A DNA stretch of 62,052 bases, the filler included, from Candidatus Omnitrophota bacterium (lineage in GTDB: Bacteria; Omnitrophota; Gorgyraeia; Zapsychrales; JBDRMG01), in assembly GCA_043812495.1 (NCBI GenBank). It is 7 parts of 7 records of this genome, joined end to end, with 100 filler letters (N's around TTAATTAATTAA, not from the genome) between each part and the next. Parts side by side here need not be neighbours in the genome. Positions count along the whole stretch, not along the records: positions 57,703 to 62,052 come from JBDRMG010000032.1; 6 more parts are not named here. One strand, written 5' to 3'. Positions within the stretch are counted from its first letter, which is position 1, and the number at the start of each line of letters is the position of its first letter. A program made the translations under genes and the position numbers. This document shows, one piece after another, positions 1 through 62,052 of this stretch. The notes beneath the pieces are model-generated. The model did no database searches. It was not told the DNA's origin and saw only the letters and a list, made by a program, of their open reading frames with translations.

Positions 1-2
1 CT

Positions 3-3000
3 GATGCGAAGAATACGAGCAAGCTCTATCAAATCTGTATTTAATAGATAACCTTGAGAAGTTTTGACAGCACGGTATTCGTTTTGGCTTAGAATGTCTT
101 TTATCTGTTTGATTTTTTCAAGAGGAACATCCAGAAAAAATAGGCGAGATTCGATGATATTGAGTAGAGTGGCATTGATGGCGTAGCCTGGCCTGACCGC
201 AGGCGGTGCGGTTTTTAAAGGTGCCGTGAATTCTTCATCGAAAATTTCCTCGTCCTCTCCGATTTCAATGTGACTTAAAAGTTGTTCACATTCTGTCGCC
301 ATATTCAAATAGTCGGCCGCCTTGAGGATGCTCTCGCGTATTCTTTGATAATGGCGCGGATAATGCCAGAGGGCTTTTTCCAGGAGTTCGGATAGAGTCT
401 CTTGCGTTATCCGATCATAAATCATGACAATTTGGCGGCCGCGGTTCGCCCATTCTTTTGGCAACCGCGAAGAACGCAAAGTCATATCAATGATAAAATC
501 CGCTTGGCTGCGGTCCGGATCGATCAAATAGCGGTCATGGCGGCTGTTGTATTCGGCAAAATCAACGGCATAACGCGAGAGCGCCTCCAAGCGTTCGATC
601 TCTTCTCTTTCGACGAAAATATGGATATCTCCTTTAAATCCTTCATCGGTCAAGGGACGGCCAAACCGGCCATAGGGAAGATGGACAATGAGAACATCGT
701 ATTTCGTTTTGTAATAATCAACCATCTTTTGGATATGATCAACGCGATGTTTGTTATCCAAAAACAGAGCCACGGCATAAGCGTCTGCGCTTCCTTTGCC
801 GGTGATGGCTCCCTTAATGCCGTCCTCAAAGGCTCCTTTCGGGAAAGGTTCCATATCCCAATCAAATTCACTGGGATCAAGCATGATGATTTTGATATCC
901 TTTCCTGAAAGACCTTCCGAAAGCCTCTTGGCAAAAGCAGGACCTTGGGCCCCTGGACGGCCGGTCATGCGAATAACGATTTTCGGAGTTTTCGATTGTC
1001 GCACTAAAACTTGATTGTATATTCGGTCAAAAGCCTCTTTCGGACTTAAGGCTTCCTTATCAGAAGGATAGGGATTGCGGTAAATCGGCACAACATGAAA
1101 TCCTTTTAAAGAACAAAGATCCTGCTCTAATGCATCGCCAGGGAACATCGGCCCGACATAGTAGTCCGGTTCAAGCCCATCCCTCTGCTCCGCATCGATA
1201 ATTTCATTTAAAGCATCTTTATCTTCCTGCCCTTCTCCCATGGTCAGTTTTGCCGCCAAAGCGCGATATTTGACCAATTGCTCCTCTGTTGGAATCTTGC
1301 CTTGAGCCGAAGCTTTTTGAGACAACAGATACTCATCTCTTAATTTTTCCAACGCCCCCATGATCGCTGGATTATCACGCACAGAACCCCTGCGCCTGTT
1401 GTGGAACACCATCGCCACCCCGAATCCGAGCATCATCACTACCGCCGCCAGGAGGGAGTCGGGGGATGTGAAATCAAAGCTTGGGACGCCATGGGGCAAG
1501 AATGATACACCTAAAAGCTCACCGGATTTTCCGCTGTTGGAATCTTCTCCTGTCAATTCTCCAAGAACTTCTTCGGCGAGGCGCCGAACTTCGGGGAACC
1601 TCTCTGAGAATTTCACATCACCAACGATCTCTTTTATAAGACCCAGCGTCTTTTCATCCCGCAGCCTTAACGCGCGGATGACCTCCAAAATCTCGATTTT
1701 TCCTTCACTAAAAACTTTATCCAGAATGGCGTCCAGGGCCTCCACCATAAGTTCGGTCAGTTCCTGAAATTCTTCTTTTGTAAATCGACCTTTCCATTCA
1801 AGAATAATCCTCGGCGCCAGGGGATAATCGTACCCTCCGCATCGATCTGTGATTTTGTATTTTACGCAGAGCTTAAGTTGTTCTTTAAGAAGACGAACGT
1901 GTTCCTGATGCGTAAAACGAAAATCCGGCCGCATATCAGCTTTATGAATATTAGGATTCTCAAGATTATAATCTATAAAGTACCGGATTAAGTTCTGGCT
2001 TTTTCTGTCAAATCCCATACGTTTTAATTTTCTCGCATAGACCTGCATACTCAATATAACAAACGGATCAAAAGCTCGCAGAGCCGTCAGAGAGTAAGAG
2101 GCCATCATAGACGGCATAGCCAGTTCATTCAAAGAAAATCGGCTGGGTTGGTTGTAGCTAAAGGCATACTCAAGAAAGGCCTTAATGAGTCGTTTATAGT
2201 TTTCGGGAAATCTCAGGGCCCATTTTTCTTGGCGGGGTCTTTGATAAAGATAGGGATCGCCTTGGAGTTCATTCTTCCATGGATTGATCCGCTCGATATA
2301 ATCATCGACCATTCTTTCCTCTTCTTTGTAGCTTATGCCCTCGATCGCCTCTTCCGGGTTTGTTGTTCTTCTAAACAAGCTGTCATCCATTTGAACCTCG
2401 ATATCGAAAGATACAAGCGTAAAGCGGTTTTTCCAATTATCAGGAAGCACATCGAACTTCAGATGACCTGGTTTCATCGCAAAAATAACGCCCAAATCTT
2501 CAGAGATAGCAAATTTATTTTCTTCAGAATCTTTCGCGATGTTCCATGCGGGCTTACCCATACCATTGAAGGCAAAGACTCGTTTGGTAAAGTCAGGTTC
2601 ATAAATATACATCAGCTCAAAAACCGAACCGGCGTAACGCGCATTGATCTCTCTGGCTGCCCTTCGGTCAATGAATGATTCATTGACCGGATAAACCATG
2701 GCCCATAAGAGAAATATTTTCTTATTTTCACGGCAGACCTTTTGGAAAGCGGTTCTGTCTGTATCATCGTTAATAGATCCCTCGGGATGTTTTTTAAGGA
2801 GATCATTGACGTAGCGAATTGCATCCGTTAATCCGCCATCTTTTTCGTTTTTGTCCTGAGGGAAACGATGGACCATGCCCAGCGCCATTGCGCATCCTGC
2901 CATCACCATCCCCGCCGCCAGGAGGAAGCAGGGGGAGGCGAAGTCAAAGTTAAAAATATCGGAAAAATTGCCGACCCCAAGACAGATACCGTTTTCAAAC

Positions 3001-6000
3001 CTTGCCTTGCTTGAGGCATCAGAGCTCGGATTTGTATCTTCTGCTATTTGAATGACGCAGGCCATTAAATTCTGTCCGGGATCGACTTCGGCGTAGCTAA
3101 CCGAAAACTCATAAATAGCCGGCTGAAAAGAAGCGGCATACAGATATTCATTTCTCACAAGGCCTAGATTGATAAGGAATTCATCGAAAGCGGCATCGAC
3201 AAAGGTCAAATACTCGATAACCCGGATACAGTTACTGGCGATAAAGCCTGCGACTCTGCCATCCCTTTGACCTTCCTCGTCTGTTAACAGTTGATCGAAG
3301 TGATGCGCGCGACAAGCGGCGTGTTGTATTTTTAAACGAAGATCATCATCGGCGATGTCCCCTGGATCAATAAGCGCCATCTTGACAATGCCAATCGTGT
3401 GAGACCCGTCTCCCGCTAAGTAGTATTCTCCTTCGGGTAACCGGCTTCCCGTGACTTCATCTAAAAGACTTTGCATGTCTTTTGAAAGATTCAAAAATGG
3501 AGCAAAAAGAATTGTTTTCCCTTCCCGGGTGAAGAATGTATTTCCGCTAGCTTCAAAAACAAGCCGAATTTCCCGCCCCTCTGATTTTTGAAAAACATTG
3601 CCGCCCTTTTCGCCAGCTCTTTTTCTTTTGAATATGCTCCAGATGCCAACGCCCATTATTATCAGCACCGCCGCCAAAAGGATTTCGAGGGAGGTGAGGA
3701 GAAAATCAAGAGGAATGACAATATCAAGTCTTTTGCCATCATTTTTACTTCTTGACGAAGCGTCATTTTTCAAAGCAGCCTGCGCAACCCTAGTGATTTC
3801 CTGTTTATCCACCTCAACATAGCTGGCTTCATAAAGAAAGCGCAACTGTTTCATGAGCCCACCAATGTCAGTCTGGCACAGACGATGAAGCGAAGTAAAA
3901 ACAGGACCCATCCATTTTTCTTCTGTCTCGTCAAAATGAAACATCATGTCATGAAATCGAAGGGGATCGAAGAAAACAAAATGTCCACAATCAGAAAATA
4001 CTTTAAAGAGCTCAAGTGACCCTCGGACAATGTCCCTTCTTGCTTGAATCGCGACCGAAGACTCGCGATGGGAAACATGAAGAAGATCATGGTAATCCCT
4101 AAAACCGCCGAGCCATTGTTCGCTGTAGAATTCAAAATTAGCAACCTTCGCAAAAGCGCCAAACCTTGGAATAAGCGAAGTCTTTGAGCTGACGGTCTGA
4201 AGGAAATCGACATAACCTTCCTTAAATTGTCCCCGGGCAGCCTTAAGGGCCATTTCGTATATCGACTGATCAGCAAGCTCAATACGCGCATAATAAACCT
4301 GGGTAAATGCATCCTCGGAAACAAAACTATAGCCGACTTTAATCTTTCCTTTTAGATTGCAATCTTTCTTGCCAAACAGACGCGCGAGTGATTTAAGCAG
4401 AAATCTTCTTTGTCTGAATAATTGTTGAATATCACAAGCGTCTGGCCCAGCACTTTGGCTATACACAAGAGGATCTTGCAGATTAGTTTTCATTCTGGTT
4501 ACTTCTATTTCTAGCGGATCCCCTTGTTCATCTTTAAAATTCTTCATGATCCCCACAATCCCAATCCCCATCATCACCAACACCACCGCCAGCATGGATT
4601 CGGGAGAGGTGAAGGAGAAATCAAAGCCTAAAGGCAGAACAATTTTGTAATCTTGTTTGTCCTCGTCTTCTTCCGGATAATCGCGCATAGAATCAAAGCG
4701 GACCCTGCCTCTTTCGCCCTCTTTATGCGTCAAGAGGATTTCACTCATCATGGCATAAGCGGGAATCAAAACACCCCTTTTTCTTAGTTCACCAACAGTT
4801 GTTTGGATGATAACGACATCGTCCCGAGAGGGGTTGCTGTGGAAAACACGGGCTGCCCTTTTTGCATCTATAAAGCCGCTTTCACCCACTCCCCAGTTTG
4901 ATTGATTAACGCTCATGGTCCCGGGAAGTCCGGCATACGGCCGCATAACACTGCGGTAAACACGAACATCGTCAGGAATCAACTGGAGATCGAGCATGTC
5001 AATGATGCGAACGATTTCTTCTGATTTCTGGATGGCGCCGCGGGAAGGGATTTTTGATGTGCCGGAGGAATGATCAATGGAAATGGGAACATTGCTCTTT
5101 AACTTGACTCTTACGGCTTGATCGCCTCCAGCGTCTATGAGAAAATCGACAATCGCCTGTAAATTATCATATTCGATATCATCGGACCTTAGAACTTCCA
5201 GGATCAAAGAGCGTATAGCGCCTAAGCTGATATATTGCCCGGCGGCCCTTAGGCGCACCTCTTCTCTCAATTTGAGAATTCGTTCTCGCTCAAACAAAAG
5301 GGGCCTGATCCCCCGACCGATGCCTATCTTTTCAGCCCATAAAACAAATTGTTTAATATAAAATTCCCGCGCCTTTTGAGAATCGAACTCAACAAACAGC
5401 AAATTTTCCAAAACGCCTCTAAGACGTAATAAATCCAATCCCCATGCCTCCGATTCATCCTCTTTATTATGCGCAATAGCCATCGCCACCCCAAAGCCCA
5501 CCATCACTAAAAGCGCCCCCAGCATGGATTCGGGGGAGGTGAGGGTGAAGTCAAAACCAATAAAACCTCTAAATTCTCTAACTGAATTTTTTCTATCTAA
5601 ATCTTTCTGCGCTATAACACCCCAAGCTAAAAGATTATTCTGAGAATCGTTAACATGAATAGTGACGATGTCTTCCAGTAATCCAAACCCATGTTTCTTC
5701 AAGAATGACCTTATCTCTTGTTCATCTTGAAATACCCGCCTTTGCAAAAATTCAAATAATTCCTTAGCTTCTTGCACATTTTCTATCTTCTGCTCGGTCT
5801 TGCTTATTAACCGTTCACCCTCACTGATTCTTTCAGGCAAAGGACGTAAGACATAAGCATTTTCGCCTAATTCAGGTTTGTGGACATAGCATAACTCAAG
5901 AGCGGCCTTCCCCAAAAGCATAAGTTCGTGTTTCGCTACATCATAATTGATTCTATTTATGCTATATGATATTAAACCAAATTCATTAATGCTGATCTCA

Positions 6001-9000
6001 GGAATCTCTTGTCCAATGGCCATCTTTAAATAATTCAGAATAAACTCTAAAATTGTCAATTGCAGGGGAGCATCTTCTGCTGTTCCGCTTAATAAAAATG
6101 AATCAGGATGATGTAGGATTAATATAACCTTTCCGTTTGGCTTAAGAATTCTGCTTGCCTCTTGAAAGGCATCATTTTTCTTCATATACGATAAAGAGAA
6201 TGAAAAAATAACGCCATCAGAAAATTCATCACCAAAAGGCATTTGCTCAGCTTTTGCAACTCGATGTCGAGGATCACCTTTTTTATCAAAATAGGCATCA
6301 ACTGAATAGGTTGTCATTTGGGAATTTTTTCCCTCAATGTCTTTGGAAAGCTTGCTATCTGCCGAGCCAATATCAACGAGGACTGCTTTGGGTTTTGTTA
6401 TATGGGTGCTTACGGCGCTGAGTATAAAACTTCTAGCATGTTTGAAGGGTTCGGCATCAATGCCAAAAGAAATATTCGTGTTATGGTCCGATTTCTCTCC
6501 GTTTCTGGAATGTACCATCGCCCAAACCCCAATCCCAAGCATAAAGAGAATTGCCCCCACCATCGATTCCATGGAGGCGACGCCAAAATCAAAGAGAATC
6601 ATGTGATTTCGTAAATGCTCCCCTGGCTCATCAGAAGAGAGGATGGGATAATCTCTAAAATCACTGCCGGCGACGTGTAAATGTCCTCCGGGTTTGGCAA
6701 CTGATCTTATTTCTTTAAATAATCTCGCTTTTATTGTTTCGTCGTGCATCTGCCCTATGACACGGTTAATGACCAATAGATCGACTTCCTTAAGGAGCGC
6801 TGAAAATGCCGAGGACGGCATCTCGCATGCGATGAGCCGAATATTTCTGTTAAACTCATCGGGACGTGCATTGAATTCATCCATGACATCGAGCCGTAAT
6901 TTTACAATAATACCATTCCTGGCCTTGTTATCACTCAGAGCCGTCAAAATGTCATATCCCTTTTTAAGTCTTTGTTCGGCTCCGCGAATGACTGTTTCGT
7001 TTTTATCCATTCCTATAAATTCAAGCTCAAATTCCTCAAAATCCGATATGGATCGTTTCAGGCCGCGCCTAACCAACGTCTTCCAGCTGATGATTTCTTG
7101 TCCGAACCCGCACCCAGCTATCAGAATATTTATTTTTCGATTACTCGTTTTTCTTTTTTCATTCAGGATGCATCGGATAATATTATCGAAATCGACGACG
7201 TTATATTGCTCTCGTAAAAAATAGCTTTCCGCTTGCGTTTCTCCGACCAGCGCAAGATGCTTTAAGAAAACATCGAACATACCCAAAAGGAGTCGATCCG
7301 TGCCCTTGGCTAACATATTCAAAACCCGATCATAGTTCCCTTGATATTTCCGACAGAAGAGGTCTGTGTAACTAAAATATTTTAGAAATTGTCCCGTTAT
7401 CCTTTTGTCTATGCCCCGCTCTTCGAATTGGCGGCCAAGCGTACCTCTCATCGCTATATATATTTCTGATTCATACTTTTCTGCAAAATCCTCATACCCC
7501 AGTAAATTCGGATATAGGCTTTCATCCCTTCCCCTTTTTGTCCATTCTTCCCTAAAGGATTGAAGTGGGTCATCGGATTTTTTTACCCTCACCATCATTG
7601 CCACTCCAACCCCAAGTATCATCAACACCGCCGCCAGCAGGAATTCGGGGGAGGGGAGGGTGAGATTAAAGGGAACTGCGGGCAAGAGGAGATTGACAGC
7701 GCTCGGAGCGTATGATATGCTCTTTTTAGATATATTCCCGGAATCTAACAAATTTGACAGAAATCTTAGAGGCCAAGACGTTATGAAAGTCAATAATCTT
7801 TTAGATAGAATCGTCGCCAATCCCGATATCCAGCACGGCAAACCATGCGTCAAGGGCACGCGCACCCCTGTATATGTTGTATTGGAGGCATTGTCCTTAG
7901 GATTAACGCCGGATAAAATCAAGGAAGAATACCCTCCCCTGACAGATGAAGATATCCAAGCCTGCCTTTCTTTCGCAGCGCTCCTTGCCAACGAAGAAGA
8001 ATCCCCTTTACGGCTTAAGACATGAGACTTCTTTTGGATGCCGATGTTCCCCGTTCTTTTGGCCATAGGCTTAAGTCCGAGGGCCACGAAGTTGCCGATG
8101 TCCGAGATATATCCAAAATTCCTCTGAAAGACGAAGCAATTTATAAGCTCGCTATTGATGAGCGAAGAACCTTGATTACCCGTGATTTGGATTTCAGCAA
8201 CATTCTTCTGTATCCACCAAAACCTACCTTTGGCATAATCGTCCTTAGGACCTACCAATTGTCGACCGATGGAATGTTCGAGGTGCTTCGACAATCGCTC
8301 CAAAAGACAACAGAGGATAAGCTCCGAGGAACGCTTGTTATCGTCCAAATAGACCGTCTGCGTTTTTATCGTTAACACCGGCACGCTCATCATCCATATC
8401 ATTAAAATTCCAACTCCCGCCGCCATCCCCGCCGCGAGGAAGAAGTCGGGGGAGGTGAGGGCAAAGTCAAAAGGAATCATAAGGCTGCTTATTGAAGTCG
8501 AACCGGAACCACCCGAAGAGATTACAATATGCTTACGCGTATACTCTAAGACAACCCTCATGACATCTTGAGCATATCGTTCAGTACATCTTCCTTCGAT
8601 TGGCTCTGCAAGAAGAACATCTATTCTTTGCATCAAAGGTTCTATTTTTTGCGGTGAAAGCCTGTGAACTGCTCTGATAAGGCATATCTTGTTATTCTCT
8701 TCTAATTGATCGGGATCAATCTCACAAACAGGAGAAATTTGATAAAGCAATTGAAAGACACGTTCTGTATTTAATTCAACAGTGACTCTTGCGATATCAT
8801 CAAAGGAAATAATCGGTTCATCACTATGCAATGATATAAAACTATTGAAGAGCTTAGTAATCCATTCTTCACCATGCTTAAGTCCAAACGTAATAGGTAC
8901 CTCATTGAATAATCGGCCAGCATACGCAGGGTCTTTCTGGATAAGCTCAATGAATATCGGTTTTACCCTATTTGTGTAGAGCTCCACAGGCGCATGGGCA

Positions 9001-12000
9001 TCATAATAACAACTACAAATTTCTAAAAGGGCGGCATGGACTAATTTGATCCAAAATAGACTGCCGTCTTTTGGTTTTGAGCCATCAGAGAAATGGACAA
9101 GCTCTACCAAGGATGTATTGTTGATGATTTCCCGGCTTACCATTTGTATGATTTCATCAGGGCCATCATCAATGGTGACAAATACGATGGAAGATGCGAT
9201 GAGAAGATCTCTGTGTTCCTGCCAATCCAGATCCAATTCTTCAAAGAACTCCATGGCCGCAAAAAGTCCTCGGCGTTCGCCATCCCAGCCTCTTCTAAGG
9301 TAAAAAATGTGAACATCTTCCAGCCCACATTCTCCCGCTTTTTGGTTTAATCCTCTGTACATACCTTCATGAAGCCCCTTAGGTATCCTCCAATCAAACT
9401 GCAAGGATATTAAATGCTCAAGATAATCTCTTTTTATTTCTATGGGAAGACCAGAGGATCTGGCTGCTTTGACATATTCAATGAGTTCTTCATGATGGGC
9501 TTTAAAGTATTCTTCGCTTGCTTTAAAGGCTGCTTGGCGGGCTTGTTCTTGAGTAAGGCCTTGTGTTAATGCTTTTAATCTTTCCGCTCCCTGACAATCA
9601 AAGATATCTGAAAGGACAACGGCAGGAATGTTGTCCTCAAGAAGCCTCCAGCTAATCGTAAAGACAATGACATCAGGTTTCTTTCTTACCTCTATAGTGA
9701 ACACTTCTTGTCTTGCTTCAGGGATAAGTACCACCTCTATGGACTGATCAGAGGGAGCATGTACGAGGACTCCCTTAAGCAACTCTTCTATTCTGCCTGG
9801 TAAGAGTTCCCTTTCGTGGTGATCAAGATCAGCTATCCCCCCTGGGCCTTTGGTTATTCGAATAATCTCAAAAGAAGCGTTCCCTATTTCTCTTCTTAAC
9901 GTAACAGCAGGCTTTGGTGTTTTCTTAAAAACCAAACCAGGATAATCAAAAGTACACACTATCCCTAAAATCCCAACCCCAACCAAAAGCCCTATGATCA
10001 GCCAGCCGGAAAGGTCACCTGATAAAATGAATATATGATTTATGGGGTCTCCTTCGCCTGGTTCAGTCTTGCTTTCATTATCCTTTGCCTCAGAAGATTC
10101 TTCTTTAAATGTGAAATCAGCGGCCAGGGCTTCTTTCAGGGTGGGAAGTTTTAGAATCGGCGCATGTCCGCTAAAATAAGAATCCACCAAAGCCTTGGCC
10201 CAACGCGCCTCTAGATACCCCTGATCAATAATGACCCTATCAGTCTCCACCTGCTCAGTATTATTTGGCGATACGACTTTTATGCGGCCGGTTTGTCGAT
10301 CAATTTTGACCACACCGCCATCTGAGGAAAACCCGCTAATTTCATCCGCGGAGAATATCATCTTGTACTCAAATGAGAATCTTCCTACACATTTGGTTAA
10401 CAGCAAAATTGTGACGAACATTTGAAGAATCAAGTAATCGCGCATGGCTTCATTTTGGAACCTGGTTAATTCTGTACCGTCCGCGGCCAGAAGACGAATA
10501 TCTTCTTTTGCCAAGCGATAACCCCATGGACCAAGATAGATCGCAATCTTATGCTTTACGGCAAACACCTCTACATCTTTAAAACCGATGCGTCTTGACA
10601 CTCCTTCATATTGTTTGGAATCAAAACAGGTCGTCATGTCCCTGATGCCCGTTTCTTCTGGTTGAATCGCCATGGGTTCAGGTAAATCGAAAAGAAACTG
10701 GTTAAACTCACTTACGGGAAAGCTTGGATGCCGTACTGTCCATCTCAAACTGGTTTGGTCTTCTGCGCGCTTAACCGTAATCTCAGACAAAGAACCCTGC
10801 CATTGGTCGTGAATAATCTTCATTTGAGCCAAGAAAATGTCAAATTCCGTGTGGAAATCCTTAAGCCGCCCTTCGGCTTTTAGTTGTTCGCCGTACCATC
10901 CGAAGAACTTTTCTCTTATGTCTTCGAAAATGGCATAAGCCGTATCCTTGAGCGTGCCAAACAGGATATCAAGCATAACGACCAAGGCCGGTGTGTCGCC
11001 TTGATTTGCGAATAAATTTGCAAACTCTTTTGTTTCTCTAGACTTCTCTTGTTTAACAGCCTGAAATGTTTCTCTCGCTGAAACCATATTCCCTCTTAAG
11101 CGGAATGTTTTCTCAAGTCTTAGATCATCGAAAAATTCAGCTAATTCTTCATAATCTCGCGGCTCTAAATCAAAAGGAAAAATCAAAAAGCGCCAGAAAG
11201 TCAAATCATCATCATACGCTTGCTGATTTCCTTTTAGAACTTCGAGCAGGCCTTCGTCTGTCTTTTCCATGAATTTACTTGCGAAATATAGCATGTCTCG
11301 GTAAACGGAACTTATGGAAAAGATTGTCTCGTCCCAAGCCTGCGTCGAAAGGGAAGCGAAAGCATCTTCCGGTAAGCGCAAAAGAGCCACCTCCGGGACA
11401 AGAACAAGAGCCTTTAACCCTGTTAGGAAGGCCATCCATTGTTCTTTCATCATGTCTTCTTTTCCTCTTTGAGGGAATAAAACCTCGTATAACTGAGCGG
11501 CTTTGCTTCCCGGTTCTTCTTTGGCTTTCTTTTCCAAATTTGAGCGCAAGGTTAAATAATTGTTCTCTTCTGTACCAATGAGATCGGATTGAGCATAAGA
11601 CCCACCGAAAGTCTCCTGAAAGACATCGAAAAGAATCTCTGGAACAATGTAGGCTCGCTGACTAACCTTTTTTATGATACCGTCGAATGTTTCACGAGTT
11701 CTGGCCAACATTTGAGCCTTGCGCGCTTGGGCTTCTTCTATTTCTTTCTTGAGTGTTTCCAGGCATTCGTTTGCCTTTCTTAATTTTTCTTCCGGAGTGG
11801 TAGATTCGTTTATCTCGTTAAAGTAAGTCAAAAGACTTGTATGGGTCGCTTCCTCTTTCTGATCTCTCTCTCCTCCCAGATCCTCCCGAGTCCTCCAAAG
11901 AGAATCTAAACGAATTAAAATTCCGGTAATCTGGCCGAAACGTTTGACATCTGCGTCTAATCTATTCTCTGTTCGTTCAAAATCATCATATCGTTCAACG

Positions 12001-13262
12001 GAAACGATAGACTCGATGTCGGCGCGGAACCTTTTGGCCAATGAGCCGGGGATGCTTTGATTCAGCTGAGGTAAATCAATGTCTCTGTATTTGTTTTCAT
12101 GTTCGCTGAGTTGCAAAGAAAGCACATTGCGCGCCTTAATCCTCTTGTCTTTGATTCTGTTGAATATGGATCGGACAGAATCACGAATACTTTTCAGGCC
12201 TGCAAAGGCATACGAAAAAGCCTCTGCGTCGTGTCCGTCGCTTGAGTAGAAATGGTCTAACGGGCTATTCCGGGCCTGCCACGCCTTCCTTCGATCGGTA
12301 ATGGTACTTAATTCATCGTCTAAAATGACGCCCCATTCTTTGGCCTGGTCAATCATGGCCTGAATATTTTCCTCCATATGGTGTAACCGTTTCTCGTTTT
12401 TCTTCGCGTCTTTGGTCAGGGGCCTATCGTTAGGGAATTTTCGTTCGCAGGGCAAATAAGGATCTTGAGCTTTTTCATCCTGAAAGGTCTTCTGTCTGTG
12501 GTGCTTTTCTGTAATACGGCGGACTTCACTTACCAGCGCTTCTTCGGATAAAACCTCTCCAAAGAGTTGCCTGACCCTCTCGATGACCTCATCTGTAATC
12601 CACGCGGTCATGGACGAAAGCCCTTCGGGTCCTCGGAAATCACTCCAAAAAGTTGTTATTAGTTTTCGGCTTTCCTCTTCGGCGCGTTCACGGACGATTT
12701 TGATCTGCCGGCCGATCCAATATTGGTCGGCATCCACTTCTTCTTGTTCCTCTGAGGTCTCAACTTCTTCTTCAGGCTTGACGTGACTTTGGATGGCCAT
12801 TTCTAAGGTAAGACCCTTTTTAAGTTTAATACGTTCAATTTCCCTAAATCGCTCTGGAGATAGAATGGTCGGATCGGCAGCCTCTTTGCCTTGGAATTGA
12901 GAGAAGAAAGCTTTGGCTTGCGTGATATCTGCATTATACGCAAGCCCCCCCTTATCTTGATGCGAATCGATCGTCGCCAAATAAATCGTGTTATGATAAA
13001 GATTGATGACATAAAAAATAGATTGCTTGGGAATACGGATGTGACCGACGTTGGGAACATCGATATTCTTAAACCGCCCGATGACTTTATTTGCCACATC
13101 CTGCGTGTACGCCATATAATGGATAATCCAAATCTTTGCGGCAACAACAGGCTTTAATACCGCCGGCAAAGTATCCCAATCCTGCATGAATCGTTTGGAG
13201 GGGATAATGTCAAAGGATTGCTGCTGATTGGCCCGTACCATGGCGAGGACCGCCAGCGCCAA
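3..13262 (-). CDS. Giant modular multi-domain protein, partial at both ends (>=4420 aa), with hydrophobic repeats separating unrelated domains
   Basis: Manual reading of + strand triplets starting at positions divisible by 3 from 3 to 13260 found no TTA/CTA/TCA, so this minus frame has no stop. It runs off the window edge and into the contig end, which probably explains its absence from the ORF track. The translation contains recognisable motifs (methyltransferase, CheR-like, kinase-like). Confidence 0.93.
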   Translation of the reverse strand, partial: MALAVLAMVRANQQQSFDIIPSKRFMQDWDTLPAVLKPVVAAKIWIIHYMAYTQDVANKVIGRFKNIDVPNVGHIRIPKQSIFYVINLYHNTIYLATIDSHQDKGGLAYNADITQAKAFFSQFQGKEAADPTILSPERFREIERIKLKKGLTLEMAIQSHVKPEEEVETSEEQEEVDADQYWIGRQIKIVRERAEEESRKLITTFWSDFRGPEGLSSMTAWITDEVIERVRQLFGEVLSEEALVSEVRRITEKHHRQKTFQDEKAQDPYLPCERKFPNDRPLTKDAKKNEKRLHHMEENIQAMIDQAKEWGVILDDELSTITDRRKAWQARNSPLDHFYSSDGHDAEAFSYAFAGLKSIRDSVRSIFNRIKDKRIKARNVLSLQLSEHENKYRDIDLPQLNQSIPGSLAKRFRADIESIVSVERYDDFERTENRLDADVKRFGQITGILIRLDSLWRTREDLGGERDQKEEATHTSLLTYFNEINESTTPEEKLRKANECLETLKKEIEEAQARKAQMLARTRETFDGIIKKVSQRAYIVPEILFDVFQETFGGSYAQSDLIGTEENNYLTLRSNLEKKAKEEPGSKAAQLYEVLFPQRGKEDMMKEQWMAFLTGLKALVLVPEVALLRLPEDAFASLSTQAWDETIFSISSVYRDMLYFASKFMEKTDEGLLEVLKGNQQAYDDDLTFWRFLIFPFDLEPRDYEELAEFFDDLRLEKTFRLRGNMVSARETFQAVKQEKSRETKEFANLFANQGDTPALVVMLDILFGTLKDTAYAIFEDIREKFFGWYGEQLKAEGRLKDFHTEFDIFLAQMKIIHDQWQGSLSEITVKRAEDQTSLRWTVRHPSFPVSEFNQFLFDLPEPMAIQPEETGIRDMTTCFDSKQYEGVSRRIGFKDVEVFAVKHKIAIYLGPWGYRLAKEDIRLLAADGTELTRFQNEAMRDYLILQMFVTILLLTKCVGRFSFEYKMIFSADEISGFSSDGGVVKIDRQTGRIKVVSPNNTEQVETDRVIIDQGYLEARWAKALVDSYFSGHAPILKLPTLKEALAADFTFKEESSEAKDNESKTEPGEGDPINHIFILSGDLSGWLIIGLLVGVGILGIVCTFDYPGLVFKKTPKPAVTLRREIGNASFEIIRITKGPGGIADLDHHERELLPGRIEELLKGVLVHAPSDQSIEVVLIPEARQEVFTIEVRKKPDVIVFTISWRLLEDNIPAVVLSDIFDCQGAERLKALTQGLTQEQARQAAFKASEEYFKAHHEELIEYVKAARSSGLPIEIKRDYLEHLISLQFDWRIPKGLHEGMYRGLNQKAGECGLEDVHIFYLRRGWDGERRGLFAAMEFFEELDLDWQEHRDLLIASSIVFVTIDDGPDEIIQMVSREIINNTSLVELVHFSDGSKPKDGSLFWIKLVHAALLEICSCYYDAHAPVELYTNRVKPIFIELIQKDPAYAGRLFNEVPITFGLKHGEEWITKLFNSFISLHSDEPIISFDDIARVTVELNTERVFQLLYQISPVCEIDPDQLEENNKICLIRAVHRLSPQKIEPLMQRIDVLLAEPIEGRCTERYAQDVMRVVLEYTRKHIVISSGGSGSTSISSLMIPFDFALTSPDFFLAAGMAAGVGILMIWMMSVPVLTIKTQTVYLDDNKRSSELILCCLLERLSKHLEHSIGRQLVGPKDDYAKGRFWWIQKNVAEIQITGNQGSSLINSELINCFVFQRNFGYISDIGNFVALGLKPMAKRTGNIGIQKKSHVLSRKGDSSSLARSAAKERQAWISSSVRGGYSSLILSGVNPKDNASNTTYTGVRVPLTHGLPCWISGLATILSKRLLTFITSWPLRFLSNLLDSGNISKKSISYAPSAVNLLLPAVPFNLTLPSPEFLLAAVLMILGVGVAMMVRVKKSDDPLQSFREEWTKRGRDESLYPNLLGYEDFAEKYESEIYIAMRGTLGRQFEERGIDKRITGQFLKYFSYTDLFCRKYQGNYDRVLNMLAKGTDRLLLGMFDVFLKHLALVGETQAESYFLREQYNVVDFDNIIRCILNEKRKTSNRKINILIAGCGFGQEIISWKTLVRRGLKRSISDFEEFELEFIGMDKNETVIRGAEQRLKKGYDILTALSDNKARNGIIVKLRLDVMDEFNARPDEFNRNIRLIACEMPSSAFSALLKEVDLLVINRVIGQMHDETIKARLFKEIRSVAKPGGHLHVAGSDFRDYPILSSDEPGEHLRNHMILFDFGVASMESMVGAILFMLGIGVWAMVHSRNGEKSDHNTNISFGIDAEPFKHARSFILSAVSTHITKPKAVLVDIGSADSKLSKDIEGKNSQMTTYSVDAYFDKKGDPRHRVAKAEQMPFGDEFSDGVIFSFSLSYMKKNDAFQEASRILKPNGKVILILHHPDSFLLSGTAEDAPLQLTILEFILNYLKMAIGQEIPEISINEFGLISYSINRINYDVAKHELMLLGKAALELCYVHKPELGENAYVLRPLPERISEGERLISKTEQKIENVQEAKELFEFLQRRVFQDEQEIRSFLKKHGFGLLEDIVTIHVNDSQNNLLAWGVIAQKDLDRKNSVREFRGFIGFDFTLTSPESMLGALLVMVGFGVAMAIAHNKEDESEAWGLDLLRLRGVLENLLFVEFDSQKAREFYIKQFVLWAEKIGIGRGIRPLLFERERILKLREEVRLRAAGQYISLGAIRSLILEVLRSDDIEYDNLQAIVDFLIDAGGDQAVRVKLKSNVPISIDHSSGTSKIPSRGAIQKSEEIVRIIDMLDLQLIPDDVRVYRSVMRPYAGLPGTMSVNQSNWGVGESGFIDAKRAARVFHSNPSRDDVVIIQTTVGELRKRGVLIPAYAMMSEILLTHKEGERGRVRFDSMRDYPEEDEDKQDYKIVLPLGFDFSFTSPESMLAVVLVMMGIGIVGIMKNFKDEQGDPLEIEVTRMKTNLQDPLVYSQSAGPDACDIQQLFRQRRFLLKSLARLFGKKDCNLKGKIKVGYSFVSEDAFTQVYYARIELADQSIYEMALKAARGQFKEGYVDFLQTVSSKTSLIPRFGAFAKVANFEFYSEQWLGGFRDYHDLLHVSHRESSVAIQARRDIVRGSLELFKVFSDCGHFVFFDPLRFHDMMFHFDETEEKWMGPVFTSLHRLCQTDIGGLMKQLRFLYEASYVEVDKQEITRVAQAALKNDASSRSKNDGKRLDIVIPLDFLLTSLEILLAAVLIIMGVGIWSIFKRKRAGEKGGNVFQKSEGREIRLVFEASGNTFFTREGKTILFAPFLNLSKDMQSLLDEVTGSRLPEGEYYLAGDGSHTIGIVKMALIDPGDIADDDLRLKIQHAACRAHHFDQLLTDEEGQRDGRVAGFIASNCIRVIEYLTFVDAAFDEFLINLGLVRNEYLYAASFQPAIYEFSVSYAEVDPGQNLMACVIQIAEDTNPSSDASSKARFENGICLGVGNFSDIFNFDFASPCFLLAAGMVMAGCAMALGMVHRFPQDKNEKDGGLTDAIRYVNDLLKKHPEGSINDDTDRTAFQKVCRENKKIFLLWAMVYPVNESFIDRRAAREINARYAGSVFELMYIYEPDFTKRVFAFNGMGKPAWNIAKDSEENKFAISEDLGVIFAMKPGHLKFDVLPDNWKNRFTLVSFDIEVQMDDSLFRRTTNPEEAIEGISYKEEERMVDDYIERINPWKNELQGDPYLYQRPRQEKWALRFPENYKRLIKAFLEYAFSYNQPSRFSLNELAMPSMMASYSLTALRAFDPFVILSMQVYARKLKRMGFDRKSQNLIRYFIDYNLENPNIHKADMRPDFRFTHQEHVRLLKEQLKLCVKYKITDRCGGYDYPLAPRIILEWKGRFTKEEFQELTELMVEALDAILDKVFSEGKIEILEVIRALRLRDEKTLGLIKEIVGDVKFSERFPEVRRLAEEVLGELTGEDSNSGKSGELLGVSFLPHGVPSFDFTSPDSLLAAVVMMLGFGVAMVFHNRRRGSVRDNPAIMGALEKLRDEYLLSQKASAQGKIPTEEQLVKYRALAAKLTMGEGQEDKDALNEIIDAEQRDGLEPDYYVGPMFPGDALEQDLCSLKGFHVVPIYRNPYPSDKEALSPKEAFDRIYNQVLVRQSKTPKIVIRMTGRPGAQGPAFAKRLSEGLSGKDIKIIMLDPSEFDWDMEPFPKGAFEDGIKGAITGKGSADAYAVALFLDNKHRVDHIQKMVDYYKTKYDVLIVHLPYGRFGRPLTDEGFKGDIHIFVEREEIERLEALSRYAVDFAEYNSRHDRYLIDPDRSQADFIIDMTLRSSRLPKEWANRGRQIVMIYDRITQETLSELLEKALWHYPRHYQRIRESILKAADYLNMATECEQLLSHIEIGEDEEIFDEEFTAPLKTAPPAVRPGYAINATLLNIIESRLFFLDVPLEKIKQIKDILSQNEYRAVKTSQGYLLNTDLIELARILRI
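1410..1478 (-). repeat. Linker repeat R1: FDFTSPDSLLAAVVMMLGFGVAM
   Basis: Translated in the giant frame; followed by VFHNRRRG. Confidence 0.9.
2874..2948 (-). repeat. Linker repeat R2: FDFASPCFLLAAGMVMAGCAMALGM
   Basis: Same frame; DNA core ccgccgccaggaggaagcagggggaggcgaagtcaaag closely matches R1. Confidence 0.9.
3639..3710 (-). repeat. Linker repeat R3: LDFLLTSLEILLAAVLIIMGVGIW
   Basis: Same frame; followed by SIFKRKR. Confidence 0.85.
4545..4625 (-). repeat. Linker repeat R4: FDFSFTSPESMLAVVLVMMGIGIVGIM
   Basis: Same frame; DNA core cagcatggattcgggagaggtga nearly identical to R5. Confidence 0.9.
5481..5555 (-). repeat. Linker repeat R5: FDFTLTSPESMLGALLVMVGFGVAM
   Basis: Same frame. 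Confidence 0.9.
6516..6593 (-). repeat. Linker repeat R6: FDFGVASMESMVGAILFMLGIGVWAM
   Basis: Same frame, more diverged. Confidence 0.85.
7593..7670 (-). repeat. Linker repeat R7: FNLTLPSPEFLLAAVLMILGVGVAMM
   Basis: Same frame; followed by VRVKK. Confidence 0.9.
7693..7721 (+). promoter_or_regulatory. Sigma70-type promoter for the TA operon with a palindromic spacer (possible operator)
   Basis: TTGACA (7693-7698), 17-nt spacer, TATGCT (7716-7721) preceded by TGn; spacer contains CGCTC-G-GAGCG. Confidence 0.75.
7783..8025 (+). CDS. DUF433-family antitoxin (80 aa)
   Basis: RIVANPDIQHGKPCVKGTRTPVYVVLEALSLG...EEYPPLTDEDIQACLSFAA is the DUF433 pattern. ATG 7783 follows AGAGG and the promoter, so the track's upstream GTG start is unlikely. 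Confidence 0.92.
   Translation: MKVNNLLDRIVANPDIQHGKPCVKGTRTPVYVVLEALSLGLTPDKIKEEYPPLTDEDIQACLSFAALLANEEESPLRLKT
8022..8375 (+). CDS. DUF5615 / VapC45-like PIN-domain toxin
   Basis: MRLLLDADVP...GHEVADV...DEAIYKLA...RTLITRDLDF...GIIVLR; ATGA overlap with the DUF433 gene. Confidence 0.9.
   Translation: MRLLLDADVPRSFGHRLKSEGHEVADVRDISKIPLKDEAIYKLAIDERRTLITRDLDFSNILLYPPKPTFGIIVLRTYQLSTDGMFEVLRQSLQKTTEDKLRGTLVIVQIDRLRFYR
8388..8471 (-). repeat. Linker repeat R8: FDFALTSPDFFLAAGMAAGVGILMIWMM
   Basis: Same frame; ends 12 nt from the toxin stop codon. Confidence 0.9.
9954..10041 (-). repeat. Divergent hydrophobic linker R9: HIFILSGDLSGWLIIGLLVGVGILGIVC
   Basis: Same frame; GVGI hydrophobic helix after a polar linker, no FDF..SP motif. 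Confidence 0.6.
13239..13262 (-). repeat. Probable truncated linker at contig end (LALAVLAM)
   Basis: Hydrophobic run ending in AM like the other copies; the contig breaks here. Confidence 0.55.
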
Positions 13263-13263
13263 A

Positions 13264-13363
13264 NNNNNNNNNNNNNNNNNNNNNNNNNNNNNNNNNNNNN
13301 NNNNNNNTTAATTAATTAANNNNNNNNNNNNNNNNNNNNNNNNNNNNNNNNNNNNNNNNNNNN
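13264..13363. other. Artificial contig spacer; identical spacers at 26872-26971, 33442-33541, 38427-38526, 40965-41064, 57603-57702
   Basis: N44-TTAATTAATTAA-N44, with stops in all six frames. Confidence 0.98.
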
Positions 13364-13364
13364 A

Positions 13365-14363
13365 TGGGTGTTCATATTCTTTAAGTCTTTCAGAAAACCA
13401 AGAAAATTAGATGAGCTCATTGTTTGGATCCAAATGATCCTCGGAATACTCTTTATCTTGCCAATTTGCCGGGCGCAATTTGAATTTACTATACGTTACA
13501 CTCTATTTATTGCGGCTATCGGATATTTGGCGCTTGGAAAAATCATGTTAATGTGGAAAAACAAAACAGTTTACATCCATACGATTAAGACTATTTGCTT
13601 ATTATCGGCGTTTTTGTCGGTTTTGTTGATGTCTTTTTCTGTGTGGCCGATTTATCGCCTAGATTACGCCTTGGAAGATCGATTACAGGGCAAATTTTCT
13701 TCCGGGTATAAGTATCTTAGGCACGGGACATGGTACTTGGGTTATTTAGCACTTTTTTGGGAAATAGTTGATACACTAACTTTAGCCAACGCTTCAGGGC
13801 TAAATTGCTTTATCTCATCTTCTTGGCAGCCATTTTGGGTTACGCCTTTTTACGGAAGTCGGTTGCAGAATAAAATTTGGAATTTTCAAGAAAATCCCCC
13901 CGGCAAGCCGGATATCTGTTTCTTCTCCTATTTAGAAAAGGGGAAGATGTCTATCGGGAAAGCCTTAACCCTTGAAGAAGTCGCATTGGATCCTGACTAT
14001 CAACTCATTGCACATCGTTTGGGATGCTATCTTTTTATCCATCAGACAGCCTTGAACAAACAAGAACGTAAAGAACATTTGATGAAATGGTATGAAGAAA
14101 ATACTCCTCAAGAGAATATCACGCTGATGGTAAACGCGCTTAAAGGTATCAATATCAACGTTCCCATTATTGTCAACGGGTTTTGGGGCCATAACTTAAG
14201 ATATCTTGAATTAAGAGAATTGATTAAGAATCGTCTTTTCTGGATCCCGGAGGAGCTCAACGATGCTCTTGTCAAGAAGGAGCGCATGAAAAAATATTAT
14301 CTTTTTGATGAGTCAGAGAAAAGTTTCAGGTTATTCCAAGGAAAGATTGAAAAAGGTCAATGA
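13365..14363 (+). CDS. Hypothetical membrane protein, 5'-truncated by contig start
   Basis: Several N-terminal TM segments followed by a soluble region; frame open to the contig edge. Confidence 0.65.
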   Translation, partial: WVFIFFKSFRKPRKLDELIVWIQMILGILFILPICRAQFEFTIRYTLFIAAIGYLALGKIMLMWKNKTVYIHTIKTICLLSAFLSVLLMSFSVWPIYRLDYALEDRLQGKFSSGYKYLRHGTWYLGYLALFWEIVDTLTLANASGLNCFISSSWQPFWVTPFYGSRLQNKIWNFQENPPGKPDICFFSYLEKGKMSIGKALTLEEVALDPDYQLIAHRLGCYLFIHQTALNKQERKEHLMKWYEENTPQENITLMVNALKGININVPIIVNGFWGHNLRYLELRELIKNRLFWIPEELNDALVKKERMKKYYLFDESEKSFRLFQGKIEKGQ

Positions 14364-14489
14364 ATGATGAATAAGGCGGCCCGAGAAAAGGCTGGATCAG
14401 ATATTCTTCTATTTTCTATTATGATCACTTGTTCTTGCGTTCATTTTGCGATGAATGGCGGCTTATATTTAAGAGCCTTTCTGTTTTTC

Positions 14490-14518
14490 TTGCGTTTATG
14501 GGGACATATCATTATGAT
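14490..14518 (+). promoter_or_regulatory. Sigma70-type promoter for the mtnA operon
   Basis: TTGCGT-17nt-TATGAT; GAGGTG SD before ATG 14550. Confidence 0.55.
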
Positions 14519-14549
14519 ATTAGTAAAAATTTAAGAGGTGGTTTCCTTT

Positions 14550-15605
14550 ATGGCCATTTACACAATCCGCTGGATTAACAATTCGATTAAAATCATCGAT
14601 CAACGGAAACTTCCCGGCGAACTTAAATATCTATCCTGCCGGGACCTTCAAACACTTTGGAATGCTATTAAAACGCTGGCCGTGCGCGGAGCGCCGGCAA
14701 TCGGTGTCGCGGCCGCTTTTGGCGTATTATTGGCGGCAGAAAAATTCAGGGGTAACAAAAGGAAACTTTTTGATCAGAAAATCCTACAGGCCTGTCAATA
14801 TCTGGGTTCCTCCCGTCCGACAGCCGTCAATTTATTCAACGCCCTTGATCGGATGAAGAAAGTTGTACGTGAAAATCCTTTTCATTCCGTTAGAGAAATA
14901 AGACAGCTTCTTAAAAAGGAAGCCTTAATGATCTTTGAAGAAGACCGAAGAGTTTGCCGCCAAATGGGACAGCAGGGAGCTAAGCTGATTAAAAACAACA
15001 GCCAAATTCTGACCGCGTGTAATGCCGGGGCTTTGGCAACGGTTGATTATGGAACAGCGCTTGGCGTTATGTATTCGGCCAAGGCCCAAGGAAAGAAATT
15101 CAAAGTCTATTCTTGCGAAACGCGGCCCCTTCTTCAGGGAGCGCGTTTGACGACCTGGGAACTATTACGTCAAGGAATTGATGCGACGTTGATTTGCGAT
15201 AACATGGCTGCGACCTTGATGCAACAGGGAAAGATCGACGCTGTCATAACCGGAGCTGATCGCATTGCCCGAAACGGGGATGCCGCCAACAAAATCGGCA
15301 CCTACAGTTTGGCCGTCTTAGCGCGCCATCACCGTATTCCTTTCTATATCGCGGCGCCACTTTCAACTTTTGATGCGCGCATCCAAACAGGAAAAGATAT
15401 TCCTATCGAACAAAGAAATCCCGATGAGGTGACGCATTTTGCCGGTCAGCGCATTGCCCCAAAGAAAACAAAAGTCTATAATCCGGCCTTTGATGTTACG
15501 GATCATACCCTGATTACGGCGATTGTGACCGAATACGGGATCCTCAAGCCGCCTTTTCTTAAGAAAATTCAGGCCGTCTTAAAACGTTATGAAAAAAGAA
15601 CTTAA
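14550..15605 (+). CDS. mtnA: S-methyl-5-thioribose-1-phosphate isomerase
   Basis: VRGAPAIG, SRPTAVNL, CNAGALAT, ETRPLLQGARLT, NKIGTY motifs. Confidence 0.95.
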   Translation: MAIYTIRWINNSIKIIDQRKLPGELKYLSCRDLQTLWNAIKTLAVRGAPAIGVAAAFGVLLAAEKFRGNKRKLFDQKILQACQYLGSSRPTAVNLFNALDRMKKVVRENPFHSVREIRQLLKKEALMIFEEDRRVCRQMGQQGAKLIKNNSQILTACNAGALATVDYGTALGVMYSAKAQGKKFKVYSCETRPLLQGARLTTWELLRQGIDATLICDNMAATLMQQGKIDAVITGADRIARNGDAANKIGTYSLAVLARHHRIPFYIAAPLSTFDARIQTGKDIPIEQRNPDEVTHFAGQRIAPKKTKVYNPAFDVTDHTLITAIVTEYGILKPPFLKKIQAVLKRYEKRT

Positions 15606-16509
15606 AAAGACCTTGTCCAAAGTCGGAGAATTTGGACTGATTGAATTGCTGTCTCATTTTCAGTTTAAAACAAAAGGGCTTATCCATGGAATCGGCGATG
15701 ATGCGGCTGTTGTTGAGACAAGTCGTGAAGGAGTTCTTGTTCTCACCACGGATATGCTCATCGAGAGAATTCATTTTACAAAACAGATGGGCGCGTTTGC
15801 AATCGGCCGCAAGGCCCTGGCCTGCAGCTTAAGCGATATCGCGGCCATGGGCACAAGGCCTCGATGGGTCCTTGTTTCTTTAGGATTACCGAAAAATCTT
15901 TCGGTTGATTTTGTCAGAAAAATATATCAAGGCATGAACTATTGGGCGAAGAAATTTAGCGCGTCCATCATCGGTGGAGATATCGTTGAAAATGATAAAA
16001 TCATTATCAATGTGGTTTGCCTGGGCCAGGCCAAGAAACAAGAAGTGGTTTTGCGCTCGGGGGCCCAAAAAGGCGATCAAATTTTTGTCACAGGACCTTT
16101 AGGGAATTCTCTAAAAAGCGGTAAACATCTTTGGTTTAATCCTCGATTAGAAGAATCCCAATATCTTGTCAAAAACTTCAAACCCTCGGCCATGATCGAT
16201 ATCTCGGATGGGCTTGCGCAGGATTTGTCGCATATTCTAAAAGAAAGTCGGGTAGGAGCTATTCTTGGAAAAGAGATGATTCTCTTGAATGCCCGTAGCT
16301 CGATTCAACAAGCACTGTATGACGGTGAAGATTTTGAGCTGATCTTCACCCTTTCGCCTCAAAAAGCCAAGAAACTTATGGCCTCAAAGAACAAACGATT
16401 CAAATTCTACCTTATCGGAGAAATCACCGGACGGGCAGGACAATTGATCTTGCGTCGGAAAGACGGTCAAGAAAAACAGATTAGCGCGAAGGGTTTTACT
16501 CACTTTTAG
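15589..16509 (+). CDS. thiL: Thiamine-monophosphate kinase
   Basis: GEFGLIE, GIGDDAA, SDIAAMG, IDISDGL, GEDFEL. Confidence 0.95.
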   Translation: MKKELKKTLSKVGEFGLIELLSHFQFKTKGLIHGIGDDAAVVETSREGVLVLTTDMLIERIHFTKQMGAFAIGRKALACSLSDIAAMGTRPRWVLVSLGLPKNLSVDFVRKIYQGMNYWAKKFSASIIGGDIVENDKIIINVVCLGQAKKQEVVLRSGAQKGDQIFVTGPLGNSLKSGKHLWFNPRLEESQYLVKNFKPSAMIDISDGLAQDLSHILKESRVGAILGKEMILLNARSSIQQALYDGEDFELIFTLSPQKAKKLMASKNKRFKFYLIGEITGRAGQLILRRKDGQEKQISAKGFTHF

Positions 16510-16974
16510 ATGACAAAGAAAGAATTTCTTTCAAAAGATCCAAAAGATACGATTTTGTTAGGGCAGCGATTGGCTCGATATCTGAAGAAAGGCGATATCA
16601 TTTGCCTTTTGGGCGGGCTGGGAAGCGGAAAAACGACCTTGACCAAAGGCATTGCTCAAGGGCTCAAGTTCAATCCGAACAAAGTCCACAGCCCCTCATT
16701 TGTTTTCTTAAATATTTATGACGGTCGTTTTCCGCTTTATCATTTTGATCTTTACCGCATCAAGAAACCAAGCGAGATATTTTCGATCGGTTATGAAGAA
16801 TATTTATACGGAGAAGGTATTGCTGTGATCGAATGGGCGCAGAGACTCGAAGGATTATGGCCCAGGGAATATCTTGAAATTGATTTGTCCTTTAAAAAAG
16901 AGAATGAAAGAGCCATTGTCATAAAAGGGAAAGGCAAGCGAGCTCAGCGCATTCTCAAAGAATTTGCATTATGA
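16510..16974 (+). CDS. tsaE: tRNA t6A biosynthesis ATPase
   Basis: GGLGSGKTT, SPSF, YHFDLYR, IEW. Confidence 0.95.
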   Translation: MTKKEFLSKDPKDTILLGQRLARYLKKGDIICLLGGLGSGKTTLTKGIAQGLKFNPNKVHSPSFVFLNIYDGRFPLYHFDLYRIKKPSEIFSIGYEEYLYGEGIAVIEWAQRLEGLWPREYLEIDLSFKKENERAIVIKGKGKRAQRILKEFAL

Positions 16975-17678
16975 AAATATTGGCCCTGGAAACCTCAACA
17001 AAGAAATTTTCTTTGGCCATTGCCGAAGACAACAAAGTTCTTCTTTCAAAAAACACGAAGCTCAAGAAAGTCTTGTCGTCATCGATTATTCCTTCCATCA
17101 AAAAATTACTTGATCAGGCTCGCGTGCCCTTATCTTGCGTGGATGGTTTTGCCGTTGGCCTGGGGCCGGGATCATTTACAAGCCTCAGGGTTGGCTTGGC
17201 CACGGTCAAGGGTTTGTGTTTGGCTATGCAAAAACCGGTCGTTGGGATAGGTAGTTTGGATTTGATCGCCATGAATGCAAAAGTGAAATCCGATGAGCAA
17301 ATCTGTGTTTTGTGTGATGCCAAACGCAATCTCCTGTATGCTTGTTTTTATGTATGTCAAAAAGGCGAACTCAAACGCACAAGCGATTATATGCTTGCGG
17401 ATATTCAAGAAATTATGAAGAAAGTAGAAAAAGATACCCACTTTATCGGAGATGGTATTAAACTATTTGAAGAAGAGATCAAAAAGGCCGTGGAAGCCAG
17501 AAGGACTCAAGGTCATGGGAATCTGACCTGTACATTTGCCAAAGAAAAAGATTGGTATCCCCAAGCTCGACATCTGGCCTTTCTTGCGCACCAACGGTTT
17601 CAGAAGAAACAATACGATCGCGCGGATCAGTTGATCCCACTTTATCTTTATCCCGATGACTGTCAAATCAAACGATGA
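16971..17678 (+). CDS. tsaB: tRNA t6A biosynthesis protein
   Basis: ILALETS, GPGSFTSLRVG, DAKR, PLYL. Confidence 0.93.
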   Translation: MKILALETSTKKFSLAIAEDNKVLLSKNTKLKKVLSSSIIPSIKKLLDQARVPLSCVDGFAVGLGPGSFTSLRVGLATVKGLCLAMQKPVVGIGSLDLIAMNAKVKSDEQICVLCDAKRNLLYACFYVCQKGELKRTSDYMLADIQEIMKKVEKDTHFIGDGIKLFEEEIKKAVEARRTQGHGNLTCTFAKEKDWYPQARHLAFLAHQRFQKKQYDRADQLIPLYLYPDDCQIKR

Positions 17679-18820
17679 AAAATAATAAAAATTTAAACAA
17701 AGAGACGCTGAGCCGGCCAACATGGGTTGAAATTGATCTTGGAGTCATCCGTCATAACATCAGGCAGCTTAAGAAGATCGCTCAGAAGAAAATGAGAATG
17801 ATCTGTGTCATCAAGGCTGATGCCTATGGTCATGGCGCTGTTGAGGTCTCTCGAGTACTTGAAAGGACAGGCGTGGATTATTTTGCTGTCACCAGCATCA
17901 AAGAGGCCGTCACCTTAAGGCGCGCAGGTTGTCGCAAGCCTATTCTTATTTTTGGTCTTTTTGAGAAACGTTTTATCAGAGAAGTCTTTCGCTATCAACT
18001 GACGCCAACCGTTTGCACGCTCGAAATGGCCAGGGCGCTCAATCAATACGCTCAGAAAGTCAATCAGGAAATCAATATTCATATTAAGATCGATACCGGC
18101 ATGGGGCGGCTGGGCGTCTGGCAGGATGGTGCCCTTGCTTTTGTCCAAGAGATTGTACGCTTAACGTACTTGCGTACGGAAGGTATTTATACCCATTTTC
18201 CCGTGGCTGATTCCGATCGTCCATTTACCTTAAGCCAAATCAAACGATTTTCACGGCTGACTCATCAGCTGATGCGTAAAGGCCTTGTCTTTTTATATAT
18301 ACACTCGGCTAACAGTTTGGGTCTAACGACGTATCCTCAAGCTAATTTTAATTGCGCAAGACCCGGCCTTATGCTTTATGGATTATCTCCTACGGAGAAT
18401 CTTAAAGCTCCAATCAAGCTTAAGCCCGCCATGACCGTTAAATCCAAGATCATGTTTCTTAAAGAGATCGCAAAAGGCCGAAGCGTCAGCTACGGCCGTA
18501 CCTTCATCGCCAAAAGCAAAAGAAAAATCGCGACTCTACCCATCGGATATAATGACGGTTACATGCGTCTTTTATCCAACAAAGCCTTTGTTCTTGTTGA
18601 CGGAAAAAGATGTCCTGTGGTGGGGCGTATCACCATGGATCAGACCATGGTGGATGTCACGCATATCAAGAATGCAGAAATCGAGACAGAAGTTGTTTTA
18701 TTGGGCCGGCAAAAAGGATCCTGCATCAGCGCCGATGAATTGGCTCAGAAAGCGCAAACAATCAATTATGAGATTGTCTGTGCGATGGGCAATCGGCTTC
18801 CCCGCCTTTATAAGAAGTAA
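17675..18820 (+). CDS. alr: Alanine racemase
   Basis: VIKADAYGHG, KIDTGMGRLG, GRITMDQ. Confidence 0.96.
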   Translation: MKNNKNLNKETLSRPTWVEIDLGVIRHNIRQLKKIAQKKMRMICVIKADAYGHGAVEVSRVLERTGVDYFAVTSIKEAVTLRRAGCRKPILIFGLFEKRFIREVFRYQLTPTVCTLEMARALNQYAQKVNQEINIHIKIDTGMGRLGVWQDGALAFVQEIVRLTYLRTEGIYTHFPVADSDRPFTLSQIKRFSRLTHQLMRKGLVFLYIHSANSLGLTTYPQANFNCARPGLMLYGLSPTENLKAPIKLKPAMTVKSKIMFLKEIAKGRSVSYGRTFIAKSKRKIATLPIGYNDGYMRLLSNKAFVLVDGKRCPVVGRITMDQTMVDVTHIKNAEIETEVVLLGRQKGSCISADELAQKAQTINYEIVCAMGNRLPRLYKK

Positions 18821-18843
18821 ATCTTCTTACCAAAAATTCATTA

Positions 18844-19953
18844 TTAAGCGAATTTTGTCCTGATCAGATAAAATGCTATACAGCAGAAAATAAAAGGGGC
18901 AAAACAAGCGGAGACTAGAGGAGCAATCGCGCCGCCTTTGCCAAGAGCGATGGATACGGCTTCAATGACATAATAAAAAAAGCCTATCCCGATGGCAATC
19001 CCGATCGACGTGAATGTCGCAGCCTTTCGTCGTTCTGTCATGAAAACCAACGGAAGTCCCAAAAGGACAATGACAATATTGCGGAAAGGAAAGGCGATTT
19101 TCTGATAAAAATCAACCTTCAGATTGTTCAAGGCCTTGACCGCGCCGCTATGCGAGAAACGATTAATATAACTGTAAAGTTGCTGAATATTCATTGATGT
19201 CACATTCAGTCGTTGTCGTAGAAAATCCTTCGGAGTTTCTTTGATGTCCATCAATTTGAACTCGTAATATTTGATTTTTTCTTTTAATTCTCCGTCGGAT
19301 TCCTCAAAAGAGGTCATTTGGACCTGGTGGAATTTCCAGGCGATGCCTGTCCAGACGCCTTCCAGAGCAACAATCTTTTCGCGCATATTTTGGCGGTCAT
19401 CCTGACCGATAATCGTGATGCCTTTAAGTTCGTAGGTATTGGGATCGAAGGAATCAATAAAAAAGAGACGATTTTTTAGGCCATAGAAAGTGAGATTTTT
19501 GATGTCGGCCTTTTTCTTTCGCTCGGTGTCCACTTGAAGAATGATGTTTTCATTGCGGATATCTTCGGAATTTGCAGAAGCTTGAGGCACATAACGTTCA
19601 TTCACCCAGAAGGCCAGAGCCGACACGATGAGGGCAAAAGAAAGCGCAGGCTTGGCGATGCGCCAGAAATTGAGCCCGCTTGAACGCAAAGCGATGATTT
19701 CATTATTATTGTTGAGGCGGCTGAATGTGAGCAAAACAGCCAAAAGACAGGCGATGGGTGAAGTATGGATAAAAATAACCGGAAGAAACGTGGAATAATA
19801 AAGAAGTAAGATATTAAGTGGAACCTTTCGATCGATGATTTCGCTTAAATTACTAGCCACGTCAATGAGGATGTACAGAAAGCAGAAAATCAGAATCGTG
19901 GATACAAAAATCGAGATCACCGAATTTGAGATATAGCGGTCTAAGATACGCAT
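18844..19953 (-). CDS. lptG: LPS export permease, LptF/LptG family (LptG position)
   Basis: MRILDRYI, NEIIALRSSG, 3+3 TM layout. Confidence 0.85.
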   Translation of the reverse strand: MRILDRYISNSVISIFVSTILIFCFLYILIDVASNLSEIIDRKVPLNILLLYYSTFLPVIFIHTSPIACLLAVLLTFSRLNNNNEIIALRSSGLNFWRIAKPALSFALIVSALAFWVNERYVPQASANSEDIRNENIILQVDTERKKKADIKNLTFYGLKNRLFFIDSFDPNTYELKGITIIGQDDRQNMREKIVALEGVWTGIAWKFHQVQMTSFEESDGELKEKIKYYEFKLMDIKETPKDFLRQRLNVTSMNIQQLYSYINRFSHSGAVKALNNLKVDFYQKIAFPFRNIVIVLLGLPLVFMTERRKAATFTSIGIAIGIGFFYYVIEAVSIALGKGGAIAPLVSACFAPFIFCCIAFYLIRTKFA

Positions 19954-21035
19954 AATTTATAATTGAGAAATAGTGCCGCCAGTCCTCCGAGGATGTTGGG
20001 AATCCACATCGTGATGTAGACGGGTGAAATGTTTTGGATGCTTAAGGCTTCGCAACCCAATGATAATAAATAATACGACGCCGCACACAAAACCGCCAAA
20101 AGGACATTGGCGGATTTTTCATGACGATGCGTGATAACGGCAATCGGAAAACCTAACAAGACGAACACAAGAACAGAGAACGACCATGTGATTTTGCGAT
20201 GGTATTCGGTGACCAAAGGAGAGGTATCGACAAACAGTTTATTCAATTCCCGAATTTTATCCTTGAGTTCTCTGAGCGTCATGCCTTTGGGTTTCTTCTC
20301 GACATTTTGATCTTTATCTTTGGATAAATCGAGCGTCATAAAATAATTTTTGAAATTGAGCTTATAAAAGCTATTAGGATTATCAAAATTTGGCTCATCG
20401 GAGGTCCCGTTCATCAATTTGAGTTTGATTTTGCTTTCGCCCGGGATAGGCGTGAATTCTCCTTCTCTCGCGATAATGGTGCGCGTGGGCTTTCCGTCCG
20501 GTTGCGGCTGGTAGATACGGATATTATAAAGTCTGTTTCCCTCAATCCGATAGATAAAGAGGATCTGATCTTTGAAGGCATTGATAAAAGCGCCGGCTTC
20601 CAAAACAGCCGTCGGATTCTTGGCGCCGATATTTTTGAGGATCTTTCTTTGTTCATAATGCGCATAAGGGATGACGCGTTCATTGAGAACAACGCAAAAG
20701 AGACTCAAAATAAGTCCAAGAATGATCAGGGGAAACAAAATGCGCTTAAGATTAATGCCGCTTGCGCGCAATGCCAGAATCTCATTGTCATTAGAAAGAC
20801 GGCTGAATGTCAAGATTACGGTCGTCAAACAGGCGATAGGCAACGTATAGCCTAAAAGCAAAGGAACATGAAGCAAAAAGACTTGGCCGACGGATGCGAG
20901 GCTGACGCCCTTGTTGATCACCAGATTCGCCAAACGAATCAGATTACCCAATAAAAAAACACTCGTTAAGACGCCCAGGGAAAGGATAAACGGAAGAAAG
21001 CTTTCTCTTAATATATAGTTTCTTATGATTTTCAT
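19941..21035 (-). CDS. lptF: LPS export permease, LptF/LptG family (LptF position)
   Basis: RLSNDNEILALRASG, WIPN. Confidence 0.85.
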   Translation of the reverse strand: MKIIRNYILRESFLPFILSLGVLTSVFLLGNLIRLANLVINKGVSLASVGQVFLLHVPLLLGYTLPIACLTTVILTFSRLSNDNEILALRASGINLKRILFPLIILGLILSLFCVVLNERVIPYAHYEQRKILKNIGAKNPTAVLEAGAFINAFKDQILFIYRIEGNRLYNIRIYQPQPDGKPTRTIIAREGEFTPIPGESKIKLKLMNGTSDEPNFDNPNSFYKLNFKNYFMTLDLSKDKDQNVEKKPKGMTLRELKDKIRELNKLFVDTSPLVTEYHRKITWSFSVLVFVLLGFPIAVITHRHEKSANVLLAVLCAASYYLLSLGCEALSIQNISPVYITMWIPNILGGLAALFLNYKLCVS

Positions 21036-21049
21036 CCGATCATCCTATA

Positions 21050-21778
21050 TTAACGGGCAATGGATAGCGTCAGCACATTAACTTTCTTGGCTCCGGCTTG
21101 CTTGATCACAAAGGCCGCTTCGGAAGTCGTCGCTCCCGTTGTCAAGAGATCATCAAACAGGAGTACGGATTTCTGGCGCACTTCGCTGGAATTTTCTATT
21201 TTAAAGGCCCCGTGGATATTTGTCCAGCGTTCCTTTTGGCTTAATAAAGCTTGATTCCGTGTATTTTTGACACGCGTAAGATTTCGTTGCGAGAATTTTA
21301 TATGATAGATCTGGGAAATGCTTTGGGCGATCAATTCAGATTGATTATACCCTCTTTCTCTAAAACGCGTAGGATGCAAGGGAACGGACATAGCCATATC
21401 ATAGGCGGTCATGTCGATATGGTAAGCTGAGACAAAAGAACAAACAAAGTTCGTAAAGGTTTTTCTTAAAAATGTCTTCTGGCCGTATTTGAAGGAGTGA
21501 ATCAATTTTTTCATGGCATCATTATAAAATGTGGCGGACCAAGCACGGTCAAAATGATAATGTGTTTTCCGGCATTGAGGACATACATCCTGGGAAGGAT
21601 CGTCAAACAGATACCGGGAACAATGAAAGCAGAAAGGAGGACGGTTGAATTCAATCGTTTCAAAACACCGGGGGCATAAAAAATGCTCAGTGGCGTTTGA
21701 CGCCAGGTGTTTCTGACAAATAACGCAATGACTTGGATAGATTAATTCCAATAATCCGTCGCTTATTTTCTTAAACAT
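21050..21778 (-). CDS. comF: ComF-family double zinc-ribbon phosphoribosyltransferase-like protein
   Basis: CxxC pairs, RGYNQS, DDLLTTGAT. Confidence 0.92.
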   Translation of the reverse strand: MFKKISDGLLELIYPSHCVICQKHLASNATEHFLCPRCFETIEFNRPPFCFHCSRYLFDDPSQDVCPQCRKTHYHFDRAWSATFYNDAMKKLIHSFKYGQKTFLRKTFTNFVCSFVSAYHIDMTAYDMAMSVPLHPTRFRERGYNQSELIAQSISQIYHIKFSQRNLTRVKNTRNQALLSQKERWTNIHGAFKIENSSEVRQKSVLLFDDLLTTGATTSEAAFVIKQAGAKKVNVLTLSIAR

Positions 21779-21785
21779 AGCGGAT

Positions 21786-21814
21786 ATATTAGCATTTGAA
21801 TTTTATGCTGTCAA
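21786..21814 (-). promoter_or_regulatory. Promoter for comF-lptF-lptG
   Basis: TTGACA-17nt-TAATAT (TGn extended), ending 7 nt before the comF ATG. Confidence 0.55.
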
Positions 21815-21885
21815 ACATGCATTCTTAACTTATTGGGCAAGAATAAGTTAAGCTAGGAACAAGTTTTTTCTTCTAAGAAATACGC

Positions 21886-21914
21886 TTGTCAGAGAAAAAC
21901 AATCAGCGTATAAT
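21886..21914 (+). promoter_or_regulatory. Promoter for the olsB/olsA-like genes
   Basis: TTGTCA-17nt-TATAAT. Confidence 0.7.
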
Positions 21915-21954
21915 AATTTCACTTTCAAAGCATGGAAAACTAATAAAATTTAAT

Positions 21955-22758
21955 ATGCAGAACCTCTCGAATTTAAAAATAAAAATCAGATGTAGCCCTG
22001 AAGAACTCAGCGAAGCGCAGAAGCTTAGATTTCAGGTCTTTAATCTTGAGATGAACTCCGGCCTCAAATCTTCTTATGCCACCGGACTTGATCAGGATGC
22101 CTTTGATGAAGACTGCGAACATGTGATCATAGAGGATACAAAACATCATATCGTGATCGGAACGTACCGCATGCTTCTCGATCAAGTGGCCAGGAAACGC
22201 AAGGGATTCTATTCAGAAAAAGAATTTGATTTGAGTCCACTCTTGCGTCTTGAAGGGGGACTCTTGGAGGCGGGTCGTTCGTGCATCCACAAGGATTATC
22301 GTCGAAAATCCATCTTAAGTTTTCTTTGGCAGGGCATTGCTCAATATGCTATAGAGCATCATGTGCGGTATATTTTTGGCTGTGCCAGTATTTTTACGGT
22401 GGACCCCAGGAAGGTCAATCAAACTTTTTGCATGCTTAAGAAGAAAAGATATTTTGCAGATCTGGATGTTCACCCCAAGGACAAAGAGCATGGGATTTCT
22501 ATTAACGAAGACCTTCCCTGTGAACATCCGGAAGAAATCTTCAACGAGCTTCCTCCTCTTTTCAAAGGATACTTGAATCTAGGGCTGAAGGTCTGCGGTA
22601 CCCCTGCGATCGATAGAGAATTTCAAACCACTGATTTCTTTGTTATCTTAGATATTAAACACATGAATCCTTCCTATAAAAGACGTCTCTTCGGAAATTA
22701 TCTTGAGGAGAATAGTGCTTCCTCTAAGGCCGAAAGAAAGCTCTATGCGAATCCTTAA
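21955..22758 (+). CDS. GNAT N-acyltransferase, OlsB-like
   Basis: AQKLRFQVFNLE, DQDAFD, GTYRML, GFYSEKEF, EAGRSCIH, LPPLFKGYL, PAIDREF; ATG 21955 lies downstream of the promoter. Confidence 0.85.
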   Translation: MQNLSNLKIKIRCSPEELSEAQKLRFQVFNLEMNSGLKSSYATGLDQDAFDEDCEHVIIEDTKHHIVIGTYRMLLDQVARKRKGFYSEKEFDLSPLLRLEGGLLEAGRSCIHKDYRRKSILSFLWQGIAQYAIEHHVRYIFGCASIFTVDPRKVNQTFCMLKKKRYFADLDVHPKDKEHGISINEDLPCEHPEEIFNELPPLFKGYLNLGLKVCGTPAIDREFQTTDFFVILDIKHMNPSYKRRLFGNYLEENSASSKAERKLYANP

Positions 22759-23578
22759 ACTTTGCCTGGTAGCTCTGAGCTTTTTGTTTTATCTGATCAT
22801 TACTGCCATTCTCCATGTTCTGGTGACTTTGTTGAGGCCTTCGCGTCGATGGCAACTCATGAGCAGCTTGAGCTATATTTTGATTCGGTCGATCGGCCGG
22901 ATTTTGGGGTTAAAAATCGAGGTTCAGGGACAAAAAGAATTCTTGCGCGAAAAAGGCAATTTTTTGATCACACGTCATGTGAGCTATGTGGATGGCTTGA
23001 TTCTCGGCGGACTTTGCCCCGCGATCTTTGTTTCCAAGAAAGAAATTCAAAGCTGGCCTTTGATCGGCCAAGTGATCGCGATATCGGGAACAATTTTTAT
23101 TAATCGAAAAGAAAGAATCAAAGCTGTGTCCTCCATAGAAACAATCAGCAGGCTGTTAAAGAATAAAACAAATATCATTGTCTTTCCCGAAGGAACATCG
23201 ACCGACGGCGACAGCATTCTTTCTTTTCAAACACCGTTTTTCCAATCTCCTATTGTTGCTCAAGCGGACGTACTTATTCTGCGCGTGCAATATCATTCTG
23301 TGGATGGGCAACCAGTCGATCAGAAAAATAAAGATCAACTGTTTTGGTACGGAGATATGAACTTTTTTAGTCATTTCTGGAATCTTTGTGGTTTTCGGAC
23401 CATCACCATTAAGGTTTCCATGATTCGTAGAGTTCCGACGCGTGGTATGGAGAATACCTCTGTCGGACGGAAAACATTAAGCGAAAAATGTTACCAAATC
23501 ATGCAGGACGCCCATTATAATGAGAAACGATGTTCTTCGCTTGAAAGAGAAAGCCACGCAATTGTCGAAATATTATAA
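22745..23578 (+). CDS. PlsC/OlsA-family lysophospholipid acyltransferase
   Basis: HVSYVD (HxxxxD), FPEGTS, WYGDM. Confidence 0.88.
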   Translation: MRILKLCLVALSFLFYLIITAILHVLVTLLRPSRRWQLMSSLSYILIRSIGRILGLKIEVQGQKEFLREKGNFLITRHVSYVDGLILGGLCPAIFVSKKEIQSWPLIGQVIAISGTIFINRKERIKAVSSIETISRLLKNKTNIIVFPEGTSTDGDSILSFQTPFFQSPIVAQADVLILRVQYHSVDGQPVDQKNKDQLFWYGDMNFFSHFWNLCGFRTITIKVSMIRRVPTRGMENTSVGRKTLSEKCYQIMQDAHYNEKRCSSLERESHAIVEIL

Positions 23579-23592
23579 CTGTATTTGCTTGG

Positions 23593-23712
23593 CCTCCGCA
23601 CCAATTATGAAATAATTGGTGCGGAGGTTAATTCGGTCATGCGCTTATGTTCTGCCCCGCCCGCCACTGAATCAATGGCGGGCGCGGCATCCATAAGCGC
23701 AGACCTCATTAA
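23593..23712. repeat. Composite palindromic intergenic repeat, copy A
   Basis: CCTCCGCACC..GGTGCGGAGG hairpin followed by TTAATTCGGTC...GACCTCATTAA enclosing CCGCCACTGAATCAATGGCGG. Confidence 0.8.
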
Positions 23713-23742
23713 AAAGATATGGTTGTTAACTAAAACTCTGCC

Positions 23743-25479
23743 ATGAAAGAATTCAGTCAAAGCCCCACTTTGATATTGATTTTTATACTCGGTGTGATCT
23801 TTTTTTCCCAAGGGTTAAATATCCATGGGATAGAATACCGAGATGACGAAATATTTTATTTCAACAGCACAAAGGAAATGTTCGTCACGGGAAATTATCT
23901 TTCACCCGTCTATTTCGGCGAAAATCGTTTTCAGAAACCGATTCTGTTTTATTGGTTGATTCTCATCAGCTATCAGATCCTTGGTGTAAGTTGGCTGGCG
24001 GCACGATTACCGTCCGTGGTGGCTGCGAGCATTACTGTGGCCTTGACCTACCGGATGGCCAAGGAATATTTCCATCAGAAGACTGCTATCTTGAGTGTGA
24101 TTATTCTGGCCACAACCCCGATGTTTTTTAGGCACGCCAAGAATTCCGTTCCGGATATGATGCTGAACATGTTTATTGTTCTGGCCGTCTATTGGATGCT
24201 TCAATTCTTTAAAGACCCTTCACAGAAGAGATTCAAATATTATTTCTTTGTGAATTGTGCGCTTGGTTTTATGATCAAAGGTTTTGCAGCTATTGTAATC
24301 CCATTTCTGATACTCTTCGCGCTGGTGGTTGCGCAAAAAAGATATTCACTTCTCAAGTCGATCAACTTTCCGGCAGGCCTTGGGATCCTTGTTGCTCTTA
24401 TTTTGCCTTGGTTTCTTTACATGATTCATCTGCACGGCCAGGGCTATCTCCAATACATGCTTCAGGTGGAAACCATGGATCGCTTGGTGACTCAGGGAGG
24501 GCAGAATATCTTCTTAAAGTTTATGTCGATGATATGGAAGAATTCGTTATTTTATTTGCAAACAATTTTGTCTTATTTTGCCCCTTGGTCTGTTTTTGGG
24601 TTGATTGCGATTCCGCTTGGCTTCCGGGAGCTTCGCAAGAAAACAGATCATCGCGAAGGATTATTGGTCATGTTGATATGGTTTTTTGTTGTCTTTGGTT
24701 TTTTTGCGGTCATTGCCCATCGCATCAATCATTTGATTTTGATTCTGACAACACCTTTCGCCATCCTTCTGAGCCATTTCTTTCTGACTTCTTTTGATCA
24801 TGCGCATTGGTCCTTGAGGTTGCTGGACAGAGCCAGGGTCACTTTGATTATTTTGATTCTCTTGAGCGGTTTGATCGGAATTTCTTTTGTGAAAGTTTTT
24901 CTATTGGGATCAAGCAAGATGTGGATTATTGTTTTCTTGAGTATTTTTCTGGGAAGCCTTATTTTGTCGATGAAAAACAGACAACCAATGGCGGCACCTT
25001 TAATTTTAGGAATTTTTCTTATCCTTTGTTTCTCACAAACAGCCTTGCTTTCCCAGGCGAGACTGACGGCTCATTCTTCGCTGCAAAGTTTCGCCCAAAC
25101 GATCCGTCAAAAGGCCAAGGCAACGATCATTATCGGAGTCGGCAGTCATGATATTCATGAGAAAGAATTTCAGGCCTATTTCGATCAACAAATTGTAAAG
25201 GCTGCTTCAAGCGATGATCAACAGACAAGGCAATGGTTGCATGAACTTTTAAACAACCCTCAGGAAGTGTATTGCTTGATAACTCGCCGTGATTATGAGA
25301 GGCTGATTGACGATTCTTTCAAAAAGAATATCGCTGTTATTCAGCAAGATGATATGTTCAGGCGGCGCATCAAGATCGATAAAAAATTTTTTATGGCTTT
25401 GGCCAAACTCGACCAAAAGACTGTTAAGCGCTATTTTATGGAAGACGTGATTTTATTCAGAAAGGATGCGCATGATTGA
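23743..25479 (+). CDS. ArnT-like GT-C glycosyltransferase
   Basis: DE..Y, RFQKPILFYW, RLPS, KG motif, many TM helices. Confidence 0.88.
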   Translation: MKEFSQSPTLILIFILGVIFFSQGLNIHGIEYRDDEIFYFNSTKEMFVTGNYLSPVYFGENRFQKPILFYWLILISYQILGVSWLAARLPSVVAASITVALTYRMAKEYFHQKTAILSVIILATTPMFFRHAKNSVPDMMLNMFIVLAVYWMLQFFKDPSQKRFKYYFFVNCALGFMIKGFAAIVIPFLILFALVVAQKRYSLLKSINFPAGLGILVALILPWFLYMIHLHGQGYLQYMLQVETMDRLVTQGGQNIFLKFMSMIWKNSLFYLQTILSYFAPWSVFGLIAIPLGFRELRKKTDHREGLLVMLIWFFVVFGFFAVIAHRINHLILILTTPFAILLSHFFLTSFDHAHWSLRLLDRARVTLIILILLSGLIGISFVKVFLLGSSKMWIIVFLSIFLGSLILSMKNRQPMAAPLILGIFLILCFSQTALLSQARLTAHSSLQSFAQTIRQKAKATIIIGVGSHDIHEKEFQAYFDQQIVKAASSDDQQTRQWLHELLNNPQEVYCLITRRDYERLIDDSFKKNIAVIQQDDMFRRRIKIDKKFFMALAKLDQKTVKRYFMEDVILFRKDAHD

Positions 25480-26161
25480 TTATTCGGTTGTGATTCCGGT
25501 TTATAATGAAGAAGAATCACTAGATCCTCTGATGCAAGAATTGGAAGTGCACATACAAAGGCTCGAGGGCTCCTATGAGATTGTTTTTGTTAATGATGGA
25601 TCATCGGACCGTTCCTTGACTATTCTGGAACGGTTTCAGATGAATCATCCCGAGTGCATTCGCATCATCAATCTTTCAGGAAGAAAAAAGCAAACACTGG
25701 CTTTATGTGAAGGTCTTTATGCTGCGCAAGGACGCGTTGTCATAACGTTAGATGCGGATCTTCAAAATGATCCGGCTGATATTCCGGCCCTCATCAAGAA
25801 AATGGATGAAGGCTATGATGTTGTGTGCGGCTGGAGAAAAAACAGAATGGACACGCCTTTGAAAATGGCTTTATCCAAGCTGGGTAATATTCTCCAACGC
25901 CTGTTTACCGGGATGAAGATTCATGACATTTCTTGCACCCTGCGGGCCTACAAAAAAGAATGTATTGATCAGCTTCATTTGACTTGGGAAGGACAACACC
26001 GTTTTATTCCTTTGCTTTTAGCACAGAAGGGATTTAAAATAGGTGAGATCATTTCGCATCATCGTAAGCGTCAGCATGGATACTCCAAATACAGCCACAA
26101 GAGGATCTTTAAGGTCATGCTCGACTTCTTCAAAATTATTTTTTCGAAAGGACGACAATGA
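25472..26161 (+). CDS. GT2 polyprenol-phosphate glycosyltransferase (ArnC/DPM1-like)
   Basis: VIPVYNEE, DGSSD, DADLQNDP, HRFIP. Confidence 0.9.
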   Translation: MIDYSVVIPVYNEEESLDPLMQELEVHIQRLEGSYEIVFVNDGSSDRSLTILERFQMNHPECIRIINLSGRKKQTLALCEGLYAAQGRVVITLDADLQNDPADIPALIKKMDEGYDVVCGWRKNRMDTPLKMALSKLGNILQRLFTGMKIHDISCTLRAYKKECIDQLHLTWEGQHRFIPLLLAQKGFKIGEIISHHRKRQHGYSKYSHKRIFKVMLDFFKIIFSKGRQ

Positions 26162-26445
26162 ATCTCTGGATCGCTTTCGGTCTTTTCGGTCAGATTTTAT
26201 TCGGCTTGAGGTTTATCATTCAATGGATTTGTTCGGAACGAAAAAAACAAAGCTATATTCCTTTGGTTTTTTGGTACTTGAGCATTTCGGGAGGGATCAT
26301 TCTTCTGGCGTACGCTATTTACCGGAAGGATCCTGTTTTTATCCTCGGGCAATCGACAGGGCTCTTTGTTTATGTACGTAATCTGATCTTGATTGCTCAG
26401 CATAAGAAAAAACTTCAACCCACGTTCAATGAAGAGAATTCTTGA
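26158..26445 (+). CDS. Lipid A biosynthesis N-terminal-domain (LAB_N) membrane protein
   Basis: GQILFGLRFIIQW..SE...P..FWYLS..GG...Y....DPVFILGQ. Confidence 0.88.
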   Translation: MNLWIAFGLFGQILFGLRFIIQWICSERKKQSYIPLVFWYLSISGGIILLAYAIYRKDPVFILGQSTGLFVYVRNLILIAQHKKKLQPTFNEENS

Positions 26446-26479
26446 TTGGAAGAATTTCTTTCTTAAAGGAGAGCAAAAA

Positions 26480-26773
26480 ATGAAAAAAACTATTTTCTTG
26501 CTGTTGATCACTGCTTTTTTAAGCACACAAGCATGGGCCGTTCAATCAGGGATGAAAGTTCTCGCGAAAGAAGATATTGAGAAATTATCGGACAGTAATC
26601 TGTTGGAAGCTTTTACCGAGATAGTTGTTGAGATCGAAGCCTCCAAAGCCCTTCATAATAGCTCGGGGTTTACACCCGATGATTATGAGACTTTCAAGAA
26701 TTTGCTGCGCTATCGCATTCGCTTGATTCAAGAAATGAACAAAAGAAAGCTAGAGCTTCCGCAGGTTGAATGA
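26480..26773 (+). CDS. Hypothetical exported protein
   Basis: AAGGAG SD; signal peptide MKKTIFLLLITAFLSTQAWA. Confidence 0.75.
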   Translation: MKKTIFLLLITAFLSTQAWAVQSGMKVLAKEDIEKLSDSNLLEAFTEIVVEIEASKALHNSSGFTPDDYETFKNLLRYRIRLIQEMNKRKLELPQVE

Positions 26774-27129
26774 GTTCGAAGGATGGTGAGATTATATGAT
26801 ATAAAGTCAAGTTTTGTGACCTCTTTTTGTTAGACAGGTGATAGATTAAAAGAAAAACTCACCATCTAAACNNNNNNNNNNNNNNNNNNNNNNNNNNNNN
26901 NNNNNNNNNNNNNNNTTAATTAATTAANNNNNNNNNNNNNNNNNNNNNNNNNNNNNNNNNNNNNNNNNNNNACAATGTAAAGAAGCTGTCGCGTCTCTTA
27001 TCATCATCGACTCTACTTGCTTGTTATCAAAGAACCCTAAAGCGGCTGAAATCCTCAAGATTAAATCACAAAGGTTTAAAGAACGGCTCAAAAATTAACA
27101 AAGTCCTGTTAAATAAAAAAGAACCATAG

Positions 27130-27363
27130 TTAACGCCTGGGACGTTTCCGCGAGGGTTTCTTTTTCAGCTGATCCGGAATAGACATGATTTTATCGGGAA
27201 TACTGGCAAGATAGGCTTTCAAATTATTCCAATTGACGTGGTATTCATCTTTTTGTGTCGCTAACGATCTGTCAAGGACGGTTTTCTTCTGAATGAAATG
27301 GCTTTGCTGACCAATAAAAGCAATGATAAAAATAACAATAAGCACGATCAGAAAAGTTCTCAT
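27130..27363 (-). CDS. Small hypothetical membrane-anchored protein
   Basis: AAGGA SD; N-terminal TM helix. Confidence 0.6.
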   Translation of the reverse strand: MRTFLIVLIVIFIIAFIGQQSHFIQKKTVLDRSLATQKDEYHVNWNNLKAYLASIPDKIMSIPDQLKKKPSRKRPRR

Positions 27364-27474
27364 AGGGCTTGTCCTTTTATGTTATGGTTAATTATGTTGT
27401 ATTCTGACATTGTTAATAATTTAATTATGTTATAAGTAAACCTAAGTAAGTTCGAGTAACTCAGTTATGTTTAT

Positions 27475-27927
27475 CTAGCAGCCTATAATCCTGATTGCTG
27501 AATGCATGATGATATTTGTGTAAATACCGGCCATGATATCATCAAGCATAATGCCTGCACTACCGTGCAATTTCTCGAATTTCTGCGCGGGATAAATTTT
27601 AAACATGTCAAATGCGCGGAAAACGAAGAAAGCAGTGATTAGGACAGATGCTTTGACGGGAAGCAAAAAACAGGCAATCATCATCCCGGACACTTCATCG
27701 ATAACAACACAAGAAGGATCTTTTCGATTCAGCATGATCTCCATGCGGCCGGAATAAAGAAATCCGATTAAGGTAATGAGAAGAAAAAGAGAAATATAGA
27801 CGATTGGAAGATCATGGTACAAGACATAGATCAGCAGGCCTACGGCGCTGGCCACGGTTCCGGACGCAAAAGGGAAATAGCCGACATAAAAAAATGTGCA
27901 AATGAGTTTAACAAATTTATTGAACAT
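27475..27927 (-). CDS. pgpA: Phosphatidylglycerophosphatase A
   Basis: ASGT, DPSCVVIDEVSG, FRAFDMFK, GIMLDD. Confidence 0.93.
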   Translation of the reverse strand: MFNKFVKLICTFFYVGYFPFASGTVASAVGLLIYVLYHDLPIVYISLFLLITLIGFLYSGRMEIMLNRKDPSCVVIDEVSGMMIACFLLPVKASVLITAFFVFRAFDMFKIYPAQKFEKLHGSAGIMLDDIMAGIYTNIIMHSAIRIIGC

Positions 27928-28495
27928 GAATCAGCTTTCTGTTGCTCCAGATAAAAGAAGAACCGGATATCAGGGTTAAGGCAACGGTTACTAACATCAA
28001 AATATCAATTCCATACTGCCACCAAATCTCAATCGTGCGGCTCCAGCCGGAAAATACCGTCAGCGATTCTTTAAACATGAGAAAGCCAAGGATCGAAAAG
28101 ATAGCCACGATCTGCGAAACGGTTTTATGCTTACCGGCCTTTTCCGCGGCCAAGATATTTTTACGGGATAAGGCAAAAAGGCGAAAACCCGTAATAAGGA
28201 TTTCCCGGCCCAGGATAAGAACGACCATCCAATCCTCAACAATTTGCATACGCACAAAAGCAATAAAGGCCGCGAGAATCAAGAATTTATCCGCAATCGG
28301 ATCCATCAGTTTTCCGAAATCAGTGACCATATTATATTTCTTGGCAAAATAACCATCCCAATAATCCGTTAAGGAAGCCAGCGTGAAGATAACCGTGGCA
28401 ATGGTCATGGCCGCTAACCCCACTTGGGAAATGAAATAAACAAAAATAAAGGTTAAGATAATTCTTGAAATCGTTAACCGATTGGGTAAGTTCAT
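27917..28495 (-). CDS. pgsA: CDP-DAG--glycerol-3-phosphate phosphatidyltransferase
   Basis: MNLPNRLT, DYWDGYFA...GKLMDPIADK. Confidence 0.95.
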   Translation of the reverse strand: MNLPNRLTISRIILTFIFVYFISQVGLAAMTIATVIFTLASLTDYWDGYFAKKYNMVTDFGKLMDPIADKFLILAAFIAFVRMQIVEDWMVVLILGREILITGFRLFALSRKNILAAEKAGKHKTVSQIVAIFSILGFLMFKESLTVFSGWSRTIEIWWQYGIDILMLVTVALTLISGSSFIWSNRKLIHVQ

Positions 28496-29817
28496 CGGGC
28501 CTCCCCGACCAAATCATATTCAAGGGTATCGTTGATTTGTACCCGGAGTAAATCTCCGGGATGCAGCTCCCTGCTGGATCGCACATAGACACAACCGTCC
28601 ACGTCTGGCGCATCATGCGCGCTGCGACCGAGATATGTATTGTTCGATTCTTTATCACGATCATCGATTAGCACATCAATCATTTTTCCACCATATTTTT
28701 TCTGGATTCCTTCGGAAATCTTGCGTTGCTTGCTCATCAAAATATTAAATCGTTCTTCTTTGATGCGATCGGGAATTTGGTCCGGGAAATCGTAGGCCAG
28801 GGTCCCTTCTTCCCGGGAATACATGAAGACCCCCAGGCGATCAAACTGAGTCTGCTCGACGAATTCAACCAACTCCTTGAATTCGTCTTGTGTCTCTCCC
28901 GGAAAACCAACAATCAGGGTTGTGCGCAAAGTTACGCCCGGAATGCGGTCTCGAATCTTTTTGATCAAAGCCAAAGTCTGCCGTTTGGCAAACCCCCTGT
29001 TCATTCTCTTGAGAATGCGATCATTGATATGTTGAAGCGGAATATCCACATAAGAGCATATTTTTGCTTCGCACGCAATCAGACGGATCAATTCGTCTGT
29101 GATGTGCAAAGGATGCAAATACAATAAACGGATCCAGCGAATATGCTGAGTTACGGAGCATATTTTTTTTAATAATTCATCCAGGCACTTCTTTCCATAA
29201 AGGTCCAAACCGTATGAGGTAATGTCCTGCCCGATCATGTTGATTTCTTGAATGCCTTTCTGATCTAGCACTTGTATTTCTTGCAAAACCGACGGCATGG
29301 TTCTCGACGCAAAAGGGCCTTTGATTTTTGGAATAATGCAGAAACTGCATCGATGGAAGCAGCTTTCACAAATTTTCACATAGGCATAATGCAAAGGCGT
29401 TAGAGCGACCTGCGTAAGATTTTTCTCTTTCTCTAAAGAGAGGACTCCGCAGACCGCATCGATCTCTTTCAGCTCTTTGGTCAAAGCGGCACCATAACGT
29501 TCGCCCATGCAGCCTGCGATAATAATTTTCTTGATTGTCCCTTTTTTCTTGAGTTCGATAAGATCTAAAATCGTATCGATCGATTCTTTTTTCGCTTCAT
29601 CAATGAATGCGCAGGTATTCACGATAACGGTGTGCGCACCGTTTGGATCGCCAATCATAAAACCTTTTTGACGAAGACCTCCTAAAATGATCTGTGAATC
29701 GACGGTATTGCGCGCGCACCCTAAGTTAATAACGGCGACAGAATGAGATGTGCTGATTTTTTCTAAGCGAGACGGACAGGCGGGTTCTGATTGGATATCT
29801 TGTCCTTGGGGATTCAT
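28492..29817 (-). CDS. rimO: Ribosomal protein S12 methylthiotransferase
   Basis: LGCARNTVDS, NTCAFI..AKKESI, CxxxCxxC, APDVDG; exact start uncertain. Confidence 0.92.
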   Translation of the reverse strand: MNPQGQDIQSEPACPSRLEKISTSHSVAVINLGCARNTVDSQIILGGLRQKGFMIGDPNGAHTVIVNTCAFIDEAKKESIDTILDLIELKKKGTIKKIIIAGCMGERYGAALTKELKEIDAVCGVLSLEKEKNLTQVALTPLHYAYVKICESCFHRCSFCIIPKIKGPFASRTMPSVLQEIQVLDQKGIQEINMIGQDITSYGLDLYGKKCLDELLKKICSVTQHIRWIRLLYLHPLHITDELIRLIACEAKICSYVDIPLQHINDRILKRMNRGFAKRQTLALIKKIRDRIPGVTLRTTLIVGFPGETQDEFKELVEFVEQTQFDRLGVFMYSREEGTLAYDFPDQIPDRIKEERFNILMSKQRKISEGIQKKYGGKMIDVLIDDRDKESNNTYLGRSAHDAPDVDGCVYVRSSRELHPGDLLRVQINDTLEYDLVGEAR

Positions 29818-30665
29818 CGCTTAACGGACAATCCATTTTTCGTCACAACGACTTTACGCGCGCGGCGGTCCTCTCGGCCAAGAGAGCCGATCATTTTTCC
29901 GTTGAGCTCAAATTCCAGCTCATAGATATTTTTTCCGGCTATTTCGATGCTTTCATCGGCCGACCAGGTTTCGACAACACCGCGTTTAAATTCCGATTGA
30001 AAAACAATCATATTGTCCACTTTAACCTGAAGCCATGTACTTTTTTTTGCGCGCACGGAGAGGTTGATCTTTTTTTCTGTTTTTGGTGAACTGTCAGAAA
30101 TTCTCGTTGCTGTCGCAGGCGCCCTGGGAAGAGCTTTGGGCTCTTCTTTTTTTGCCGGTACCGGCTGTTTCTTTGTTGATAGCTTTTTCTTTTGATCTAT
30201 TGATTTCTTGACGATAGGAGCAGGACTCTTTTTCACGGAGACCGCTGCCGTTTTTTGAGATCCCCGCCTGATTCTCTGGATTAAACAACCGGCCGCGCGG
30301 GACAGCGCAAAAACAAAAATAAAAATAACAAAAAGCCTGATGACGGTTTGAACTTTACTGTTGGAGAGAATAACGGCCACCTTAAACTGGATGTTTTCTT
30401 CTTTGTTGTCTGCGATATGTTCGGGAAGCTTTTCCGTGTGATAATCCTCGATCACTTGGGAAATATCGACTCCGAGATATTTCGCGTAGAGCTTCATAAA
30501 TCCCTTAATATAAAAAGAAGATAGCGTGCGAATCGTGTATCCTTCTTCGATCGATTTAAGGGCATCCAGGGGAATCTTTGTCGCCTCGTGAACCGTCTGC
30601 AGGCTGATGCCCTTGGTCTCACGGGTCTTTTTTAAGAATTCGCCTTTGTTGATTTGATCTGCCAT
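29814..30665 (-). CDS. RodZ-like protein (HTH, TM, DUF4115)
   Basis: GEFLKKTRE...ATKI...IEEG...YIKGF..YAKYLG; located between ftsK and rimO; start at ATG 30665. Confidence 0.82.
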   Translation of the reverse strand: MADQINKGEFLKKTRETKGISLQTVHEATKIPLDALKSIEEGYTIRTLSSFYIKGFMKLYAKYLGVDISQVIEDYHTEKLPEHIADNKEENIQFKVAVILSNSKVQTVIRLFVIFIFVFALSRAAGCLIQRIRRGSQKTAAVSVKKSPAPIVKKSIDQKKKLSTKKQPVPAKKEEPKALPRAPATATRISDSSPKTEKKINLSVRAKKSTWLQVKVDNMIVFQSEFKRGVVETWSADESIEIAGKNIYELEFELNGKMIGSLGREDRRARKVVVTKNGLSVKR

Positions 30666-30676
30666 AAACTTTTTTC

Positions 30677-32896
30677 CTAGGTCTCTTCGTTCATCTCTCT
30701 CATCAGCCACTCTTCTCGATTCACCAGAATCTCGCGGGACTTGCTTCCGCAATAGGGCCCGATGATCCCATCCTGCTCCATGGCTTCGATCAAACGTCTT
30801 GCCCTCATCCACCCGACGTTGAGGCGAAATTGCAGCGTCGATACGGACGCCTGGCCGGTTTCGACCACCGTACGGACAGCCTCTTCATAGAGTTCATCTT
30901 TATCGTCTGCGCCCCCGGACGCACCGGTCGTTTGTTTCTTCAAAATAGACTCATCATAGACAGGGCTTTGTTGATTCTGAATAAATTGAATGACCTTTCG
31001 AATTTCTTCATCGGACACAAGAGTGCATTGGCCTCTTGTGGGCTTGGCTTCACCGGGCTTGATAAAAAGCATATCGCCTTTGCCCAGAAGGGCTTCGGCG
31101 CCATTCATATCCAGAACAGTGCGAGAATCGACTTTGGAGGCGACTTTAAAAGAGATCCTAGCCGGAAAATTCGCTTTGATAACGCCCGTGATGACATCCA
31201 CAGAGGGCCGCTGCGTCGCCAGAATCAAATGGATACCAACGGCGCGGGAGAGCTGTGCCAAGCGCGTAATCGCATGTTCGATTTGTTTGGAAGCCACTTG
31301 CATCAAATCCGCCAGCTCATCTACGATGACGACGATGTAGTGCATCCGCCCAACGCTCTTATTGTACTCGCGGATGTTGCGCACACCTCTTTGCGCAAGA
31401 AGCCTGTAGCGCTCTTCCATCTCGGCCACGACTCCATTGAGAGCAGCGGAAACCTTTTTTGCATCCGTAACAGCAGGAATAAGAGCGTGAGGCAATTCAT
31501 TATAAATCGATAATTCAACTAATTTGGGATCTACCATGAGAAATTTAACTTCATCGGGGGGTGCCTTGAACAACATGGACATGATGAGGCTGTTGAGACA
31601 CACCGTCTTTCCGGATCCTGTTGTTCCGGCAATTAATAAATGCGGCATGTCCGCTAGATTCGCGATCATGATTTTTCCCGCGATGTCTTTGCCAAGCGCA
31701 AGAGTTAATTTTGAGGTTGCGCTCCTGAACACATTTTCAGAAAGGACATCTTTCAAAAAGACAAGACTGGATGATATATTGGGAACTTCAATACCGACGC
31801 GATTCTTACCGGGAATCGGCGCAACAATCCGAACGGTTTGGGCGCGCATAGCCAGGGCAATATCATCCGAAAGCGTGGTGATCCTTTGGACTTTAACGCC
31901 CGGTGCGGGTTCCAATTCATAACGCGTAATGACCGGGCCCCGTTCGATATCCGCGACTCTCGCGTTAACCCCAAAATCAGACAAGGTGGACTCTAAAACC
32001 TTCGCGCCATCCATTAAATCCCCTTGAATCTTGCGCGAGGAGACACTCGGAGGGTCGCTCAACAAGTCCAAATCCGGGAGGTGATAATCTCCGACCACCG
32101 GCGGCGGCTCTTTGATAGAGGGTACTTCCTTCTCTTTTTCTATGACGCGAATCGCAGGGAAAGGCCCATCCTTGGGCTTGACCGTCTTTTCTAATAGAGG
32201 TTTCTTTTCCTGTTTTTCTAAAGGGATTTGAGCCTTTGCAGGCTGTGTCATTTTCTTGATTTTTTCACTAAGCAGGGAAGAAATTTTGGCTTGGGTCAAA
32301 GCGGAGGGTTGCGGCTTGAGCGTTCTTTCTCTTTTCTTTTGCCGTGCCTCTTTAAGATCAGTCAAGAAATTTCTAAAATTTAATGAAAGCCTAAACAAAA
32401 GAGGCGAGACAAGAAATTCGCCCGTCAAAATCATAGCCAAGACGCCAAGTGTAATCAGGATAATCCAGCTCCCGATACGGCCAAAGTACTTGATCAGAAA
32501 ATCGGCAATCACGAGACCCGCCAACCCAGCTCTCTGAAATCGGGCCGTTTCCGACAGCGACCCCATCATGCTCAGCAAAGCGCTCAGAACACAAAAAAGA
32601 ACAAGCAAGCTGATGCCCTTGGAAAGTGAGAATTTGATGTCCCGGGAATTAAGTTTTTCCCATCCCCACAACAAGAGAAACACAACAACAAAATAACCCG
32701 CGTAGCCCCAGACAAAAAATAAAGAGCCCGCCATATAGGCGCCAAAGACTGAGATCAGATTTTTAGCTTTCAGATTTGGCTGGGAGGTATGCCACGGAAG
32801 ATCTTCGGGGGCAAAGGAGATGAGGCTGGCAAATAGAATCACTGCGCAAGCGAAGATGACAATCGCTTTTATTTCATCAATATATTGCCTTTTCAT
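30677..32896 (-). CDS. ftsK: DNA translocase FtsK
   Basis: N-terminal TMs, GTTGSGKT, DELADLM, ATQRPSVDV, gamma domain. Confidence 0.96.
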   Translation of the reverse strand: MKRQYIDEIKAIVIFACAVILFASLISFAPEDLPWHTSQPNLKAKNLISVFGAYMAGSLFFVWGYAGYFVVVFLLLWGWEKLNSRDIKFSLSKGISLLVLFCVLSALLSMMGSLSETARFQRAGLAGLVIADFLIKYFGRIGSWIILITLGVLAMILTGEFLVSPLLFRLSLNFRNFLTDLKEARQKKRERTLKPQPSALTQAKISSLLSEKIKKMTQPAKAQIPLEKQEKKPLLEKTVKPKDGPFPAIRVIEKEKEVPSIKEPPPVVGDYHLPDLDLLSDPPSVSSRKIQGDLMDGAKVLESTLSDFGVNARVADIERGPVITRYELEPAPGVKVQRITTLSDDIALAMRAQTVRIVAPIPGKNRVGIEVPNISSSLVFLKDVLSENVFRSATSKLTLALGKDIAGKIMIANLADMPHLLIAGTTGSGKTVCLNSLIMSMLFKAPPDEVKFLMVDPKLVELSIYNELPHALIPAVTDAKKVSAALNGVVAEMEERYRLLAQRGVRNIREYNKSVGRMHYIVVIVDELADLMQVASKQIEHAITRLAQLSRAVGIHLILATQRPSVDVITGVIKANFPARISFKVASKVDSRTVLDMNGAEALLGKGDMLFIKPGEAKPTRGQCTLVSDEEIRKVIQFIQNQQSPVYDESILKKQTTGASGGADDKDELYEEAVRTVVETGQASVSTLQFRLNVGWMRARRLIEAMEQDGIIGPYCGSKSREILVNREEWLMREMNEET

Positions 32897-33441
32897 TCAG
32901 CTTGTTTTTTACTTAAATTGACTCGATTTTTTTCGTCAATCTCAATCACTTTGACTTTGAATTCATCGCCGACTTTCACGGCCTTATTGATTTCCTTGAT
33001 ATATTCCTGAGTTAATTCGGAAATATGCACCAAGCCTTCCTTACCCGGCAAGAATTCACAGAAGGCTCCGAAATTCATCACGCGGGTGACTTTTCCGTGA
33101 TAGGTCTTGCCGACGACCGCCTCTTCCATCATGCCTGTAATAATGGCCTGAGCTCTTTTGGCTCCTTCCGAGTCGGTGGAGGCAATCAAAACGGCACCGT
33201 CATCTTCGATATCAATCGTACAGCCTGTATCCTCGATGATCCTACGGATGTTCTTACCGCCGGGACCGATCAAGTCTCCGATTTTCTGCTGATTGATGTG
33301 AAGCGTAATAATACGAGGAGCATAATTAGAAATCTCTTCGCGTGGCTTACCAATCACGGCATGCATTTTATCCAAGATGGCTAAGCGAGCTTCCCGGGAC
33401 TGAAGAGTCGCTTTCTTCAATAAAGCAAGGTCGATCCCTTT
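32893..33441 (-). CDS. pnp: Polynucleotide phosphorylase, C-terminal fragment (KH and S1)
   Basis: YAPRI, IGPGGKNI, FGAFCEFLPGKEGLVHISEL; truncated by contig end. Confidence 0.93.
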   Translation of the reverse strand, partial: KGIDLALLKKATLQSREARLAILDKMHAVIGKPREEISNYAPRIITLHINQQKIGDLIGPGGKNIRRIIEDTGCTIDIEDDGAVLIASTDSEGAKRAQAIITGMMEEAVVGKTYHGKVTRVMNFGAFCEFLPGKEGLVHISELTQEYIKEINKAVKVGDEFKVKVIEIDEKNRVNLSKKQAE

Positions 33442-33579
33442 NNNNNNNNNNNNNNNNNNNNNNNNNNNNNNNNNNNNNNNNNNNNTTAATTAATTAANNN
33501 NNNNNNNNNNNNNNNNNNNNNNNNNNNNNNNNNNNNNNNNNAAAACCTACGGTTTTCAAACTTTCCCTCCATATGGTAT

Positions 33580-33612
33580 CCCTGTGGCAAGACCACAGGG
33601 AATAATCAAGTT
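33580..33612. mobile_element. Possible IS200/IS605-type terminal hairpin at contig edge
   Basis: CCCTGTGGCAAGACCACAGGG imperfect palindrome; no transposase in view. Confidence 0.35.
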
Positions 33613-33739
33613 CAAATTCCGATACGACAAGACATATAATACCATCGCTTTATCCTAGCGTCAAATTGTAATCACTCGATAAATAATGGGTAAATTTTTT
33701 GAGAAAAGATGAAATATTATGGCTGTATTTGTTTAATTC

Positions 33740-33852
33740 CCCACCTCACCAAAATTGTGAACCATTTTGGTGGGCGAGGTCAATTCGGCCTTATGATTTA
33801 TGTCGTCCGCCACTGAATCAATGGCGGACTCCATAAGTCATGGCCTCATTGA
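33740..33852. repeat. Composite palindromic repeat, copy B
   Basis: Hairpin followed by AATTCGGCC...CCGCCACTGAATCAATGGCGG...CATAAG..GGCCTCATT. Confidence 0.8.
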
Positions 33853-33860
33853 GGGGGGGT

Positions 33861-35075
33861 TTATCCTTCCGGGTCGCGGTGGATGTATTCTTGATTCGTG
33901 AAATTGCGTAGGGTATAAAGTCCGTTCTCCTGGGCCGCGATGTAGTTGGGTCCGATGGGGACCTTTCCTCCGCCGCCGGGAGCATCCACGACAAAAGTAG
34001 GAACGGCGTAACCGCTTGTGTGGCCGCGTAATTTCTCAATAATATTCAAACCCACGGATAAGGGTGTGCGAAAATGGCTCGAGCCGACAATAGGATCGCA
34101 TTGATAGATATAATACGGTTTAACGCGGATCTTCAAGAGCTCATGCATCAGTTTCTTCATGATCCAAGCCTTATCATTGATGTCCTTCAAAAGCACAGTC
34201 TGGCTTCCCATGGGAATCCCGCTATCTGCTAATAATTCACAGGCAAAGCGAACGCGCTTGGTGATTTCCTTGGGATGATTAAAATGGATGCTCATCCAAA
34301 TGGGGCTGTATTTTTTGAGCATATTGACAAAATTCGTAGTGATGCGCTGCGGTAATGTGACAGGCGCTCGGGTTCCGATGCGCACAAATTCCACATGGGG
34401 AATGGATTTAATATTCTTGATAATATCCTCGAGCATTTCATCGCCCAGAATCAAAGGCTCTCCGCCGGAAATCAACACATCGCGGATTTTCTTGTTGGAG
34501 CGGATATAGTCGTAGACAGCCTGATAGCGGCTGGGCGTGAGTTTATGCCGGCCATCCCCGACCATGCGGGAGCGCGTGCAATGCCGGCAGTACATGGCGC
34601 ACATATCATTCGCGAGAAAAAGAACCCGGTCGGGATACCGGTGCACCAAACCGAACACCGGAGAATGCTGATCCTCCGCGCACGGATCCTTCATTTCATA
34701 GGGTGATTCCTGAAGTTCCTGAACACGCGGGATGCACTGCAGGCGAATCGGACATTTGGGATCATCCGGATCTATCAGCGACGCAAAATACGGAGGAATA
34801 GACATCGTCAGTTTTTGGCCGCAACCGTCTACGCCTTTTGCTTCGTCTTCGGTCAGATTGATAAATTTTTCCAGGACGTCTTTGGTGCGGATACGATGAC
34901 GCAGCTGCCAACGCCAATCTTCCCAGTCCATCGGTGTGGCGTCTTCAAAGAAGTTGATCACGCGGTTTTCTTTTCGCGTGAGGTTGATCACAGGCTGAGT
35001 CTGCGCCTGGGCCGCTTGGGTCTGGGGAACCTGCACCTGAGTTTCTTCTTTGGCTATGTTTTCCGTTGGTTTCAT
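33861..35075 (-). CDS. KamA-family radical SAM aminomutase
   Basis: WEDWRWQL, HRYPDRVL, CAMYCRHCTR, SGGEPL, DAPGGGGKVP. Confidence 0.92.
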   Translation of the reverse strand: MKPTENIAKEETQVQVPQTQAAQAQTQPVINLTRKENRVINFFEDATPMDWEDWRWQLRHRIRTKDVLEKFINLTEDEAKGVDGCGQKLTMSIPPYFASLIDPDDPKCPIRLQCIPRVQELQESPYEMKDPCAEDQHSPVFGLVHRYPDRVLFLANDMCAMYCRHCTRSRMVGDGRHKLTPSRYQAVYDYIRSNKKIRDVLISGGEPLILGDEMLEDIIKNIKSIPHVEFVRIGTRAPVTLPQRITTNFVNMLKKYSPIWMSIHFNHPKEITKRVRFACELLADSGIPMGSQTVLLKDINDKAWIMKKLMHELLKIRVKPYYIYQCDPIVGSSHFRTPLSVGLNIIEKLRGHTSGYAVPTFVVDAPGGGGKVPIGPNYIAAQENGLYTLRNFTNQEYIHRDPEG

Positions 35076-35120
35076 TTTAACTGGTAAAGAAATAGCATCG
35101 CTTTATTTGTTTGATCCCCC

Positions 35121-35361
35121 ACCCGCCACTGAATCAATGGTGGGGCCTCTCGCACATTCTCAATCGCTCGAGGTAAAATCGGTCATGCACTTATGTTTCC
35201 GCCGAAATAAAAAATTTCGGCGAGATATCGCCAGATTGCCGCAAGGCAATCTGGCGGACATTCACTTTCAATCCATAAGCGCAGACCTCATTTATCGGCC
35301 AGCATCTTACGTCATCCGCCACTGAATCAATGGCGGACTCCATAAGTTGCGGCCTCATTAA
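35121..35361. repeat. Cluster of composite palindromic repeats, copy C
   Basis: Two CCGCCACTGAATCAATGG(C/T)GG cores (35123, 35316) and two ..GG(T/C)C...(A/G)CCTCATT units. Confidence 0.8.
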
Positions 35362-36364
35362 GTAATTTTCCGTTATTAAGCCCGTATCGTTCAAGACCAT
35401 AGTTTAAAACGCGGCCGATGATCTCCTCATAACTGATACCCAAAACCTGGGCAATGTAAAAGAATGTATCGTCTTTACTTAAACAGGGTAAGGGGTTAAT
35501 TTCTAACACATACGGATGTCCTTGATCATCAACGCGGAAATCCACGCGCCCGAGATCCCGGCAGTCGACAAGTTTATAGACCTTGAGGGCAATTTCTTGT
35601 AATTTTTTAGCCAAATCCTCAGAAATGGGAGCCGGACAAACATATTCCACCTGATTATTAAAAATATGGGCAAACGTATAGATTTTTTCATTGAGATCAA
35701 GCGACCCGTCGATCTTGTATTGCACAACGGGCATGGCCTGAGGATCCTCGTTGCCTAAGACAGCTACGGTAAATTCCGTTCCCCGGATAAATTCCTCGAC
35801 CAAGGCGGGCTGATGATAGGTTTGCTCGACAAAATCCACCTGACACTTGAACTCTTCATCATTGTTGACTCTGGATTGCTGATTAATACCTTTGGAGGAA
35901 CCTTCGTGGCGGGTTTTCACAAAAAGAGGAAATCCGATGTGATTCAATTCTTTCAAATCATCCGCGCTTTTGGCCTCAAAAAATCTTGGCGTGGGGATTC
36001 CTTCGGCCATAAACAACTTTTTTGTCATAAGCTTGTCTAATGTCAAGCCCAGCGTCAAGGCATCCGAGCCGACAAAGGGAATATTTTTCATCTCCAGAAG
36101 CATAGGCACCTGTGATTCGCGATTGCGACCATGCCGGCCTTCGGCGATATTAAAAACAATATCAACCCCCAGATGATCTATTTGGCGTAAAAGACTATGG
36201 ACGTTGCCGATTTTTTTGACCTCGTATCCATTGGATTCTAAGGCGCCGACAATTTGATCAATGGCGTGCGCCGGATCAAATTCCGCGTTCAAATCCTTGG
36301 GGTCGCCTTCTTGGGGCTGCCATTCATCCTTTGCATCATACGTCAAACCGATTATTTTTTTCAT
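35327..36364 (-). CDS. D-Ala-D-Ala-ligase-like ATP-grasp enzyme
   Basis: VFNIAEG, RESQVP, DK..TK, EGSSKGI, RVDFR, EINPLP; lacks the canonical Ddl GGxSxE N-terminus. Confidence 0.85.
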   Translation of the reverse strand: MKKIIGLTYDAKDEWQPQEGDPKDLNAEFDPAHAIDQIVGALESNGYEVKKIGNVHSLLRQIDHLGVDIVFNIAEGRHGRNRESQVPMLLEMKNIPFVGSDALTLGLTLDKLMTKKLFMAEGIPTPRFFEAKSADDLKELNHIGFPLFVKTRHEGSSKGINQQSRVNNDEEFKCQVDFVEQTYHQPALVEEFIRGTEFTVAVLGNEDPQAMPVVQYKIDGSLDLNEKIYTFAHIFNNQVEYVCPAPISEDLAKKLQEIALKVYKLVDCRDLGRVDFRVDDQGHPYVLEINPLPCLSKDDTFFYIAQVLGISYEEIIGRVLNYGLERYGLNNGKLLNEAATYGVRH

Positions 36365-36371
36365 CGTTTAC

Positions 36372-36404
36372 AAAAAAAAGACCTCTTCACACTTCGCGAG
36401 GTCT
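36372..36404 (-). terminator. Intrinsic-terminator-like hairpin just upstream of the ddl-like start
   Basis: GACCTC..GAGGTC stem followed by T8, ending 7 nt before the ATG. Confidence 0.5.
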
Positions 36405-36697
36405 CCATCCCTTTTATTTCATTTCAACGGCTCTATTCTCCTTATGTGCATCTGCACTTACGTAAAACCACTTCCGCTGATTTCAGCCCGACGAGTAAAG
36501 CGCATCGCGCAAATCGATATAATATCACTATGAAAAATTTTATTACTATATTTTTTTTATCATATGCACAGAGCCATGTCAAGATTTTTTCATCACTTTT
36601 TTCATTTTCTGAAAATTTTTTCCGCAGAAATTAAGTCGAGAAAATGAAATTTTTTCATCCAAAAGGATTTTGCGCAAAGATATTGGCGAGAAAGAGA

Positions 36698-36859
36698 TTA
36701 ATTAGGGATAAAAAGGGTAAAAATGCACATCAACACGGTCAAAACGACCACAATGACCACGGTAAGCCAGGAAATCCAATTAAAAACGCGGCTGTTGGTG
36801 AATGTGCCCATGATGTCTTTGTTATTGATGAGCATAAGCATGAAGATGAGAACAAATGG
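36698..36859 (-). pseudogene. C-terminal remnant of an NRAMP/MntH-family transporter
   Basis: PFVLIFMLMLINNKDIMGTFTNSRVFNWISWLTVVIVVVLT...; the upstream sequence is non-homologous and repeat-rich. Confidence 0.6.
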
Positions 36860-37042
36860 TGATTTCCTCGATTTTGTCCTTCGAGGGATCCCGAGCGCAA
36901 GTCGAAGACCCGACCTTTGAAGAAGCGTCGGAACCTTAAAAGAAGATGCTGCAGCCGCCCGTCTTGCTCGCCTCGCTTTGCGGACGAAGCGGGCCGAGCC
37001 GGCGAGGCAGGTTAGACCGCAGAGTTTTACAGATTATTTAAG

Positions 37043-37720
37043 TTAGCGAGAAACTTTGACATGACATTTCGGACAAAAATGATTCACCGCACAGCGCGAA
37101 CAAAACGGTGAAATCGGTTTGCAAATATTCTGTCCCCAGGTGACAAGCAGGGCATTATACTCAATCCAAAAACGTTTGGGCAATTTTTTTCTTAAGGCCC
37201 ATTCGGTTTCTTCGGGCGTTTTTGTTTTGACGTAACCCAGGCGGTTGGAAATCCGATGCACGTGCGTGTCCACGCACACGCCCAATTTCCCGAATCCTTC
37301 GGTGAGGACCAAATTCGCTGTTTTCCGACCCACCCCGCGGAGAGTCAAAAGTTGATCAATGTCATCGGGGACTTGTCCGCCAAAACGTTCAATCAAATCA
37401 TGACAAATCGATTTGATATTGCGGGCCTTGGTTTTGTAGAATCCGACCGGATAAATGGTTTTTTCTATTTTTCCGGTGGATAAAGCCAGCGTGGCCTTGG
37501 GTGTCATGGCTAAACGAAAGAGCCGTTGGGATGCCTCTAAGGTGGTGCGATCCTGCGTGCGTAAACTCAAAATGCATGATATTAAAACCAGAAACGGGCT
37601 TTTGTATTTTTTTCCCACAAGCGTTACGGCAGGATCTTTAAGGTTTTTCACGGATTTTCTTAAGATGTGAATAATCTGCGCGATTCTTTTTTGGGAGTCC
37701 ATCATATTAAACCGATTCAA
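37043..37720 (-). CDS. nth: Endonuclease III
   Basis: LRGVGRKTANLV, VDTHVHR, C-x6-C-x2-C-x5-C. Confidence 0.95.
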   Translation of the reverse strand: MNRFNMMDSQKRIAQIIHILRKSVKNLKDPAVTLVGKKYKSPFLVLISCILSLRTQDRTTLEASQRLFRLAMTPKATLALSTGKIEKTIYPVGFYKTKARNIKSICHDLIERFGGQVPDDIDQLLTLRGVGRKTANLVLTEGFGKLGVCVDTHVHRISNRLGYVKTKTPEETEWALRKKLPKRFWIEYNALLVTWGQNICKPISPFCSRCAVNHFCPKCHVKVSR

Positions 37721-38378
37721 TTAGTTTTGGGGGTATACCGATATCAGCTACAATGACTCGACCGGTGTATTTTGGGCCCTGGTTTCTTACAAAACCTTTT
37801 TTGCGACAGCTAAAAGTTATTGTCTTGGAAGCCTTTACGCAAACTCCGTAGACCTTTCCGGTTGTTCCGTCCAAGCCTGATGGAACATCCACGGAAACGA
37901 TCCTCTTTCCTGATTCATTCATGGCCAGAATAATGCTCTTAAACGGCTCTTCAATCTTCCGGTTAAGTCCGACCCCGAAAACCGCATCGACAATGACTTG
38001 AGATCGGTTAATCGCGTCCTTAAACTGACTATTCATCCGCTTTAATCGCCGCACAGATATTTTTAATTTCTTTAAGATTTGATAATTAACGGCCGTGTCT
38101 GTCTTGAGCTTCGCAGGATCCGCCATAAGAAATACATTAACTTTCATCCTCGCATAAGAAAGGTACCGCGCCACGACAAATCCGTCGCCGGCATTATTGC
38201 CAAGTCCGCAAACGATCGAGACAATAGATTTTTCCGGATTCTTGAGGTCACGCAGAATCTCCTTAGCGACTGATCGACCCGCATTCTCCATTAATATTAG
38301 AGACGGGACTCCATATTTTTCAATAGCTAGTCGATCAAGTTGCTGAACTTGTTTAACGGTAACGTATTTCGTAGTCAT
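37707..38378 (-). CDS. nnrE: NAD(P)H-hydrate epimerase (YjeF N-terminal domain)
   Basis: LMENAG, CGLGNNAGDG, DAVFGVG, DVPSG. Confidence 0.92.
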   Translation of the reverse strand: MTTKYVTVKQVQQLDRLAIEKYGVPSLILMENAGRSVAKEILRDLKNPEKSIVSIVCGLGNNAGDGFVVARYLSYARMKVNVFLMADPAKLKTDTAVNYQILKKLKISVRRLKRMNSQFKDAINRSQVIVDAVFGVGLNRKIEEPFKSIILAMNESGKRIVSVDVPSGLDGTTGKVYGVCVKASKTITFSCRKKGFVRNQGPKYTGRVIVADIGIPPKLIESV

Positions 38379-38526
38379 TATTAATAAACTTGAACCTGCC
38401 CGCCTCGTCCCGCCAATCCACCTTCGNNNNNNNNNNNNNNNNNNNNNNNNNNNNNNNNNNNNNNNNNNNNTTAATTAATTAANNNNNNNNNNNNNNNNNN
38501 NNNNNNNNNNNNNNNNNNNNNNNNNN

Positions 38527-38645
38527 GCCCAGGCTAAACGTTCCAGTGGGTGAATTGCCCGTTCGTTTTTAAAAATCAGAGCGATGATCAAATATCCGAG
38601 AAATAGCGGCACGATTATGCTAATAAGCAGTTGGATATAAATCAT
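38527..38645 (-). CDS. Membrane protein N-terminal fragment (contig end)
   Basis: ATGA overlap with the upstream gene; MIYIQLLISIIVPLFLGYLIIALIF... Confidence 0.55.
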
Positions 38646-39613
38646 ATTTTCTTCAGGATATATTCCCCTTCTTTGAATTTGGCAAATAGGACATAATTAC
38701 CCCCGGTAATCTTGTCAACCTCCTGATGAAAAACCAGTAAATATTCGGGGGATTCTGTTGTCCGATGAGGATAAAGAAAATATGCCAGTTTGCCGAAAAA
38801 ATATGGGCCAGGAGTAACGAAGCCGATGATTGATCTTGCCGGCAATTCTTTTTCACAAAAAGCGGCAAATTCAACTATCCCGTTGCCGGTTGTAAGACTT
38901 CTTTTTTCTTGCAGAGTTTTTCCCCATAGCAAATCTTTGTCAGTCGCGGCTAAGCGGTAATGATCGTACCACATCCTAACCTCAAGCAGGATGATTAAAA
39001 CGACAATCACCCCCAGGAGCGGTCTGATGACATTGATATTCCTCTTTTTTATACTAAGAAAGAGAAAAGAGACCCCGATTATTAAATATGCATAATAATT
39101 GACCTGTTTGCCTTGAATGGTTGGTCCTTTAATAACGTTTACTGTCAATCCCTTAATAGTTTCAAGTTGCATAAATTCTTGCCAGCCGGAACTAATTCTC
39201 GTTAAAAGATTAGCTTTGGCAACTTTGGCGTCAAGGATCTTCGGCGGTCCAATAGCAGGATCAGCAACCAATAAGAGTCGTTGAATTTGGCCCAGCCAGT
39301 ATTTATTCCGGGCGGACATGTTTAAATAATATGTTTTTACCCCTTTATGGACCGGAAAAGATACTGCTTGGGCTTGGCTGAGCATAGAATTGTATGAGGT
39401 GAGAAAAAAAACAGTTGCCGTGGAATTATCGTTAGCTTCGATTTGTAAGCGCAAAAGATTATTGTCATCGGCCATGAAGCCTAATGGTTGACTAACAAAT
39501 TGCCTGATATTCGCTGTGGGGTGGAAATCAATTTGATAATCATCAGCTAAACAAGCAGATGAAAAACCAACAACAAAGGCCAGCAGGGCTAGCAATACGA
39601 CCTTGCCCTTCAT
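38642..39613 (-). CDS. Hypothetical membrane protein with signal peptide
   Basis: 323-aa ORF, signal peptide and two TM helices. Confidence 0.7.
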   Translation of the reverse strand: MKGKVVLLALLAFVVGFSSACLADDYQIDFHPTANIRQFVSQPLGFMADDNNLLRLQIEANDNSTATVFFLTSYNSMLSQAQAVSFPVHKGVKTYYLNMSARNKYWLGQIQRLLLVADPAIGPPKILDAKVAKANLLTRISSGWQEFMQLETIKGLTVNVIKGPTIQGKQVNYYAYLIIGVSFLFLSIKKRNINVIRPLLGVIVVLIILLEVRMWYDHYRLAATDKDLLWGKTLQEKRSLTTGNGIVEFAAFCEKELPARSIIGFVTPGPYFFGKLAYFLYPHRTTESPEYLLVFHQEVDKITGGNYVLFAKFKEGEYILKKI

Positions 39614-39619
39614 ATATGA

Positions 39620-40912
39620 CTAGAGTCCAAGCCTCTTGAAAATCCCCTGAACATTGCGCAAATAGTGTTTGATATCAAAAACTTTCTCAACTTCTTCTTT
39701 TGTTAGTTTACTCATTGCTTCTTTGGAACTTAAAATCAATTCCTTGAGATGCTTACCCGTTGTTCTAGCTGTCATCGCTGCCCCTTGAACGATTTCATAA
39801 GCTTTTTCGCGGGTTAAGCCCTTCTCTACCAAAGAAATTAATAATTTTTGAGAAAAAGTCATCCCTCTGGATAGTTCAATATTTTGTTTCATCCGTTCTG
39901 GGAAGACAACTAGATTATCGATAATATAACTCATTTTTTGGAGCATATAATCGACCAGAATTGCAGAATCCGGGACTATAATTCGCTCAGTTGAAGAATG
40001 ACTGATATCTCTTTCATGCCAAAGCGCAATGTTTTCCGTAGAAACCAGCGCGTTAGCCCTGACAACCCTGGCTAAACCGCAGACCCGTTCACAGGTAATC
40101 GGATTTTTCTTGTGCGGCATAGCGGAAGAGCCTTTTTGTCCCTTTTTGAACGGCTCTTCAACTTCGCCGATCTCTGTTTTTTGCAAACCGCGAATTTCTA
40201 GCGCAATCTTTTCTAAGGTTGCGGCGACAATTGCCAGGGTCGACATATATTCGGCATGCCGATCGCGTTGAATAACCTGGTTTGATACTTCTGCCGGCTT
40301 CAGATTGAGAGCTTTGCAGGTTAAAATCTCAACTTTGGGGTCTAAATTGGAATAAGTTCCGACCGCACCGGAGATTTGGCCGACATTGATTGTCTCCCGG
40401 GCTCTTTCGACTCGGACTTTATTCCGTTCCATCTCTTTCAGCCAGAGAGCGAACTTTAAGCCGAGCGTCATCGGTTCGGCATGGACCCCGTGCGAGCGGC
40501 CCATCATCACCACGTCGGCATATTTCTTGGCCATTTTACGCAAGATCTTGATGAAGTCGGTAATATCTTCGAGAATAATATCAGCGGCATCTCTCATCAT
40601 TAGAGATAACGATGTATCAACGACATCGGATGAAGTTAAGCCCATATGGATAAAGCGGCCATCGTTACCGACTTTCTCGTTAACTGCGGTCAGAAAGGCA
40701 ATGACATCATGATCAACTTTTTTCTCAATCTCATTGATCCGATTTAAGGAAAAACCGGCCTTTTTTTGAATGTTTTTTAGTGCTCCCGACGGAATTTTGC
40801 CGAGCTTATTCCACGCTTCACAAGCGGCGATCTCAACTGCCAACCAGGTCTTAAATTTATGTTCCTCCGACCAAATTTCTCCCATCCTTGATAACGTATA
40901 TCTGTCAATCAT
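39620..40912 (-). CDS. purB: Adenylosuccinate lyase
   Basis: MIDRY, HDVIAF, GSSAMPHKKNP, ERDISHSS. Confidence 0.97.
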   Translation of the reverse strand: MIDRYTLSRMGEIWSEEHKFKTWLAVEIAACEAWNKLGKIPSGALKNIQKKAGFSLNRINEIEKKVDHDVIAFLTAVNEKVGNDGRFIHMGLTSSDVVDTSLSLMMRDAADIILEDITDFIKILRKMAKKYADVVMMGRSHGVHAEPMTLGLKFALWLKEMERNKVRVERARETINVGQISGAVGTYSNLDPKVEILTCKALNLKPAEVSNQVIQRDRHAEYMSTLAIVAATLEKIALEIRGLQKTEIGEVEEPFKKGQKGSSAMPHKKNPITCERVCGLARVVRANALVSTENIALWHERDISHSSTERIIVPDSAILVDYMLQKMSYIIDNLVVFPERMKQNIELSRGMTFSQKLLISLVEKGLTREKAYEIVQGAAMTARTTGKHLKELILSSKEAMSKLTKEEVEKVFDIKHYLRNVQGIFKRLGL

Positions 40913-41135
40913 TTTTGTTTCTCCTTGTTTGGACAGGGCTTGTCCCTGTCCGTAAATTGCGGACNNNNNNNNNNNNNNNNNNNNNNNNNNNNNNNNNNNN
41001 NNNNNNNNTTAATTAATTAANNNNNNNNNNNNNNNNNNNNNNNNNNNNNNNNNNNNNNNNNNNNAAGAAAAAAGCTCCAAAGACCAAAAAAACTGTTAAT
41101 TTGTAAGTGGAAACAAACAAAAAACAGGAGGTCAT

Positions 41136-41210
41136 ATGGAGCTAAAGCATTCTAACACTAAAAAGAAGAAACACACACATTTAAAAGAATCCGAGCGGTA
41201 CAAGAAATAG
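41136..41210 (+). pseudogene. Possible IS30-family transposase N-terminal remnant
   Basis: AGGAGG SD, then MELKHSNTKKKKHTHLKESERYKK*, resembling the IS30 N-terminal HLxxxER motif. Confidence 0.4.
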
Positions 41211-41230
41211 TTATCTTTGTGTTTGTTTTT

Positions 41231-41367
41231 ACCCCGCACCTTTTTTGATTAAGATTATTAAAATCGTATGTTTTAAATGATTGAATAATTAAAGGTGCGG
41301 GGTTAATTCGGCCAGCGACTTACGCTTAGCCGACTTTGTCGGCACGCGTAAGTCACGGCCTCATTAA
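41231..41367. repeat. Composite palindromic repeat, copy D
   Basis: ACCCCGCACCTT..AAGGTGCGGGGT followed by TAATTCGGCC...GGCCTCATTAA. Confidence 0.75.
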
Positions 41368-41397
41368 AAAAACGGGGAAAGGCTGGGGCCTTTCCCC
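41366..41397 (-). terminator. Intrinsic terminator downstream of the rlpA-like gene
   Basis: GGGGAAAGGC-loop-GCCTTTCCCC followed by T7 on the minus strand. Confidence 0.7.
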
Positions 41398-41507
41398 TTG
41401 TGCGGGATCACTGGTTGCGGGAAGAATCAATCTATTAAAACAAGAACTTGTAAATCTATTTAAATTTTATCCCAGATAAGAACGCAAAACAAGGATTTTT
41501 TGAATAA

Positions 41508-41909
41508 TTATAGAAACTCTATCTCAACGCGGATTATGCCTTTTTTAAGGCCGCCTATTTGACGAAAGGCTTCTTTGGTAAGATCAATGACGCGGCCTTT
41601 ACGGACATAGCGGTGGTGGGGTCCGCGGTCATTCACGCGGACGATAATCGATTTTCCGTTCTCGAGGTTTGTGACTTTGACGTGACGGCCAAACGCAATG
41701 CCCCACATCGCGCACGTAAGATCCTGGTCGTTGAAAATCTCGTTACTGGCTGTTCGTCGTTTGATGCCTGGAGAACGACGCGAATACCAGGAAGCTGTTC
41801 CCGTTTTCGAATAGCTAATGCTGGGCGAAGCCGTAACTTCCAGGTCTCTTTCGCGAAGAAAAAGGCCAGCGGCAATAGCGAGGATAATAATAAAGATTAA
41901 TTTTTTCAT
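41508..41909 (-). CDS. rlpA: RlpA-family DPBB lytic transglycosylase
   Basis: GTASWY, TASNE.F, VRVNDRGP, IDLT. Confidence 0.85.
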   Translation of the reverse strand: MKKLIFIIILAIAAGLFLRERDLEVTASPSISYSKTGTASWYSRRSPGIKRRTASNEIFNDQDLTCAMWGIAFGRHVKVTNLENGKSIIVRVNDRGPHHRYVRKGRVIDLTKEAFRQIGGLKKGIIRVEIEFL

Positions 41910-42076
41910 AAAAAAATAAACTTAAACAAAAGATAACATACGTTGGTGGAGAATGCAAGAAAAAGTTTTCGAGCGGAAGCTTGTAACTATATGGAATATA
42001 GCTAGTTAAATAATATCCAAACGCTTAGGAATGTAGTTCAAGGTAATTTTTCGAAAGGGAGGATGATTGCGGAAAA

Positions 42077-42526
42077 TCAATGGAATTCCGCATCCTCATA
42101 ATCATCATCATGATATTGAGATCGTCGCTTATGATGATTAGAATACGCGGTAATTTGGCCATCGCGCATCAAGGCCGTAATTTTTTTCTTAGCCCAGAAC
42201 TTAAGAAGAACGCGGGTAAATGGAATAAGGAGAAGAAATCCCAGAAGGTCTGTGATGAAGCCGGGTGTCAACAAAAGAACACCGCCGCAAAAGACCATAA
42301 AGCCTTCGAGCATCTCTTCTGTGGGCATTTGACCCTGAGCCAGGCTTTCATTTATCTTGCGGACGATAAGAAATCCTTGGAGCCGTGCCAAATGAGCCCC
42401 CCAAACACCCGTTAGGATAATTAAGAGAACCGTATTGAAGGCGCCGATATACGTTCCGACCTTGATTAACAGCATCAGCTCAACGGCCGGGACAATTGTG
42501 AAAAGTAGAAAAAGGTATGCAAACAT
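42077..42526 (-). CDS. fxsA: FxsA-family membrane protein
   Basis: VPAVEL, GGVLLLTPGFITDLLG. Confidence 0.9.
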   Translation of the reverse strand: MFAYLFLLFTIVPAVELMLLIKVGTYIGAFNTVLLIILTGVWGAHLARLQGFLIVRKINESLAQGQMPTEEMLEGFMVFCGGVLLLTPGFITDLLGFLLLIPFTRVLLKFWAKKKITALMRDGQITAYSNHHKRRSQYHDDDYEDAEFH

Positions 42527-42543
42527 AATGGTAAGCTTAAATT

Positions 42544-42894
42544 TTATCTCTTGGCAAAGGCCTTGACCGTAACCGATTTCGCATCTCGTAGGGCATTGGG
42601 TTTTTCGGCGGATACGGTGGCTTCGTGTACCATTTTGTTCTCCATGACAATGCTTAAAACAAAATCCACTAATTTTTCAAGCAGGAAAAATTGAGAGTTC
42701 TCCGCCCTCTTGGTAATTTCTTCAGAGAGCATGCGATAATCCAGAGCTTGATTCAGGTCATCCGCCATGATGGCATTAACCGCGTCATATTTGAGTTCAA
42801 TATTAAGAATAATCGTTTGCTTGCGGGTCCTCTCTTCCTGGTCCGCGCCGATAAATAAATTGACTTTTAAATCATTGATGGTGATGGAAAGCAT
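42544..42894 (-). CDS. Dihydroneopterin aldolase/epimerase (FolB/FolX family)
   Basis: FIG...EER..KQ, LDY, FLLEKL, KPNALR. Confidence 0.88.
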   Translation of the reverse strand: MLSITINDLKVNLFIGADQEERTRKQTIILNIELKYDAVNAIMADDLNQALDYRMLSEEITKRAENSQFFLLEKLVDFVLSIVMENKMVHEATVSAEKPNALRDAKSVTVKAFAKR

Positions 42895-42930
42895 AACTTT
42901 TCTGTAAAACTTGATTAAGCCAGGTGTCTG

Positions 42931-43470
42931 TTATTTGATCAGACTCAAAAACTCGGCGCGCGTAGCACTGTTGCGGCGAAAGGCGCCCAGCATGCAGGAG
43001 GTTTTCATGACAGAATTTTGTTTTTCGGCACCGCGCATCATCATGCAAAGATGCTTGGCTTCTATGACAACGGCAACACCTTTAGCATTAATCGCATTCT
43101 TAATCGTTTCGGCGATTTGCCTGGTGAGGTTTTCCTGGATTTGCAATCTCCGGGCGTACAAATCGACAATCCTGGCGATTTTGGATAAGCCGATGATTTT
43201 CTTGTTCGGTAAATATCCTACGTGACACTTACCGAAAAAAGGCAATAAATGATGCTCGCACAGGGAATAAAGCTCGATATCCTGGACAATGATCATCTCA
43301 TCGTAATCTGTATCAAATACAGCGCCGTTAAGAAGCTGTTTGATGTCTTGCGAATATCCGCGTGTCAGATACTTGATGGCTTGCGCCGCTCGCTGAGGCG
43401 TTTTCTTGAGTCCTTGGCGGTTGACGTTCTCGCCGATTGCTTTCAATATTTTTTTGTAGGCATCTTCCAT
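42931..43470 (-). CDS. folE: GTP cyclohydrolase I
   Basis: [29 protein letters not shown] 43470 chosen as start. Confidence 0.95.
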
Positions 43471-43612
43471 GGTATAAATCCCGTATGATTTGCTCAATTA
43501 GAATAGGGCAATGATAGCATAGACGATTATCTGTGTCAAACACCGCGATCCTGACTTTTTGGTTTGAAAGGTCTATTGTTTGCCCATCGATTATGCTATA
43601 ATTAGCACTCAA

Positions 43613-44413
43613 ATGATTATTCCATTGGTTGATTATCATATCCACACGCCCCTTTGCGGCCATGCCAAAGGCGACCCAGAAGAATATGTCAAAAGGGCCA
43701 TGGCCCTTGGCTTAAGAGAAATTGGGTTCTCGGACCACGCTCCCTTAGTCTCTCATGATGACCCGTCGATCACCATGAGCATGGACCAGTTGCCGGATTA
43801 TCATCGCATGGTGGAAGATTTGCAAAAAAGATTTCCCGATTTTACGATCCGCCTAGGGATTGAAGCGGATTTTATCAAGGGCTTCGAGGCTCAAACAAAG
43901 GCCATTTTAGAGGGATACCCTTACGATTATGTCATCGGCTCTGTTCACTATTTAGACCGATGGGCTTTTGATAATCCGGACGAACGTCAGAAATGGGATG
44001 ACAAAGACGTGGATGAAGTGTATTGTGGATATTTTGATTTACTTCGTCGATCGGCACAATCAGGGCTCTTTGATATTATTGGGCACGTCGATTTGGTTAA
44101 GAAATTCGGCCACCGTCCGACAAAAAATCTAGATGAGGAAATAAAGAAGACGGCTCGTGTCTTTGAAGAAACAGGCATGGTCATCGAAATCAATACCGCG
44201 GGCCTGCGAAAACCCGTTAAAGAGATCTACCCTTCTCTCAATGATCTCTCCAGCTATTGCGAGGCCGGTGTCCCGATTACATTCGGCTCCGACAGCCACG
44301 ACCCTTCCCAGGTCGCGCAGGACTTCGACAAGGCGGCGCGGTTGGCCAAAGAAGCGGGGTATGCGGATTACCTGCTGTTTGAACGACGGAGGACCAAGCG
44401 CGCTGTTTTATGA
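43613..44413 (+). CDS. Histidinol-phosphatase, PHP/HisJ family
   Basis: DYHIHT..CGHA, SDHAP, IGSVH, GSDSH. Confidence 0.88.
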   Translation: MIIPLVDYHIHTPLCGHAKGDPEEYVKRAMALGLREIGFSDHAPLVSHDDPSITMSMDQLPDYHRMVEDLQKRFPDFTIRLGIEADFIKGFEAQTKAILEGYPYDYVIGSVHYLDRWAFDNPDERQKWDDKDVDEVYCGYFDLLRRSAQSGLFDIIGHVDLVKKFGHRPTKNLDEEIKKTARVFEETGMVIEINTAGLRKPVKEIYPSLNDLSSYCEAGVPITFGSDSHDPSQVAQDFDKAARLAKEAGYADYLLFERRRTKRAVL

Positions 44414-44974
44414 CGGACAGGCGTCGTTCTGTCGAAATTTTTTGTCATGTTCACTGCCGGCTGGATGCGCTGTGCGCGAATTTCTCGGATTGTTCCTATC
44501 GAATTCCCACCGCAACGGGTTATTCCGCATGTATTCCCGGATAGTATTTAATGATTTTTTATTACGAATAATGGAATCATAGAATGAACGTTGCCAATGG
44601 AATCGAATTTTTCGGCCCGATGCGTTTATTTTTTTTGATGAAAATGTTTTGAATCCACGGATAATTTCCGATAAAGAATGCCGCCGATATGTAGGGACAG
44701 GTTTGAAACCTGTCCCTACGTCATTTTTGATCATGACGATTCCATGGATATGATTGGGCATAATGATAAATTCATCCAACCCGCAATGATGGTAATGATT
44801 CGGCAAATCAAACCAACATGTCTGCGCAATGGCGCCGCAGGAATTTAGAATCATTTGGCTGTCAACAATTTTACCAAAACATTCTTCCCTATTCTGGGCG
44901 CAAACCGTTACAAAATAATACCCGGCCTGCGCATAATCATAATTTTTTAACCGATTTCGTTTGCGGTTCTTCAC
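44408..44974 (-). mobile_element. REP-associated tyrosine transposase (RAYT, IS200-like Y1 HUH)
   Basis: RLKNYDY...YFVTVC, MPNHIHGI (HUH), WQRSFYD.IIR, EYMRNNP. Confidence 0.88.
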
Positions 44975-46185
44975 AGGCGCTTCGTCTTGATGTAATTTTC
45001 AAGAATTCCGATGAATTTTTCTTTGATGCGGGGAGCTTTGAGCGTGCGTATCTTTTTACCGCCCCGGAAAACCACGGCCATAGGTTTTTCGCTTGAGCCC
45101 GGCAGGCTGATTCCGATATCGGCATGGCGGCTTTCACCGGGACCGTTCACTACGCATCCCATCACGGCAATCGTCAATTCTTCAATGCCGGGATATTTTT
45201 TTGTCCAGAAGGTCATTTTTATTTTTATATAACGACGGATGTCTTCGGCGAGTTTCTGGAAATAATCACTGTTGGTGCGGCCGCAACCGGGACAGCTTGT
45301 TACGGTTGGTTCAAAATAGCGCAAACCCATGGATTGCAAAAGCGCCCGGCAAACCTCCACTTCAGCGCTTCGCTTCGTGCCGGCCCCGGGCGTTAAAGAA
45401 ACACGAATGGTATCTCCAATTCCTTCCTGAAGAAGCACGGCTAAGGGGACGACGCTCGATGCGATTCCTTTTGTTCCCGCCCCTGCTTCGGTGAGCCCAA
45501 GATGCAAAACATAATCACATTTTTTAGCGAGAAGCCTGTTCACGGCAATTGTATCCTGTGCGTCAGACATTTTCACACTTAGCACAATCTGCGCTTTTTT
45601 TAGTCCGAGTTTTTGCGCGCGATTTGCAGATCCCAAGGCGCTTTGGACCATGGCCTGGTAAATGATTTCTTTATTCGGCTTTGGTTTCCTTAAGCGCGCA
45701 TTTTGATTCATGAGCTTTGTCAGGACGTCTTGATCTAAGGAGCCCCAATTCACGCCGATACGTATCGGCTTGTTGTTGTTTTTAGCAATCTTGATGATTT
45801 CGGTGAAAGGGTCTGTTCCTTTTTGTTCTTTTCCGACGTTGCCTGGATTAATGCGGTATTTGGCTAATGATTTGGCGGCCAAAGGGTATTTGCTTAATAA
45901 CACATGGCCGTTATAGTGAAAATCGCCGATGATGGGTACTCTCAAGCCGGTTCTACGCAACTGATTGATAATTTTTGGGACAGCTTGCATAGCCTTGTCG
46001 TGATTGATGGTGATGCGCACAAGCTCAGAGCCCGCACGGGCTAATTCTTTGATTTGACGAACAGTCGCCGGGATGTTATCCGTTGGCGTATTAGTCATGG
46101 ATTGGATGGCAATTGGATGACCGCTTCCCAGGCAGACATGTCCAATATGAACTGTTGGCGTCTTTCGTCTTTGAAGGATTCCCAT
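44971..46185 (-). CDS. ispG: HMBPP synthase
   Basis: QSMTNT, RINPGNV, RIGVNWGSL, SCPGCGR, MGCVVNGPGE. Confidence 0.96.
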   Translation of the reverse strand: MGILQRRKTPTVHIGHVCLGSGHPIAIQSMTNTPTDNIPATVRQIKELARAGSELVRITINHDKAMQAVPKIINQLRRTGLRVPIIGDFHYNGHVLLSKYPLAAKSLAKYRINPGNVGKEQKGTDPFTEIIKIAKNNNKPIRIGVNWGSLDQDVLTKLMNQNARLRKPKPNKEIIYQAMVQSALGSANRAQKLGLKKAQIVLSVKMSDAQDTIAVNRLLAKKCDYVLHLGLTEAGAGTKGIASSVVPLAVLLQEGIGDTIRVSLTPGAGTKRSAEVEVCRALLQSMGLRYFEPTVTSCPGCGRTNSDYFQKLAEDIRRYIKIKMTFWTKKYPGIEELTIAVMGCVVNGPGESRHADIGISLPGSSEKPMAVVFRGGKKIRTLKAPRIKEKFIGILENYIKTKRL

Positions 46186-46306
46186 TGTTTTGTATCTTCT
46201 TAAAGATAAAAGGTTTTACAATCAGAAGGTTAATGCTATAATTCAAAATTATAGTTTAGAACCGCGCGTTAATCAATTGAAATATTAATGTTGCGGCCTC
46301 ATTAAA

Positions 46307-47227
46307 ATGGAAATATATCTAGCCCATACTCAAGGTTTTTGCGCTGGCGTGGCGCGCGCGATCAATGTTCTTGAAAAGGCACTCAAAAAATACGGTGCAC
46401 CCCTCTATGCCTATCATGAAATAGTTCACAATACGGCCGTCGTGGAAGATTTTAAGAAGCGGGGAGTCCTCTTTGTCGAGAATATCAACGGGATTCCCGA
46501 TGGGTCCCACGTGGTCTTTAGCGCCCATGGTGTAAGTCCCGAAATTATCGCAAAAGCAAAAGAAAAGAAACTTCATGTCATTGACGCAACCTGTCTTTTG
46601 GTTGAGAAGGTGCATCGGGAAGCGAAGAAATTCTCAGAAAGAAATGTTCCGACGATATTGATCGGCCATCGTTATCATCAAGAAATTGTTGGAACATCAG
46701 GCTATGTTAAACCAGAGTTGCTTCATATCATTATCAGCGCGCAAGACATAGACAAACTCGACATTGACCCATCTCGTGAGGTTGGTTATCTGACGCAAAC
46801 GACCCTGTCTCTTGATGATACAGAGAACTTGATCCATGAATTAAAAAGCAAATTTCCCAAACTCATCGGGTCAACCAAAAAAGATATCTGTTACGCGACA
46901 CAAAATCGTCAGGATGCGATTAAGGAAATGGCTAAGATCTGCGATCTCATCATTATTTGCGGATCCCCCAACAGTTCAAACAGCAATCGTCTGCGAGAAA
47001 TTGGAGAAAAAAGGAATATCCCCAGCACTCTTGTGGACAGGGCCAAGGATTTTGACCTGAAACTTCTAGAAGGGAAGAATAAGATTGGGATCAGCTCCGG
47101 GGCCTCTGTCCCAAAGTTTATTGTCGATGAACTGATCGAAAAGATCAAAAGCCAATATCCTGATGTTGTTATTCACGTAAAGGAAAGTCCTGAGAAGAAA
47201 ATTGTCTTTCCTCTTCCATCCATTTAA
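46307..47227 (+). CDS. ispH: HMBPP reductase
   Basis: GFCAGV, IVHN, SAHG, DATC, ICYATQNRQ, SSNS. Confidence 0.96.
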   Translation: MEIYLAHTQGFCAGVARAINVLEKALKKYGAPLYAYHEIVHNTAVVEDFKKRGVLFVENINGIPDGSHVVFSAHGVSPEIIAKAKEKKLHVIDATCLLVEKVHREAKKFSERNVPTILIGHRYHQEIVGTSGYVKPELLHIIISAQDIDKLDIDPSREVGYLTQTTLSLDDTENLIHELKSKFPKLIGSTKKDICYATQNRQDAIKEMAKICDLIIICGSPNSSNSNRLREIGEKRNIPSTLVDRAKDFDLKLLEGKNKIGISSGASVPKFIVDELIEKIKSQYPDVVIHVKESPEKKIVFPLPSI

Positions 47228-47242
47228 AAACGAAGTGTCCCT

Positions 47243-47497
47243 ATGGCAAAATTAATTGTTAATGACGTAGAATATTACATCAATGATGGTTCAGCAATTG
47301 CGGAAACCTGTGCCGATGCGGGAGTCCCTTTTAATTGCAATACCGGAGTTTGCGGAAGTTGTGCGATCAGAATCCTGAGCGGTCAGGAGAATCTAAGCGC
47401 CTTGACCCAGGAAGAAAAAGATTTGAACCTGAATAAAGATATTCGCCTGGCTTGCCAATGCGCTATCAAAAGTGGTACGGTCAAGGCAGCCTTTTAA
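47243..47497 (+). CDS. [2Fe-2S] ferredoxin
   Basis: CNTGVCGSC...RLACQ. Confidence 0.9.
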   Translation: MAKLIVNDVEYYINDGSAIAETCADAGVPFNCNTGVCGSCAIRILSGQENLSALTQEEKDLNLNKDIRLACQCAIKSGTVKAAF

Positions 47498-47503
47498 ATA
47501 GAT

Positions 47504-47887
47504 ATGGCCTTTTTTATTTCCAAGAAACCATTAGAAAAAATGAAACTTCACGATGCGCTGCGCTCGCCCAAAGCCGGAGCCTTTGTTTCCTTTGAGGGTC
47601 GGGTGCGCAAATACAGCAAAAACCACAGAGTCAAAGTCTTGGAATACAAAACCATTGGTCTGCAAACCAAGACTGAAGGACAAAAGATTTGTCGCGAAGC
47701 GAAAGAAAAATTTGATATCATAAAAATAAGATGTTATCAGCGCGTCGGCCGGTTGAAAATCGGCGAGAAAATAGTTTGGATTGGCGTTCTCGCCGCGCAT
47801 CGGCAAGAGGCGTTTAAGAGCTGCCGTTATGCCCTGGAACAAATGAAAAAACGGCTTCCGATCATGAAGAAGGAATATTATGCCTAA
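47504..47887 (+). CDS. moaE: Molybdopterin synthase catalytic subunit
   Basis: GAFVSFEGRVR, HRQEAF, PIMKKE. Confidence 0.85.
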   Translation: MAFFISKKPLEKMKLHDALRSPKAGAFVSFEGRVRKYSKNHRVKVLEYKTIGLQTKTEGQKICREAKEKFDIIKIRCYQRVGRLKIGEKIVWIGVLAAHRQEAFKSCRYALEQMKKRLPIMKKEYYA

Positions 47888-48431
47888 GCGCAAAGAAGGC
47901 ACGCGAAGCATTGTGACAAAAAAGGGCGATCAGGGATTCAGTTATTTATTGAGCGGAAAACGTGTTTCTAAGGACTCTCCTATTCTGGAGACCTTCGGTG
48001 ATGTTGATGAGTTAAGCAGTATTTTGGCTGTCGCGCGTTGTCAAATGACAAAAACGGAATATCAAAAGGATTTATTTGATATCCAGAGGGTTCTTGGCAT
48101 GGCTTGTGCGGAACTGGCCGCTACCTCTTCTCATGTCCACAAATTAAAGAAGCGAATCAATGAACGGATGGCGAAGGCCTTAGAAAAAAAGTGTCATGCC
48201 CTTGAAGCGAGAAACAAAAAATGGAAGTGCTTTGTCACGCCGGGAAGCTCGTTGTGTTCAGCTTATCTGGATCATGCCCGGACCGTGGCGCGGCGCTGCG
48301 AGCGCAAAATCGTCACGCTAGCCAAATGTAAGCTCGTCACAAATCCGCATCTTCTGGTTTGGTTCAACCGCTTGTCCGATTACCTGTATTTATTGTCAAG
48401 ATCGCAGGACAAGAACCCGAAGAAATTATGA
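47880..48431 (+). CDS. PduO-type cob(I)alamin adenosyltransferase
   Basis: TKKGDQG, GDVDEL, RTVARRCER, NRLSDYL. Confidence 0.9.
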   Translation: MPKRKEGTRSIVTKKGDQGFSYLLSGKRVSKDSPILETFGDVDELSSILAVARCQMTKTEYQKDLFDIQRVLGMACAELAATSSHVHKLKKRINERMAKALEKKCHALEARNKKWKCFVTPGSSLCSAYLDHARTVARRCERKIVTLAKCKLVTNPHLLVWFNRLSDYLYLLSRSQDKNPKKL

Positions 48432-48441
48432 GGAGTAGAAC

Positions 48442-49407
48442 GTGGATTGTTCGATTTCAAATTCAAAAGACCTGAATGTTTCGCTCGAGAATGATGTTCC
48501 TCTTGCGCGCTTTACGACATTTGCGCTGGGCGGCCGGTGCCCTTGCGTTGCCACCTGCACAACAAAAGACGGGCTTCTTGGTGTCGTTCGAAAATTAAAC
48601 GAGGCCAAGCAGAAATTTATTGTTTTGGGCGGCGGCTCCAACTGTCTTGTTGCTGACGAAGGCGTGGATGCGTGTGTGGTCCGTTACGTCCACGATCAGC
48701 CCGTCATCAAACGTGAAGGGAATACACTCGATGTGTCGGCGGCAACGCCTGTCGATCAGCTGGCGGCCTTTGCGGCTGAACAGGGTCTTTCCGGCATCAA
48801 TTTTTTAAGCGGAATCTTGGGGACTGTGGGCGGCGCTGTTGCGGGTAATTCCGGGGCGTTTGGTAAGCAAATCAGCGACAGCCTTTTGAGCGTTACGCTC
48901 CTGAAAGAAAACGGACAAATGGATGAGGTCGGGCCCGGAAGTCTCGCCTTCGGTTACCGCGATTCATTGCTTAAGAAAACGCATGATATCGTGTTTTCCG
49001 TTAAAATCAGTTTGGTCCCTGGTGAAAAAGAAAAACTTTTAGCCGAGCGAGACGCTATTTTGGCCGAGCGCAAAGACAAGCACCCCGAGTGGACACGCTT
49101 TCCCACGGCCGGAAGCTTTTTTAAGAATATCGTTTCTGGCTCGCCGGACGCGCGCCGCGAACCCGCCGGATGGTACTTAGAACAGGCCGGCGTAAAGGAT
49201 TTATGCGTCAACGGCGCCTGTGTCTTTCCAAAGCACGCCAACATCATCATCAAGACAAAAGATTGCAGCGCTCAGGATGTCTATGATTTGTCCCAGCTCA
49301 TGCAAAAAGCTGTTTTGGATAAATTTGGAATTCAATTGGTCCGGGAAGTGCGTTGCGTAGGAAAATTCAAAGGGATGCCGGAGGGAATCGAAGAACTTAT
49401 CTGGTAG
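48442..49407 (+). CDS. murB: UDP-N-acetylmuramate dehydrogenase
   Basis: TTFALGG, GGGSN, GTVGGA..GNSGAFG, AGSFFKN, KHAN. Confidence 0.92.
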   Translation: MDCSISNSKDLNVSLENDVPLARFTTFALGGRCPCVATCTTKDGLLGVVRKLNEAKQKFIVLGGGSNCLVADEGVDACVVRYVHDQPVIKREGNTLDVSAATPVDQLAAFAAEQGLSGINFLSGILGTVGGAVAGNSGAFGKQISDSLLSVTLLKENGQMDEVGPGSLAFGYRDSLLKKTHDIVFSVKISLVPGEKEKLLAERDAILAERKDKHPEWTRFPTAGSFFKNIVSGSPDARREPAGWYLEQAGVKDLCVNGACVFPKHANIIIKTKDCSAQDVYDLSQLMQKAVLDKFGIQLVREVRCVGKFKGMPEGIEELIW

Positions 49408-49449
49408 GACTCTGCGGCCGCCTTGCTTAAGCAAGGCGGCCGCAGAGTC
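49408..49449. repeat. Perfect 42-bp palindrome between convergent murB and moaA
   Basis: GACTCTGCGGCCGCCTTGCTT|AAGCAAGGCGGCCGCAGAGTC. Confidence 0.95.
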
Positions 49450-50511
49450 TCACCCGCCTATTTTGTACATCTCCACTTTTTCTCGCTTTATATTCTGCCG
49501 TTGCAAGGATGTTCTTAGTTCCGAATAATGGTCTTCTCTTTTGCGCCAAAAGCGGCTGATCATTTCACCTAGTTTTGAATCCTCAAGGCCTTGGCGCAGA
49601 CAATCGCGAAGAGGCAAGCCGTTTCCCGCAAACAAACACGGATAAAGCGTTCCATCCGCTGAAAGCCGCAAGCGCGTGCAATCACCGCAAAAAGGCTGAG
49701 ACACGGAGGAAACAAAACCGATCTCTCCTTGTCCGTCGATATAACGGTAGCGTTGAGCCACCTCGCCGCGGTAATTCGGCTCGGTACACTCAAGCGGAAA
49801 AAGCGCGTCAAGGGCATTCAAAATGTCCTGCGATGGAACAACCGCTTTACAAGACCAGTTGTTCGCATTTCCGACGTCCATGAATTCAATGAAACGGACG
49901 ATGCAGTCCGACCCTCGAAAATATCTGGCCAAGTCAAGAATATCTTTTTCGTTTATATTTTTCTGGATAACGGCGTTGATTTTAATCGGTGAAAAACCTT
50001 GCCGTTGGGCTTCACGAATACCTTCCAGAACCTGACGAACCGAGCCCCGGTTTCCGCTTAAAATCCGGAATATTTCTTCGTTTAATGTGTCCACACTTAC
50101 GGTGATGCGGCCCAGGCCGGCTTCCTTGAGAACGCGGGCATATTGAGACAAATAAATCCCGTTGGTTGTCAGGGCGATATTATCGATTCCTTCGATTTGA
50201 TTCAGCCGATGAATAAGATCTGCAAGGTTTTCTTTTAAAAGCGGTTCTCCGCCGGTTAGGCGTATTTTTCTGACACCAAGCTCTGCGCATTGTCGCGCAA
50301 TTCGCTCAATTTCCTCAAAGGTCAACAGCTCATCGGTTTTTAGAAATTGGTAGAGCAGCGGTTTCGTAACCGCCGGCATGCAGTAAGGACAGCGCAGATT
50401 GCATTGATCAATAACGGAAATCCGTAGGTCCTGCAAAGGCCGTTGAAGCTGGTCAAGCGTTACGCATTGATCTTTAAGTGTCGTGGTCGAGCATTGAGCA
50501 ATTTTATTCAT
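49450..50511 (-). CDS. moaA: GTP 3',8-cyclase
   Basis: LRISV..CNLRCPYCM, FCGDCTRLR, C-terminal IGG. Confidence 0.96.
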   Translation of the reverse strand: MNKIAQCSTTTLKDQCVTLDQLQRPLQDLRISVIDQCNLRCPYCMPAVTKPLLYQFLKTDELLTFEEIERIARQCAELGVRKIRLTGGEPLLKENLADLIHRLNQIEGIDNIALTTNGIYLSQYARVLKEAGLGRITVSVDTLNEEIFRILSGNRGSVRQVLEGIREAQRQGFSPIKINAVIQKNINEKDILDLARYFRGSDCIVRFIEFMDVGNANNWSCKAVVPSQDILNALDALFPLECTEPNYRGEVAQRYRYIDGQGEIGFVSSVSQPFCGDCTRLRLSADGTLYPCLFAGNGLPLRDCLRQGLEDSKLGEMISRFWRKREDHYSELRTSLQRQNIKREKVEMYKIGG

Positions 50512-51256
50512 GTCTTAAAACCTTGATGATTTTGCTGTTGCATTTCAAAAGGGGCGCGCCGATTTGATTGAGACAATCAGGTATCGCCGGAAAAATCGCT
50601 TTCAAGCAGATTTCAATGGCTTGCGGTCGACCCGGCAAATTCACAATCAAGGTCTTTTGGCGTATTCCTGCGGTTTGCCTTGAAAGAATGGCCGTGGGAA
50701 CCTGTGCGAGTGAAGCATTGCGCATTTGTTCTCCAAAACCGGGAAGCATTTTATCGCAAACAGCGTTTGTTGCCTCAGGAGTGACGTCGCGCGCAGACGG
50801 GCCCGTGCCGCCGGTTGTAATCACAAGACAGCACTTTTCTTGATCAGAAAGGTGCTTCAGCGCCTCTTCAATTATTTTTTGTTCGTCCGGAATGATTTTT
50901 GAAATTGGCGTCCAAGGAGAAATGAGGTAGGTGTTTAGCAAATCCGAAACAGCTTTTCCGGACAGGTCCTCGTATTCTTTGCGGCTGGCCCGGTCGGAAA
51001 TCGTAAGAATACCGATTTTGATCCGCCTTCGCTGCCGCCTTTGGCGAGTCTCGCCTTTGGCGGGAAGGCCACGGTCTTGCCCGCGGATGAGTGAAAAAGT
51101 TTGCTTCGGCGAGATTTCGCCCGCATGGTCAAGCCCGCAAAGATTAGGGCGGATCATTCCTGCGAAGCCCAAACGTGAAAACATTTGGGCGAAGCAGAAT
51201 ATTCTCACGGCACCACGGGCTTGCCCATGGGGCTCAATTTCTTTTTGATCTTTCAT
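50504..51256 (-). CDS. mog: Molybdopterin adenylyltransferase with a repeat-derived N-terminal extension
   Basis: ILTISDRAS..YEDLSG, TTGGTG, PGFGEQMR, AILSRQ, NLPG; start uncertain. Confidence 0.85.
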   Translation of the reverse strand: MKDQKEIEPHGQARGAVRIFCFAQMFSRLGFAGMIRPNLCGLDHAGEISPKQTFSLIRGQDRGLPAKGETRQRRQRRRIKIGILTISDRASRKEYEDLSGKAVSDLLNTYLISPWTPISKIIPDEQKIIEEALKHLSDQEKCCLVITTGGTGPSARDVTPEATNAVCDKMLPGFGEQMRNASLAQVPTAILSRQTAGIRQKTLIVNLPGRPQAIEICLKAIFPAIPDCLNQIGAPLLKCNSKIIKVLRHE

Positions 51257-51263
51257 GAAAAAT

Positions 51264-51443
51264 TTATGCGAAGAATTTATCGCCGACAGCCCAGTTTTCG
51301 CCGGAGACTTCATCAATCACAAGATACGTATGTTCTTTGGGTTTGTTGGCGACTTTGAGCAGCGTGTCCGAAAACTGTTTGGCAATTTCCTTTTTTTGGT
51401 CTTTGGAAAGCTGGCCGACCAATTTAAGATTTATATAAGGCAT
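51264..51443 (-). CDS. 4-oxalocrotonate tautomerase-family protein (59 aa, not in the ORF track)
   Basis: AAGGAG SD; MPYINLKLVGQLSKDQKKEIAKQFSDTLLKVANKPKEHTYLVIDEVSGENWAVGDKFFA with Pro immediately after Met. Confidence 0.88.
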   Translation of the reverse strand: MPYINLKLVGQLSKDQKKEIAKQFSDTLLKVANKPKEHTYLVIDEVSGENWAVGDKFFA

Positions 51444-51487
51444 ACAGACTCCTTTTAAGGGGGTACGAAAGATTTATGAAATGAACA

Positions 51488-52090
51488 TTAACCTTTACTC
51501 AAAAGAAAAATACCGATGCGGCCTAAAAGATTGCGGAACGACGTGATTTCACTTTTTGCGGTGATGGTACGCTCCTGTTCCACGATGATGCCTTTGGCTT
51601 TGCAAAAAAGGCGAAAATCCTTAATGCTCAAAAACCTTAGGTTCGGGGTGTCATACCATTGATACGGTAATTCTTTGGTCACAGGCACCCGTCCTTGAAA
51701 AAAGATTTGAAACCGGCCGATGATGTGGCAAAAATTCGGAATACCCACAATGGCCTTCTTGCCGACGCGAAGCGATTCTAAGATGACCTTCTCGGGATGC
51801 AGAACCTCCTGAAGGCTTTCGTTAAGAATCACGTAATCAAATCGTTTATCCGAATAGTCCGCAAGACCCGAATCAATATCCCCCTGGGAGACCGTGAGCC
51901 CTTTTTCGACACACTGATAAATCGCCGATTCGTTGATTTCGATTCCTGTGGCGCGGGCATTCTTTTCTTGAATCAAAAGAGACAACAAATCCCCGTTGCC
52001 GCATCCCAAGTCCAAAACCTTAGAATCCGGCTCAATTAAGTCCGTGATCACCCGGTAATCGAGGCGATTGCTTTTATCCTGCGCGCTCAT
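51488..52090 (-). CDS. metW: Methionine biosynthesis protein MetW
   Basis: [19 protein letters not shown]; coupled to metX. Confidence 0.92.
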
Positions 52091-53235
52091 TTCGATACCT
52101 CTTTGGTTATTTTACTCAAGAAAGGAGTGATGAGTCGAGACTGGTCTTCCGCTTCTATCAAGAAAGCATCGTGGCCGTAATCCGAACTGATTTCACAATA
52201 GGAAACGTCCAGATCATTGGCCTTGACGGCCCGGACAATCTCCTGTGTTTGATAAGGAGGATACAGCCAGTCCGAAGTAAAGGCGATCACAAGAAAATGT
52301 GCCTTAGCTTTTTTAAACGCGTCCGTCAGGCTTTTTCCCTTGGCCAGATCAAAATAATCCAAGGCCTTGGTGATGTAGATATAGGAATTCGCGTCAAAAC
52401 GCTGGACAAAGCTATCGCCCTGATATTTCAGATAGCTTTCCACCTGAAAATCATTCGAGAAATCAAATCCAACGCGTTCTTTTTCGATGAGCTCCCGGCC
52501 AAATTTAGCGGCCATGGATTTATCGCTCATGTACGTGATGTGACCGATCATGCGCGCGACCGCAAGACCGCGCGCCGGAGTTGATTTACCGTAATAATCG
52601 CCGCCTTGCCAGTCCGGGTCAGCCATGACCGCTTGACGGCCAACTTCATTAAAAGCAATCTGCTGGGCTGTATGTCCGGCGCTTGCGGCAATCACGATCA
52701 CCGAGCAGACATTGTCCGGATAATGCACGGCCCATTTAAGGACTTGCATGCCGCCCATGGACCCGCCGGCTACTGAAAGCAGTTTTTTGATGCCTAAATG
52801 GTCAATGAGTTTTTTCTGCGCGTTGACCATGTCTTTAATCGTTACAACAGGAAAACTTAACCCGTAGGGTTTGTTTGTTTTAGGATTGATGGAGGAAGGC
52901 CCCGTGCTTCCTTTGCATCCGCCGATCACATTCGCACAAATGACAAAATATTTATTGGTATCAAAAGACTTACCGGGACCGATCATGTTGTCCCACCATC
53001 CCGGTTTCTTTCCACCCGTATGAAATCCGGCCGCGTGCGCGTCACCCGAAAGCGCGTGCACGATGAGAACCGCATTAGACTTCTTCTCGTTGAGCGTGCC
53101 GTATGTCTCGTACGCTAATGTGATGGGCCCGAGCTTAAGTCCGCTCTCTAGCAGCATTTCATTGGGCGCTTGGGCAAAGGTCAGATATTGGGTTTCTACC
53201 AGGCCGATGCTGTTTTGAGGTTGAGGATTGTTCAT
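52087..53235 (-). CDS. metX: Homoserine O-acetyltransferase
   Basis: [29 protein letters not shown]. Confidence 0.95.
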
Positions 53236-53367
53236 GGTTTTTTACTCGTTGTTTATTTCGCCTAAAGGCAAATTAGTTTTTTCATAATAGCATAGCCGGA
53301 AACGCAGGTCAATGTTATCTGTAAAGTGAATTTGAACGAATCCAACGATGATATTTATTAAGGTTAA

Positions 53368-53515
53368 CCGGCGATCGGGTGATCAGGGACTAGGATATCA
53401 GGAGATGCGGGGACAGGGACAGGTAAAAATCCTATCTGGTAAATATGTCCCCAATATCCCAATACCCAAATCTCCTAGTCCAAGATTCCCGGGTTACCTG
53501 ATGACCTGAATTGAT
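53368..53515. repeat. Degenerate short-unit (about 8-mer) repeat tract with inverted halves
   Basis: ggatatca/gggacagg-type units followed by complementary cccaatat/acctgatg units. Confidence 0.5.
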
Positions 53516-53543
53516 ATTGATCCGCACTCATCTGCGGGGTAAA

Positions 53544-54476
53544 TTATCTATTATCCAAAACGGATTGAACCATGCGTACATTTTCTATTATATGGTTTTT
53601 AGCACGTCTTAAAGGGGAATCCTTAGGAATTTTGATCTGATCAAGCCGATGCGCGTTGTGATCAAAAAAATCAAACCCGACACCGCTTTGCGGCCAAAAC
53701 TCTTTCCAGTCCGTTAGCGGAACTTTATCGTGATTAAATGGACAGACTTCCTGGCAAATGTCGCATCCAAAGACCCACCCTTGAGATTCCCGCGCCTCCT
53801 TCTTAGCGTAGGATTTCTTGCGCTCGATCGATCTGTAGCTGATACATCGAGATGTATCAAGAATAGAGTTGGCTTTTATGGCCTTGGTCGGGCAGGCCTC
53901 AATGCATTTGCGGCATCGACCGCAGTTTCTTTTTAATGTTGCGTCAGGTGAAAAACCTTTGGTTGTCAGGACAACGCCGATGAAAAAATAGGAACCCAGC
54001 CCGGGTCTTATGACCATGGTATTTTTTCCCAAGAATCCGATACCGCTTAAAAGGGCTAGATTCCTCTCGGCCAAGGGACGGCTATCCACGCCGCTGTAGC
54101 ATTGAATTTGAGGCTCTTTGAATTTTAAAAAGACTTCTAGTTGAATCAATTTTTCCATGATGACGGGATGATAATCCTGACCCACGGCATAGCGCGCGAT
54201 TTTAAAGCGTTCATCAAGCCGTTTTTTATGCGTATTCTTGTAGTTTTTGATGACGACAATCGCCGATCGCGCGTTCGTCAATAAATGCTGAGGGTGCTCC
54301 TTGAGATCAAGATGCCTTTTGAGGTATTCCATATCCGCCTGAAAGCCTTTTTTGAGCCATGATCGGTAACGCGCGAGTGATTTTTTGTTTGGGATATGGC
54401 AAAAACGGCAATCGTCGAAGCCGAGATTTTCGGTGACAAAAGTGCGGATTTTTTGTTTGAGTATTGCTTGTCCCAT
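53544..54476 (-). CDS. queG: Epoxyqueuosine reductase
   Basis: ARYAVGQDYH, GKN, CGRCRKCIEACPT, FGCDICQEVCP. Confidence 0.93.
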   Translation of the reverse strand: MGQAILKQKIRTFVTENLGFDDCRFCHIPNKKSLARYRSWLKKGFQADMEYLKRHLDLKEHPQHLLTNARSAIVVIKNYKNTHKKRLDERFKIARYAVGQDYHPVIMEKLIQLEVFLKFKEPQIQCYSGVDSRPLAERNLALLSGIGFLGKNTMVIRPGLGSYFFIGVVLTTKGFSPDATLKRNCGRCRKCIEACPTKAIKANSILDTSRCISYRSIERKKSYAKKEARESQGWVFGCDICQEVCPFNHDKVPLTDWKEFWPQSGVGFDFFDHNAHRLDQIKIPKDSPLRRAKNHIIENVRMVQSVLDNR

Positions 54477-54485
54477 GAAGTCTTA

Positions 54486-54598
54486 ATATCAAATGTCAAA
54501 ATTCCAATGTCAAATCAATGACCAATATCAAATGTCAAATCGGAAATTTGGAATTGGGCATTTGACATTTATTTGACATTTGAGATTTGCCATTTGTC
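54486..54598. repeat. Heptamer (AATGTCA-type) tandem tract followed by its inverted complement
   Basis: caaatgtcaaa... then ...tttgacattt. Confidence 0.75.
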
Positions 54599-55967
54599 AT
54601 TGACCCGTTACTCTTGCCTTGAGGACGTGCGCCGTCGCTTCCGTGATTTGCACACGGATGAGTTGGCCGGTCTTGTAAGGGCCGGACGGAATGATGACGA
54701 TTTTATTGTCATCCGTCCGGCCCTGAAAATCTTTTTCGGATTTCTCGGTTGATGTGGCTTCGATGAGGATTTCTTCGTTTTTGCCGATGCGGGTCTGGTT
54801 CTTCTTTAAGGAAATTGTCTTTTGAAGCGCGTTCAACTCAACGATTCTTTTTGTTTTTTCATCCGCCGAGACATCGTCTTTGTATTTGCGCGCCGCAAGT
54901 GTTCGGGGCCGCGGAGAATATTTAAAAATAAACGCGGAATCGAACTCCACGTCTTCCATCACCTTTCTTGTGTCCGCGTATTCGCTCGGATTTTCCGTAG
55001 GAAAGCCCACAATCACGTCTGTGGTCAAAGAAGTCTGTGGGCAATGTTTCCGAATTAATTTGACAAGACCAAGATAATCTTTTTGCGTGTACCCGCGGTT
55101 CATCAATTTCAGTATTCTTGTGTTTCCCGATTGCAAAGGCAAATGGATATGTTTGCAGATATTCGCCTCGGAGGCGATTATCTCCAGAAGCCTTTCTGGA
55201 AAATCTTTCGGGTGCGGGGACATAAAGCGGATGCGCTTAAGACCGTTGATATCGCTTATCTTCTTGATTAACGATGTGAAATCGTCACTGCCGAATTTAT
55301 ATGAATTAACATTTTGGCCGAGCAGGGTAATCTGAGGATATCCGTTTTGAACGGCGTCTTTGGCTTCGCTTAAGATGCTCTCAGCGGATCGGCTTCTTTC
55401 ACGGCCGCGTGCGTAAGGGACAACACAAAAGGTGCAGAAATTATCGCATCCGCGCATAATGGAAATCCAGGCATTGACGCCGGGCATGCGCGCCGGCACA
55501 ATGTCCGAGTATGTTTCAGTTTTGGATAATGCCACGTCTCTCGTCCCTCGTCTCTCATCCCTCGTCTCTCGTCCCTCGTCCCTCAGGCTTTTTTCAATTA
55601 ATTCGGGCAGCCGCTTGTAACTGTCCGGCCCAGCCATAAAATCAATGCCGAGCTTCTTGCTATCGATCAATTTTTCTTTTTGGACAGTTGCCATGCACCC
55701 CAAGAGGCCAATCAAAGGTGGCTTATCGTTACGATTGTTGCGTACCCGATGAGCAAAATTGAGGGCTTTTCTATCCGCATTATCCCTGACGGTGCAGGTG
55801 TTGATGAGGACGATGTCGGCCTGATTTTCGTTGTCCGTGAAGCGAAAGCCCTTTGCCTCAAGAATTCCGCGGATTAATTCAGAATCATTTTCATTCATCT
55901 GACATCCGAAAGTCTTGATACAGACTCGGAGCGAATTTTCTTTATAAGTTTTTGATTTGTTTGACAT
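54597..55967 (-). CDS. miaB: tRNA-2-methylthio-N6-dimethylallyladenosine synthase
   Basis: TFGCQMNENDSE, NTCTVRDNA, GCDNFCTFCVVPYARGRERSR, TRAM domain. Confidence 0.95.
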   Translation of the reverse strand: MSNKSKTYKENSLRVCIKTFGCQMNENDSELIRGILEAKGFRFTDNENQADIVLINTCTVRDNADRKALNFAHRVRNNRNDKPPLIGLLGCMATVQKEKLIDSKKLGIDFMAGPDSYKRLPELIEKSLRDEGRETRDERRGTRDVALSKTETYSDIVPARMPGVNAWISIMRGCDNFCTFCVVPYARGRERSRSAESILSEAKDAVQNGYPQITLLGQNVNSYKFGSDDFTSLIKKISDINGLKRIRFMSPHPKDFPERLLEIIASEANICKHIHLPLQSGNTRILKLMNRGYTQKDYLGLVKLIRKHCPQTSLTTDVIVGFPTENPSEYADTRKVMEDVEFDSAFIFKYSPRPRTLAARKYKDDVSADEKTKRIVELNALQKTISLKKNQTRIGKNEEILIEATSTEKSEKDFQGRTDDNKIVIIPSGPYKTGQLIRVQITEATAHVLKARVTGQ

Positions 55968-57547
55968 TGTGATTTTTCTTTCTCCTCAAAAAATAAAAAA
56001 TTAAAGGGGGCGAAAAAAGAAAAAGAAAAAATTTTCTTTTGGGCGATTTTGATGTTTTTAAAAAGCAGATTTAATATGAGTTTTTTAGTCTCTAAATCCA
56101 TCGTTTTCTTGTTCGGATTGTAGCCATCCAAAAACTCCTCTACCCTATTCAAATATTCTTTTGACCGCTCCCTCTCAATCTCTCTAACCTCTTGCAGAGC
56201 AATAAGTTTCTTCAGTTCCTCTTCTTCGTTTCTTAGTCCTTCGTTTTTCTGTTTGTATAATTCTTCGCTAAGCAAATTTTCCAAATAGGCGTCAGTCAAT
56301 TTTGACTGTTTTTTGAGATTATTTTCAAGCCTATTTTTGACCTTCTCAAGGTCAGTTTTTGAGATTTTCTCAAAAATTGGGAAATTTGCGTCATTTTTAA
56401 AAGTCACGTTCGTCCATCGGCTCGTTTTTAGCTTGTCGCTTTTGAGTAATGTTTCTAGGAGACCGGCAACTTCTGATTCGATCTCATTAGCTTTGACGCT
56501 CTTGTTTTTGCACCTGATAAAACTCCTGTAAGGTCCAACGCAACGATACCATCGCTTCTTAACGCCTGTGCGGTGATTAGAGATTGATGAAATACCTAAG
56601 TATTTATGATTACATTTCGCACAGTAAAGAATGCCAGATAGCGGATAATCGTTTGCCTTTTTCCTTCGTTCAATCCTTCGTGTTTTCAGTTTTTCTTGTA
56701 CTGCTTCAAAATCATCGTCTGGGATTATAGGCTGATGTTTCCCTTGCGAAATGATAATTTTATCCGGTGGGTTCTTTATGTAGCGATAACCCTTCTTCGT
56801 CTTTTGAGTCTTATCGTAATAATGCCTGTTCCAGACAAGCTTGCCTGTATAGATTCTGTTCCTTAAGATATCGCCAATTAGCTTTGTGCTAAAGATATTG
56901 CCTTTTCTGTTGCGACATCCTTTTTTCGTAAGGTATTCGGCAATAGCAAAGATACTCTTATCGCAGAGAAACATTGTATAGATGAGCTTGACAACTTTCT
57001 CTTCTTTCTCATCTGCTTCTAAAAGCTTTTTCTCTTTGTTGTAGTTATAACCGTAAGGCGCATACCTTGCCCCCTGCCAATTACCTTGCTGTACTCCTTT
57101 AACCATTCCCAGAAATACTCTCTCTGCAATCCTGTTCCTCTCAAACTCAGCGAATGAACCCAACTGCTGAAACATTAGCTTTCCAGCCGAGGTTGTGCTA
57201 TCAAACGGCTCGGTGGCTGATTTGTAGCCAATGCCTAACGAATCAAATTCCTCAAGTAACCCTAACAGATCTTTGAGCCGACGGCTCAGGCGATCCTGCT
57301 TATAGACCAGAATCAGATCAAAGTGCTTATTGCGCGCGTCAAACAAAAGCCTCTGTAGCGCAGGTCTATCCATATTGCCGCCGGAATAACCGTCATCCAT
57401 ATAAACATCTCTTCCGGACATACTGCAAAATACATCCCAACCAAAATTCTTGGCATACTGCAAAAGATAATTGCGCTGAACCTCCAGCGAAAACCCTTCC
57501 CGCGCCTGATCCTCTGTGCTGACTCTCGTATATAACGCTACTTTCAT
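55895..57547 (-). mobile_element. Large serine recombinase (integrase) of an integrated element
   Basis: YTRVSTEDQ catalytic Ser motif, DRLSR, PYGY, HQPII, zinc ribbon LSGILYCAKC...YRC, coiled coil. Confidence 0.93.
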
Positions 57548-57702
57548 TTGTTACCCGGCTTATTTTTGCTTTTTTTCTCAATTCTTTTTGCAAGAAGCCT
57601 TANNNNNNNNNNNNNNNNNNNNNNNNNNNNNNNNNNNNNNNNNNNNTTAATTAATTAANNNNNNNNNNNNNNNNNNNNNNNNNNNNNNNNNNNNNNNNNN
57701 NN

Positions 57703-60700
57703 AAAAAATTCCTGTTCAATAAGAATTGCGCAATTCGCCCAGGCGGGGATGAGCTGGACATATTGATCGCGCACCACATCAAGCGCTGAACCATCCAAAT
57801 AATCAATGGCGCGGATATTGATGGCTTTGGCTTTATTTCGCAAGGCTTTAACGAAATCCAAGGCCTCTTTTCGTGTTTCATAAAAGATGAGGCCGTTGAG
57901 CGATGATGTTGGCGCTTCAATAAGCTTGAGCTCGACTTCTGTCACGACACCAAGCGTGCCTTCGGCGCCGATGAATAAATCAATCAAGTCCATGCTGGGT
58001 TCGAGAAAATAACCGGCAGAATTGTCTTCGACGTTCGGCCGTTTAATTTCGGAAATTTGAAGTTCAATACGCTCGCCATTGGACAGTTCAATCAAAAATT
58101 CGCCTTTGGCGCTGGCAAATGTTTCTCCGCGTTTGATGTCTAGGATTTCGCCATTGGCCAAAACAACTTTTAGGCGCGTGACCCATTTGCGCGTGGAGCC
58201 GTATTTGAATCCGCGCGTGCCAAAGGCATCGGTATTGATATTGCCGCCCAAGGTCGCGGTCCGTTCGGTCGGATTCGGCGGATAGAATAATCCTTCTGAT
58301 TCGGCGGCCTTATGGATATCTCCCAAACGCGCGCCGGCCATCACGACCATACGGTATTCATCGCCTTCTTTCCTGATATCAATAATCTCATTCATCTTTT
58401 CCATGCTAATGACCCATCCGCCGAATGGCACAGCCGCGGCCACTAACCCCGTGCCCCCGCCCCTTATGGAGGCGGGAATTCCTAATCTATTGGCTTCCTT
58501 AAGAATTGCGGCGACTTCTTCGGGGGTTCTAGGTAAGAAAGCGCGCGCGGCATGGCCTCCTTGGGTGCGTGATTCATCTTTGAGATAATCTTCAAGCTCC
58601 TCGGGAGCGTCTTTGCTGGAAACATCATGAATCGCCCAATGTTCTTTCTCTGCTTCGGCCCGGGCGCGGGGGTTATTCTCTTTCCTCGAACCGCCCGCGA
58701 ACACCGCCAGAAGACCAAAACCGAGAAGACCTACCAGAAGGACTATCGGATTTAACGGATCCGCCAAAAGATAAATGCCGAGGGGAGCGTCATTCTCGTC
58801 TTCTGGCTTTATTCTCCTTGAGCTTTGACATCCGATTTGTGTTATATCTTTAAAAGAACATGTTGTTCTAGAATAAACAAATACTCTTTTTATCCATTTT
58901 CTTGGAATATCGCAGGCGATGTCGATTTCAATTCCTTGATCATAAGTCACGGCCTCAGAAGGTATTTCGGCACGTTCCGCTTCAATAAGAACGCAGTAGA
59001 AATCCGTTCTTACGGGAATGAAGTCTATCGATTTCATAAACGACCCGGATGCAGCAACAGCATGACCCGGCTCATAAGCAAAATGATGCGTGGCACATTC
59101 TGTATCTTTTAACTTCAAGCCTCTTTTTATAATTTTCTCAATAGAAATTTTTCTTAAACGCATAGCTCGATATATAAATTTATTAAGCTTTAAGTCCCTC
59201 CCAATATTTTCGTTGATTTGCGTTATGGCTTTTACGGCTAAGGTCCAATCCAATTGATCAGTATTGTCAAATTTACTTTCGCGCAATATAGACTCGATAT
59301 TACTCTTTTCATTGCTTCCTTTCTTCTTCGCCCCGACCCGGGCGCGGGGGTTATTCTTTTTCCGCGAACCGCCCGCGAACACCGCCAGAAGACTGAAACC
59401 GAGAAGACCGGCAAGGGTGAAGAGTAAACTCGGAAGGTCGGCCGGCGAGATGCCGAAAAGCGTATTACCTGATTCCGAGGTCATGGAAGGCCCTTGGTCT
59501 TTATCTTGAAAACTTCTAATAGCGGCCATTCGTTCTTGTGCCAATTGGATGGCCTGATCATAACTTCTGACTTCATCGCGGTTCCGGAACGTCGCTTCAC
59601 GGCGTTTCTCGTACAATTCATCGATGGCTGACTGCAAAATATCCAGCGACGGCCGGCCTTCGAGAGGGTCATTGCCGAATGTAAGCGGAAGATCGCCTTT
59701 CAAAAATCTTTCCGCCTGCGGCCGGTAAGGCTTGCCGTCTGGTGATTCGGCAAATTGACGGATCCATTCCTCGGCCATTTGTTCTCCCTTCTTCGGGTCT
59801 TTCCCTAAATCTTCGGCCAAATAACGAAGACCCCGGATCAATCCGTGAAAGGCCACGCTTGGATTAGAGATACAGACAGGGACTTGCGCGCAGCGGGGTT
59901 TGACAAATGCGGCGGGTCGTGTCATCATTCCGTCGGGGATAATGGGCTCTATGGTATAAAGCCGAACGAGGGATTGGATAAAGGCGGGGATATCAACGCC
60001 TGATTTTGTCCGTCTTATGGTGGTTATCCGGATGCGAGGCGGGTCCCGGGAATTCCTTTTGAGCACAAAATCTCCGCTGTTGACAAAAACACCGGCCATC
60101 GTTGTTCCGCCGTCTTTATCAGGCTCATAATGATAAACAATAGCAGCCGCCATTTCGGCCAAGACAGGGGGGATATCCTCTTTGGGCAGAGGAATGAACC
60201 GGCTGACCCCGGACTCGCGGTCCGATTCCCAGCGGCGAAGCACTCCCTGGGCGAAGTTCAACTCCTCATGCCCGCGGAGAAATTCGCTGACAACAATGGG
60301 AAAACTCATCCATTGATCGCCTTTTGTAATCCCGAGCCCGAACGTCCGCTCACCATGTGGTTCCGGAATAAACCGTCTTCTGCCCGATTCCCAATACCTC
60401 TTAAAACAACGCGCGTCATGAGCGACCGCCGCAACATGGCTTTTTTCGATGCTCAGCGGAAATGATAACGCAAAATCTTCACCTCCCAAAAGAAGCTTAT
60501 AAATGATGGCAAACCGCCCGAACTTAAGTGGTTGCAGTTCGGCCTGGGAGTCCGTTTTTCTGAAAATCTCAAGGAGCCACTTCTCTAAACGTTTTACTTC
60601 ATGCAGGCTTAGCCTGTCTTGAGAAGAGATCGGCGGATAATCAAAAGAAACAATGACATTATCATGAGTCCATCTGTATTCATCATCCGTGACTTTGATG

Positions 60701-62052
60701 CCGCCAATTAAAAATAGCATACTACTAAACAGGGTCGCTGGGCCAATCTGACCGCTGATGGCTGACAGCTGATGGCTCAACAGGCCCAGCGGCCCGAGGA
60801 TGATGACAATCAAACCAAAAGACGCAGCAAAAATAGGGACGTTCTTCAGCCACCGATAAAGGGTGTCCCCTTTAACATATGCTTGGGGACACCCATAGGT
60901 TCCAGCTGAAGAACGTCCCTGATTAATATACGACATTACCTGCCTCGCCTTACGGCGGGCAAGGCGGACGACATTACTACCTACTACATTACGACCTGGC
61001 CCCCGCTCTTTCTTTTGACTATGTGATTTCTTGATGATCAAAAGCACCACGGCCCCAATCATCAACAAGCCAATCAAAACAACCAAGTATTCATAGCCGG
61101 TAGTCGCTTGAATTGTTTGCCAAATACTGGACATATTAAAAGGCGCGAATGGTCCAATAGTGCAGTCGAAATCTTCAAATGGATCTTCATCTAATCCAAC
61201 CTCAGTCATATCTCTAGGGCGTCTAACGAATCGATGTCTCTTTATTTTTTCTATGGCCTCTCTTGCCAATGAATCATTCTCAGCTCCTTTGACATTCATT
61301 GCCTTATCTTTAGTCGCAATACCATGTAATATTGTATTTGATAAGGCATCCGCCACAGTTTCTAGCTTACTCAATCTGACAGTTTGACCACCGTCGGTTG
61401 ACCATAAACACCAACCCAGAGGAATCAGCCGATGATTTACCCCATTAAAGTATTCTCTATTTTTATACACCTCTATTGAGAAGACTGAAATTCTAGATTT
61501 CCTTAGTAAATCATCCACCTTTTCATAAGGAACCGGACTAATCCCGCTCAACTGCCAGATCTGCCTGAGACTTTTTGCTGCCGCTTTCATCTTATTCCAA
61601 CTGGCTCCTTTCTCTGACCTTGCTTTACTTAGAAGATCTCTGATCTGATCTAAAACTCTTAATATTCCTTTCGCACCAAATGAACCTCCCTGCAGCAAGA
61701 CTGCAGGGTATCTTTTTTTAGAAGAATCTTGAGGTTCATTCTTCGAAGCCGAATACCTAACTCTACTACGCTCAAAAATTTCACTTCGTTTCATGTTTGA
61801 GCTTCGTAGAGTTCTACTTGCGCCTTTCCGCCCAAAATCTTTGATTTTGGGCGAGATCTCGCCCTGCTTTGCAGGGCGGACATCCCCGTGGCAAGCCACG
61901 GGGTATTCGGCGAAGTAGAATAATACATCCAAAACCTCATGACTAATCACACCTTTAGCAACAGAGAGATTGTAACTTATTGTATGGATATCTACACCTA
62001 TCCTTCCAGCCGCTTCTTCTCTGTATCCATATATTTTCAAACGACCTTCCCC
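57703..62052 (-). CDS. Second giant modular protein fragment (>=1450 aa, open at both ends) with hydrophobic linkers, an ART-like domain and an FAD-linked oxidase domain
   Basis: The 1461-aa track ORF is also open upstream of its TTG to the window edge, and its stop comes from the spacer. FAD_binding_4 motifs RGGGTGL, TLGGNINT, IGAEGTLGVVT. Confidence 0.9.
58659..58731 (-). repeat. 73-bp direct repeat copy 1 (GLLGFGLLAVFAGGSRKENNPRAR)
   Basis: 69/73 nt identical to 59337-59409. Confidence 0.95.
59337..59409 (-). repeat. 73-bp direct repeat copy 2 (GLLGFSLLAVFAGGSRKKNNPRAR)
   Basis: 69/73 nt identical to 58659-58731; offset 678 nt = 226 codons. Confidence 0.95.

What the first reader, a model, noticed from the sequence alone, without database searches (positions are those of the whole stretch)
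3..13262. Unannotated >=4420-codon ORF built as a cassette array of unrelated domains between conserved hydrophobic repeats
Seen: a single stop-free minus frame spans the whole contig. It carries eight clear copies of a ~25-aa repeat (FDF-x(1-3)-S-P-[ED]-x-x-L-A-A-V...G-x-G-x-A-M) at 1410, 2874, 3639, 4545, 5481, 6516, 7593 and 8388, plus a divergent copy near 9954 and a truncated one at 13239. The units between repeats are gene-sized (about 225-490 aa, one about 1070 aa), look mutually unrelated, and differ visibly in AT content (5570-6300 is much more AT-rich than the repeats). Known: giant genes are reported in Omnitrophota, and integrons and polymorphic-toxin loci collect cargo between repeats. 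Inference: this is an integron-like array whose cassettes are fused in frame into one polyprotein, for example a multi-effector payload. I do not recognise this repeat as a named family.
Basis: partly seen in the sequence, partly recalled or inferred. Interest (0 to 1): 0.92.

Follow-up and report, generated by a model that had tools for sequence, protein, structure and literature searches.

The report
Cassette-built giant gene hiding toxin operon
This is a real piece of a giant bacterial gene built from unrelated, exchangeable protein modules separated by a repeated membrane helix, and one module is a complete toxin-antitoxin operon lying backwards inside the still-open reading frame, an arrangement that recurs across Omnitrophota and suggests how these giant genes grow and are kept from collapsing.

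Summary
Observation confirmed. One stop-free frame fills contig 1-13263 and continues in frame into neighbouring contigs (about 9,300 codons, ends still open). It holds eight repeat copies plus a divergent and a cut one. It is a fragment of a multi-enzyme giant gene of the kind published for Omnitrophota.

It is not an integron: no IntI, attC cores or hairpin. Cassette behaviour is supported. A second copy of an upstream unit keeps 87% identity up to the linker, then continues differently. Relatives share single units, never neighbouring pairs.

Unit 3 is an intact DUF433/DUF5615 toxin-antitoxin operon on the opposite strand with its own promoter. 14 of 33 DUF5615 loci examined in the phylum lie antisense inside long open frames, often between that lineage's own repeats. 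Other cargo: a RelE-like domain, an ADP-ribosyltransferase fold and two SAM methyltransferases.

The helices share one charge orientation, which fits cutting of a precursor better than one threaded chain (inferred; no protease identified).

This scan noted delimiter motifs and nested antisense genes in other Omnitrophota giants before. My paper searches did not find them in print.

The parts
3..13262 (-). Internal fragment (4420 codons) of a giant multi-module ORF, open at both contig ends
   Evidence: the giant frame has the best codon score in 9 of 10 units
13239..13262 (-). End of a linker helix cut by the contig edge; complete on contig C52
10038..13238 (-). Unit 1 (1067 aa). RelE/ParE-like domain at its start (about 12900-13238), then helical regions whose homologues occur only in long ORFs of relatives
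   Evidence: Atlas 0.93, 19 of 30 hits in the ParE/RelE set (a lead, since Pfam and PDB are silent)
9948..10031 (-). Divergent linker helix
8487..9935 (-). Unit 2 (483 aa), no family hit
8388..8471 (-). Linker repeat (FDF..S-P-D/E, hydrophobic helix, then basic residues)
7683..8387 (-). Unit 3 (235 aa in the giant frame): antisense shadow of the nested operon, kept free of stops
7693..7721 (+). Sigma-70-type promoter TTGACA-17-TATGCT with TG extension, upstream of the nested operon
   Evidence: consensus match only; 3 sites found against 1.8 expected
7783..8025 (+). DUF433 (COG2442) antitoxin gene, 80 aa; start inferred from relatives
   Evidence: Pfam E 1.4e-21; PDB 2ga1 E 0.008
8022..8375 (+). 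DUF5615 PIN-like toxin gene, 117 aa, overlapping the antitoxin gene by ATGA
   Evidence: Pfam E 5.3e-25
7587..7670 (-). Linker repeat
6603..7589 (-). Unit 4: CheR-like SAM methyltransferase; paralogues on C35 and C20 also lie between linker helices
6510..6593 (-). Linker repeat
5565..6512 (-). Unit 5: class I SAM methyltransferase (Methyltransf_11), lowest GC (0.37)
5472..5555 (-). Linker repeat
4635..5474 (-). Unit 6: helical N-terminal part plus a C-terminal domain with an ADP-ribosyltransferase-like fold
   Evidence: model pLDDT 81; best Z 7.6, rmsd 2.2, 82 aligned, and the top 12 rows are mostly ART-fold proteins; Foldseek has no hit at E<=0.001
4542..4625 (-). Linker repeat
3720..4541 (-). 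Unit 7 (274 aa), orphan
3627..3710 (-). Linker repeat
2961..3629 (-). Unit 8 (223 aa), orphan
2871..2954 (-). Linker repeat
1491..2870 (-). Unit 9 (460 aa), orphan
1395..1478 (-). Linker repeat
3..1406 (-). Unit 10 (468 aa or more, continues on C35), orphan with a P-loop-like stretch seen by eye
57703..62052 (-). Contig C32, an upstream piece of the same reading frame (via C52). It holds twin linkers 93% identical over 76 nt (58656-58731, 59334-59409), a unit duplicated on C44 (59468-60914) and an FAD-oxidase domain

Best explanation
A fragment of an Omnitrophota multi-enzyme giant gene that behaves as an integrase-free, in-frame cassette array and is most likely a polyprotein precursor. (1) Shown: self-contained modules sit between copies of a short linker that encodes one membrane helix. 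(2) Shown by comparison: modules are gained, lost or swapped with breakpoints at the linkers. Inferred: this happens by ordinary recombination or insertion with duplication of the linker DNA, which also keeps neighbouring linkers alike. (3) Shown: the giant frame is kept free of stops even across DNA that codes for something else, so translation must run through. (4) Inferred: the chain is cut at or beside each linker into single-helix-anchored units. The cargo (RelE-like, ADP-ribosyltransferase fold, SAM methyltransferases) needs a cytoplasm, most plausibly that of a host or prey cell. (5) Inferred: the antisense toxin-antitoxin operon is a selfish passenger that survives because its opposite strand has no stop; once in place it makes deletion between linkers costly and so stabilises the array.
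For: Exchange at linkers: C44 is 87% identical to C32 over 1447 nt; identity ends where the linker begins and the next units differ. Twin linkers 93% identical over 76 nt flank one unit on C32. The three unit-4 paralogues each lie between helices with other neighbours. In 168 same-order genomes every match stays within one unit, in frames of 690-15,934 aa. All 11 non-self hits among 1.84 billion representatives centre on unit 6 and none reaches unit 7. Five closely related nested operons (clade support 97/97) have no homologous flanking unit between genomes and sit beside different linker types. Linker DNA is younger than its protein divergence suggests: 140 of 223 same-residue codon pairs are identical against 61 +/- 7 expected. 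Frame kept open: 0 stops across the toxin gene against 4.5 expected, P 0.003. Among the five relatives the toxin frame is 64% identical and the giant frame 34%, with 59% of third positions differing. 14 of 33 DUF5615 loci are nested, in two different frames. Topology: 7 of 8 isolated helices in C19 have more K/R after than before, 1 tie, none reversed; all long ORFs of the genome give 60:31 (p 0.003), ordinary genes 30:36. Two SAM-dependent units are separated by a single helix.
Against: No cleavage, transcript or protein evidence exists for this gene. No protease is linked: no rhomboid was found in this 90%-complete genome, and the only C39 domain lies on another giant ORF. The linker varies along the gene and between lineages, which is awkward for one protease. 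The charge bias is absent in several giants (C65 7:6, C11 3:4, one C20 ORF 2:5). C44 may be a paralogue or another strain, and no strain series exists. Flanking direct repeats are not special to nested operons: 9 of 14 nested against 8 of 18 non-nested loci beat 30 shuffles. 5 of 19 non-nested toxin genes also have a stop-free antisense frame, though 3 of these 5 branch beside nested ones. No free-standing donor was found for unit 5. A published pair of 122- and 99-kAA giants aligns over nearly full length at 58.6% (10.64898/2026.06.07.730766), so shuffling is not universal. The ART fold is at a middling Z of 7.6 and activity is untested.
Confidence: 0.55

Rival explanations
1. One intact polytopic membrane protein: the repeats are ordinary stop-transfer or signal-anchor helices, units alternate between the two faces, and nothing is cut. 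Modules still shuffle at the linkers because those are the only tolerant places.
For: This is the published reading: about one helix per 370 residues, membrane-anchored architectures. No protease or fixed cut motif was found here. Some neighbouring pieces carry paired helices.
Against: All scorable helices of this contig point the same way. Single crossings would put one of two adjacent SAM enzymes outside the cytoplasm. A 235-residue antisense shadow sequence would have to be threaded as a domain.
Confidence: 0.27
2. A true site-specific system: the repeat DNA is a recombination site read by an unrecognised recombinase that inserts cassettes in frame.
For: Synonymous sites in the repeat are conserved far beyond codon usage. 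There is a C-rich arm before and a G-rich arm after the S-P codons, with a weak consensus stem. Homology breaks at a linker.
Against: No IntI over cut-off, only two tyrosine recombinases of 291 and 301 aa. No attC cores. Folding z-scores are not significant (DNA -0.6 to +1.9; RNA -2.5 to +1.1 against a background sd of 1.1), and the covariation term is unfavourable. The repeats flanking related operons share no sequence or structure between lineages, and the linker drifts along the same gene.
Confidence: 0.1
3. Each linker ends in an internal ribosome-binding site and ATG, so units are translated separately from one mRNA; the open frame only keeps ribosomes on a very long transcript.
For: 7 of 8 clear copies have an in-frame Met near the helix end, with SD-like pairing of -5.5 to -7.5 kcal/mol against a mean of -2.1 for all internal Met codons.
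Against: That pairing is what Gly-Val-Ala codons give anyway: only 1 of 11 Met codons beats synonymous resampling (p 0.027). One copy has no Met. Without stops, internal starts would give nested long products, not units.
Confidence: 0.05
4. Assembly artefact: the contig is chimeric at the repeats.
For: One of the three contig junctions lies at a linker end. No reads were available; the one run laid covers 298 nt.
Against: The best repeat pair in the contig is 81% identical over 69 nt, far below the 141-nt overlaps of this assembly. The frame stays open across every repeat. The same layout occurs in independent genomes.
Confidence: 0.03

Closest known systems
Omnitrophota giant proteins: Archaeovorin type (West-Roberts et al. 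2023, 10.1101/2023.11.21.568195) and 'multi-enzyme metabolic cluster' class (Nielsen and Lui 2026, 10.64898/2026.06.07.730766)
   Same: Very long ORF, many unrelated enzyme domains including PF08241, helices every few hundred residues, mostly orphan sequence; cleavage into smaller proteins was proposed as an open question.
   Different: In the main texts, term searches found no antisense genes, integrons or motif-level delimiters. The papers treat the helices as ordinary anchors. Here the helix is a repeated module boundary with one orientation, and one module is a backwards operon.
Sedentary chromosomal integrons (superintegrons)
   Same: Array of unrelated gene-sized units between repeats; toxin-antitoxin units with their own promoter, reported to limit large-scale cassette loss (PMC8876359 passages).
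   Different: No IntI, no attC cores or hairpin (defined in PMC5027507 passages; tested). Units are fused in one reading frame and the repeat is translated.
MARTX toxins
   Same: One giant chain of effector domains whose content changes by recombination and which is cut into pieces by autoprocessing (PMC5555677 passages). This is the best functional analogy for steps 2 and 4.
   Different: No MARTX repeat or C80 protease family was hit in the ORF or the genome (whose control did not ring). The linkers here are membrane helices, and the organism is not an animal pathogen.
PIN-COG2442 (DUF433) VapBC toxin-antitoxin systems such as Synechocystis vapBC10
   Same: DUF433 gene followed by a PIN-like gene in a coupled two-gene operon with an upstream promoter (PMC3834315 passages).
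   Different: It lies wholly antisense within a translated-looking giant frame and avoids the codons that would stop it. Toxicity is untested here.

Membership tests
Integron | IntI integrase in the genome | tested here: not met
   TIGR02249 has no match over cut-off; two tyrosine recombinases of 291 and 301 aa only; genome 90% complete
Integron | attC cores RYYYAAC / GTTRRRY and a folded hairpin at each repeat | tested here: not met
   0 of 8 repeats carry either core within -60 to +90 nt of the S-P codons; folding not above shuffles
Integron | Array of unrelated gene-sized cassettes between repeats, variable in content | tested here: met
Integron | Cassettes are separate genes with their own stop codons | tested here: not met
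   one frame without a stop
Integron | Excision of cassettes as circles | not testable with these tools
   no reads of this organism; the run laid covers 298 nt
Omnitrophota multi-enzyme giant protein (Archaeovorin-like) | Encoded in an Omnitrophota genome | tested here: met
   Inferred: the one titled record found (L015) is an Omnitrophota assembly holding a near nested relative; the 1.94-Mb genome has many giant frames up to 25,094 codons
Omnitrophota multi-enzyme giant protein (Archaeovorin-like) | Length of 10,000 aa or more | tested here: inconclusive
   about 9,300 codons over four overlapping contigs, both ends open
Omnitrophota multi-enzyme giant protein (Archaeovorin-like) | Many transmembrane helices, one per few hundred residues | tested here: met
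   9 linker helices plus a cut one in 4420 aa by hydropathy
Omnitrophota multi-enzyme giant protein (Archaeovorin-like) | Diverse enzyme domains such as SAM methyltransferases and TPR | tested here: met
Omnitrophota multi-enzyme giant protein (Archaeovorin-like) | SecA_DEAD domain and N-terminal C39 or S8 peptidase in the same ORF | tested here: inconclusive
   SecA_DEAD in frames of 997 and 476 aa elsewhere; C39 at the start of another giant; this gene's ends are unassembled; S8 not searched
MARTX toxin | C80 cysteine protease and terminal MARTX repeats | tested here: inconclusive
   none in the fragment; genome search negative but its control did not ring; gene ends missing
PIN-COG2442 VapBC toxin-antitoxin pair (nested operon) | DUF433 gene coupled to a PIN-like gene with an upstream promoter | tested here: met
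PIN-COG2442 VapBC toxin-antitoxin pair (nested operon) | Growth arrest by the toxin, rescue by the antitoxin | not testable with these tools
   needs expression in a laboratory strain
ADP-ribosyltransferase fold (unit 6) | Structural match to the ART core | tested here: inconclusive
   Z 7.6, rmsd 2.2, 82 aligned, consistent class in the top rows; no Foldseek hit at E<=0.001; no PDB sequence hit

The most novel reading that the evidence does not exclude
Omnitrophota giant genes are integrase-free cassette arrays that work at two levels. At the DNA level, lineage-specific linker repeats let modules enter, leave and swap while the frame stays open, and frame-compatible toxin-antitoxin operons move between giants as backwards stabilising cassettes. 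At the protein level, the same linker is the signal that cuts the chain into membrane-anchored effectors delivered into prey cells.
Probability: 0.3. Interest if true: 0.9.

Novelty: new variant of a known kind. Interest (0 to 1): 0.72.

Why it matters
Whether Omnitrophota giant proteins act whole or are cut, and how they gain domains, are stated open questions. This locus gives exact places to test both: ten defined linkers for N-terminomics, and breakpoints for strain comparison. It also gives an internal control for translation. A 235-codon stretch whose amino acids are not conserved but whose frame is kept open should be translated if the giant is real. The nested operons imply that gene callers drop real toxin-antitoxin genes in these genomes (12 of the 30 best DUF5615 loci of a phylum sample), and they offer comparative evidence for DNA that is coding on both strands in bacteria.

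Tried and rejected
Close orthologues: none among 5708 and 4674 candidates. DNA search of 41 genomes found only unit 3, in 3 relatives, one of them a 34-nt match. Units 9-10 matched 0 of 167 other genomes. Unit 5 matched 0 of 400 other genomes and no protein of similar length at E<=1e-10.

The repeat as a named family: no Pfam hit over cut-off for 9 copies; no Rfam match; only weak single hits (E 5e-4 to 9e-3) in 6 of 167 other genomes, all in short frames. PADLOC and NCBIfam gave nothing beyond methyltransferase families and weak hits.

attC or hairpin reading rejected. Internal ribosome-binding-site reading mostly rejected.

A single-sequence model of units 6-7 was unusable (pLDDT 34), so units 1, 2 and 7-10 have no fold evidence. 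Kinase-like looks of units 7 and 10 are by eye only.

Sequencing runs: no RNA holder listed; one DNA run gave a 298-nt piece and no joints. A whole-length search for shorter homologues timed out, so free-standing forms of most units are untested.

Literature: seven searches. None of the 10 papers listed (of 40) mentions Omnitrophota. bioRxiv supplements were closed and could list nested genes or motifs. Kizina et al. 2022 was not read; I know it only as cited.
Full report
OBSERVATION. The window is a string of contigs, and 1-13263 is the whole contig C19 of a 1.94-Mb, 66-contig genome. One minus-strand frame crosses it without a stop. Exact 141-nt overlaps tie it to C52 and C32 upstream and C35 downstream. 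The translations match across each overlap, so the gene has about 9,300 codons with both ends missing. C32 is the last piece of this window (57703-62052). The genome has many more giant frames, up to 25,094 codons. Eight clear repeat copies, one divergent copy and one cut copy are confirmed. Each is a short aromatic stretch, S-P-E/D, a helix of about 20 hydrophobic residues and then basic residues. The giant frame has the best codon score in 9 of 10 units; unit 3 is the exception.

WHAT IT IS. The phylum is inferred. The only titled record that a search returned is an Omnitrophota assembly carrying a near relative of unit 3, and the layout matches the published giants. I read West-Roberts et al. 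2023 parts 1-4 of 8, Nielsen and Lui 2026 abstract and sections 8, 9 and 21, and passages of Seymour et al. 2023. They describe multi-enzyme giants with a helix every few hundred residues and leave cleavage and domain gain open. Cargo here: a CheR-like and a class I methyltransferase; a RelE/ParE-like domain at the start of unit 1 (a lead); an ADP-ribosyltransferase-like fold in unit 6 (pLDDT 81, best Z 7.6, rmsd 2.2, 82 aligned; Foldseek not significant). Neighbouring contigs add an FAD oxidase, TPR and HhH domains. Units 2 and 7-10 are orphans.

ARE UNITS EXCHANGED AT THE REPEATS? There is no close orthologue to test this directly, but five lines agree. (a) C44 copies a unit of C32 at 87% over 1447 nt; identity stops where the linker starts and the following units differ. 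(b) On C32 two linkers 93% identical over 76 nt bracket one unit. (c) The three unit-4 paralogues each sit between helices with other neighbours. (d) In 168 same-order genomes, matches to units 1-2 (5 other genomes) and units 6-9 (3 other genomes) stay inside unit 1 or unit 6 and lie in frames of 690-15,934 aa. The 11 hits among 1.84 billion representatives all centre on unit 6. In the hits I read (7 of 11 proteins, and the loci), other short recurring motifs lie near the shared domain, seen by eye. (e) Linker DNA is more alike than codon usage explains: 140 of 223 pairs against 61 +/- 7, which fits recent duplication or conversion. Against this, one published pair of giants is colinear over nearly full length.

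NOT AN INTEGRON. There is no IntI over cut-off. No attC cores occur at 8 of 8 repeats, and folding is not above shuffles. The consensus stem is weak, with an unfavourable covariation term. The repeat is local: 8 copies on this contig, none elsewhere in the genome, and only weak hits in 6 of 167 relatives. The linker drifts along the gene and differs among giants.

THE NESTED OPERON. Unit 3 is, on the plus strand, a promoter (7693-7721), a DUF433 gene (7783-8025) and a DUF5615 PIN-like gene (8022-8375). It fills the space between two linkers. The pair type was shown to be a working toxin-antitoxin system in Synechocystis (PMC3834315 passages). I examined 34 DUF5615 loci: 8 from a same-order search with the window's toxin and the 30 best loci from 74 positive genomes of 401. 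Four duplicates were merged before the scan and one more (L054) dropped after it, leaving 33. In 14 of 33 an antisense frame is open across the whole fetched locus (845-1117 codons), 10 codon-aligned and 4 shifted. In the set alone it is 12 of 30, the window's own included. The tree needs 5 changes for the codon-aligned label, at least 4 forced by well-supported branches. The window's toxin has 0 antisense stops against 4.5 expected (P 0.003); its antitoxin has 0 against 1.6 (P 0.09). Among five close nested relatives the toxin frame is 64% identical, the giant frame 34%, and 59% of third positions differ. So selection keeps the toxin's sequence but only the openness of the giant frame. These five have no flanking unit in common. 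In many nested cases the operon is bracketed by near-twin stretches of the host giant. Caveats: flanking direct repeats beat 30 shuffles in 9 of 14 nested and 8 of 18 non-nested loci, and 5 of 19 non-nested toxins also lack antisense stops, 3 of them branching beside nested ones. I read this as operons that often arrive with a duplicated target, of which the frame-compatible ones can live inside giants. In large integrons such promoter-bearing units are reported to limit cassette loss (PMC8876359 passages); the same role here is inference.

HOW THE PROTEIN WORKS. A single chain crossing the membrane once per repeat must alternate direction. Instead 7 of 8 isolated helices scored have more K/R after than before and none the reverse. 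Long ORFs of the genome give 60:31 and ordinary genes 30:36, though some giants show no bias. Two SAM enzymes are one helix apart. The simplest fix is that the chain is cut at or beside each linker, leaving single-helix units. The positive-inside rule is established knowledge, but my helix calls are hydropathy only. No protease is tied to this gene: no rhomboid, no C80 (weak control), and one C39 at the head of another giant. One 287-aa homologue of unit 6 starts with what looks by eye like a signal peptide (P0006), hinting that this cargo is exported. RelE-like and ART-like domains with no partner gene beside them would more plausibly act in a host or prey cell; Omnitrophota predation is from the papers above. 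MARTX toxins are the functional analogy (PMC5555677 passages), not a family match.

NOVELTY. Giants of this kind are published. Earlier notes of this scan report delimiter motifs (e1-1107197, e1-1084034, e1-1323972) and nested antisense genes (e1-792252, and e1-1128013 in this genome) on other DNA, and repeated anchors in another giant of this genome (e1-1128010). They are unchecked notes, not support. Look-ups for this operon returned nothing. Term searches of the two main papers found no antisense genes, integrons or delimiter motifs, and library searches did not list such a report; closed supplements may bear on this. What is added here is a helix-type delimiter with one orientation, a breakpoint at a linker inside one genome bin, and the recurrent backwards toxin-antitoxin cassette.

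VERDICT. Real, and a new variant of a known kind. It works like a cassette array and probably like a processed polyprotein; it is not an integron. Interest 0.72.

Noticed in passing
L055 and L061, around the DUF5615 match: The antisense DUF433/DUF5615 operon lies inside what looks by eye like an intein in a long ORF, at the spot where a homing endonuclease would be, with the frame open.
   Followed up: no
L011 and L012: Non-nested operons flanked by duplicated 3' ends of an opposite-strand gene (197 nt at 94%, 218 nt at 85%), with the antisense frame open for 237 and 296 codons; this looks like insertion that duplicates the target.
   Followed up: partly
window 61679-61923 (C32:3977-4221): A dispersed repeat of about 245 nt with short palindromes, present on 10 contigs, is read through in frame by giant ORFs on C32, C20 and C63 and causes assembly breaks there.
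   Followed up: partly
window about 58800-59300 (C32, between the twin linkers): A second unit whose motifs look ADP-ribosyltransferase-like by eye; Pfam is silent on it.
   Followed up: no
G000 C20:33579-33670 and C63:17005-17168: Pairs of consecutive giant frames that overlap by a short stretch with a frame change; could be two genes, a frameshift or an assembly slip.
   Followed up: no
G106 contig C1 and G370: Several DUF5615 matches per genome (5 and 7; three within 18 kb on G106 C1), possibly several nested operons in one giant.
   Followed up: no
L051, upstream of the DUF433 gene: Further PIN-like ORFs on the same antisense strand within the same open giant frame.
   Followed up: no
window 5640-5937: The only piece found in another public run, 298 nt without a difference, lies in the low-GC unit 5; too small to interpret.
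   Followed up: no
G000 C39:3423-9953: A 2177-aa ORF that looks Rhs-like by eye ends just before the dispersed repeat that leads into the giant-gene contigs.
   Followed up: no

What the first reader, a model, noticed from the sequence alone, without database searches (positions are those of the whole stretch)
7671..8387. Complete toxin-antitoxin operon nested antisense inside the giant ORF, occupying exactly one cassette slot
Seen: between R7 and R8 the + strand carries a promoter (TTGACA-17-TATGCT with a palindromic spacer), a DUF433 gene (7783-8025) and a PIN/DUF5615 gene (8022-8375). The -35 box starts 23 nt after R7 and the toxin stop is 12 nt before R8. The minus-strand giant frame has no stop across these ~239 codons and stays in phase on both sides. 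Known: self-promoted, often inverted TA cassettes stabilise chromosomal integron arrays against deletion. Inference: the TA acts as an addiction cassette protecting a repeat-rich, deletion-prone giant gene, with both strands coding. A fully nested antiparallel two-gene operon is very rare in bacteria.
Basis: partly seen in the sequence, partly recalled or inferred. Interest (0 to 1): 0.93.

Follow-up and report, generated by a model that had tools for sequence, protein, structure and literature searches.

The report
Toxin-antitoxin cassette backwards inside giant gene
A complete, self-promoted toxin-antitoxin gene pair lies backwards inside a giant bacterial gene whose reading frame is kept open straight through it, and the same arrangement recurs in dozens of related uncultured Omnitrophota genomes, so one stretch of DNA very probably encodes protein on both strands.

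Summary
Window 7671-8387 carries a TTGACA-17-TATGCT promoter on the + strand. It is followed by a DUF433 antitoxin-type gene (7783-8025) and an ATGA-overlapping DUF5615/PIN-like toxin-type gene (8022-8375). The minus frame has no stop there, nor anywhere in contig C19 (4420 codons, open at both ends; at least 9316 codons through end overlaps).

- **Not chance.** Synonymous resampling gives P = 0.0009.
- **Recurrent.** I found 36 other homologous pairs nested antisense in frames of 622 to at least 64,999 codons. These include 17 of 20 hits in same-order genomes and 13 of 29 across the phylum. None of 21 low-GC free homologues (19 from other phyla) was nested.
- **Enriched.** In this genome 5 of 6 PIN-like toxin genes are nested, although giant frames make up 15.6% of the DNA.
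- **Mobile and selected.** One cassette pair is 87% identical from promoter to toxin stop, with unrelated flanks. Its changes fall on TA third codon positions.

So the TA genes are selected, and the giant frame is only kept open. The integron analogy fails, and protection of the giant gene is plausible but untested. Earlier scan notes describe other nested genes in such ORFs, but no toxin-antitoxin pair.

The parts
3..13262 (-). Giant stop-free reading frame covering the whole of contig C19 (4420 codons), open at both ends
   Evidence: Joined with C35, C52 and C32 by 141-nt end overlaps, it stays open for 9316 codons.
7595..7675 (-). R7: copy of the repeat encoding a transmembrane helix (..FNLTLPSPEFLLAAVLMILGVGVAMMVRVKK..), on the C-terminal side of the slot in the giant protein
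7671..8387 (-). Passenger segment of the giant frame (239 codons), antisense to the whole TA cassette; 0 stops
   Evidence: P 0.0009 by synonymous resampling; in homologues this peptide is not conserved beyond what the TA genes impose
7693..7721 (+). Sigma-70-type promoter TTGACA-17-TATGCT with TG before the -10 box
   Evidence: the same arrangement is conserved in homologous loci
7700..7723 (+). Inverted repeats in the spacer and over the -10 box (CGCTC-G-GAGCG; GGAGCGTA-TGA-TATGCTCT): candidate operator for autoregulation (inferred)
7768..7772 (+). AGAGG, a candidate ribosome-binding site 10 nt before the antitoxin ATG
   Evidence: homologues carry GGAGG at this place
7783..8025 (+). DUF433 (COG2442) antitoxin-type gene, 80 aa
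   Evidence: PF04255, E 5.7e-22; 65-73% identical to the seven clade homologues in A3 (57% for L038), 37-73% over all ten rows
8022..8375 (+). DUF5615 / PIN-like toxin-type gene, 117 aa; overlaps the antitoxin stop by ATGA; its codons are exactly aligned antisense to the giant frame
   Evidence: PF18480, E 5.3e-25; D6, D37, D55 and D57 invariant in alignment A2; (phase 0)
8388..8476 (-). R8: copy of the membrane-helix repeat (..FDFALTSPDFFLAAGMAAGVGILMIWMM..), on the N-terminal side of the slot
6663..7229 (-). Next module of the giant frame after R7: CheR-like / class I methyltransferase similarity, below Pfam's cut-off
   Evidence: CheR E 2e-5, 24.6 bits against a cut-off of 27
6120..6374 (-). 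Methyltransf_11 domain in the following module; shows that the giant frame is truly coding downstream of the slot
   Evidence: E 7.5e-10, above the cut-off
57703..62052 (-). Contig C32, entirely one open minus frame (1450 codons); probable upstream continuation of the same giant ORF through C52

Best explanation
The slot holds a genuine, independently transcribed type II toxin-antitoxin cassette: promoter, DUF433 antitoxin and PIN-like DUF5615 toxin. It belongs to a lineage of cassettes that live backwards inside the giant genes of Omnitrophota.

The cassette is a discrete unit that runs from just upstream of its -35 box to the toxin stop codon, and it is found in unrelated giant-gene contexts. 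It can reside there because its antisense strand has been purged of stop codons. The giant gene is therefore read straight through it and gains a roughly 239-residue passenger loop between two membrane helices.

Selection acts on the TA proteins and, on the other strand, only on continuity of the frame.

I think the cassette persists mainly by its own addiction property. Cells that lose the segment lose the labile antitoxin and are poisoned by the remaining toxin. As a side effect, this locally stabilises the part of the giant gene that carries it.

Shown by computation:
- the anatomy;
- that the open frame is not due to chance;
- the recurrence across the phylum;
- the enrichment in giant frames;
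- the sharp boundaries of the cassette;
- the substitution pattern.

Inferred:
- translation of the giant frame through the slot;
- toxicity of the toxin and its neutralisation by the antitoxin;
- killing of cells that delete the segment;
- how the cassette moves.
For: 1. The gene pair is intact. Both Pfam matches are full length. Acidic residues D6, D37, D55 and D57 are invariant in 11 toxins. The antitoxin is 65-73% identical to seven of its clade homologues.
2. Chance is excluded. Synonymous resampling gives P = 0.0009. None of 21 free homologues with GC below 0.55 (19 from other phyla, 2 from a 'Planctomycetia'-titled MAG) has any antisense frame open across the toxin gene.
3. The arrangement recurs.
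   - 17 of 20 non-self toxin homologues in 60 related genomes are nested antisense in frames of 622 to over 6600 codons.
   - 13 of 79 species-representative loci are nested, all from Omnitrophota-type MAGs.
   - 13 of 29 loci across the phylum are nested, including 4 of 10 from other classes.
   - After removing duplicates this makes 36 distinct non-self places.
   - None of 24 non-nested loci lies in a same-strand giant frame.
4. Nested toxins are enriched. In this genome 5 of 6 PIN-like toxin genes (DUF5615, PIN_3, PIN) are nested antisense in giant frames, which make up 15.6% of the DNA.
5. The cassette is a discrete unit. L132 and L133 align by blastn only over 669 nt (86.8% identity), from about 10 nt before the -35 box to the toxin stop. 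About 1300 giant-frame residues on each side show no similarity.
6. Selection acts on the TA frames. Differences between these two copies fall at TA codon positions 1, 2 and 3 as 5, 4, 29 (antitoxin) and 6, 5, 25 (toxin). TA protein identity is 91.5%, against 79.4% for the giant-frame peptide. Yet no stop arose among the 74 differences.
7. The window's toxin sits in a clade of 8 toxins that are all nested (SH-aLRT 98) and all in phase 0, although their giant-gene flanks share no similarity.
8. The TTGACx-17-TAnnnT promoter and a GGAGG-type ribosome-binding site are conserved upstream of the antitoxin gene.
9. Functional precedent: promoter-bearing TA cassettes in chromosomal integrons kill cells that excise them (PMC13108822, abstract read).
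Against: - There are no expression data for either strand; no RNA run holds the stretch.
- The giant-frame peptide of the slot evolves freely (4 synonymous against 28 non-synonymous codons over the toxin). Nothing shows that the peptide is made or tolerated, only that stops are excluded.
- Toxicity, neutralisation and antitoxin lability are untested, and this TA type is itself only predicted (PMC2701414).
- The complex prediction gave only weak support: score 0.55, best of 3 controls 0.32.
- The repeats around the slot are 39-69% identical as DNA. They are poor substrates for homologous deletion, which weakens any role in stabilisation.
- Nesting is not obligatory. 16 of 29 phylum-wide loci and the second pair in this genome (C41) are free.
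- Some nested toxins are broken while the giant frame stays open (G037, TGA after codon 61).
- No mechanism of cassette movement was identified.
Confidence: 0.55

Rival explanations
1. Host-selected guard. The cassette is kept because it benefits the host: it protects a costly, modular giant gene from deletions, as TA cassettes protect chromosomal integron arrays.
For: - Strong enrichment of PIN-type TA pairs in giant frames: 5 of 6 in this genome and 17 of 20 in relatives.
- Several cassettes occur in one giant ORF: three within 17.7 kb of a frame of at least 64,999 codons in G047.
- In 6 of 18 nested loci the cassette is tightly bracketed by copies of a repeated membrane-helix module.
- Precedent in integrons (PMC13108822, abstract read).
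Against: - The repeats here are too diverged (39-69% DNA identity) to make the region obviously prone to deletion.
- They are not attC-like.
- The three G047 cassettes cluster in about 18 kb of a 195-kb ORF and do not guard its whole length.
- Broken toxins inside intact giant frames suggest the giant gene does not depend on them.
- The cassette behaves as a mobile unit with its own phylogeny, as a selfish element would.
Confidence: 0.2
2. Regulatory coupling. The cassette is wired to expression of the giant gene. Transcription of the giant gene collides with, or occludes, the convergent TA promoter, or pairs with the TA mRNA. Antitoxin supply then falls and the PIN-like RNase slows growth or trims RNA while the enormous protein is being made.
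For: - The orientation is strictly convergent in all nested cases, and there are no same-strand cases (0 of 24).
- The TA promoter lies inside the giant transcription unit.
- No terminator-like site follows the toxin gene on the + strand.
- The nested genes with a Pfam match are almost all PIN-type nucleases. In G000 they are 4 PIN genes plus one transposase among 281 antisense ORFs. In G047 they are only DUF5615 and DUF433 among 38.
Against: - The antisense orientation has a simpler explanation. It is the only orientation in which a frame can be cleared of stops by synonymous changes (phases 0 and 1 occur, phase 2 never).
- There are no expression data.
- Free copies of the same TA families exist in the same genomes.
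- The cassette is found in unrelated giant contexts, which argues against a tailored regulatory link.
Confidence: 0.1
3. The giant frame is open but is not translated through the slot. The stop-free state would then be kept for another reason, or the 'giant gene' is really several genes, so only the + strand is truly coding here.
For: - The slot peptide shows no amino-acid constraint of its own.
- Three related loci (L044-L046) show the TA opposite a 237-296-codon ORF within a chain of shorter same-strand ORFs instead of one giant frame.
- There is no proteomic or ribosome evidence.
Against: - Without a stop codon, ribosomes that enter upstream must read through.
- The frame stays in phase with recognisable coding sequence on the downstream side (Methyltransf_11, E 7.5e-10).
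- It is continuous for at least 9316 codons.
- Exclusion of stops over the cassette in 36 other loci and across 74 substitutions is hard to explain unless translation matters.
Confidence: 0.1
4. Chance or artefact. An ordinary TA pair happens to have an open antisense frame, or a mis-assembly placed it inside the ORF.
For: - Codon-aligned antisense frames are often long. 6.5% of 117-codon windows of ordinary genes in this genome are open in that frame.
- The genome is a fragmented MAG of 66 contigs.
Against: - P = 0.0009 for this pair.
- The same arrangement is found in 36 other places in independent assemblies, including contigs of 57 to 269 kb.
- 0 of 21 low-GC free homologues are open in any antisense frame.
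Confidence: 0.01

Closest known systems
PIN - COG2442/DUF433 predicted type II toxin-antitoxin systems (Makarova, Wolf and Koonin 2009, PMC2701414, passages read; listed for Synechocystis in PMC4963859, table passages read)
   Same: - The same two families in the same order: antitoxin first, then toxin.
- Coupled genes of 80 and 117 aa with their own promoter.
- Conserved acidic residues of a PIN-like nuclease.
   Different: - The described members are free-standing operons on chromosomes and plasmids.
- This one, and 36 relatives, lie entirely inside another gene on the opposite strand and have a stop-free antisense frame.
- The family's toxicity is predicted; I saw no test of it in the passages I read.
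Promoter-bearing TA cassettes of sedentary chromosomal integrons (Richard et al. 2024, PMC13108822, abstract and section list read)
   Same: - A self-promoted TA module sits as one unit in an array of modules bounded by repeats.
- TA systems are enriched in that array relative to the rest of the genome.
- The expected effect is death of cells that lose the cassette.
   Different: - There are no attC hairpins.
- I did not search for an integrase.
- The 'array' is one continuous protein-coding frame, and the repeats encode membrane helices.
- The cassette must keep the opposite strand free of stop codons.
Giant genes of Omnitrophota (West-Roberts et al. 2023, bioRxiv 10.1101/2023.11.21.568195; 2026 preprint 10.64898/2026.06.07.730766; term searches and passages read)
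   Same: - Stop-free frames of thousands to tens of thousands of codons with many membrane helices.
- Small genomes of the same phylum. A same-order relative of this genome, G017, is the record titled Candidatus Omnitrophota bacterium UBA10147.
   Different: - Neither paper contains the words antisense, nested or opposite strand.
- Genes inside the giant ORFs on the other strand are not described there.
- I could not see their supplements.
Antisense embedded overlapping protein-coding genes of bacteria (E. coli O157:H7 examples; recalled, and named in earlier scan notes, not read here)
   Same: A protein-coding gene lies wholly within another gene on the opposite strand.
   Different: - Those cases are single small ORFs of unknown family whose coding status is disputed.
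- Here the embedded unit is a two-gene operon of well-defined families, with comparative evidence of purifying selection.
- The host frame's openness is supported by dozens of independent loci.
Earlier notes of this scan on nested antisense genes in Omnitrophota-type giant ORFs (e1-1128013 in this genome; e1-792231, e1-792252 and e1-2036483 in others)
   Same: A self-promoted small gene lies backwards in a giant frame that stays open, and the arrangement recurs across genomes.
   Different: - Those notes concern coiled-coil or small membrane proteins of unknown function.
- None mentions a toxin or antitoxin.
- The present case identifies the nested genes as mobile TA cassettes and shows the direction of selection.

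Membership tests
Type II TA system, PIN-like toxin with DUF433/COG2442 antitoxin | Antitoxin with a DUF433 domain | tested here: met
   PF04255, E 5.7e-22, profile positions 1-56 of 56; weak match to the DUF433 structure 2GA1, E 0.008
Type II TA system, PIN-like toxin with DUF433/COG2442 antitoxin | Toxin with a PIN-like domain and its conserved acidic residues | tested here: met
   PF18480 (DUF5615), E 5.3e-25; PIN_10, E 0.0017, below its cut-off; D6, D37, D55 and D57 invariant in 11 homologues. That these are the catalytic residues is recalled from knowledge of PIN domains, not tested.
Type II TA system, PIN-like toxin with DUF433/COG2442 antitoxin | Two small adjacent co-oriented genes, translationally coupled, with their own promoter | tested here: met
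   ATGA overlap at 8022-8025; promoter at 7693-7721, conserved in homologues
Type II TA system, PIN-like toxin with DUF433/COG2442 antitoxin | The toxin and antitoxin proteins bind each other | tested here: inconclusive
   Complex prediction gave weak support: score 0.55, best of 3 controls 0.32. The mark was reached by 116 of 157 solved complexes and 2 of 215 mismatched pairs; a passing score of 0.60 or under was had by only 18 of the 157 and by both mismatches. The runs agree in at least 98% of contacts, and the partner's pLDDT is at least 80.
Type II TA system, PIN-like toxin with DUF433/COG2442 antitoxin | The toxin arrests growth and the antitoxin neutralises it; the antitoxin is labile | not testable with these tools
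   Needs expression assays
Integron gene-cassette array | Cassettes bounded by attC sites, imperfect palindromes that fold as single-stranded DNA hairpins | tested here: not met
   Four repeat copies (R4, R5, R7, R8), R7 and R8 on both strands, folded as DNA: z-scores from -0.56 to +0.44 against shuffles. The repeats encode a membrane helix.
Integron gene-cassette array | Cassettes are separate ORFs downstream of an intI integrase and attI site | tested here: not met
   The whole contig is one continuous frame with no stop between modules. I did not search for an integrase.
Omnitrophota giant genes | A single stop-free frame of many thousands of codons | tested here: met
   4420 codons in C19; 9316 through the 141-nt contig overlaps. 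Other frames in this genome reach 25,094 codons.
Omnitrophota giant genes | Numerous transmembrane helices | tested here: met
   8 hydrophobic helices in C19 by a hydropathy scan, matching the repeat
Omnitrophota giant genes | A divergent SecA DEAD-like domain (stated for most full-length giants in the 2023 preprint's abstract, recalled; a passage on SecA domains was seen) | tested here: inconclusive
   No SecA match among the Pfam hits of the 4420-aa piece, but the ORF is incomplete at both ends
Antisense overlapping (dual-strand) protein-coding genes | Evidence of selection on both strands | tested here: met
   TA frames: third-position bias of 29 of 38 and 25 of 36 differences. Giant frame: stops excluded (P 0.0009; 36 other loci), but no constraint on its amino acids.
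Antisense overlapping (dual-strand) protein-coding genes | Both strands are expressed as protein | not testable with these tools
   No RNA holder is listed; there are no proteomic data

The most novel reading that the evidence does not exclude
Omnitrophota harbour a phylum-wide class of 'ORF-transparent' mobile toxin-antitoxin cassettes. These are PIN-type TA operons whose opposite strand has evolved to be free of stops in a fixed phase. They can therefore move in frame between giant genes, be translated on both strands, and act as excision or deletion sentinels. This would make giant genes behave like protein-coding counterparts of integron arrays.
Probability: 0.3. Interest if true: 0.9.

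Novelty: new variant of a known kind. Interest (0 to 1): 0.85.

Why it matters
1. This is unusually strong comparative evidence that a bacterial DNA stretch is constrained as coding on both strands. The embedded unit is a two-gene operon of well-defined families. The direction of selection is measurable, and the host frame's openness is replicated in dozens of independent loci. Antisense overlapping genes in bacteria are otherwise contested.
2. Giant-gene annotations in Omnitrophota hide real genes. Gene callers that accept the giant ORF will normally suppress the nested TA pair, and the reverse can also happen.
3. It links three fields: toxin-antitoxin biology, giant proteins and overlapping genes. 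It turns an open question into a testable one. That question is how a cell keeps a gene of 10 to 200 kb intact, and whether selfish addiction modules contribute.
4. The cassette gives a compact experimental handle. The 717-bp slot can be tested in E. coli for toxicity, rescue, promoter activity and read-through on the opposite strand.

Tried and rejected
- **Expression data.** The look-up of sequencing runs listed no RNA holder. This says nothing about expression.
- **Laying three DNA runs.** This gave only four 100%-identical scraps of 151-256 nt at 8484-9003 and one 37-nt partial match (7 other letters) at 7006-7042. None lay over the cassette, so it yielded no variant data.
- **Close relatives for a dN/dS test on the window's own cassette.** The metagenome scan returned only 4 loci, the best at 61% protein identity. 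I used the L132/L133 pair from the same clade instead.
- **Homology of the giant-gene flanks between nested loci.** blastp at E 1e-5 found only scattered short matches. It found none for the window's flanks.
- **Integron/attC reading.** Rejected, because the repeats do not fold.
- **Target-site or module duplication at insertion.** Rejected. R7 and R8 are 58% identical and are not the closest pair; R4 and R5 are 69% identical.
- **Same-strand nesting.** 0 of 24 loci.
- **Solved structures.** None for the toxin by sequence.
- **A 965-codon antisense frame over a homologue in a 71% GC actinobacterial locus (L072),** and frames of 134-419 codons that cover the toxin in four other loci with GC of 0.66 or more (L054, L059, L070, L091). 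I set these aside as the usual long antisense frames of GC-rich DNA, without further checking.
- **Literature.** These searches found no description of TA pairs nested in giant genes: 'giant genes' + Omnitrophota; toxin-antitoxin + antisense + nested + giant (2 unrelated papers); term searches inside the two giant-gene preprints. bioRxiv supplements are closed and may hold gene lists that I could not see.
Full report
**What the window is**

The 62-kb window is seven contigs of one 66-contig, 1.94-Mb genome bin, joined by runs of N. The finding lies in contig C19 (window 1-13263). The whole contig is a single stop-free minus-strand frame of 4420 codons, open at both ends. The 'TTG start' listed at 13262 is only the contig end.

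C19 shares exact 141-nt end overlaps with C35 and C52, and C52 with C32, which is also in the window at 57703-62052. Joined in that order, the frame stays open for 9316 codons and is still open at both ends.

Stop-free frames of 1400 codons or more cover 303 kb, or 15.6% of the genome. The longest, 25,094 codons, fills a whole 75-kb contig. A same-order relative, G017, is the public record titled Candidatus Omnitrophota bacterium UBA10147. These are therefore the giant genes described for Omnitrophota (bioRxiv 10.1101/2023.11.21.568195; passages read).

On the + strand:
- The consensus scan finds TTGACA-17-TATGCT at 7693-7721, preceded by TG.
- The spacer and -10 box carry the inverted repeats CGCTC-G-GAGCG and GGAGCGTA-TGA-TATGCTCT.
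- AGAGG lies 10 nt before the ATG at 7783.
- The 80-aa product of 7783-8025 matches DUF433 (E 5.7e-22).
- The 117-aa product of 8022-8375 matches DUF5615 over the full profile (E 5.3e-25) and PIN_10 weakly.
- The two genes overlap by ATGA.

On the minus strand:
- The slot 7671-8387 is bounded by R7 (7595-7675) and R8 (8388-8476).
- These are two of eight copies of a repeat that encodes a membrane helix followed by basic residues.
- The giant frame has no stop in the slot. The other two minus frames have 11 and 12.
- Downstream of R7 the same frame encodes methyltransferase domains (Methyltransf_11, E 7.5e-10), so it is truly coding beyond the slot.

**The open frame is not chance**

The toxin's codons are exactly aligned antisense to the giant codons, so TTA, CTA and TCA codons must all be absent. 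The toxin has 17 Leu and 6 Ser codons and none of these three, although TTA makes up 17.8% of Leu codons in this genome.

Resampling synonymous codons 20,000 times left the giant frame open across both genes in 0.09% of trials.

**The arrangement is recurrent**

- Searching 60 related genomes with the toxin gave 20 non-self matches in 12 genomes. All 11 non-self loci whose ORFs I listed have a DUF433-type gene directly upstream.
- 17 of those 20 lie antisense inside frames of 622 to over 6600 codons that mostly fill the whole stretch fetched. Three are free.
- A scan of one genome per prokaryotic species gave 79 loci. Thirteen are nested in antisense frames of 800 codons or more. All 13 come from records titled Omnitrophota, from 'uncultured Planctomycetales/-ia' MAGs (five are the same places as the same-order genomes above), or from an unnamed bacterium.
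- Among the free homologues with GC below 0.55, 0 of 21 have any antisense frame open across the toxin gene. Nineteen of these are from other phyla and two from a 'Planctomycetia'-titled MAG.
- A phylum-wide sample of 300 genomes gave 13 nested of 29 loci examined: 2 of 6 in the same order, 7 of 13 in the same class and 4 of 10 in other classes.
- After removing duplicates, and counting one further metagenome locus (L133), this makes 36 distinct nested places besides the window.
- None of 24 non-nested Omnitrophota-type loci sits in a same-strand giant frame.
- In G047 the host frame is open for at least 64,999 codons. It holds three such pairs within 17.7 kb. They are the only Pfam-positive ORFs among its 38 antisense ORFs of 100 aa or more.

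**It is not limited to one TA family**

I scanned all 281 antisense ORFs of 75 aa or more in the other giant-frame contigs of this genome. The only Pfam-positive ones that lie inside a giant frame are four PIN or PIN_3 genes (in C65, C53 and two in C42) and one IS630-like transposase in two pieces. Three of the four PIN genes have a small overlapping upstream ORF.

Whole-genome family searches show that these four are all the PIN and PIN_3 genes the genome has. Of the two DUF5615 pairs, one is nested and one (C41) is free. So 5 of 6 PIN-like toxin genes lie antisense in frames that occupy 15.6% of the genome.

In relatives, 11 of 30 PIN_3 loci (two of them this genome's own) are nested, all in one phase.

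**Which strand is selected**

The metagenome scan yielded L133, a closer relative of the G017 cassette (L132/L035).

- The two 8.3-kb loci align by blastn only over 669 nt at 86.8% identity.
- The alignment starts about 10 nt before the -35 box and ends at the toxin's TAA.
- The giant-frame proteins are similar only across the cassette. About 1300 residues on either side show nothing at E 1e-3.
- Within the cassette, differences fall at TA codon positions 1, 2 and 3 as 5, 4, 29 (antitoxin) and 6, 5, 25 (toxin).
- Codon changes are 26 synonymous to 8 non-synonymous in the antitoxin and 23 to 9 in the toxin. In the giant frame they are 20 to 13 and 4 to 28.
- TA proteins are 91.5% identical and the giant-frame peptide 79.4%. 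None of the 74 differences created a stop in the giant frame.

Hence the TA proteins are under purifying selection. The giant frame is constrained only to stay open. The cassette is a discrete unit that occurs in unrelated giant-gene contexts.

**Phylogeny and phase**

- In a quick maximum-likelihood tree of 73 toxins, the window's toxin falls in a clade of 8 that are all nested (SH-aLRT 98).
- The nested label needs 12 changes on the tree, of which at least 3 are forced by well-supported branches. Shuffled labels need 21 on average, and 0 of 500 shuffles are as low.
- Nested toxins occur in phase 0 (10 cases) or phase 1 (8 cases) relative to the giant codons, and never in phase 2.
- Nesting therefore arose or was lost several times, but it is also inherited along cassette lineages whose giant-gene flanks share no similarity.
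- Three relatives (L044-L046) have the TA opposite an ORF of only 237-296 codons, within a chain of shorter same-strand ORFs. This is either a broken giant gene or an unfused state.

**Promoter and proteins**

The TTGACx-17-TAnnnT arrangement with a GGAGG-type ribosome-binding site stands upstream of the antitoxin gene in 16 of the 17 loci where a start could be placed (20 tried), nested or free; in L034 the spacing is 16.

D6, D37, D55 and D57 of the toxin are invariant in 11 sequences. The antitoxin is 65-73% identical to seven clade members (57% for L038) and 37-73% over all ten other rows of the alignment.

A complex prediction gave weak support only. The score was 0.55 and the best of 3 controls 0.32. 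That mark was reached by 116 of 157 solved complexes and 2 of 215 mismatched pairs. A passing score of 0.60 or under was had by only 18 of the 157 and by both mismatches. The runs agree in at least 98% of contacts, and the partner's pLDDT is at least 80.

**What the repeats are not**

The R copies do not fold as DNA hairpins (z from -0.56 to +0.44). They are only 39-69% identical as DNA. R7 and R8 (58%) are not the closest pair.

They are therefore not attC-like sites, show no trace of a duplication made on insertion, and are poor substrates for homologous deletion. Tight bracketing of the cassette by two copies of a repeated membrane helix is seen in 6 of 18 nested loci. In five others no membrane helix lies near the cassette.

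**Interpretation**

The best-supported reading is a mobile, self-promoted PIN-type TA cassette adapted to live antisense inside giant genes. Antisense is the only orientation in which a frame can be cleared of stops by synonymous changes, and this explains why only phases 0 and 1 occur.

Enrichment far above the giant frames' share of the genome needs explaining, given that intergenic DNA is an easier target. It points to preferential exchange among giant genes or to preferential retention there.

Retention by addiction is the known property of such modules. It has been shown for promoter-bearing TA cassettes in chromosomal integrons (PMC13108822, abstract read).

Untested:
- expression of either strand;
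- toxicity of the toxin;
- the fate of the passenger loop.

**Known or new**

The PIN-DUF433 pair was predicted as a TA system in 2009 (PMC2701414). Giant Omnitrophota genes are described in two preprints, neither of which contains the words antisense, nested or opposite strand. A four-term search found no paper on TA pairs nested in giant genes.

Earlier notes of this scan report other small genes nested antisense in such ORFs, one of them in this genome. None mentions a toxin or antitoxin.

Noticed in passing
G000 contig C20:8421-9632 (locus L118:8479-9484, + strand): An IS630-like transposase lies antisense inside the 11,223-codon giant frame of C20. It is in two pieces (HTH_33, E 5e-20; DDE_3, E 1e-28) in different frames. 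The giant frame has 0 stops across the 1500 nt examined, and the element is single-copy in this genome.
   Followed up: partly
G000 contigs C65:10684-11323, C53:6282-6900, C42:6840-7292 and C42:9128-9842 (loci L112, L116, L126): Four PIN or PIN_3 toxin-type genes are nested antisense in other giant frames of the same genome. Three have a small overlapping upstream ORF of 77-85 aa. They are all the PIN and PIN_3 genes the genome has. The helical 77-79-aa upstream proteins may be related to the 'coiled-coil' nested genes of earlier scan notes; I did not check this.
   Followed up: partly
G047:C1:20002-214998 (loci L166-L173, L017, L018): One + strand frame is open for at least 64,999 codons (195 kb) and is still open at both ends of what was fetched. 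Three DUF433/DUF5615 pairs cluster at 107-125 kb.
   Followed up: partly
L132:3600-3690 and L132:4352-4520 (flanks of the cassette in the G017-type locus): GC-rich short hairpins (for example CCACTTCGGGAGTGG and GGCGAGGAGCCTCGCC) and repeated SSPVRP-coding motifs lie in frame on both sides of the cassette, and similar motifs occur in L133. They recall the CTTCG hairpin repeats of earlier scan notes and might mark the recombination sites.
   Followed up: no
L044, L045, L046 (Omnitrophota-type records): The TA pair lies opposite an ORF of only 237-296 codons that is one of a chain of consecutive same-strand ORFs of 157-549 codons. This may be a giant gene broken into pieces or an unfused precursor.
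   Followed up: partly
L011 / L023 (G037:C15:21450-21641); G003:C317:142-471: Nested toxin genes are interrupted by a TGA (after codon 61 in G037; one TGA in a PIN_3 gene of G003), while the giant antisense frame stays open.
   Followed up: no
window 1409-8476 (minus strand): Eight membrane helices of one repeat family all have basic residues on their C-terminal side, with single modules of 250-490 aa between them, some of them methyltransferase-like. If all helices insert the same way round, a single uncleaved chain cannot satisfy that topology. Cleavage or alternating topology was not examined.
   Followed up: no
G000 contig C39:269-1982 (locus L130): Type II secretion genes (T2SSG, E 6e-36; T2SSF, E 2e-65) lie directly beside a 2177-codon frame, on the opposite strand, as reported for giant genes of this phylum.
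   Followed up: no
window 13264-13363 and five other places: Paired runs of 44 N mark contig joins. ORFs and repeats must not be read across them.
   Followed up: yes

Follow-up and report, generated by a model that had tools for sequence, protein, structure and literature searches.

A complete toxin–antitoxin (TA) operon lies antisense within the giant open reading frame (ORF) of an Omnitrophota genome, and ongoing selection against stop codons in the giant frame across such operons is very well supported. Comparisons of sequence give strong indirect evidence that the giant genes are read straight through the operons nested in them. The arrangement recurs phylum-wide, in several reading phases and with other TA families.

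The window, meaning the whole stretch of 62,052 nucleotides that was analysed, consists of contigs strung together by runs of N, and its positions 1–13263 are one whole contig, C19 (Table 1). One minus-strand frame of C19 is free of stops from end to end (13,263 nt), so that both the start and the stop of the giant ORF fall outside the contig. Within 7500–8500 the giant frame contains no stop, against 6 to 22 in each of the remaining five frames. Three low-depth DNA read runs covered only pieces of the flanks, neither the operon nor its joints, and give no evidence either way. Giant genes of the Archaeovorin type have been described from Omnitrophota (bioRxiv 10.1101/2023.11.21.568195; 10.64898/2026.06.07.730766), with more than 30,000 amino acids, an N-terminal peptidase, a SecA-like domain and an upstream secretion locus as hallmarks. 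The C19 ORF shares with them a length of several thousand codons, many hydrophobic helices and enzyme domains of the methyltransferase type; several other contigs of the genome are also open throughout, the largest over 25,094 codons.

Table 1. Features of contig C19, in window coordinates unless amino acids (aa) are given.
Feature	Position	Strand	Details
Giant ORF fragment, 4,420 codons	3..13262	-	Unrelated segments set apart by a repeated motif-plus-hydrophobic-helix unit
SAM-methyltransferase domains	giant-ORF aa 2012-2200 and aa 2297-2381	-	Pfam
Repeat copy upstream of promoter	7606..7675	-	Giant frame FNLTLPSPE plus hydrophobic helix
Sigma70-type promoter TTGACA-17-TATGCT with TG extension	7693..7721	+	10/12 consensus matches; predicted to drive the operon against the giant gene
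Imperfect palindrome across the -10 box	7705..7723	+	Candidate antitoxin operator
DUF433 antitoxin gene, 80 aa	7783..8025	+	Pfam DUF433 E 6e-22; start ATG 7783; one base shifted relative to giant frame
DUF5615 (PIN-like) toxin gene, 117 aa	8022..8375	+	Pfam DUF5615 E 5e-25; codons exactly antiparallel to giant frame
Repeat copy ~30 nt past toxin stop	8407..8476	-	Giant frame FDFALTSPD plus hydrophobic helix
Six more repeat copies, delimiting other segments	1409-1479, 2879-2949, 3646-3715, 4561-4630, 5491-5560, 6529-6598	-	Repeat families D1 and D2

The two plus-strand genes share an ATGA overlap, antitoxin first, and with the promoter they occupy a single segment that is bounded on each side by a copy of a coding repeat. 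Acidic residues D6, D29, D37, D55 and D57 of the toxin occupy columns that are invariant or nearly so in an alignment of homologues (D6, D55 and D57 are kept across nested copies), and we infer that they form its PIN-like catalytic site. By sequence, the toxin has only weak, unrelated matches in the PDB and the antitoxin a weak match to 2ga1, a DUF433 protein (E 0.008); NCBIfam assigns a family to neither. The promoter pattern, found at 3 sites versus 1.8 in shuffled sequence, is weak when taken alone, and no terminator-like site was found on the plus strand past the toxin. We take DUF433 to be equivalent to COG2442, and DUF5615 to COG4634. DUF433 antitoxins have been paired with COG4634/PIN_10 toxins (PMC5499597), and the VapBC10 system of Synechocystis PCC 6803 (PIN-COG2442, ssr2962/slr1767) has a promoter of its own, whose imperfect inverted repeat is bound by VapB10 (PMC3834315). 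In layout the C19 operon resembles VapBC10, with two genes, a DUF433-type antitoxin followed by a PIN-like toxin, and with a predicted promoter and candidate inverted repeat; unlike VapBC10, it lies wholly within an opposite-strand reading frame. The 0.8 kb between the two repeat copies would be a self-contained type II cassette of promoter, DUF433 antitoxin and DUF5615 toxin, which looks like a working module of the VapBC10 type on its own strand.

The initial annotation had observed that TTA, CTA or TCA in the toxin would be stops in the giant frame, and its counts and phases proved exact. The giant frame is without a stop over the toxin, and none of the toxin's 17 Leu or 6 Ser codons is one of the three (Leu: CTT 7, TTG 4, CTG 3, CTC 3; Ser: TCC 2, TCG 2, TCT 1, AGC 1). 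The antitoxin, in a different phase, uses TTA for 4 of its 12 Leu codons (toxin 0/17 versus antitoxin 4/12, Fisher p=0.021). It is constrained differently, allowing no T or C before TAy and no T before CAn, and the safe codon is used at all three junctions where a synonymous choice exists. Because it is entailed by the open giant frame, the zero count in the toxin is not a second independent fact.

An open frame of this kind is rarely produced by shuffling. When the codons were redrawn synonymously 20,000 times, with 1,171 ordinary genes of this genome supplying the codon usage, the giant frame remained free of stops across the toxin in 0.53% of draws, across the antitoxin in 9.4% and across both in 0.02%; of 3,134 real gene windows of 117 codons, 136 (4.3%) have no stop in the exact antiparallel frame. 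Nor is it common in free-standing homologues of similar GC, the other outcome that the annotation had held to be damaging to its idea. The antiparallel frame is open in none of the 8 control toxins below 50% GC (a small set), in 1 of 21 at 50–58% and in 10 of 33 above 58%, and for none of the 62 control toxins does the surrounding frame stay open for 600 codons. These controls were 62 metagenome homologues without taxonomy, taken from 80 loci with duplicates and ORFs outside 95–150 aa skipped, and they are GC-rich, only 8 of the 62 falling under 50% GC. Five of 58 controls have the whole operon open antisense, each with a GC content above 58%. A set of plasmid controls was dropped, as it held 9 distant records only, and viral contigs gave a single weak 30-residue match that was not used.

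Two routes to a stop-free operon had been envisaged, the purging of stops as they arise or the retention of cassettes that happened to lack them, and five nested orthologues favour continual purging. Among them, with toxin proteins 59–70% identical, synonymous sites are saturated (pS 0.64–0.87), yet none of 82 Leu codons is TTA or CTA and none of 33 Ser codons is TCA. Invariant Leu columns vary among CTT, CTC, CTG and TTG, never TTA or CTA. The giant-frame peptide across the cassette is 27–41% identical, and no protein-level constraint on it was seen among the five. In the inner genes dN is far below dS, which shows that both operon genes are under purifying selection at the protein level; the outer frame shows selection against stops only. 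The combination of conserved openness with an unconserved giant peptide thus points to selection on stops and frameshifts rather than on the residues of the giant frame, and this supports the annotation's further proposal that the giant frame is translated through the operon. The host frames of the four closest relatives are open for at least 7,400–12,500 codons (one locus contains N bases). A 5.3 kb DNA query matched relatives almost only over the operon, the flanks being unrelated, and no empty site was found, the flanks having no DNA match in 40 relatives. Since the giant frame is also intact across a HicA gene with an internal stop and across a truncated DUF5615 toxin, its openness is independent of the toxin.

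A protein search with the toxin against 401 genomes of the phylum gave 75 matches, spread over 50 of the genomes, and all but one, at a contig end, were analysed. They comprised 76 toxin ORFs, reduced to 71 when 5 partial or broken ones were dropped; L001 was excluded as a duplicate. Of the 71 intact toxins, 46 are antisense to a frame that runs open for 600 codons or more, 6 to one open over a short stretch and 19 to a closed one, and no toxin among the 71 is nested on the same strand. The 46 (17 antiparallel, 29 in a shifted phase) come from 32 of the 47 genomes and represent 19 of the 23 families. Because this first grouping used the very feature being counted, the open frame, loci were regrouped by their flanks alone, a non-circular test in which both flanks must be open for 150 or more codons in one antisense frame. 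By this definition 42 of the 71 loci qualify, and their operons contain 0 stops versus 252 expected. In the remainder neither flank is open (18), the sequence is too short (9) or one flank is open (2). No locus among the 71 has a broken or shifted frame between two open flanks, and in most non-nested operons of the phylum stops are as numerous as expected. Pooled p-values overstate the case because the genomes are kin.

The letters avoided track the phase of nesting. Antiparallel toxins have TTA or CTA at none of 243 Leu codons and make stop-forming junctions at 76 of 146 chances, whereas toxins in a shifted phase use TTA or CTA for 93 of 426 Leu and TCA for 42 of 186 Ser codons and make no such junction in 178 chances. 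The (antitoxin, toxin) phase pairs are (0,2) in 21 operons, (0,0) in 12, (1,2) in 7 and (2,0) in 5, and spacer lengths within a pair differ in steps of three only. On a quick tree with many open forks the phase combinations cluster and several origins are needed; the combination found in the window forms a clade of five with support 99, made up of the five orthologues compared above. A strict promoter pattern is present within 140 nt upstream of 36 of 42 nested operons, compared with 6 of 19 free ones and 8 of 388 background windows.

Other TA families are nested in the same way. Of 587 candidate antisense ORFs on the giant-ORF contigs of this genome, 294 were selected for a Pfam scan, which returned four PIN genes, HicA, two HicB, DUF2283 and an IS630-type transposase, together with one AAA match outside a giant ORF and one weak cyclin match; the giant frame is open across all eight antisense regions inspected. 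In genome-wide searches for TA families, 7 of 9 distinct matches lie antisense in giant ORFs, which account for 14% of the DNA (binomial p 3e-5). Nested by family are PIN/PIN_3 4/4, HicA 2/2, DUF433 1/2 and ParE 0/1, plus a DUF2283 pair; DUF4258, HepT, PemK and BrnT have no match in this genome. Among the best 30 loci per family in the phylum, drawn from 62 (HicA), 79 (PIN_3) and 130 (ParE) matching genomes, 12 HicA and 5 PIN_3 loci are nested, the HicA and PIN_3 sets each including one locus of this genome. ParE/RelE (L232–L261), the commonest TA family searched in the phylum, is nested in none of its best 30. Within these sets nested HicA is always in the antiparallel phase and nested PIN_3 always in a shifted phase.

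This genome holds six further nested TA-like modules (L072:10684-11103, L076:6282-6812, L077:3475-3909, L083:11559-12050, L086:6840-7292 and L086:9128-9601), namely four PIN, one HicAB and one DUF2283 pair, with a promoter-like pattern near each; the partners of two of the PIN genes are small, helical and not assigned to any named Pfam family. At L188 (G000:C20:24699-25081) a HicB gene is followed by a HicA gene with an internal TAA, the giant frame being open across both. The IS630-type transposase on the same contig (L078:8479-9487, plus strand, G000:C20) consists of two ORFs, with HTH_33 and DDE_3 domains, antisense in an open giant frame. A third ORF of 404 codons overlaps it on the plus strand, and the element is present as a single copy in the assembly.

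The repeats that bound the C19 cassette are coding. Their unit (window 1409-8476) joins an F-D-F-x-L-x-S-P motif to a hydrophobic helix, often with basic residues, and is specific to C19. An HMM search found 8 copies there and 1 weak match elsewhere; other giant contigs and other genomes carry different linker repeats, such as ASSP in L001. Differences among 7 of the 8 copies, 0.49/0.37/0.51 by codon position, give no clear sign of selection at the protein level. Direct repeats flank 20 of the 42 nested DUF5615 operons and are not detectable in the other 22.

Unrelated segments between direct repeats, with TA cassettes that carry their own promoter, are traits shared with integrons. In the sedentary chromosomal integrons of Vibrio cholerae, such cassettes have been proposed to prevent large deletions (PMC13108822). 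As in that system, own-promoter TA modules are scattered here through a repeat-delimited array of unrelated segments. Unlike it, this genome lacks an integron integrase, its repeats are coding rather than attC-like hairpins, the repeat families vary between genomes and contigs, and one continuous reading frame crosses the TA cassette. An attC-like fold was ruled out for the 8 copies on both strands (z from -1.2 to +1.8 relative to shuffles, with RNA parameters); the consensus folds at -3.8 kcal/mol and covariation is unfavourable. No integron integrase was found in this genome, which is 90% complete and whose tyrosine recombinases are XerC and XerD only; TIGR02249 scores above cut-off in 7 of 151 genomes of the phylum, this one not among them. 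With neither IntI nor folding attC sites, an integron cassette array was rejected.

The explanation that we prefer begins with a TA cassette built in reverse into a giant, repeat-segmented gene. Ribosomes would have to cross the cassette to make the remainder of the giant protein, which is the simplest cause of the stop avoidance. The cassette would then be junk on the giant strand, a disposable linker between two hydrophobic repeats from which mutations to TTA, CTA or TCA are removed. As its segments are bounded by repeats, the giant gene is expected to lose pieces by recombination; a repeat-to-repeat deletion would also remove the antitoxin and leave the cell killed or arrested, and addiction would in this manner hold together a gene that spans tens to hundreds of kb and is prone to deletion. 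By analogy with superintegron cassettes we lean, with some reserve, towards seeing the cassettes as addiction modules that guard a repeat-built giant gene. The broader proposition, that giants are integrase-free, fully coding cassette arrays whose own anti-deletion system consists of antisense TA operons of several families, domesticated many times, recoded so as to leave the giant frame open and overlooked by annotation on the opposite strand, seems to us evenly balanced between true and false. Several observations count against a guarding role. No deletion or empty site was observed, 25 of the 71 DUF5615 toxins are not nested, ParE is nested in none of its best 30 loci, and flanking repeats are missing from 22 of the 42 nested operons. 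Broken toxins persist in nested position, which shows that the giant frame can outlast the loss of a module, and with no integrase found and repeats that do not fold, the cassettes have no evident route of insertion.

The nested modules could instead be selfish passengers, useless to their host, in a giant frame that is nonetheless translated: giants would tolerate in-frame junk and swap segments between lineages, and frame-transparent cassettes would spread by their own addiction. The unrelated flanks in each genome fit this account, as do the several origins on the tree, the IS630-type element nested in an open frame, the tolerance of broken toxins, and near-open free copies (L007, L010) that suggest traffic in and out. 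By itself, however, it explains neither a several-fold enrichment of TA genes in giants, despite an entry barrier of 1e-2 to 1e-4, nor the fact that almost every recognisable antisense passenger is a TA gene, and we rate it a serious but unlikely alternative. Less probable again is that nesting serves regulation, either because giant-gene transcription runs into the TA transcript or pairs with it, so that antitoxin falls and growth slows while the giant protein is made, or because TA promoters yield antisense RNA that damps the giant mRNA. Nested cases are without exception antisense, their promoters match the strict consensus far more often than those of free operons, and the plus strand has no terminator-like site after the toxin; but survival against convergent transcription would equally select antisense orientation and strong promoters. 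Selfish carriage and regulatory coupling are both compatible with the guarding explanation.

The two accounts that dispense with continuing selection fare worse. Rare stop-free operons might have been captured once or a few times, in frames that have not yet decayed, and antisense frames open by chance do occur in GC-rich homologues, as in the five whole operons among the controls. Saturated synonymous sites with Leu columns that never become TTA or CTA in the five orthologues, and the expected load of stops in most free operons of the phylum, make such a filter very improbable. As for chance, a codon bias of the family or an assembly artefact, some ordinary windows are indeed open in the toxin's phase and the stretch is without independent deep read support. 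Against these stand the same family's use of TTA or CTA at 22% when nested in another phase, the occurrence of 46 loci in 32 independently assembled genomes, and the complete lack of stops where 252 were expected; we give this account almost no credence.

Literature searches, chiefly of openly accessible papers, found no description of a TA operon nested in a giant gene. The main texts of both giant-gene preprints contain none of the terms 'antisense', 'opposite strand', 'reverse strand' or 'nested'; where the later one (10.64898/2026.06.07.730766) mentions an antitoxin, it is as a flanking gene only. Embedded antisense overlapping genes have been reported from E. coli O157:H7 and Pseudomonas aeruginosa as single, novel ORFs (PMC9927249, PMC8850804). 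The present operons resemble them in lying fully inside an opposite-strand gene and differ in being conserved operons of known families with a promoter, repeatedly nested across the phylum, in an outer frame whose amino acids are unconstrained. In an engineered entanglement, relE was placed within ilvA (bioRxiv 10.1101/2023.02.27.530340), and there too a toxin gene sits inside the frame of another gene and ties their fates together; the arrangement described here is natural, antisense and a complete TA pair, sited in a linker under no constraint and not in a folded domain. It provides naturally occurring cases of entire operons nested within a coding frame, a design that synthetic biology constructs deliberately.

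The preprints that describe the giants do not fully settle whether they are translated as predicted. Nested operons offer a built-in test of read-through, in that synonymous drift at dozens of independent points never reaches a stop on the opposite strand. The finding also suggests how deletion-prone giant genes are maintained, and if the reading as an array with its own anti-deletion system is true, it would represent natural gene entanglement on the scale of a phylum and would explain how genes of at least 100 kb stay intact. Much of the phylum's TA complement escapes standard annotation, including 7 of the 9 matches in this genome.

Three minor observations concern sequences beyond the C19 operon. 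In another genome (L007 / L275, G399:C28), two divergent DUF433/DUF5615 operons stand 800 nt apart outside a giant ORF; they have a near-identical leader of ~130 nt and antisense frames with 0 and 1 stops, and are possibly copies that left a giant gene. At L014 / L285 (G276:C15) a nested toxin ends at 61 aa and is followed by unrelated sequence that resembles a hairpin repeat element; the host frame there runs open for no fewer than 4,750 codons. Within the window itself, positions 57703-62052 (minus strand) form a second fully open contig, C32, whose 1,450 codons include a FAD_binding_4 domain and which is probably a further piece of some giant gene.

Follow-up and report, generated by a model that had tools for sequence, protein, structure and literature searches.

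Contig C32 of this Omnitrophota genome is read from end to end by one open frame in which hydrophobic linkers separate different domains, which raises the question of what gene it belongs to and what the linkers do in its product. The analysed window is a stretch of 62,052 nucleotides composed of seven contigs with N-padded spacers between them, and its positions 57703-62052 are the whole of contig C32 (4,350 nt).

The open frame of contig C32 and its continuation

The sequence-only reading had described a frame of at least 1450 codons open at both ends, and the minus strand of C32 reads exactly so. The frame is protein-coding: aa 1171-1306 match the Pfam profile FAD_binding_4 (E 4.7e-33), and dN/dS against a paralogous copy on contig C44 is 0.26 (bootstrap 0.18-0.37, over 413 codons). 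The three hydrophobic linkers followed by basic residues that had been quoted are all present in the translation, and their helices each have no K/R before and five to six K/R after them. The features are collected in Table 1.

Table 1. Features of contig C32 and of contig 1, in window positions; helices were called by hydropathy alone.
Feature	Position	Strand	Remarks
Internal piece of giant multi-enzyme gene, whole contig C32	57703..62052	-	1,450 stop-free codons
Palindromic repeat element, read through in frame, aa 44-125	61679..61923	.	99%-identical copies elsewhere
Module, aa 126-320, GC 0.41	61093..61677	-	no convincing relative
Three-segment membrane linker	60691..61089	-	aa 322-340 (helix 61033-61089), aa 407-425 (charge bias reversed), weak aa 436-454; one part shares 94% DNA identity with a C20 linker
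Mobile soluble module, aa 445-860	59473..60720	-	duplicated on C44, 84% aa, dN/dS 0.26
Single-helix linker, first twin, GC about 0.58	59324..59470	-	helix aa 876-894 (59371-59427); 86-nt repeat copy 59324-59409
Module with predicted ADP-ribosyltransferase fold, aa 935-1080, GC 0.38	58813..59250	-	closest solved fold KptA/Tpt1
Single-helix linker, second twin, GC about 0.56	58646..58795	-	helix aa 1103-1121 (58690-58746); 86-nt repeat copy 58646-58731
GlcD-like FAD-linked oxidase, N-terminal part, aa 1151-1450	57703..58602	-	C-terminal part on C52
141-nt exact overlap with end of contig C52	57703..57843	.	at its other join C52 shares 141 nt with contig 1
Contig 1 (C19), downstream piece of same gene	3..13262	-	4,420 codons; own local single-helix linker family

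Exact 141-nt end overlaps gave the contig order C32, C52, C19 (contig 1) and C35, of which C52 lies outside the window. The joined sequence is 27,949 nt long and reads as 9,316 codons with no stop, and each overlapping 141-mer was found in its two partner contigs only. The C32-C52 join is independently supported because a GlcD-like oxidase continues over it: the GlcD profile is split between C32 (positions 3-139) and C52 (positions 204-410), and the rebuilt oxidase aligns end to end with a homologue in the relative genome G023. The basis of the C52-C19 and C19-C35 joins is the overlaps and the open frame alone. On the upstream side, contig C20 matches the first 307 nt of C32 with three differences, and this match passes through the repeat element. 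None of the public sequencing runs bridged a contig end. The earlier choice between another piece of the same giant gene and a paralogous array was narrowed by the exact overlaps and the single frame, which link C32 through C52 to contig 1 as the same gene and not as a second one. In total, 13 stretches of giant open frame were counted in the genome, with 93,339 codons together and 25,094 in the longest; some of them could not be linked to the rest. We are confident that C32 comes from inside the one Archaeovorin-type giant gene of this genome and that its frame continues into contig 1.

Copies of the palindromic element (~245 nt, 99%) were observed at both ends of C20 and at the ends of contigs C39 and C63, with weaker copies elsewhere. 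Copies inside giant frames are always read through in the same frame, and the copy at the end of contig C39 meets a stop. Two frame breaks were noted in otherwise giant frames, at about 33,579-33,670 of C20 and about 17,005-17,168 of C63, the latter within a hairpin repeat; they may be genuine breaks, programmed shifts or errors of assembly. At the end of C35 (L017 5840-5951) the joined frame enters a repeated element resembling, by eye, the start of an IS200-type transposase, further copies of which lie at the ends of C43 and C28. On contig C44 (L007), a stretch 87% identical to window 59468-60914 leads into a different module; C44 is either a second copy inside the gene or derived from a related strain. 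The GlcD-like oxidase on C52 (L016) has two residues fewer between its likely metal-binding histidines than the G023 homologue, and no free-standing copy of this oxidase was found in the genome. A 551-codon gene at window positions 55895-57550, serine-recombinase-like by eye, lies at the end of contig C31 and adjoins miaB; it is unrelated to C32 because a contig spacer lies between them.

Relation to described giant proteins of Omnitrophota

In the main text of a 2023 preprint (10.1101/2023.11.21.568195), Archaeovorin-type genes are described as occurring once per genome and encoding an N-terminal C39 peptidase and many membrane helices; most members have a divergent SecA DEAD domain inside the giant protein, single ORFs have 30,000 codons or more, and pilZ and sugar transporters lie downstream. 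The gene described here is like this type in its C39 peptidase, its helices, its glycosyltransferase, methyltransferase, glycoside hydrolase, TPR, HEAT and peptidase domains, and the secretion-like (type II) locus upstream. The Pfam domains of the giant pieces include GT5, GT1, GH77, Methyltransf_11, kinase, HPr, arginase, TPR, HEAT_2, M23 and M50, with neither dockerin nor NUDIX listed. The genome's only C39 peptidase lies at aa 188-311 of the frame of C45, the piece with the N-terminal start, which is not physically joined to C32. Of 41 genomes that were searched, 35 have a start homologous to that of C45, frequently within a frame of 10,000-86,000 codons, and the Cys, His and Asp of the peptidase are kept in all eight aligned genomes. 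The leader ahead of the domain is signal-peptide-like by eye. Altogether, 223 helices were called by hydropathy in the 93,339 aa of the giant pieces. The genes upstream of the giants in G007, G001 and G011 map in order to C22, a secretin-containing locus; the 111-nt overlap between C22 and C45 is a shared repeat. A SecA DEAD domain, which most Archaeovorin-type proteins have, was not seen in the giant pieces as assembled, the gene being fragmented and the genome 90% complete. The two SecA DEAD matches of the genome are both in ordinary-length frames (C10 and C55), and 14 PilZ matches are scattered over the genome.

The second SecA (C55 1-2051) is 63% identical to the C10 copy and runs over two frames; C55 is possibly a foreign contig in the bin. 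FlgD/Por_Secre_tail-like domains were seen inside the giant frames of C53 and C65. A 2,177-codon gene that looks secreted is found on contig C39 at 3423-9953; it faces one exit of the repeat element in convergent orientation and could flank the end of the giant gene. Among the 120 MiaB matches listed, the relatives with a label were five Omnitrophota, five Calditrichota and two given simply as bacteria, and one homologue of a module is named Omnitrophota.

The gene is also like the 'multi-enzyme metabolic cluster' class of long Omnitrophota proteins of Nielsen and Lui (10.64898/2026.06.07.730766), as the main text presents it, in that many distinct Pfam domains tile a membrane-threaded chain and the proteins are sequence-unique. 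Their most helix-rich example has one helix per about 370 residues; the joined frame has 22 strong helices in 9,316 codons, or about one per 420. Giant, helix-rich, multi-enzyme genes of Omnitrophota and the idea of self-cleavage are thus already in print: the main text of West-Roberts et al. (10.1101/2023.11.21.568195) proposes self-cleavage, notes that topology is unreliable and leaves whole or cut as an open question. The same text has no 'linker', 'polyprotein' or 'ADP-ribos' and names no cut sites, and the main text of 10.64898/2026.06.07.730766 has no 'linker', 'cleav', 'motif', 'polyprotein' or 'positive-inside'. Nielsen and Lui treat the helices there as ordinary topology, whereas a same-direction bias was found here. 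Local linker families, a charge bias without a partner helix, soluble-motif-flanked versions of the modules and a module of predicted ADP-ribosyltransferase (ART) fold between twin linkers were not found in either main text.

Charge orientation and families of the linkers

According to the positive-inside rule, the K/R-rich flank of a membrane helix stays inside. Among the isolated helices of the joined frame (n=16), the K/R excess was on the C-side in 15 and on the N-side in none, with one tie, and N-side K/R were absent in 12. The control, ordinary genes of the genome, gave C-side and N-side excess at 10:10 of 22. The p value of 6e-5 for the joined frame is overstated because linkers within a family are related. 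The bias was weaker in the other giant pieces of the genome (36:18 of 59) and reached 39:16 of 62 (p 0.003) in the 85,816-codon frame of G007. It was non-significant in eight of nine relatives' frames (e.g., G011 5:6, G033 8:5, G009 7:4), and in most relatives the orientation bias is weak or absent.

No partner helix was found upstream of the linker helices: the best 19-mer there had a median hydropathy of 0.31 (19 linkers), compared with 0.30 in soluble and 1.67 in polytopic reference proteins. K/R-free runs around the helices have a median of 44 aa and usually include prolines and, ahead of the helix, a short hydrophobic strand. Helices in clusters of two are frequent (25 of 135 at threshold 1.6). 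A normal polytopic chain, its modules lying by turns inside and outside, would account for such paired linkers, for the reversed charge bias of the middle segment of the first linker and for the SP+TM or TM-only layouts predicted in the main text of 10.64898/2026.06.07.730766. However, because runs of single helices share the same bias (15 of 16) and have no partner helix, a plain alternating topology is a poor fit. It would also put cofactor-dependent modules on successive sides of single helices, and we consider it very improbable.

Linker similarity falls with distance along the gene (rho -0.52, 0 of 2,000 permutations), and the linkers group by sequence into local families. The second and third linkers of C32 have in common an 86-nt direct repeat, 90% identical, at a distance of 678 nt. 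Both observations would suit linkers that are mainly DNA exchange cassettes, their peptide being a tolerated leftover of one ancestral anchor, as would the parting of C44 and C32 inside a linker after a shared module and the gene's tolerance of in-frame repeat elements. Against this stand the same design in families without clear sequence likeness and a linker dN/dS of 0.25 versus C44 and 0.35 between the twins (few codons), which make this reading even less probable than an alternating chain.

No motif common to all linker families was found; with a 20-linker profile, the best outside giant-gene match scored 9.6 bits and the best control 6.8. A motif trained on G007 linkers transferred weakly (p 0.01) and scores the joined-frame linkers low. 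In the G007 linkers at about 160,000-417,500 of its C1 (L078-L092), an acidic stretch is followed by Leu-x-(Ala/Cys)-(Phe/Leu)-(Val/Leu)-Pro, a motif sharper than in the genome of C32.

A motif, one helix and a basic cluster in N-out/C-in orientation also make up the PEP-CTERM and GlyGly-CTERM sorting signals. These signals are C-terminal and conserved, whereas the linkers here are all internal and without one shared motif, and identity with them was rejected on the C-terminal position. No match to PF09721 or PF01694 (exosortase/rhombosortase) was found in the 90% complete genome.

Modules between the linkers and the fate of the chain

Each of nine relatives' giant frames covers 0-7% of the joined frame, and six cover 0%; several of these frames are partial and two were picked for having matches. 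The modules of the joined frame with homologues elsewhere all start 11-30 aa after a helix (5/5), and four of the five end 26-60 aa before the next one. The linkers have a GC of 0.56-0.58 and the module between the twins 0.38. The aa 445-860 module gave 58 matches among 1.84 billion representatives, the top two being its own protein and the C44 paralogue. Elsewhere it is fused to Methyltransf_28, which 13 of the 29 scanned matches carry, or forms part of other long proteins. On C44 a linker of the same family comes next, and a different module after it; in G009 the aa 445-860 module is bracketed by Ser-Ser-Pro motifs (106 seen vs 7.9 expected) and preceded by more than 2,000 aa of helix-free sequence. 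In general, the modules elsewhere have no flanking helices, and some have short soluble motifs instead. The occurrence of the same modules between soluble motifs in other lineages suggests that the linker marks a boundary and not the module's topology. Shared modules were near the downstream versus the upstream helix in 14 vs 16 of 29 cases (p 0.72), and because of this equal closeness, homology assigns the anchor to neither neighbouring module. Ordinary TM segments of a conserved fixed-architecture protein, which the sequence-only reading had named as its counter-case, were not what we found, as the modules are shuffled among relatives. Probably, enzyme modules that are soluble and of mixed origin have been inserted between short linker cassettes, which would be copied locally along the gene and serve as exchange points.

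The module between the twin linkers is predicted to have an ADP-ribosyltransferase fold. The predicted structure of aa 935-1080 (pLDDT 84, pTM 0.79) shows the split beta-sheet of the NAD-binding ART fold, and the structure search gave KptA/Tpt1 as the best matches, then PltA, TreX and others. Compared with KptA/Tpt1 and bacterial ART toxin domains, the module is 10-20% identical, without a profile match, and lacks a conserved catalytic Glu and the Tpt1 RNA-binding lobe. In the alignment (n=14), Arg is present in 12 of 14, with no conserved Ser-x-Ser or catalytic Glu column; an R-S-E ART toxin was rejected, as only the Arg is kept. Homologues were found in long ORFs only, and 0 of 12 in other genomes have a segment of hydropathy >=2.0 within 150 aa. 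The literature search gave no paper joining Omnitrophota with ADP-ribosyltransferase.

The recognised modules have FAD or SAM or, by fold, NAD as cofactors, all of which are cytoplasmic. The linkers may be punctuation between modules, each with a polar spacer and a K/R-free stretch followed by a single membrane helix and a basic cluster, in a putative N-out/C-in orientation. The precursor would be cut in or just before each linker, and the products would be many small enzymes tethered to the membrane, their modules facing the cytoplasm. Cutting into tethered units is the reading we favour because an uncut chain cannot fit successive single helices all pointing the same way; judged from the sequence pattern, its chance is a little short of even. 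Real membrane insertion, cleavage, the protease and the side where the modules end up are what we infer, beside the observed join, module shuffling, local linker families, charge bias and absence of a partner helix. The C39 domain may sit outside the cell, the wrong side for cutting before insertion, because of its signal-peptide-like leader.

In MARTX toxins and viral polyproteins, a single precursor carries exchangeable enzyme modules and is cleaved into units. The C32 gene is like them as a modular precursor, whose cutting is here only inferred, and unlike them in the membrane anchors between its modules and its mostly metabolic cargo. No RTX repeats or MARTX-type cysteine-protease domain were seen in Pfam scans of the chain.

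The whole chain could instead stay uncut along the inner membrane face, with re-entrant anchors or with alternate helices left out, so that all modules would remain cytoplasmic. Helices left out of the membrane are known as topological frustration in the E. coli literature. The long K/R-free runs with their prolines and short hydrophobic pre-helix strand agree with this arrangement, as does the lack of a shared cleavage motif among the linkers. However, the segment before the helix does not exceed soluble sequence in hydrophobicity and has 0-5 acidic residues, and the near-absence of N-side K/R is the expectation for an outside-facing end. We regard an uncut chain as rather unlikely.

A further reading has the polyprotein exported and cut as a delivered effector, its anchored units being set in a prey membrane with the enzymes facing the prey cytoplasm. 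Uniformly oriented anchor cassettes would then yield well over a hundred single-pass units, like a multi-effector toxin directed against microbes, with a cargo of sugar metabolism, methylation, kinases and the ART-fold module. The membrane cassettes would then be interchangeable, as punctuation, with the short soluble motifs that other lineages have. The restriction of the ART-fold module to long ORFs, the synteny of the secretin locus on C22 with loci upstream of relatives' giant genes, and the reported three-fold rise of the V. archaeovorus giant protein on attachment (PMC10066038) are in its favour. Nevertheless, KptA/Tpt1, the closest fold, is a housekeeping-type enzyme, no catalytic Glu is conserved, the modules of the chain match no Pfam or PADLOC toxin family, and the named modules are mostly metabolic or regulatory. 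Delivery as an effector is therefore improbable.

The tethered-unit reading thus concerns a known gene class, to which C32 adds a testable variant of its punctuation. It offers candidate cut points for Omnitrophota giant proteins, which are missing from the main text of the 2023 preprint (10.1101/2023.11.21.568195). Single helices of the same direction, set between soluble modules, provide physical grounds for expecting the chain to be cut, and from their positions the sites of new N-termini can be predicted. One module of 180 residues with its twin linkers would be a ready small test construct. Inside/outside calls for these proteins assume alternating helices, so they may be wrong for half of the modules.
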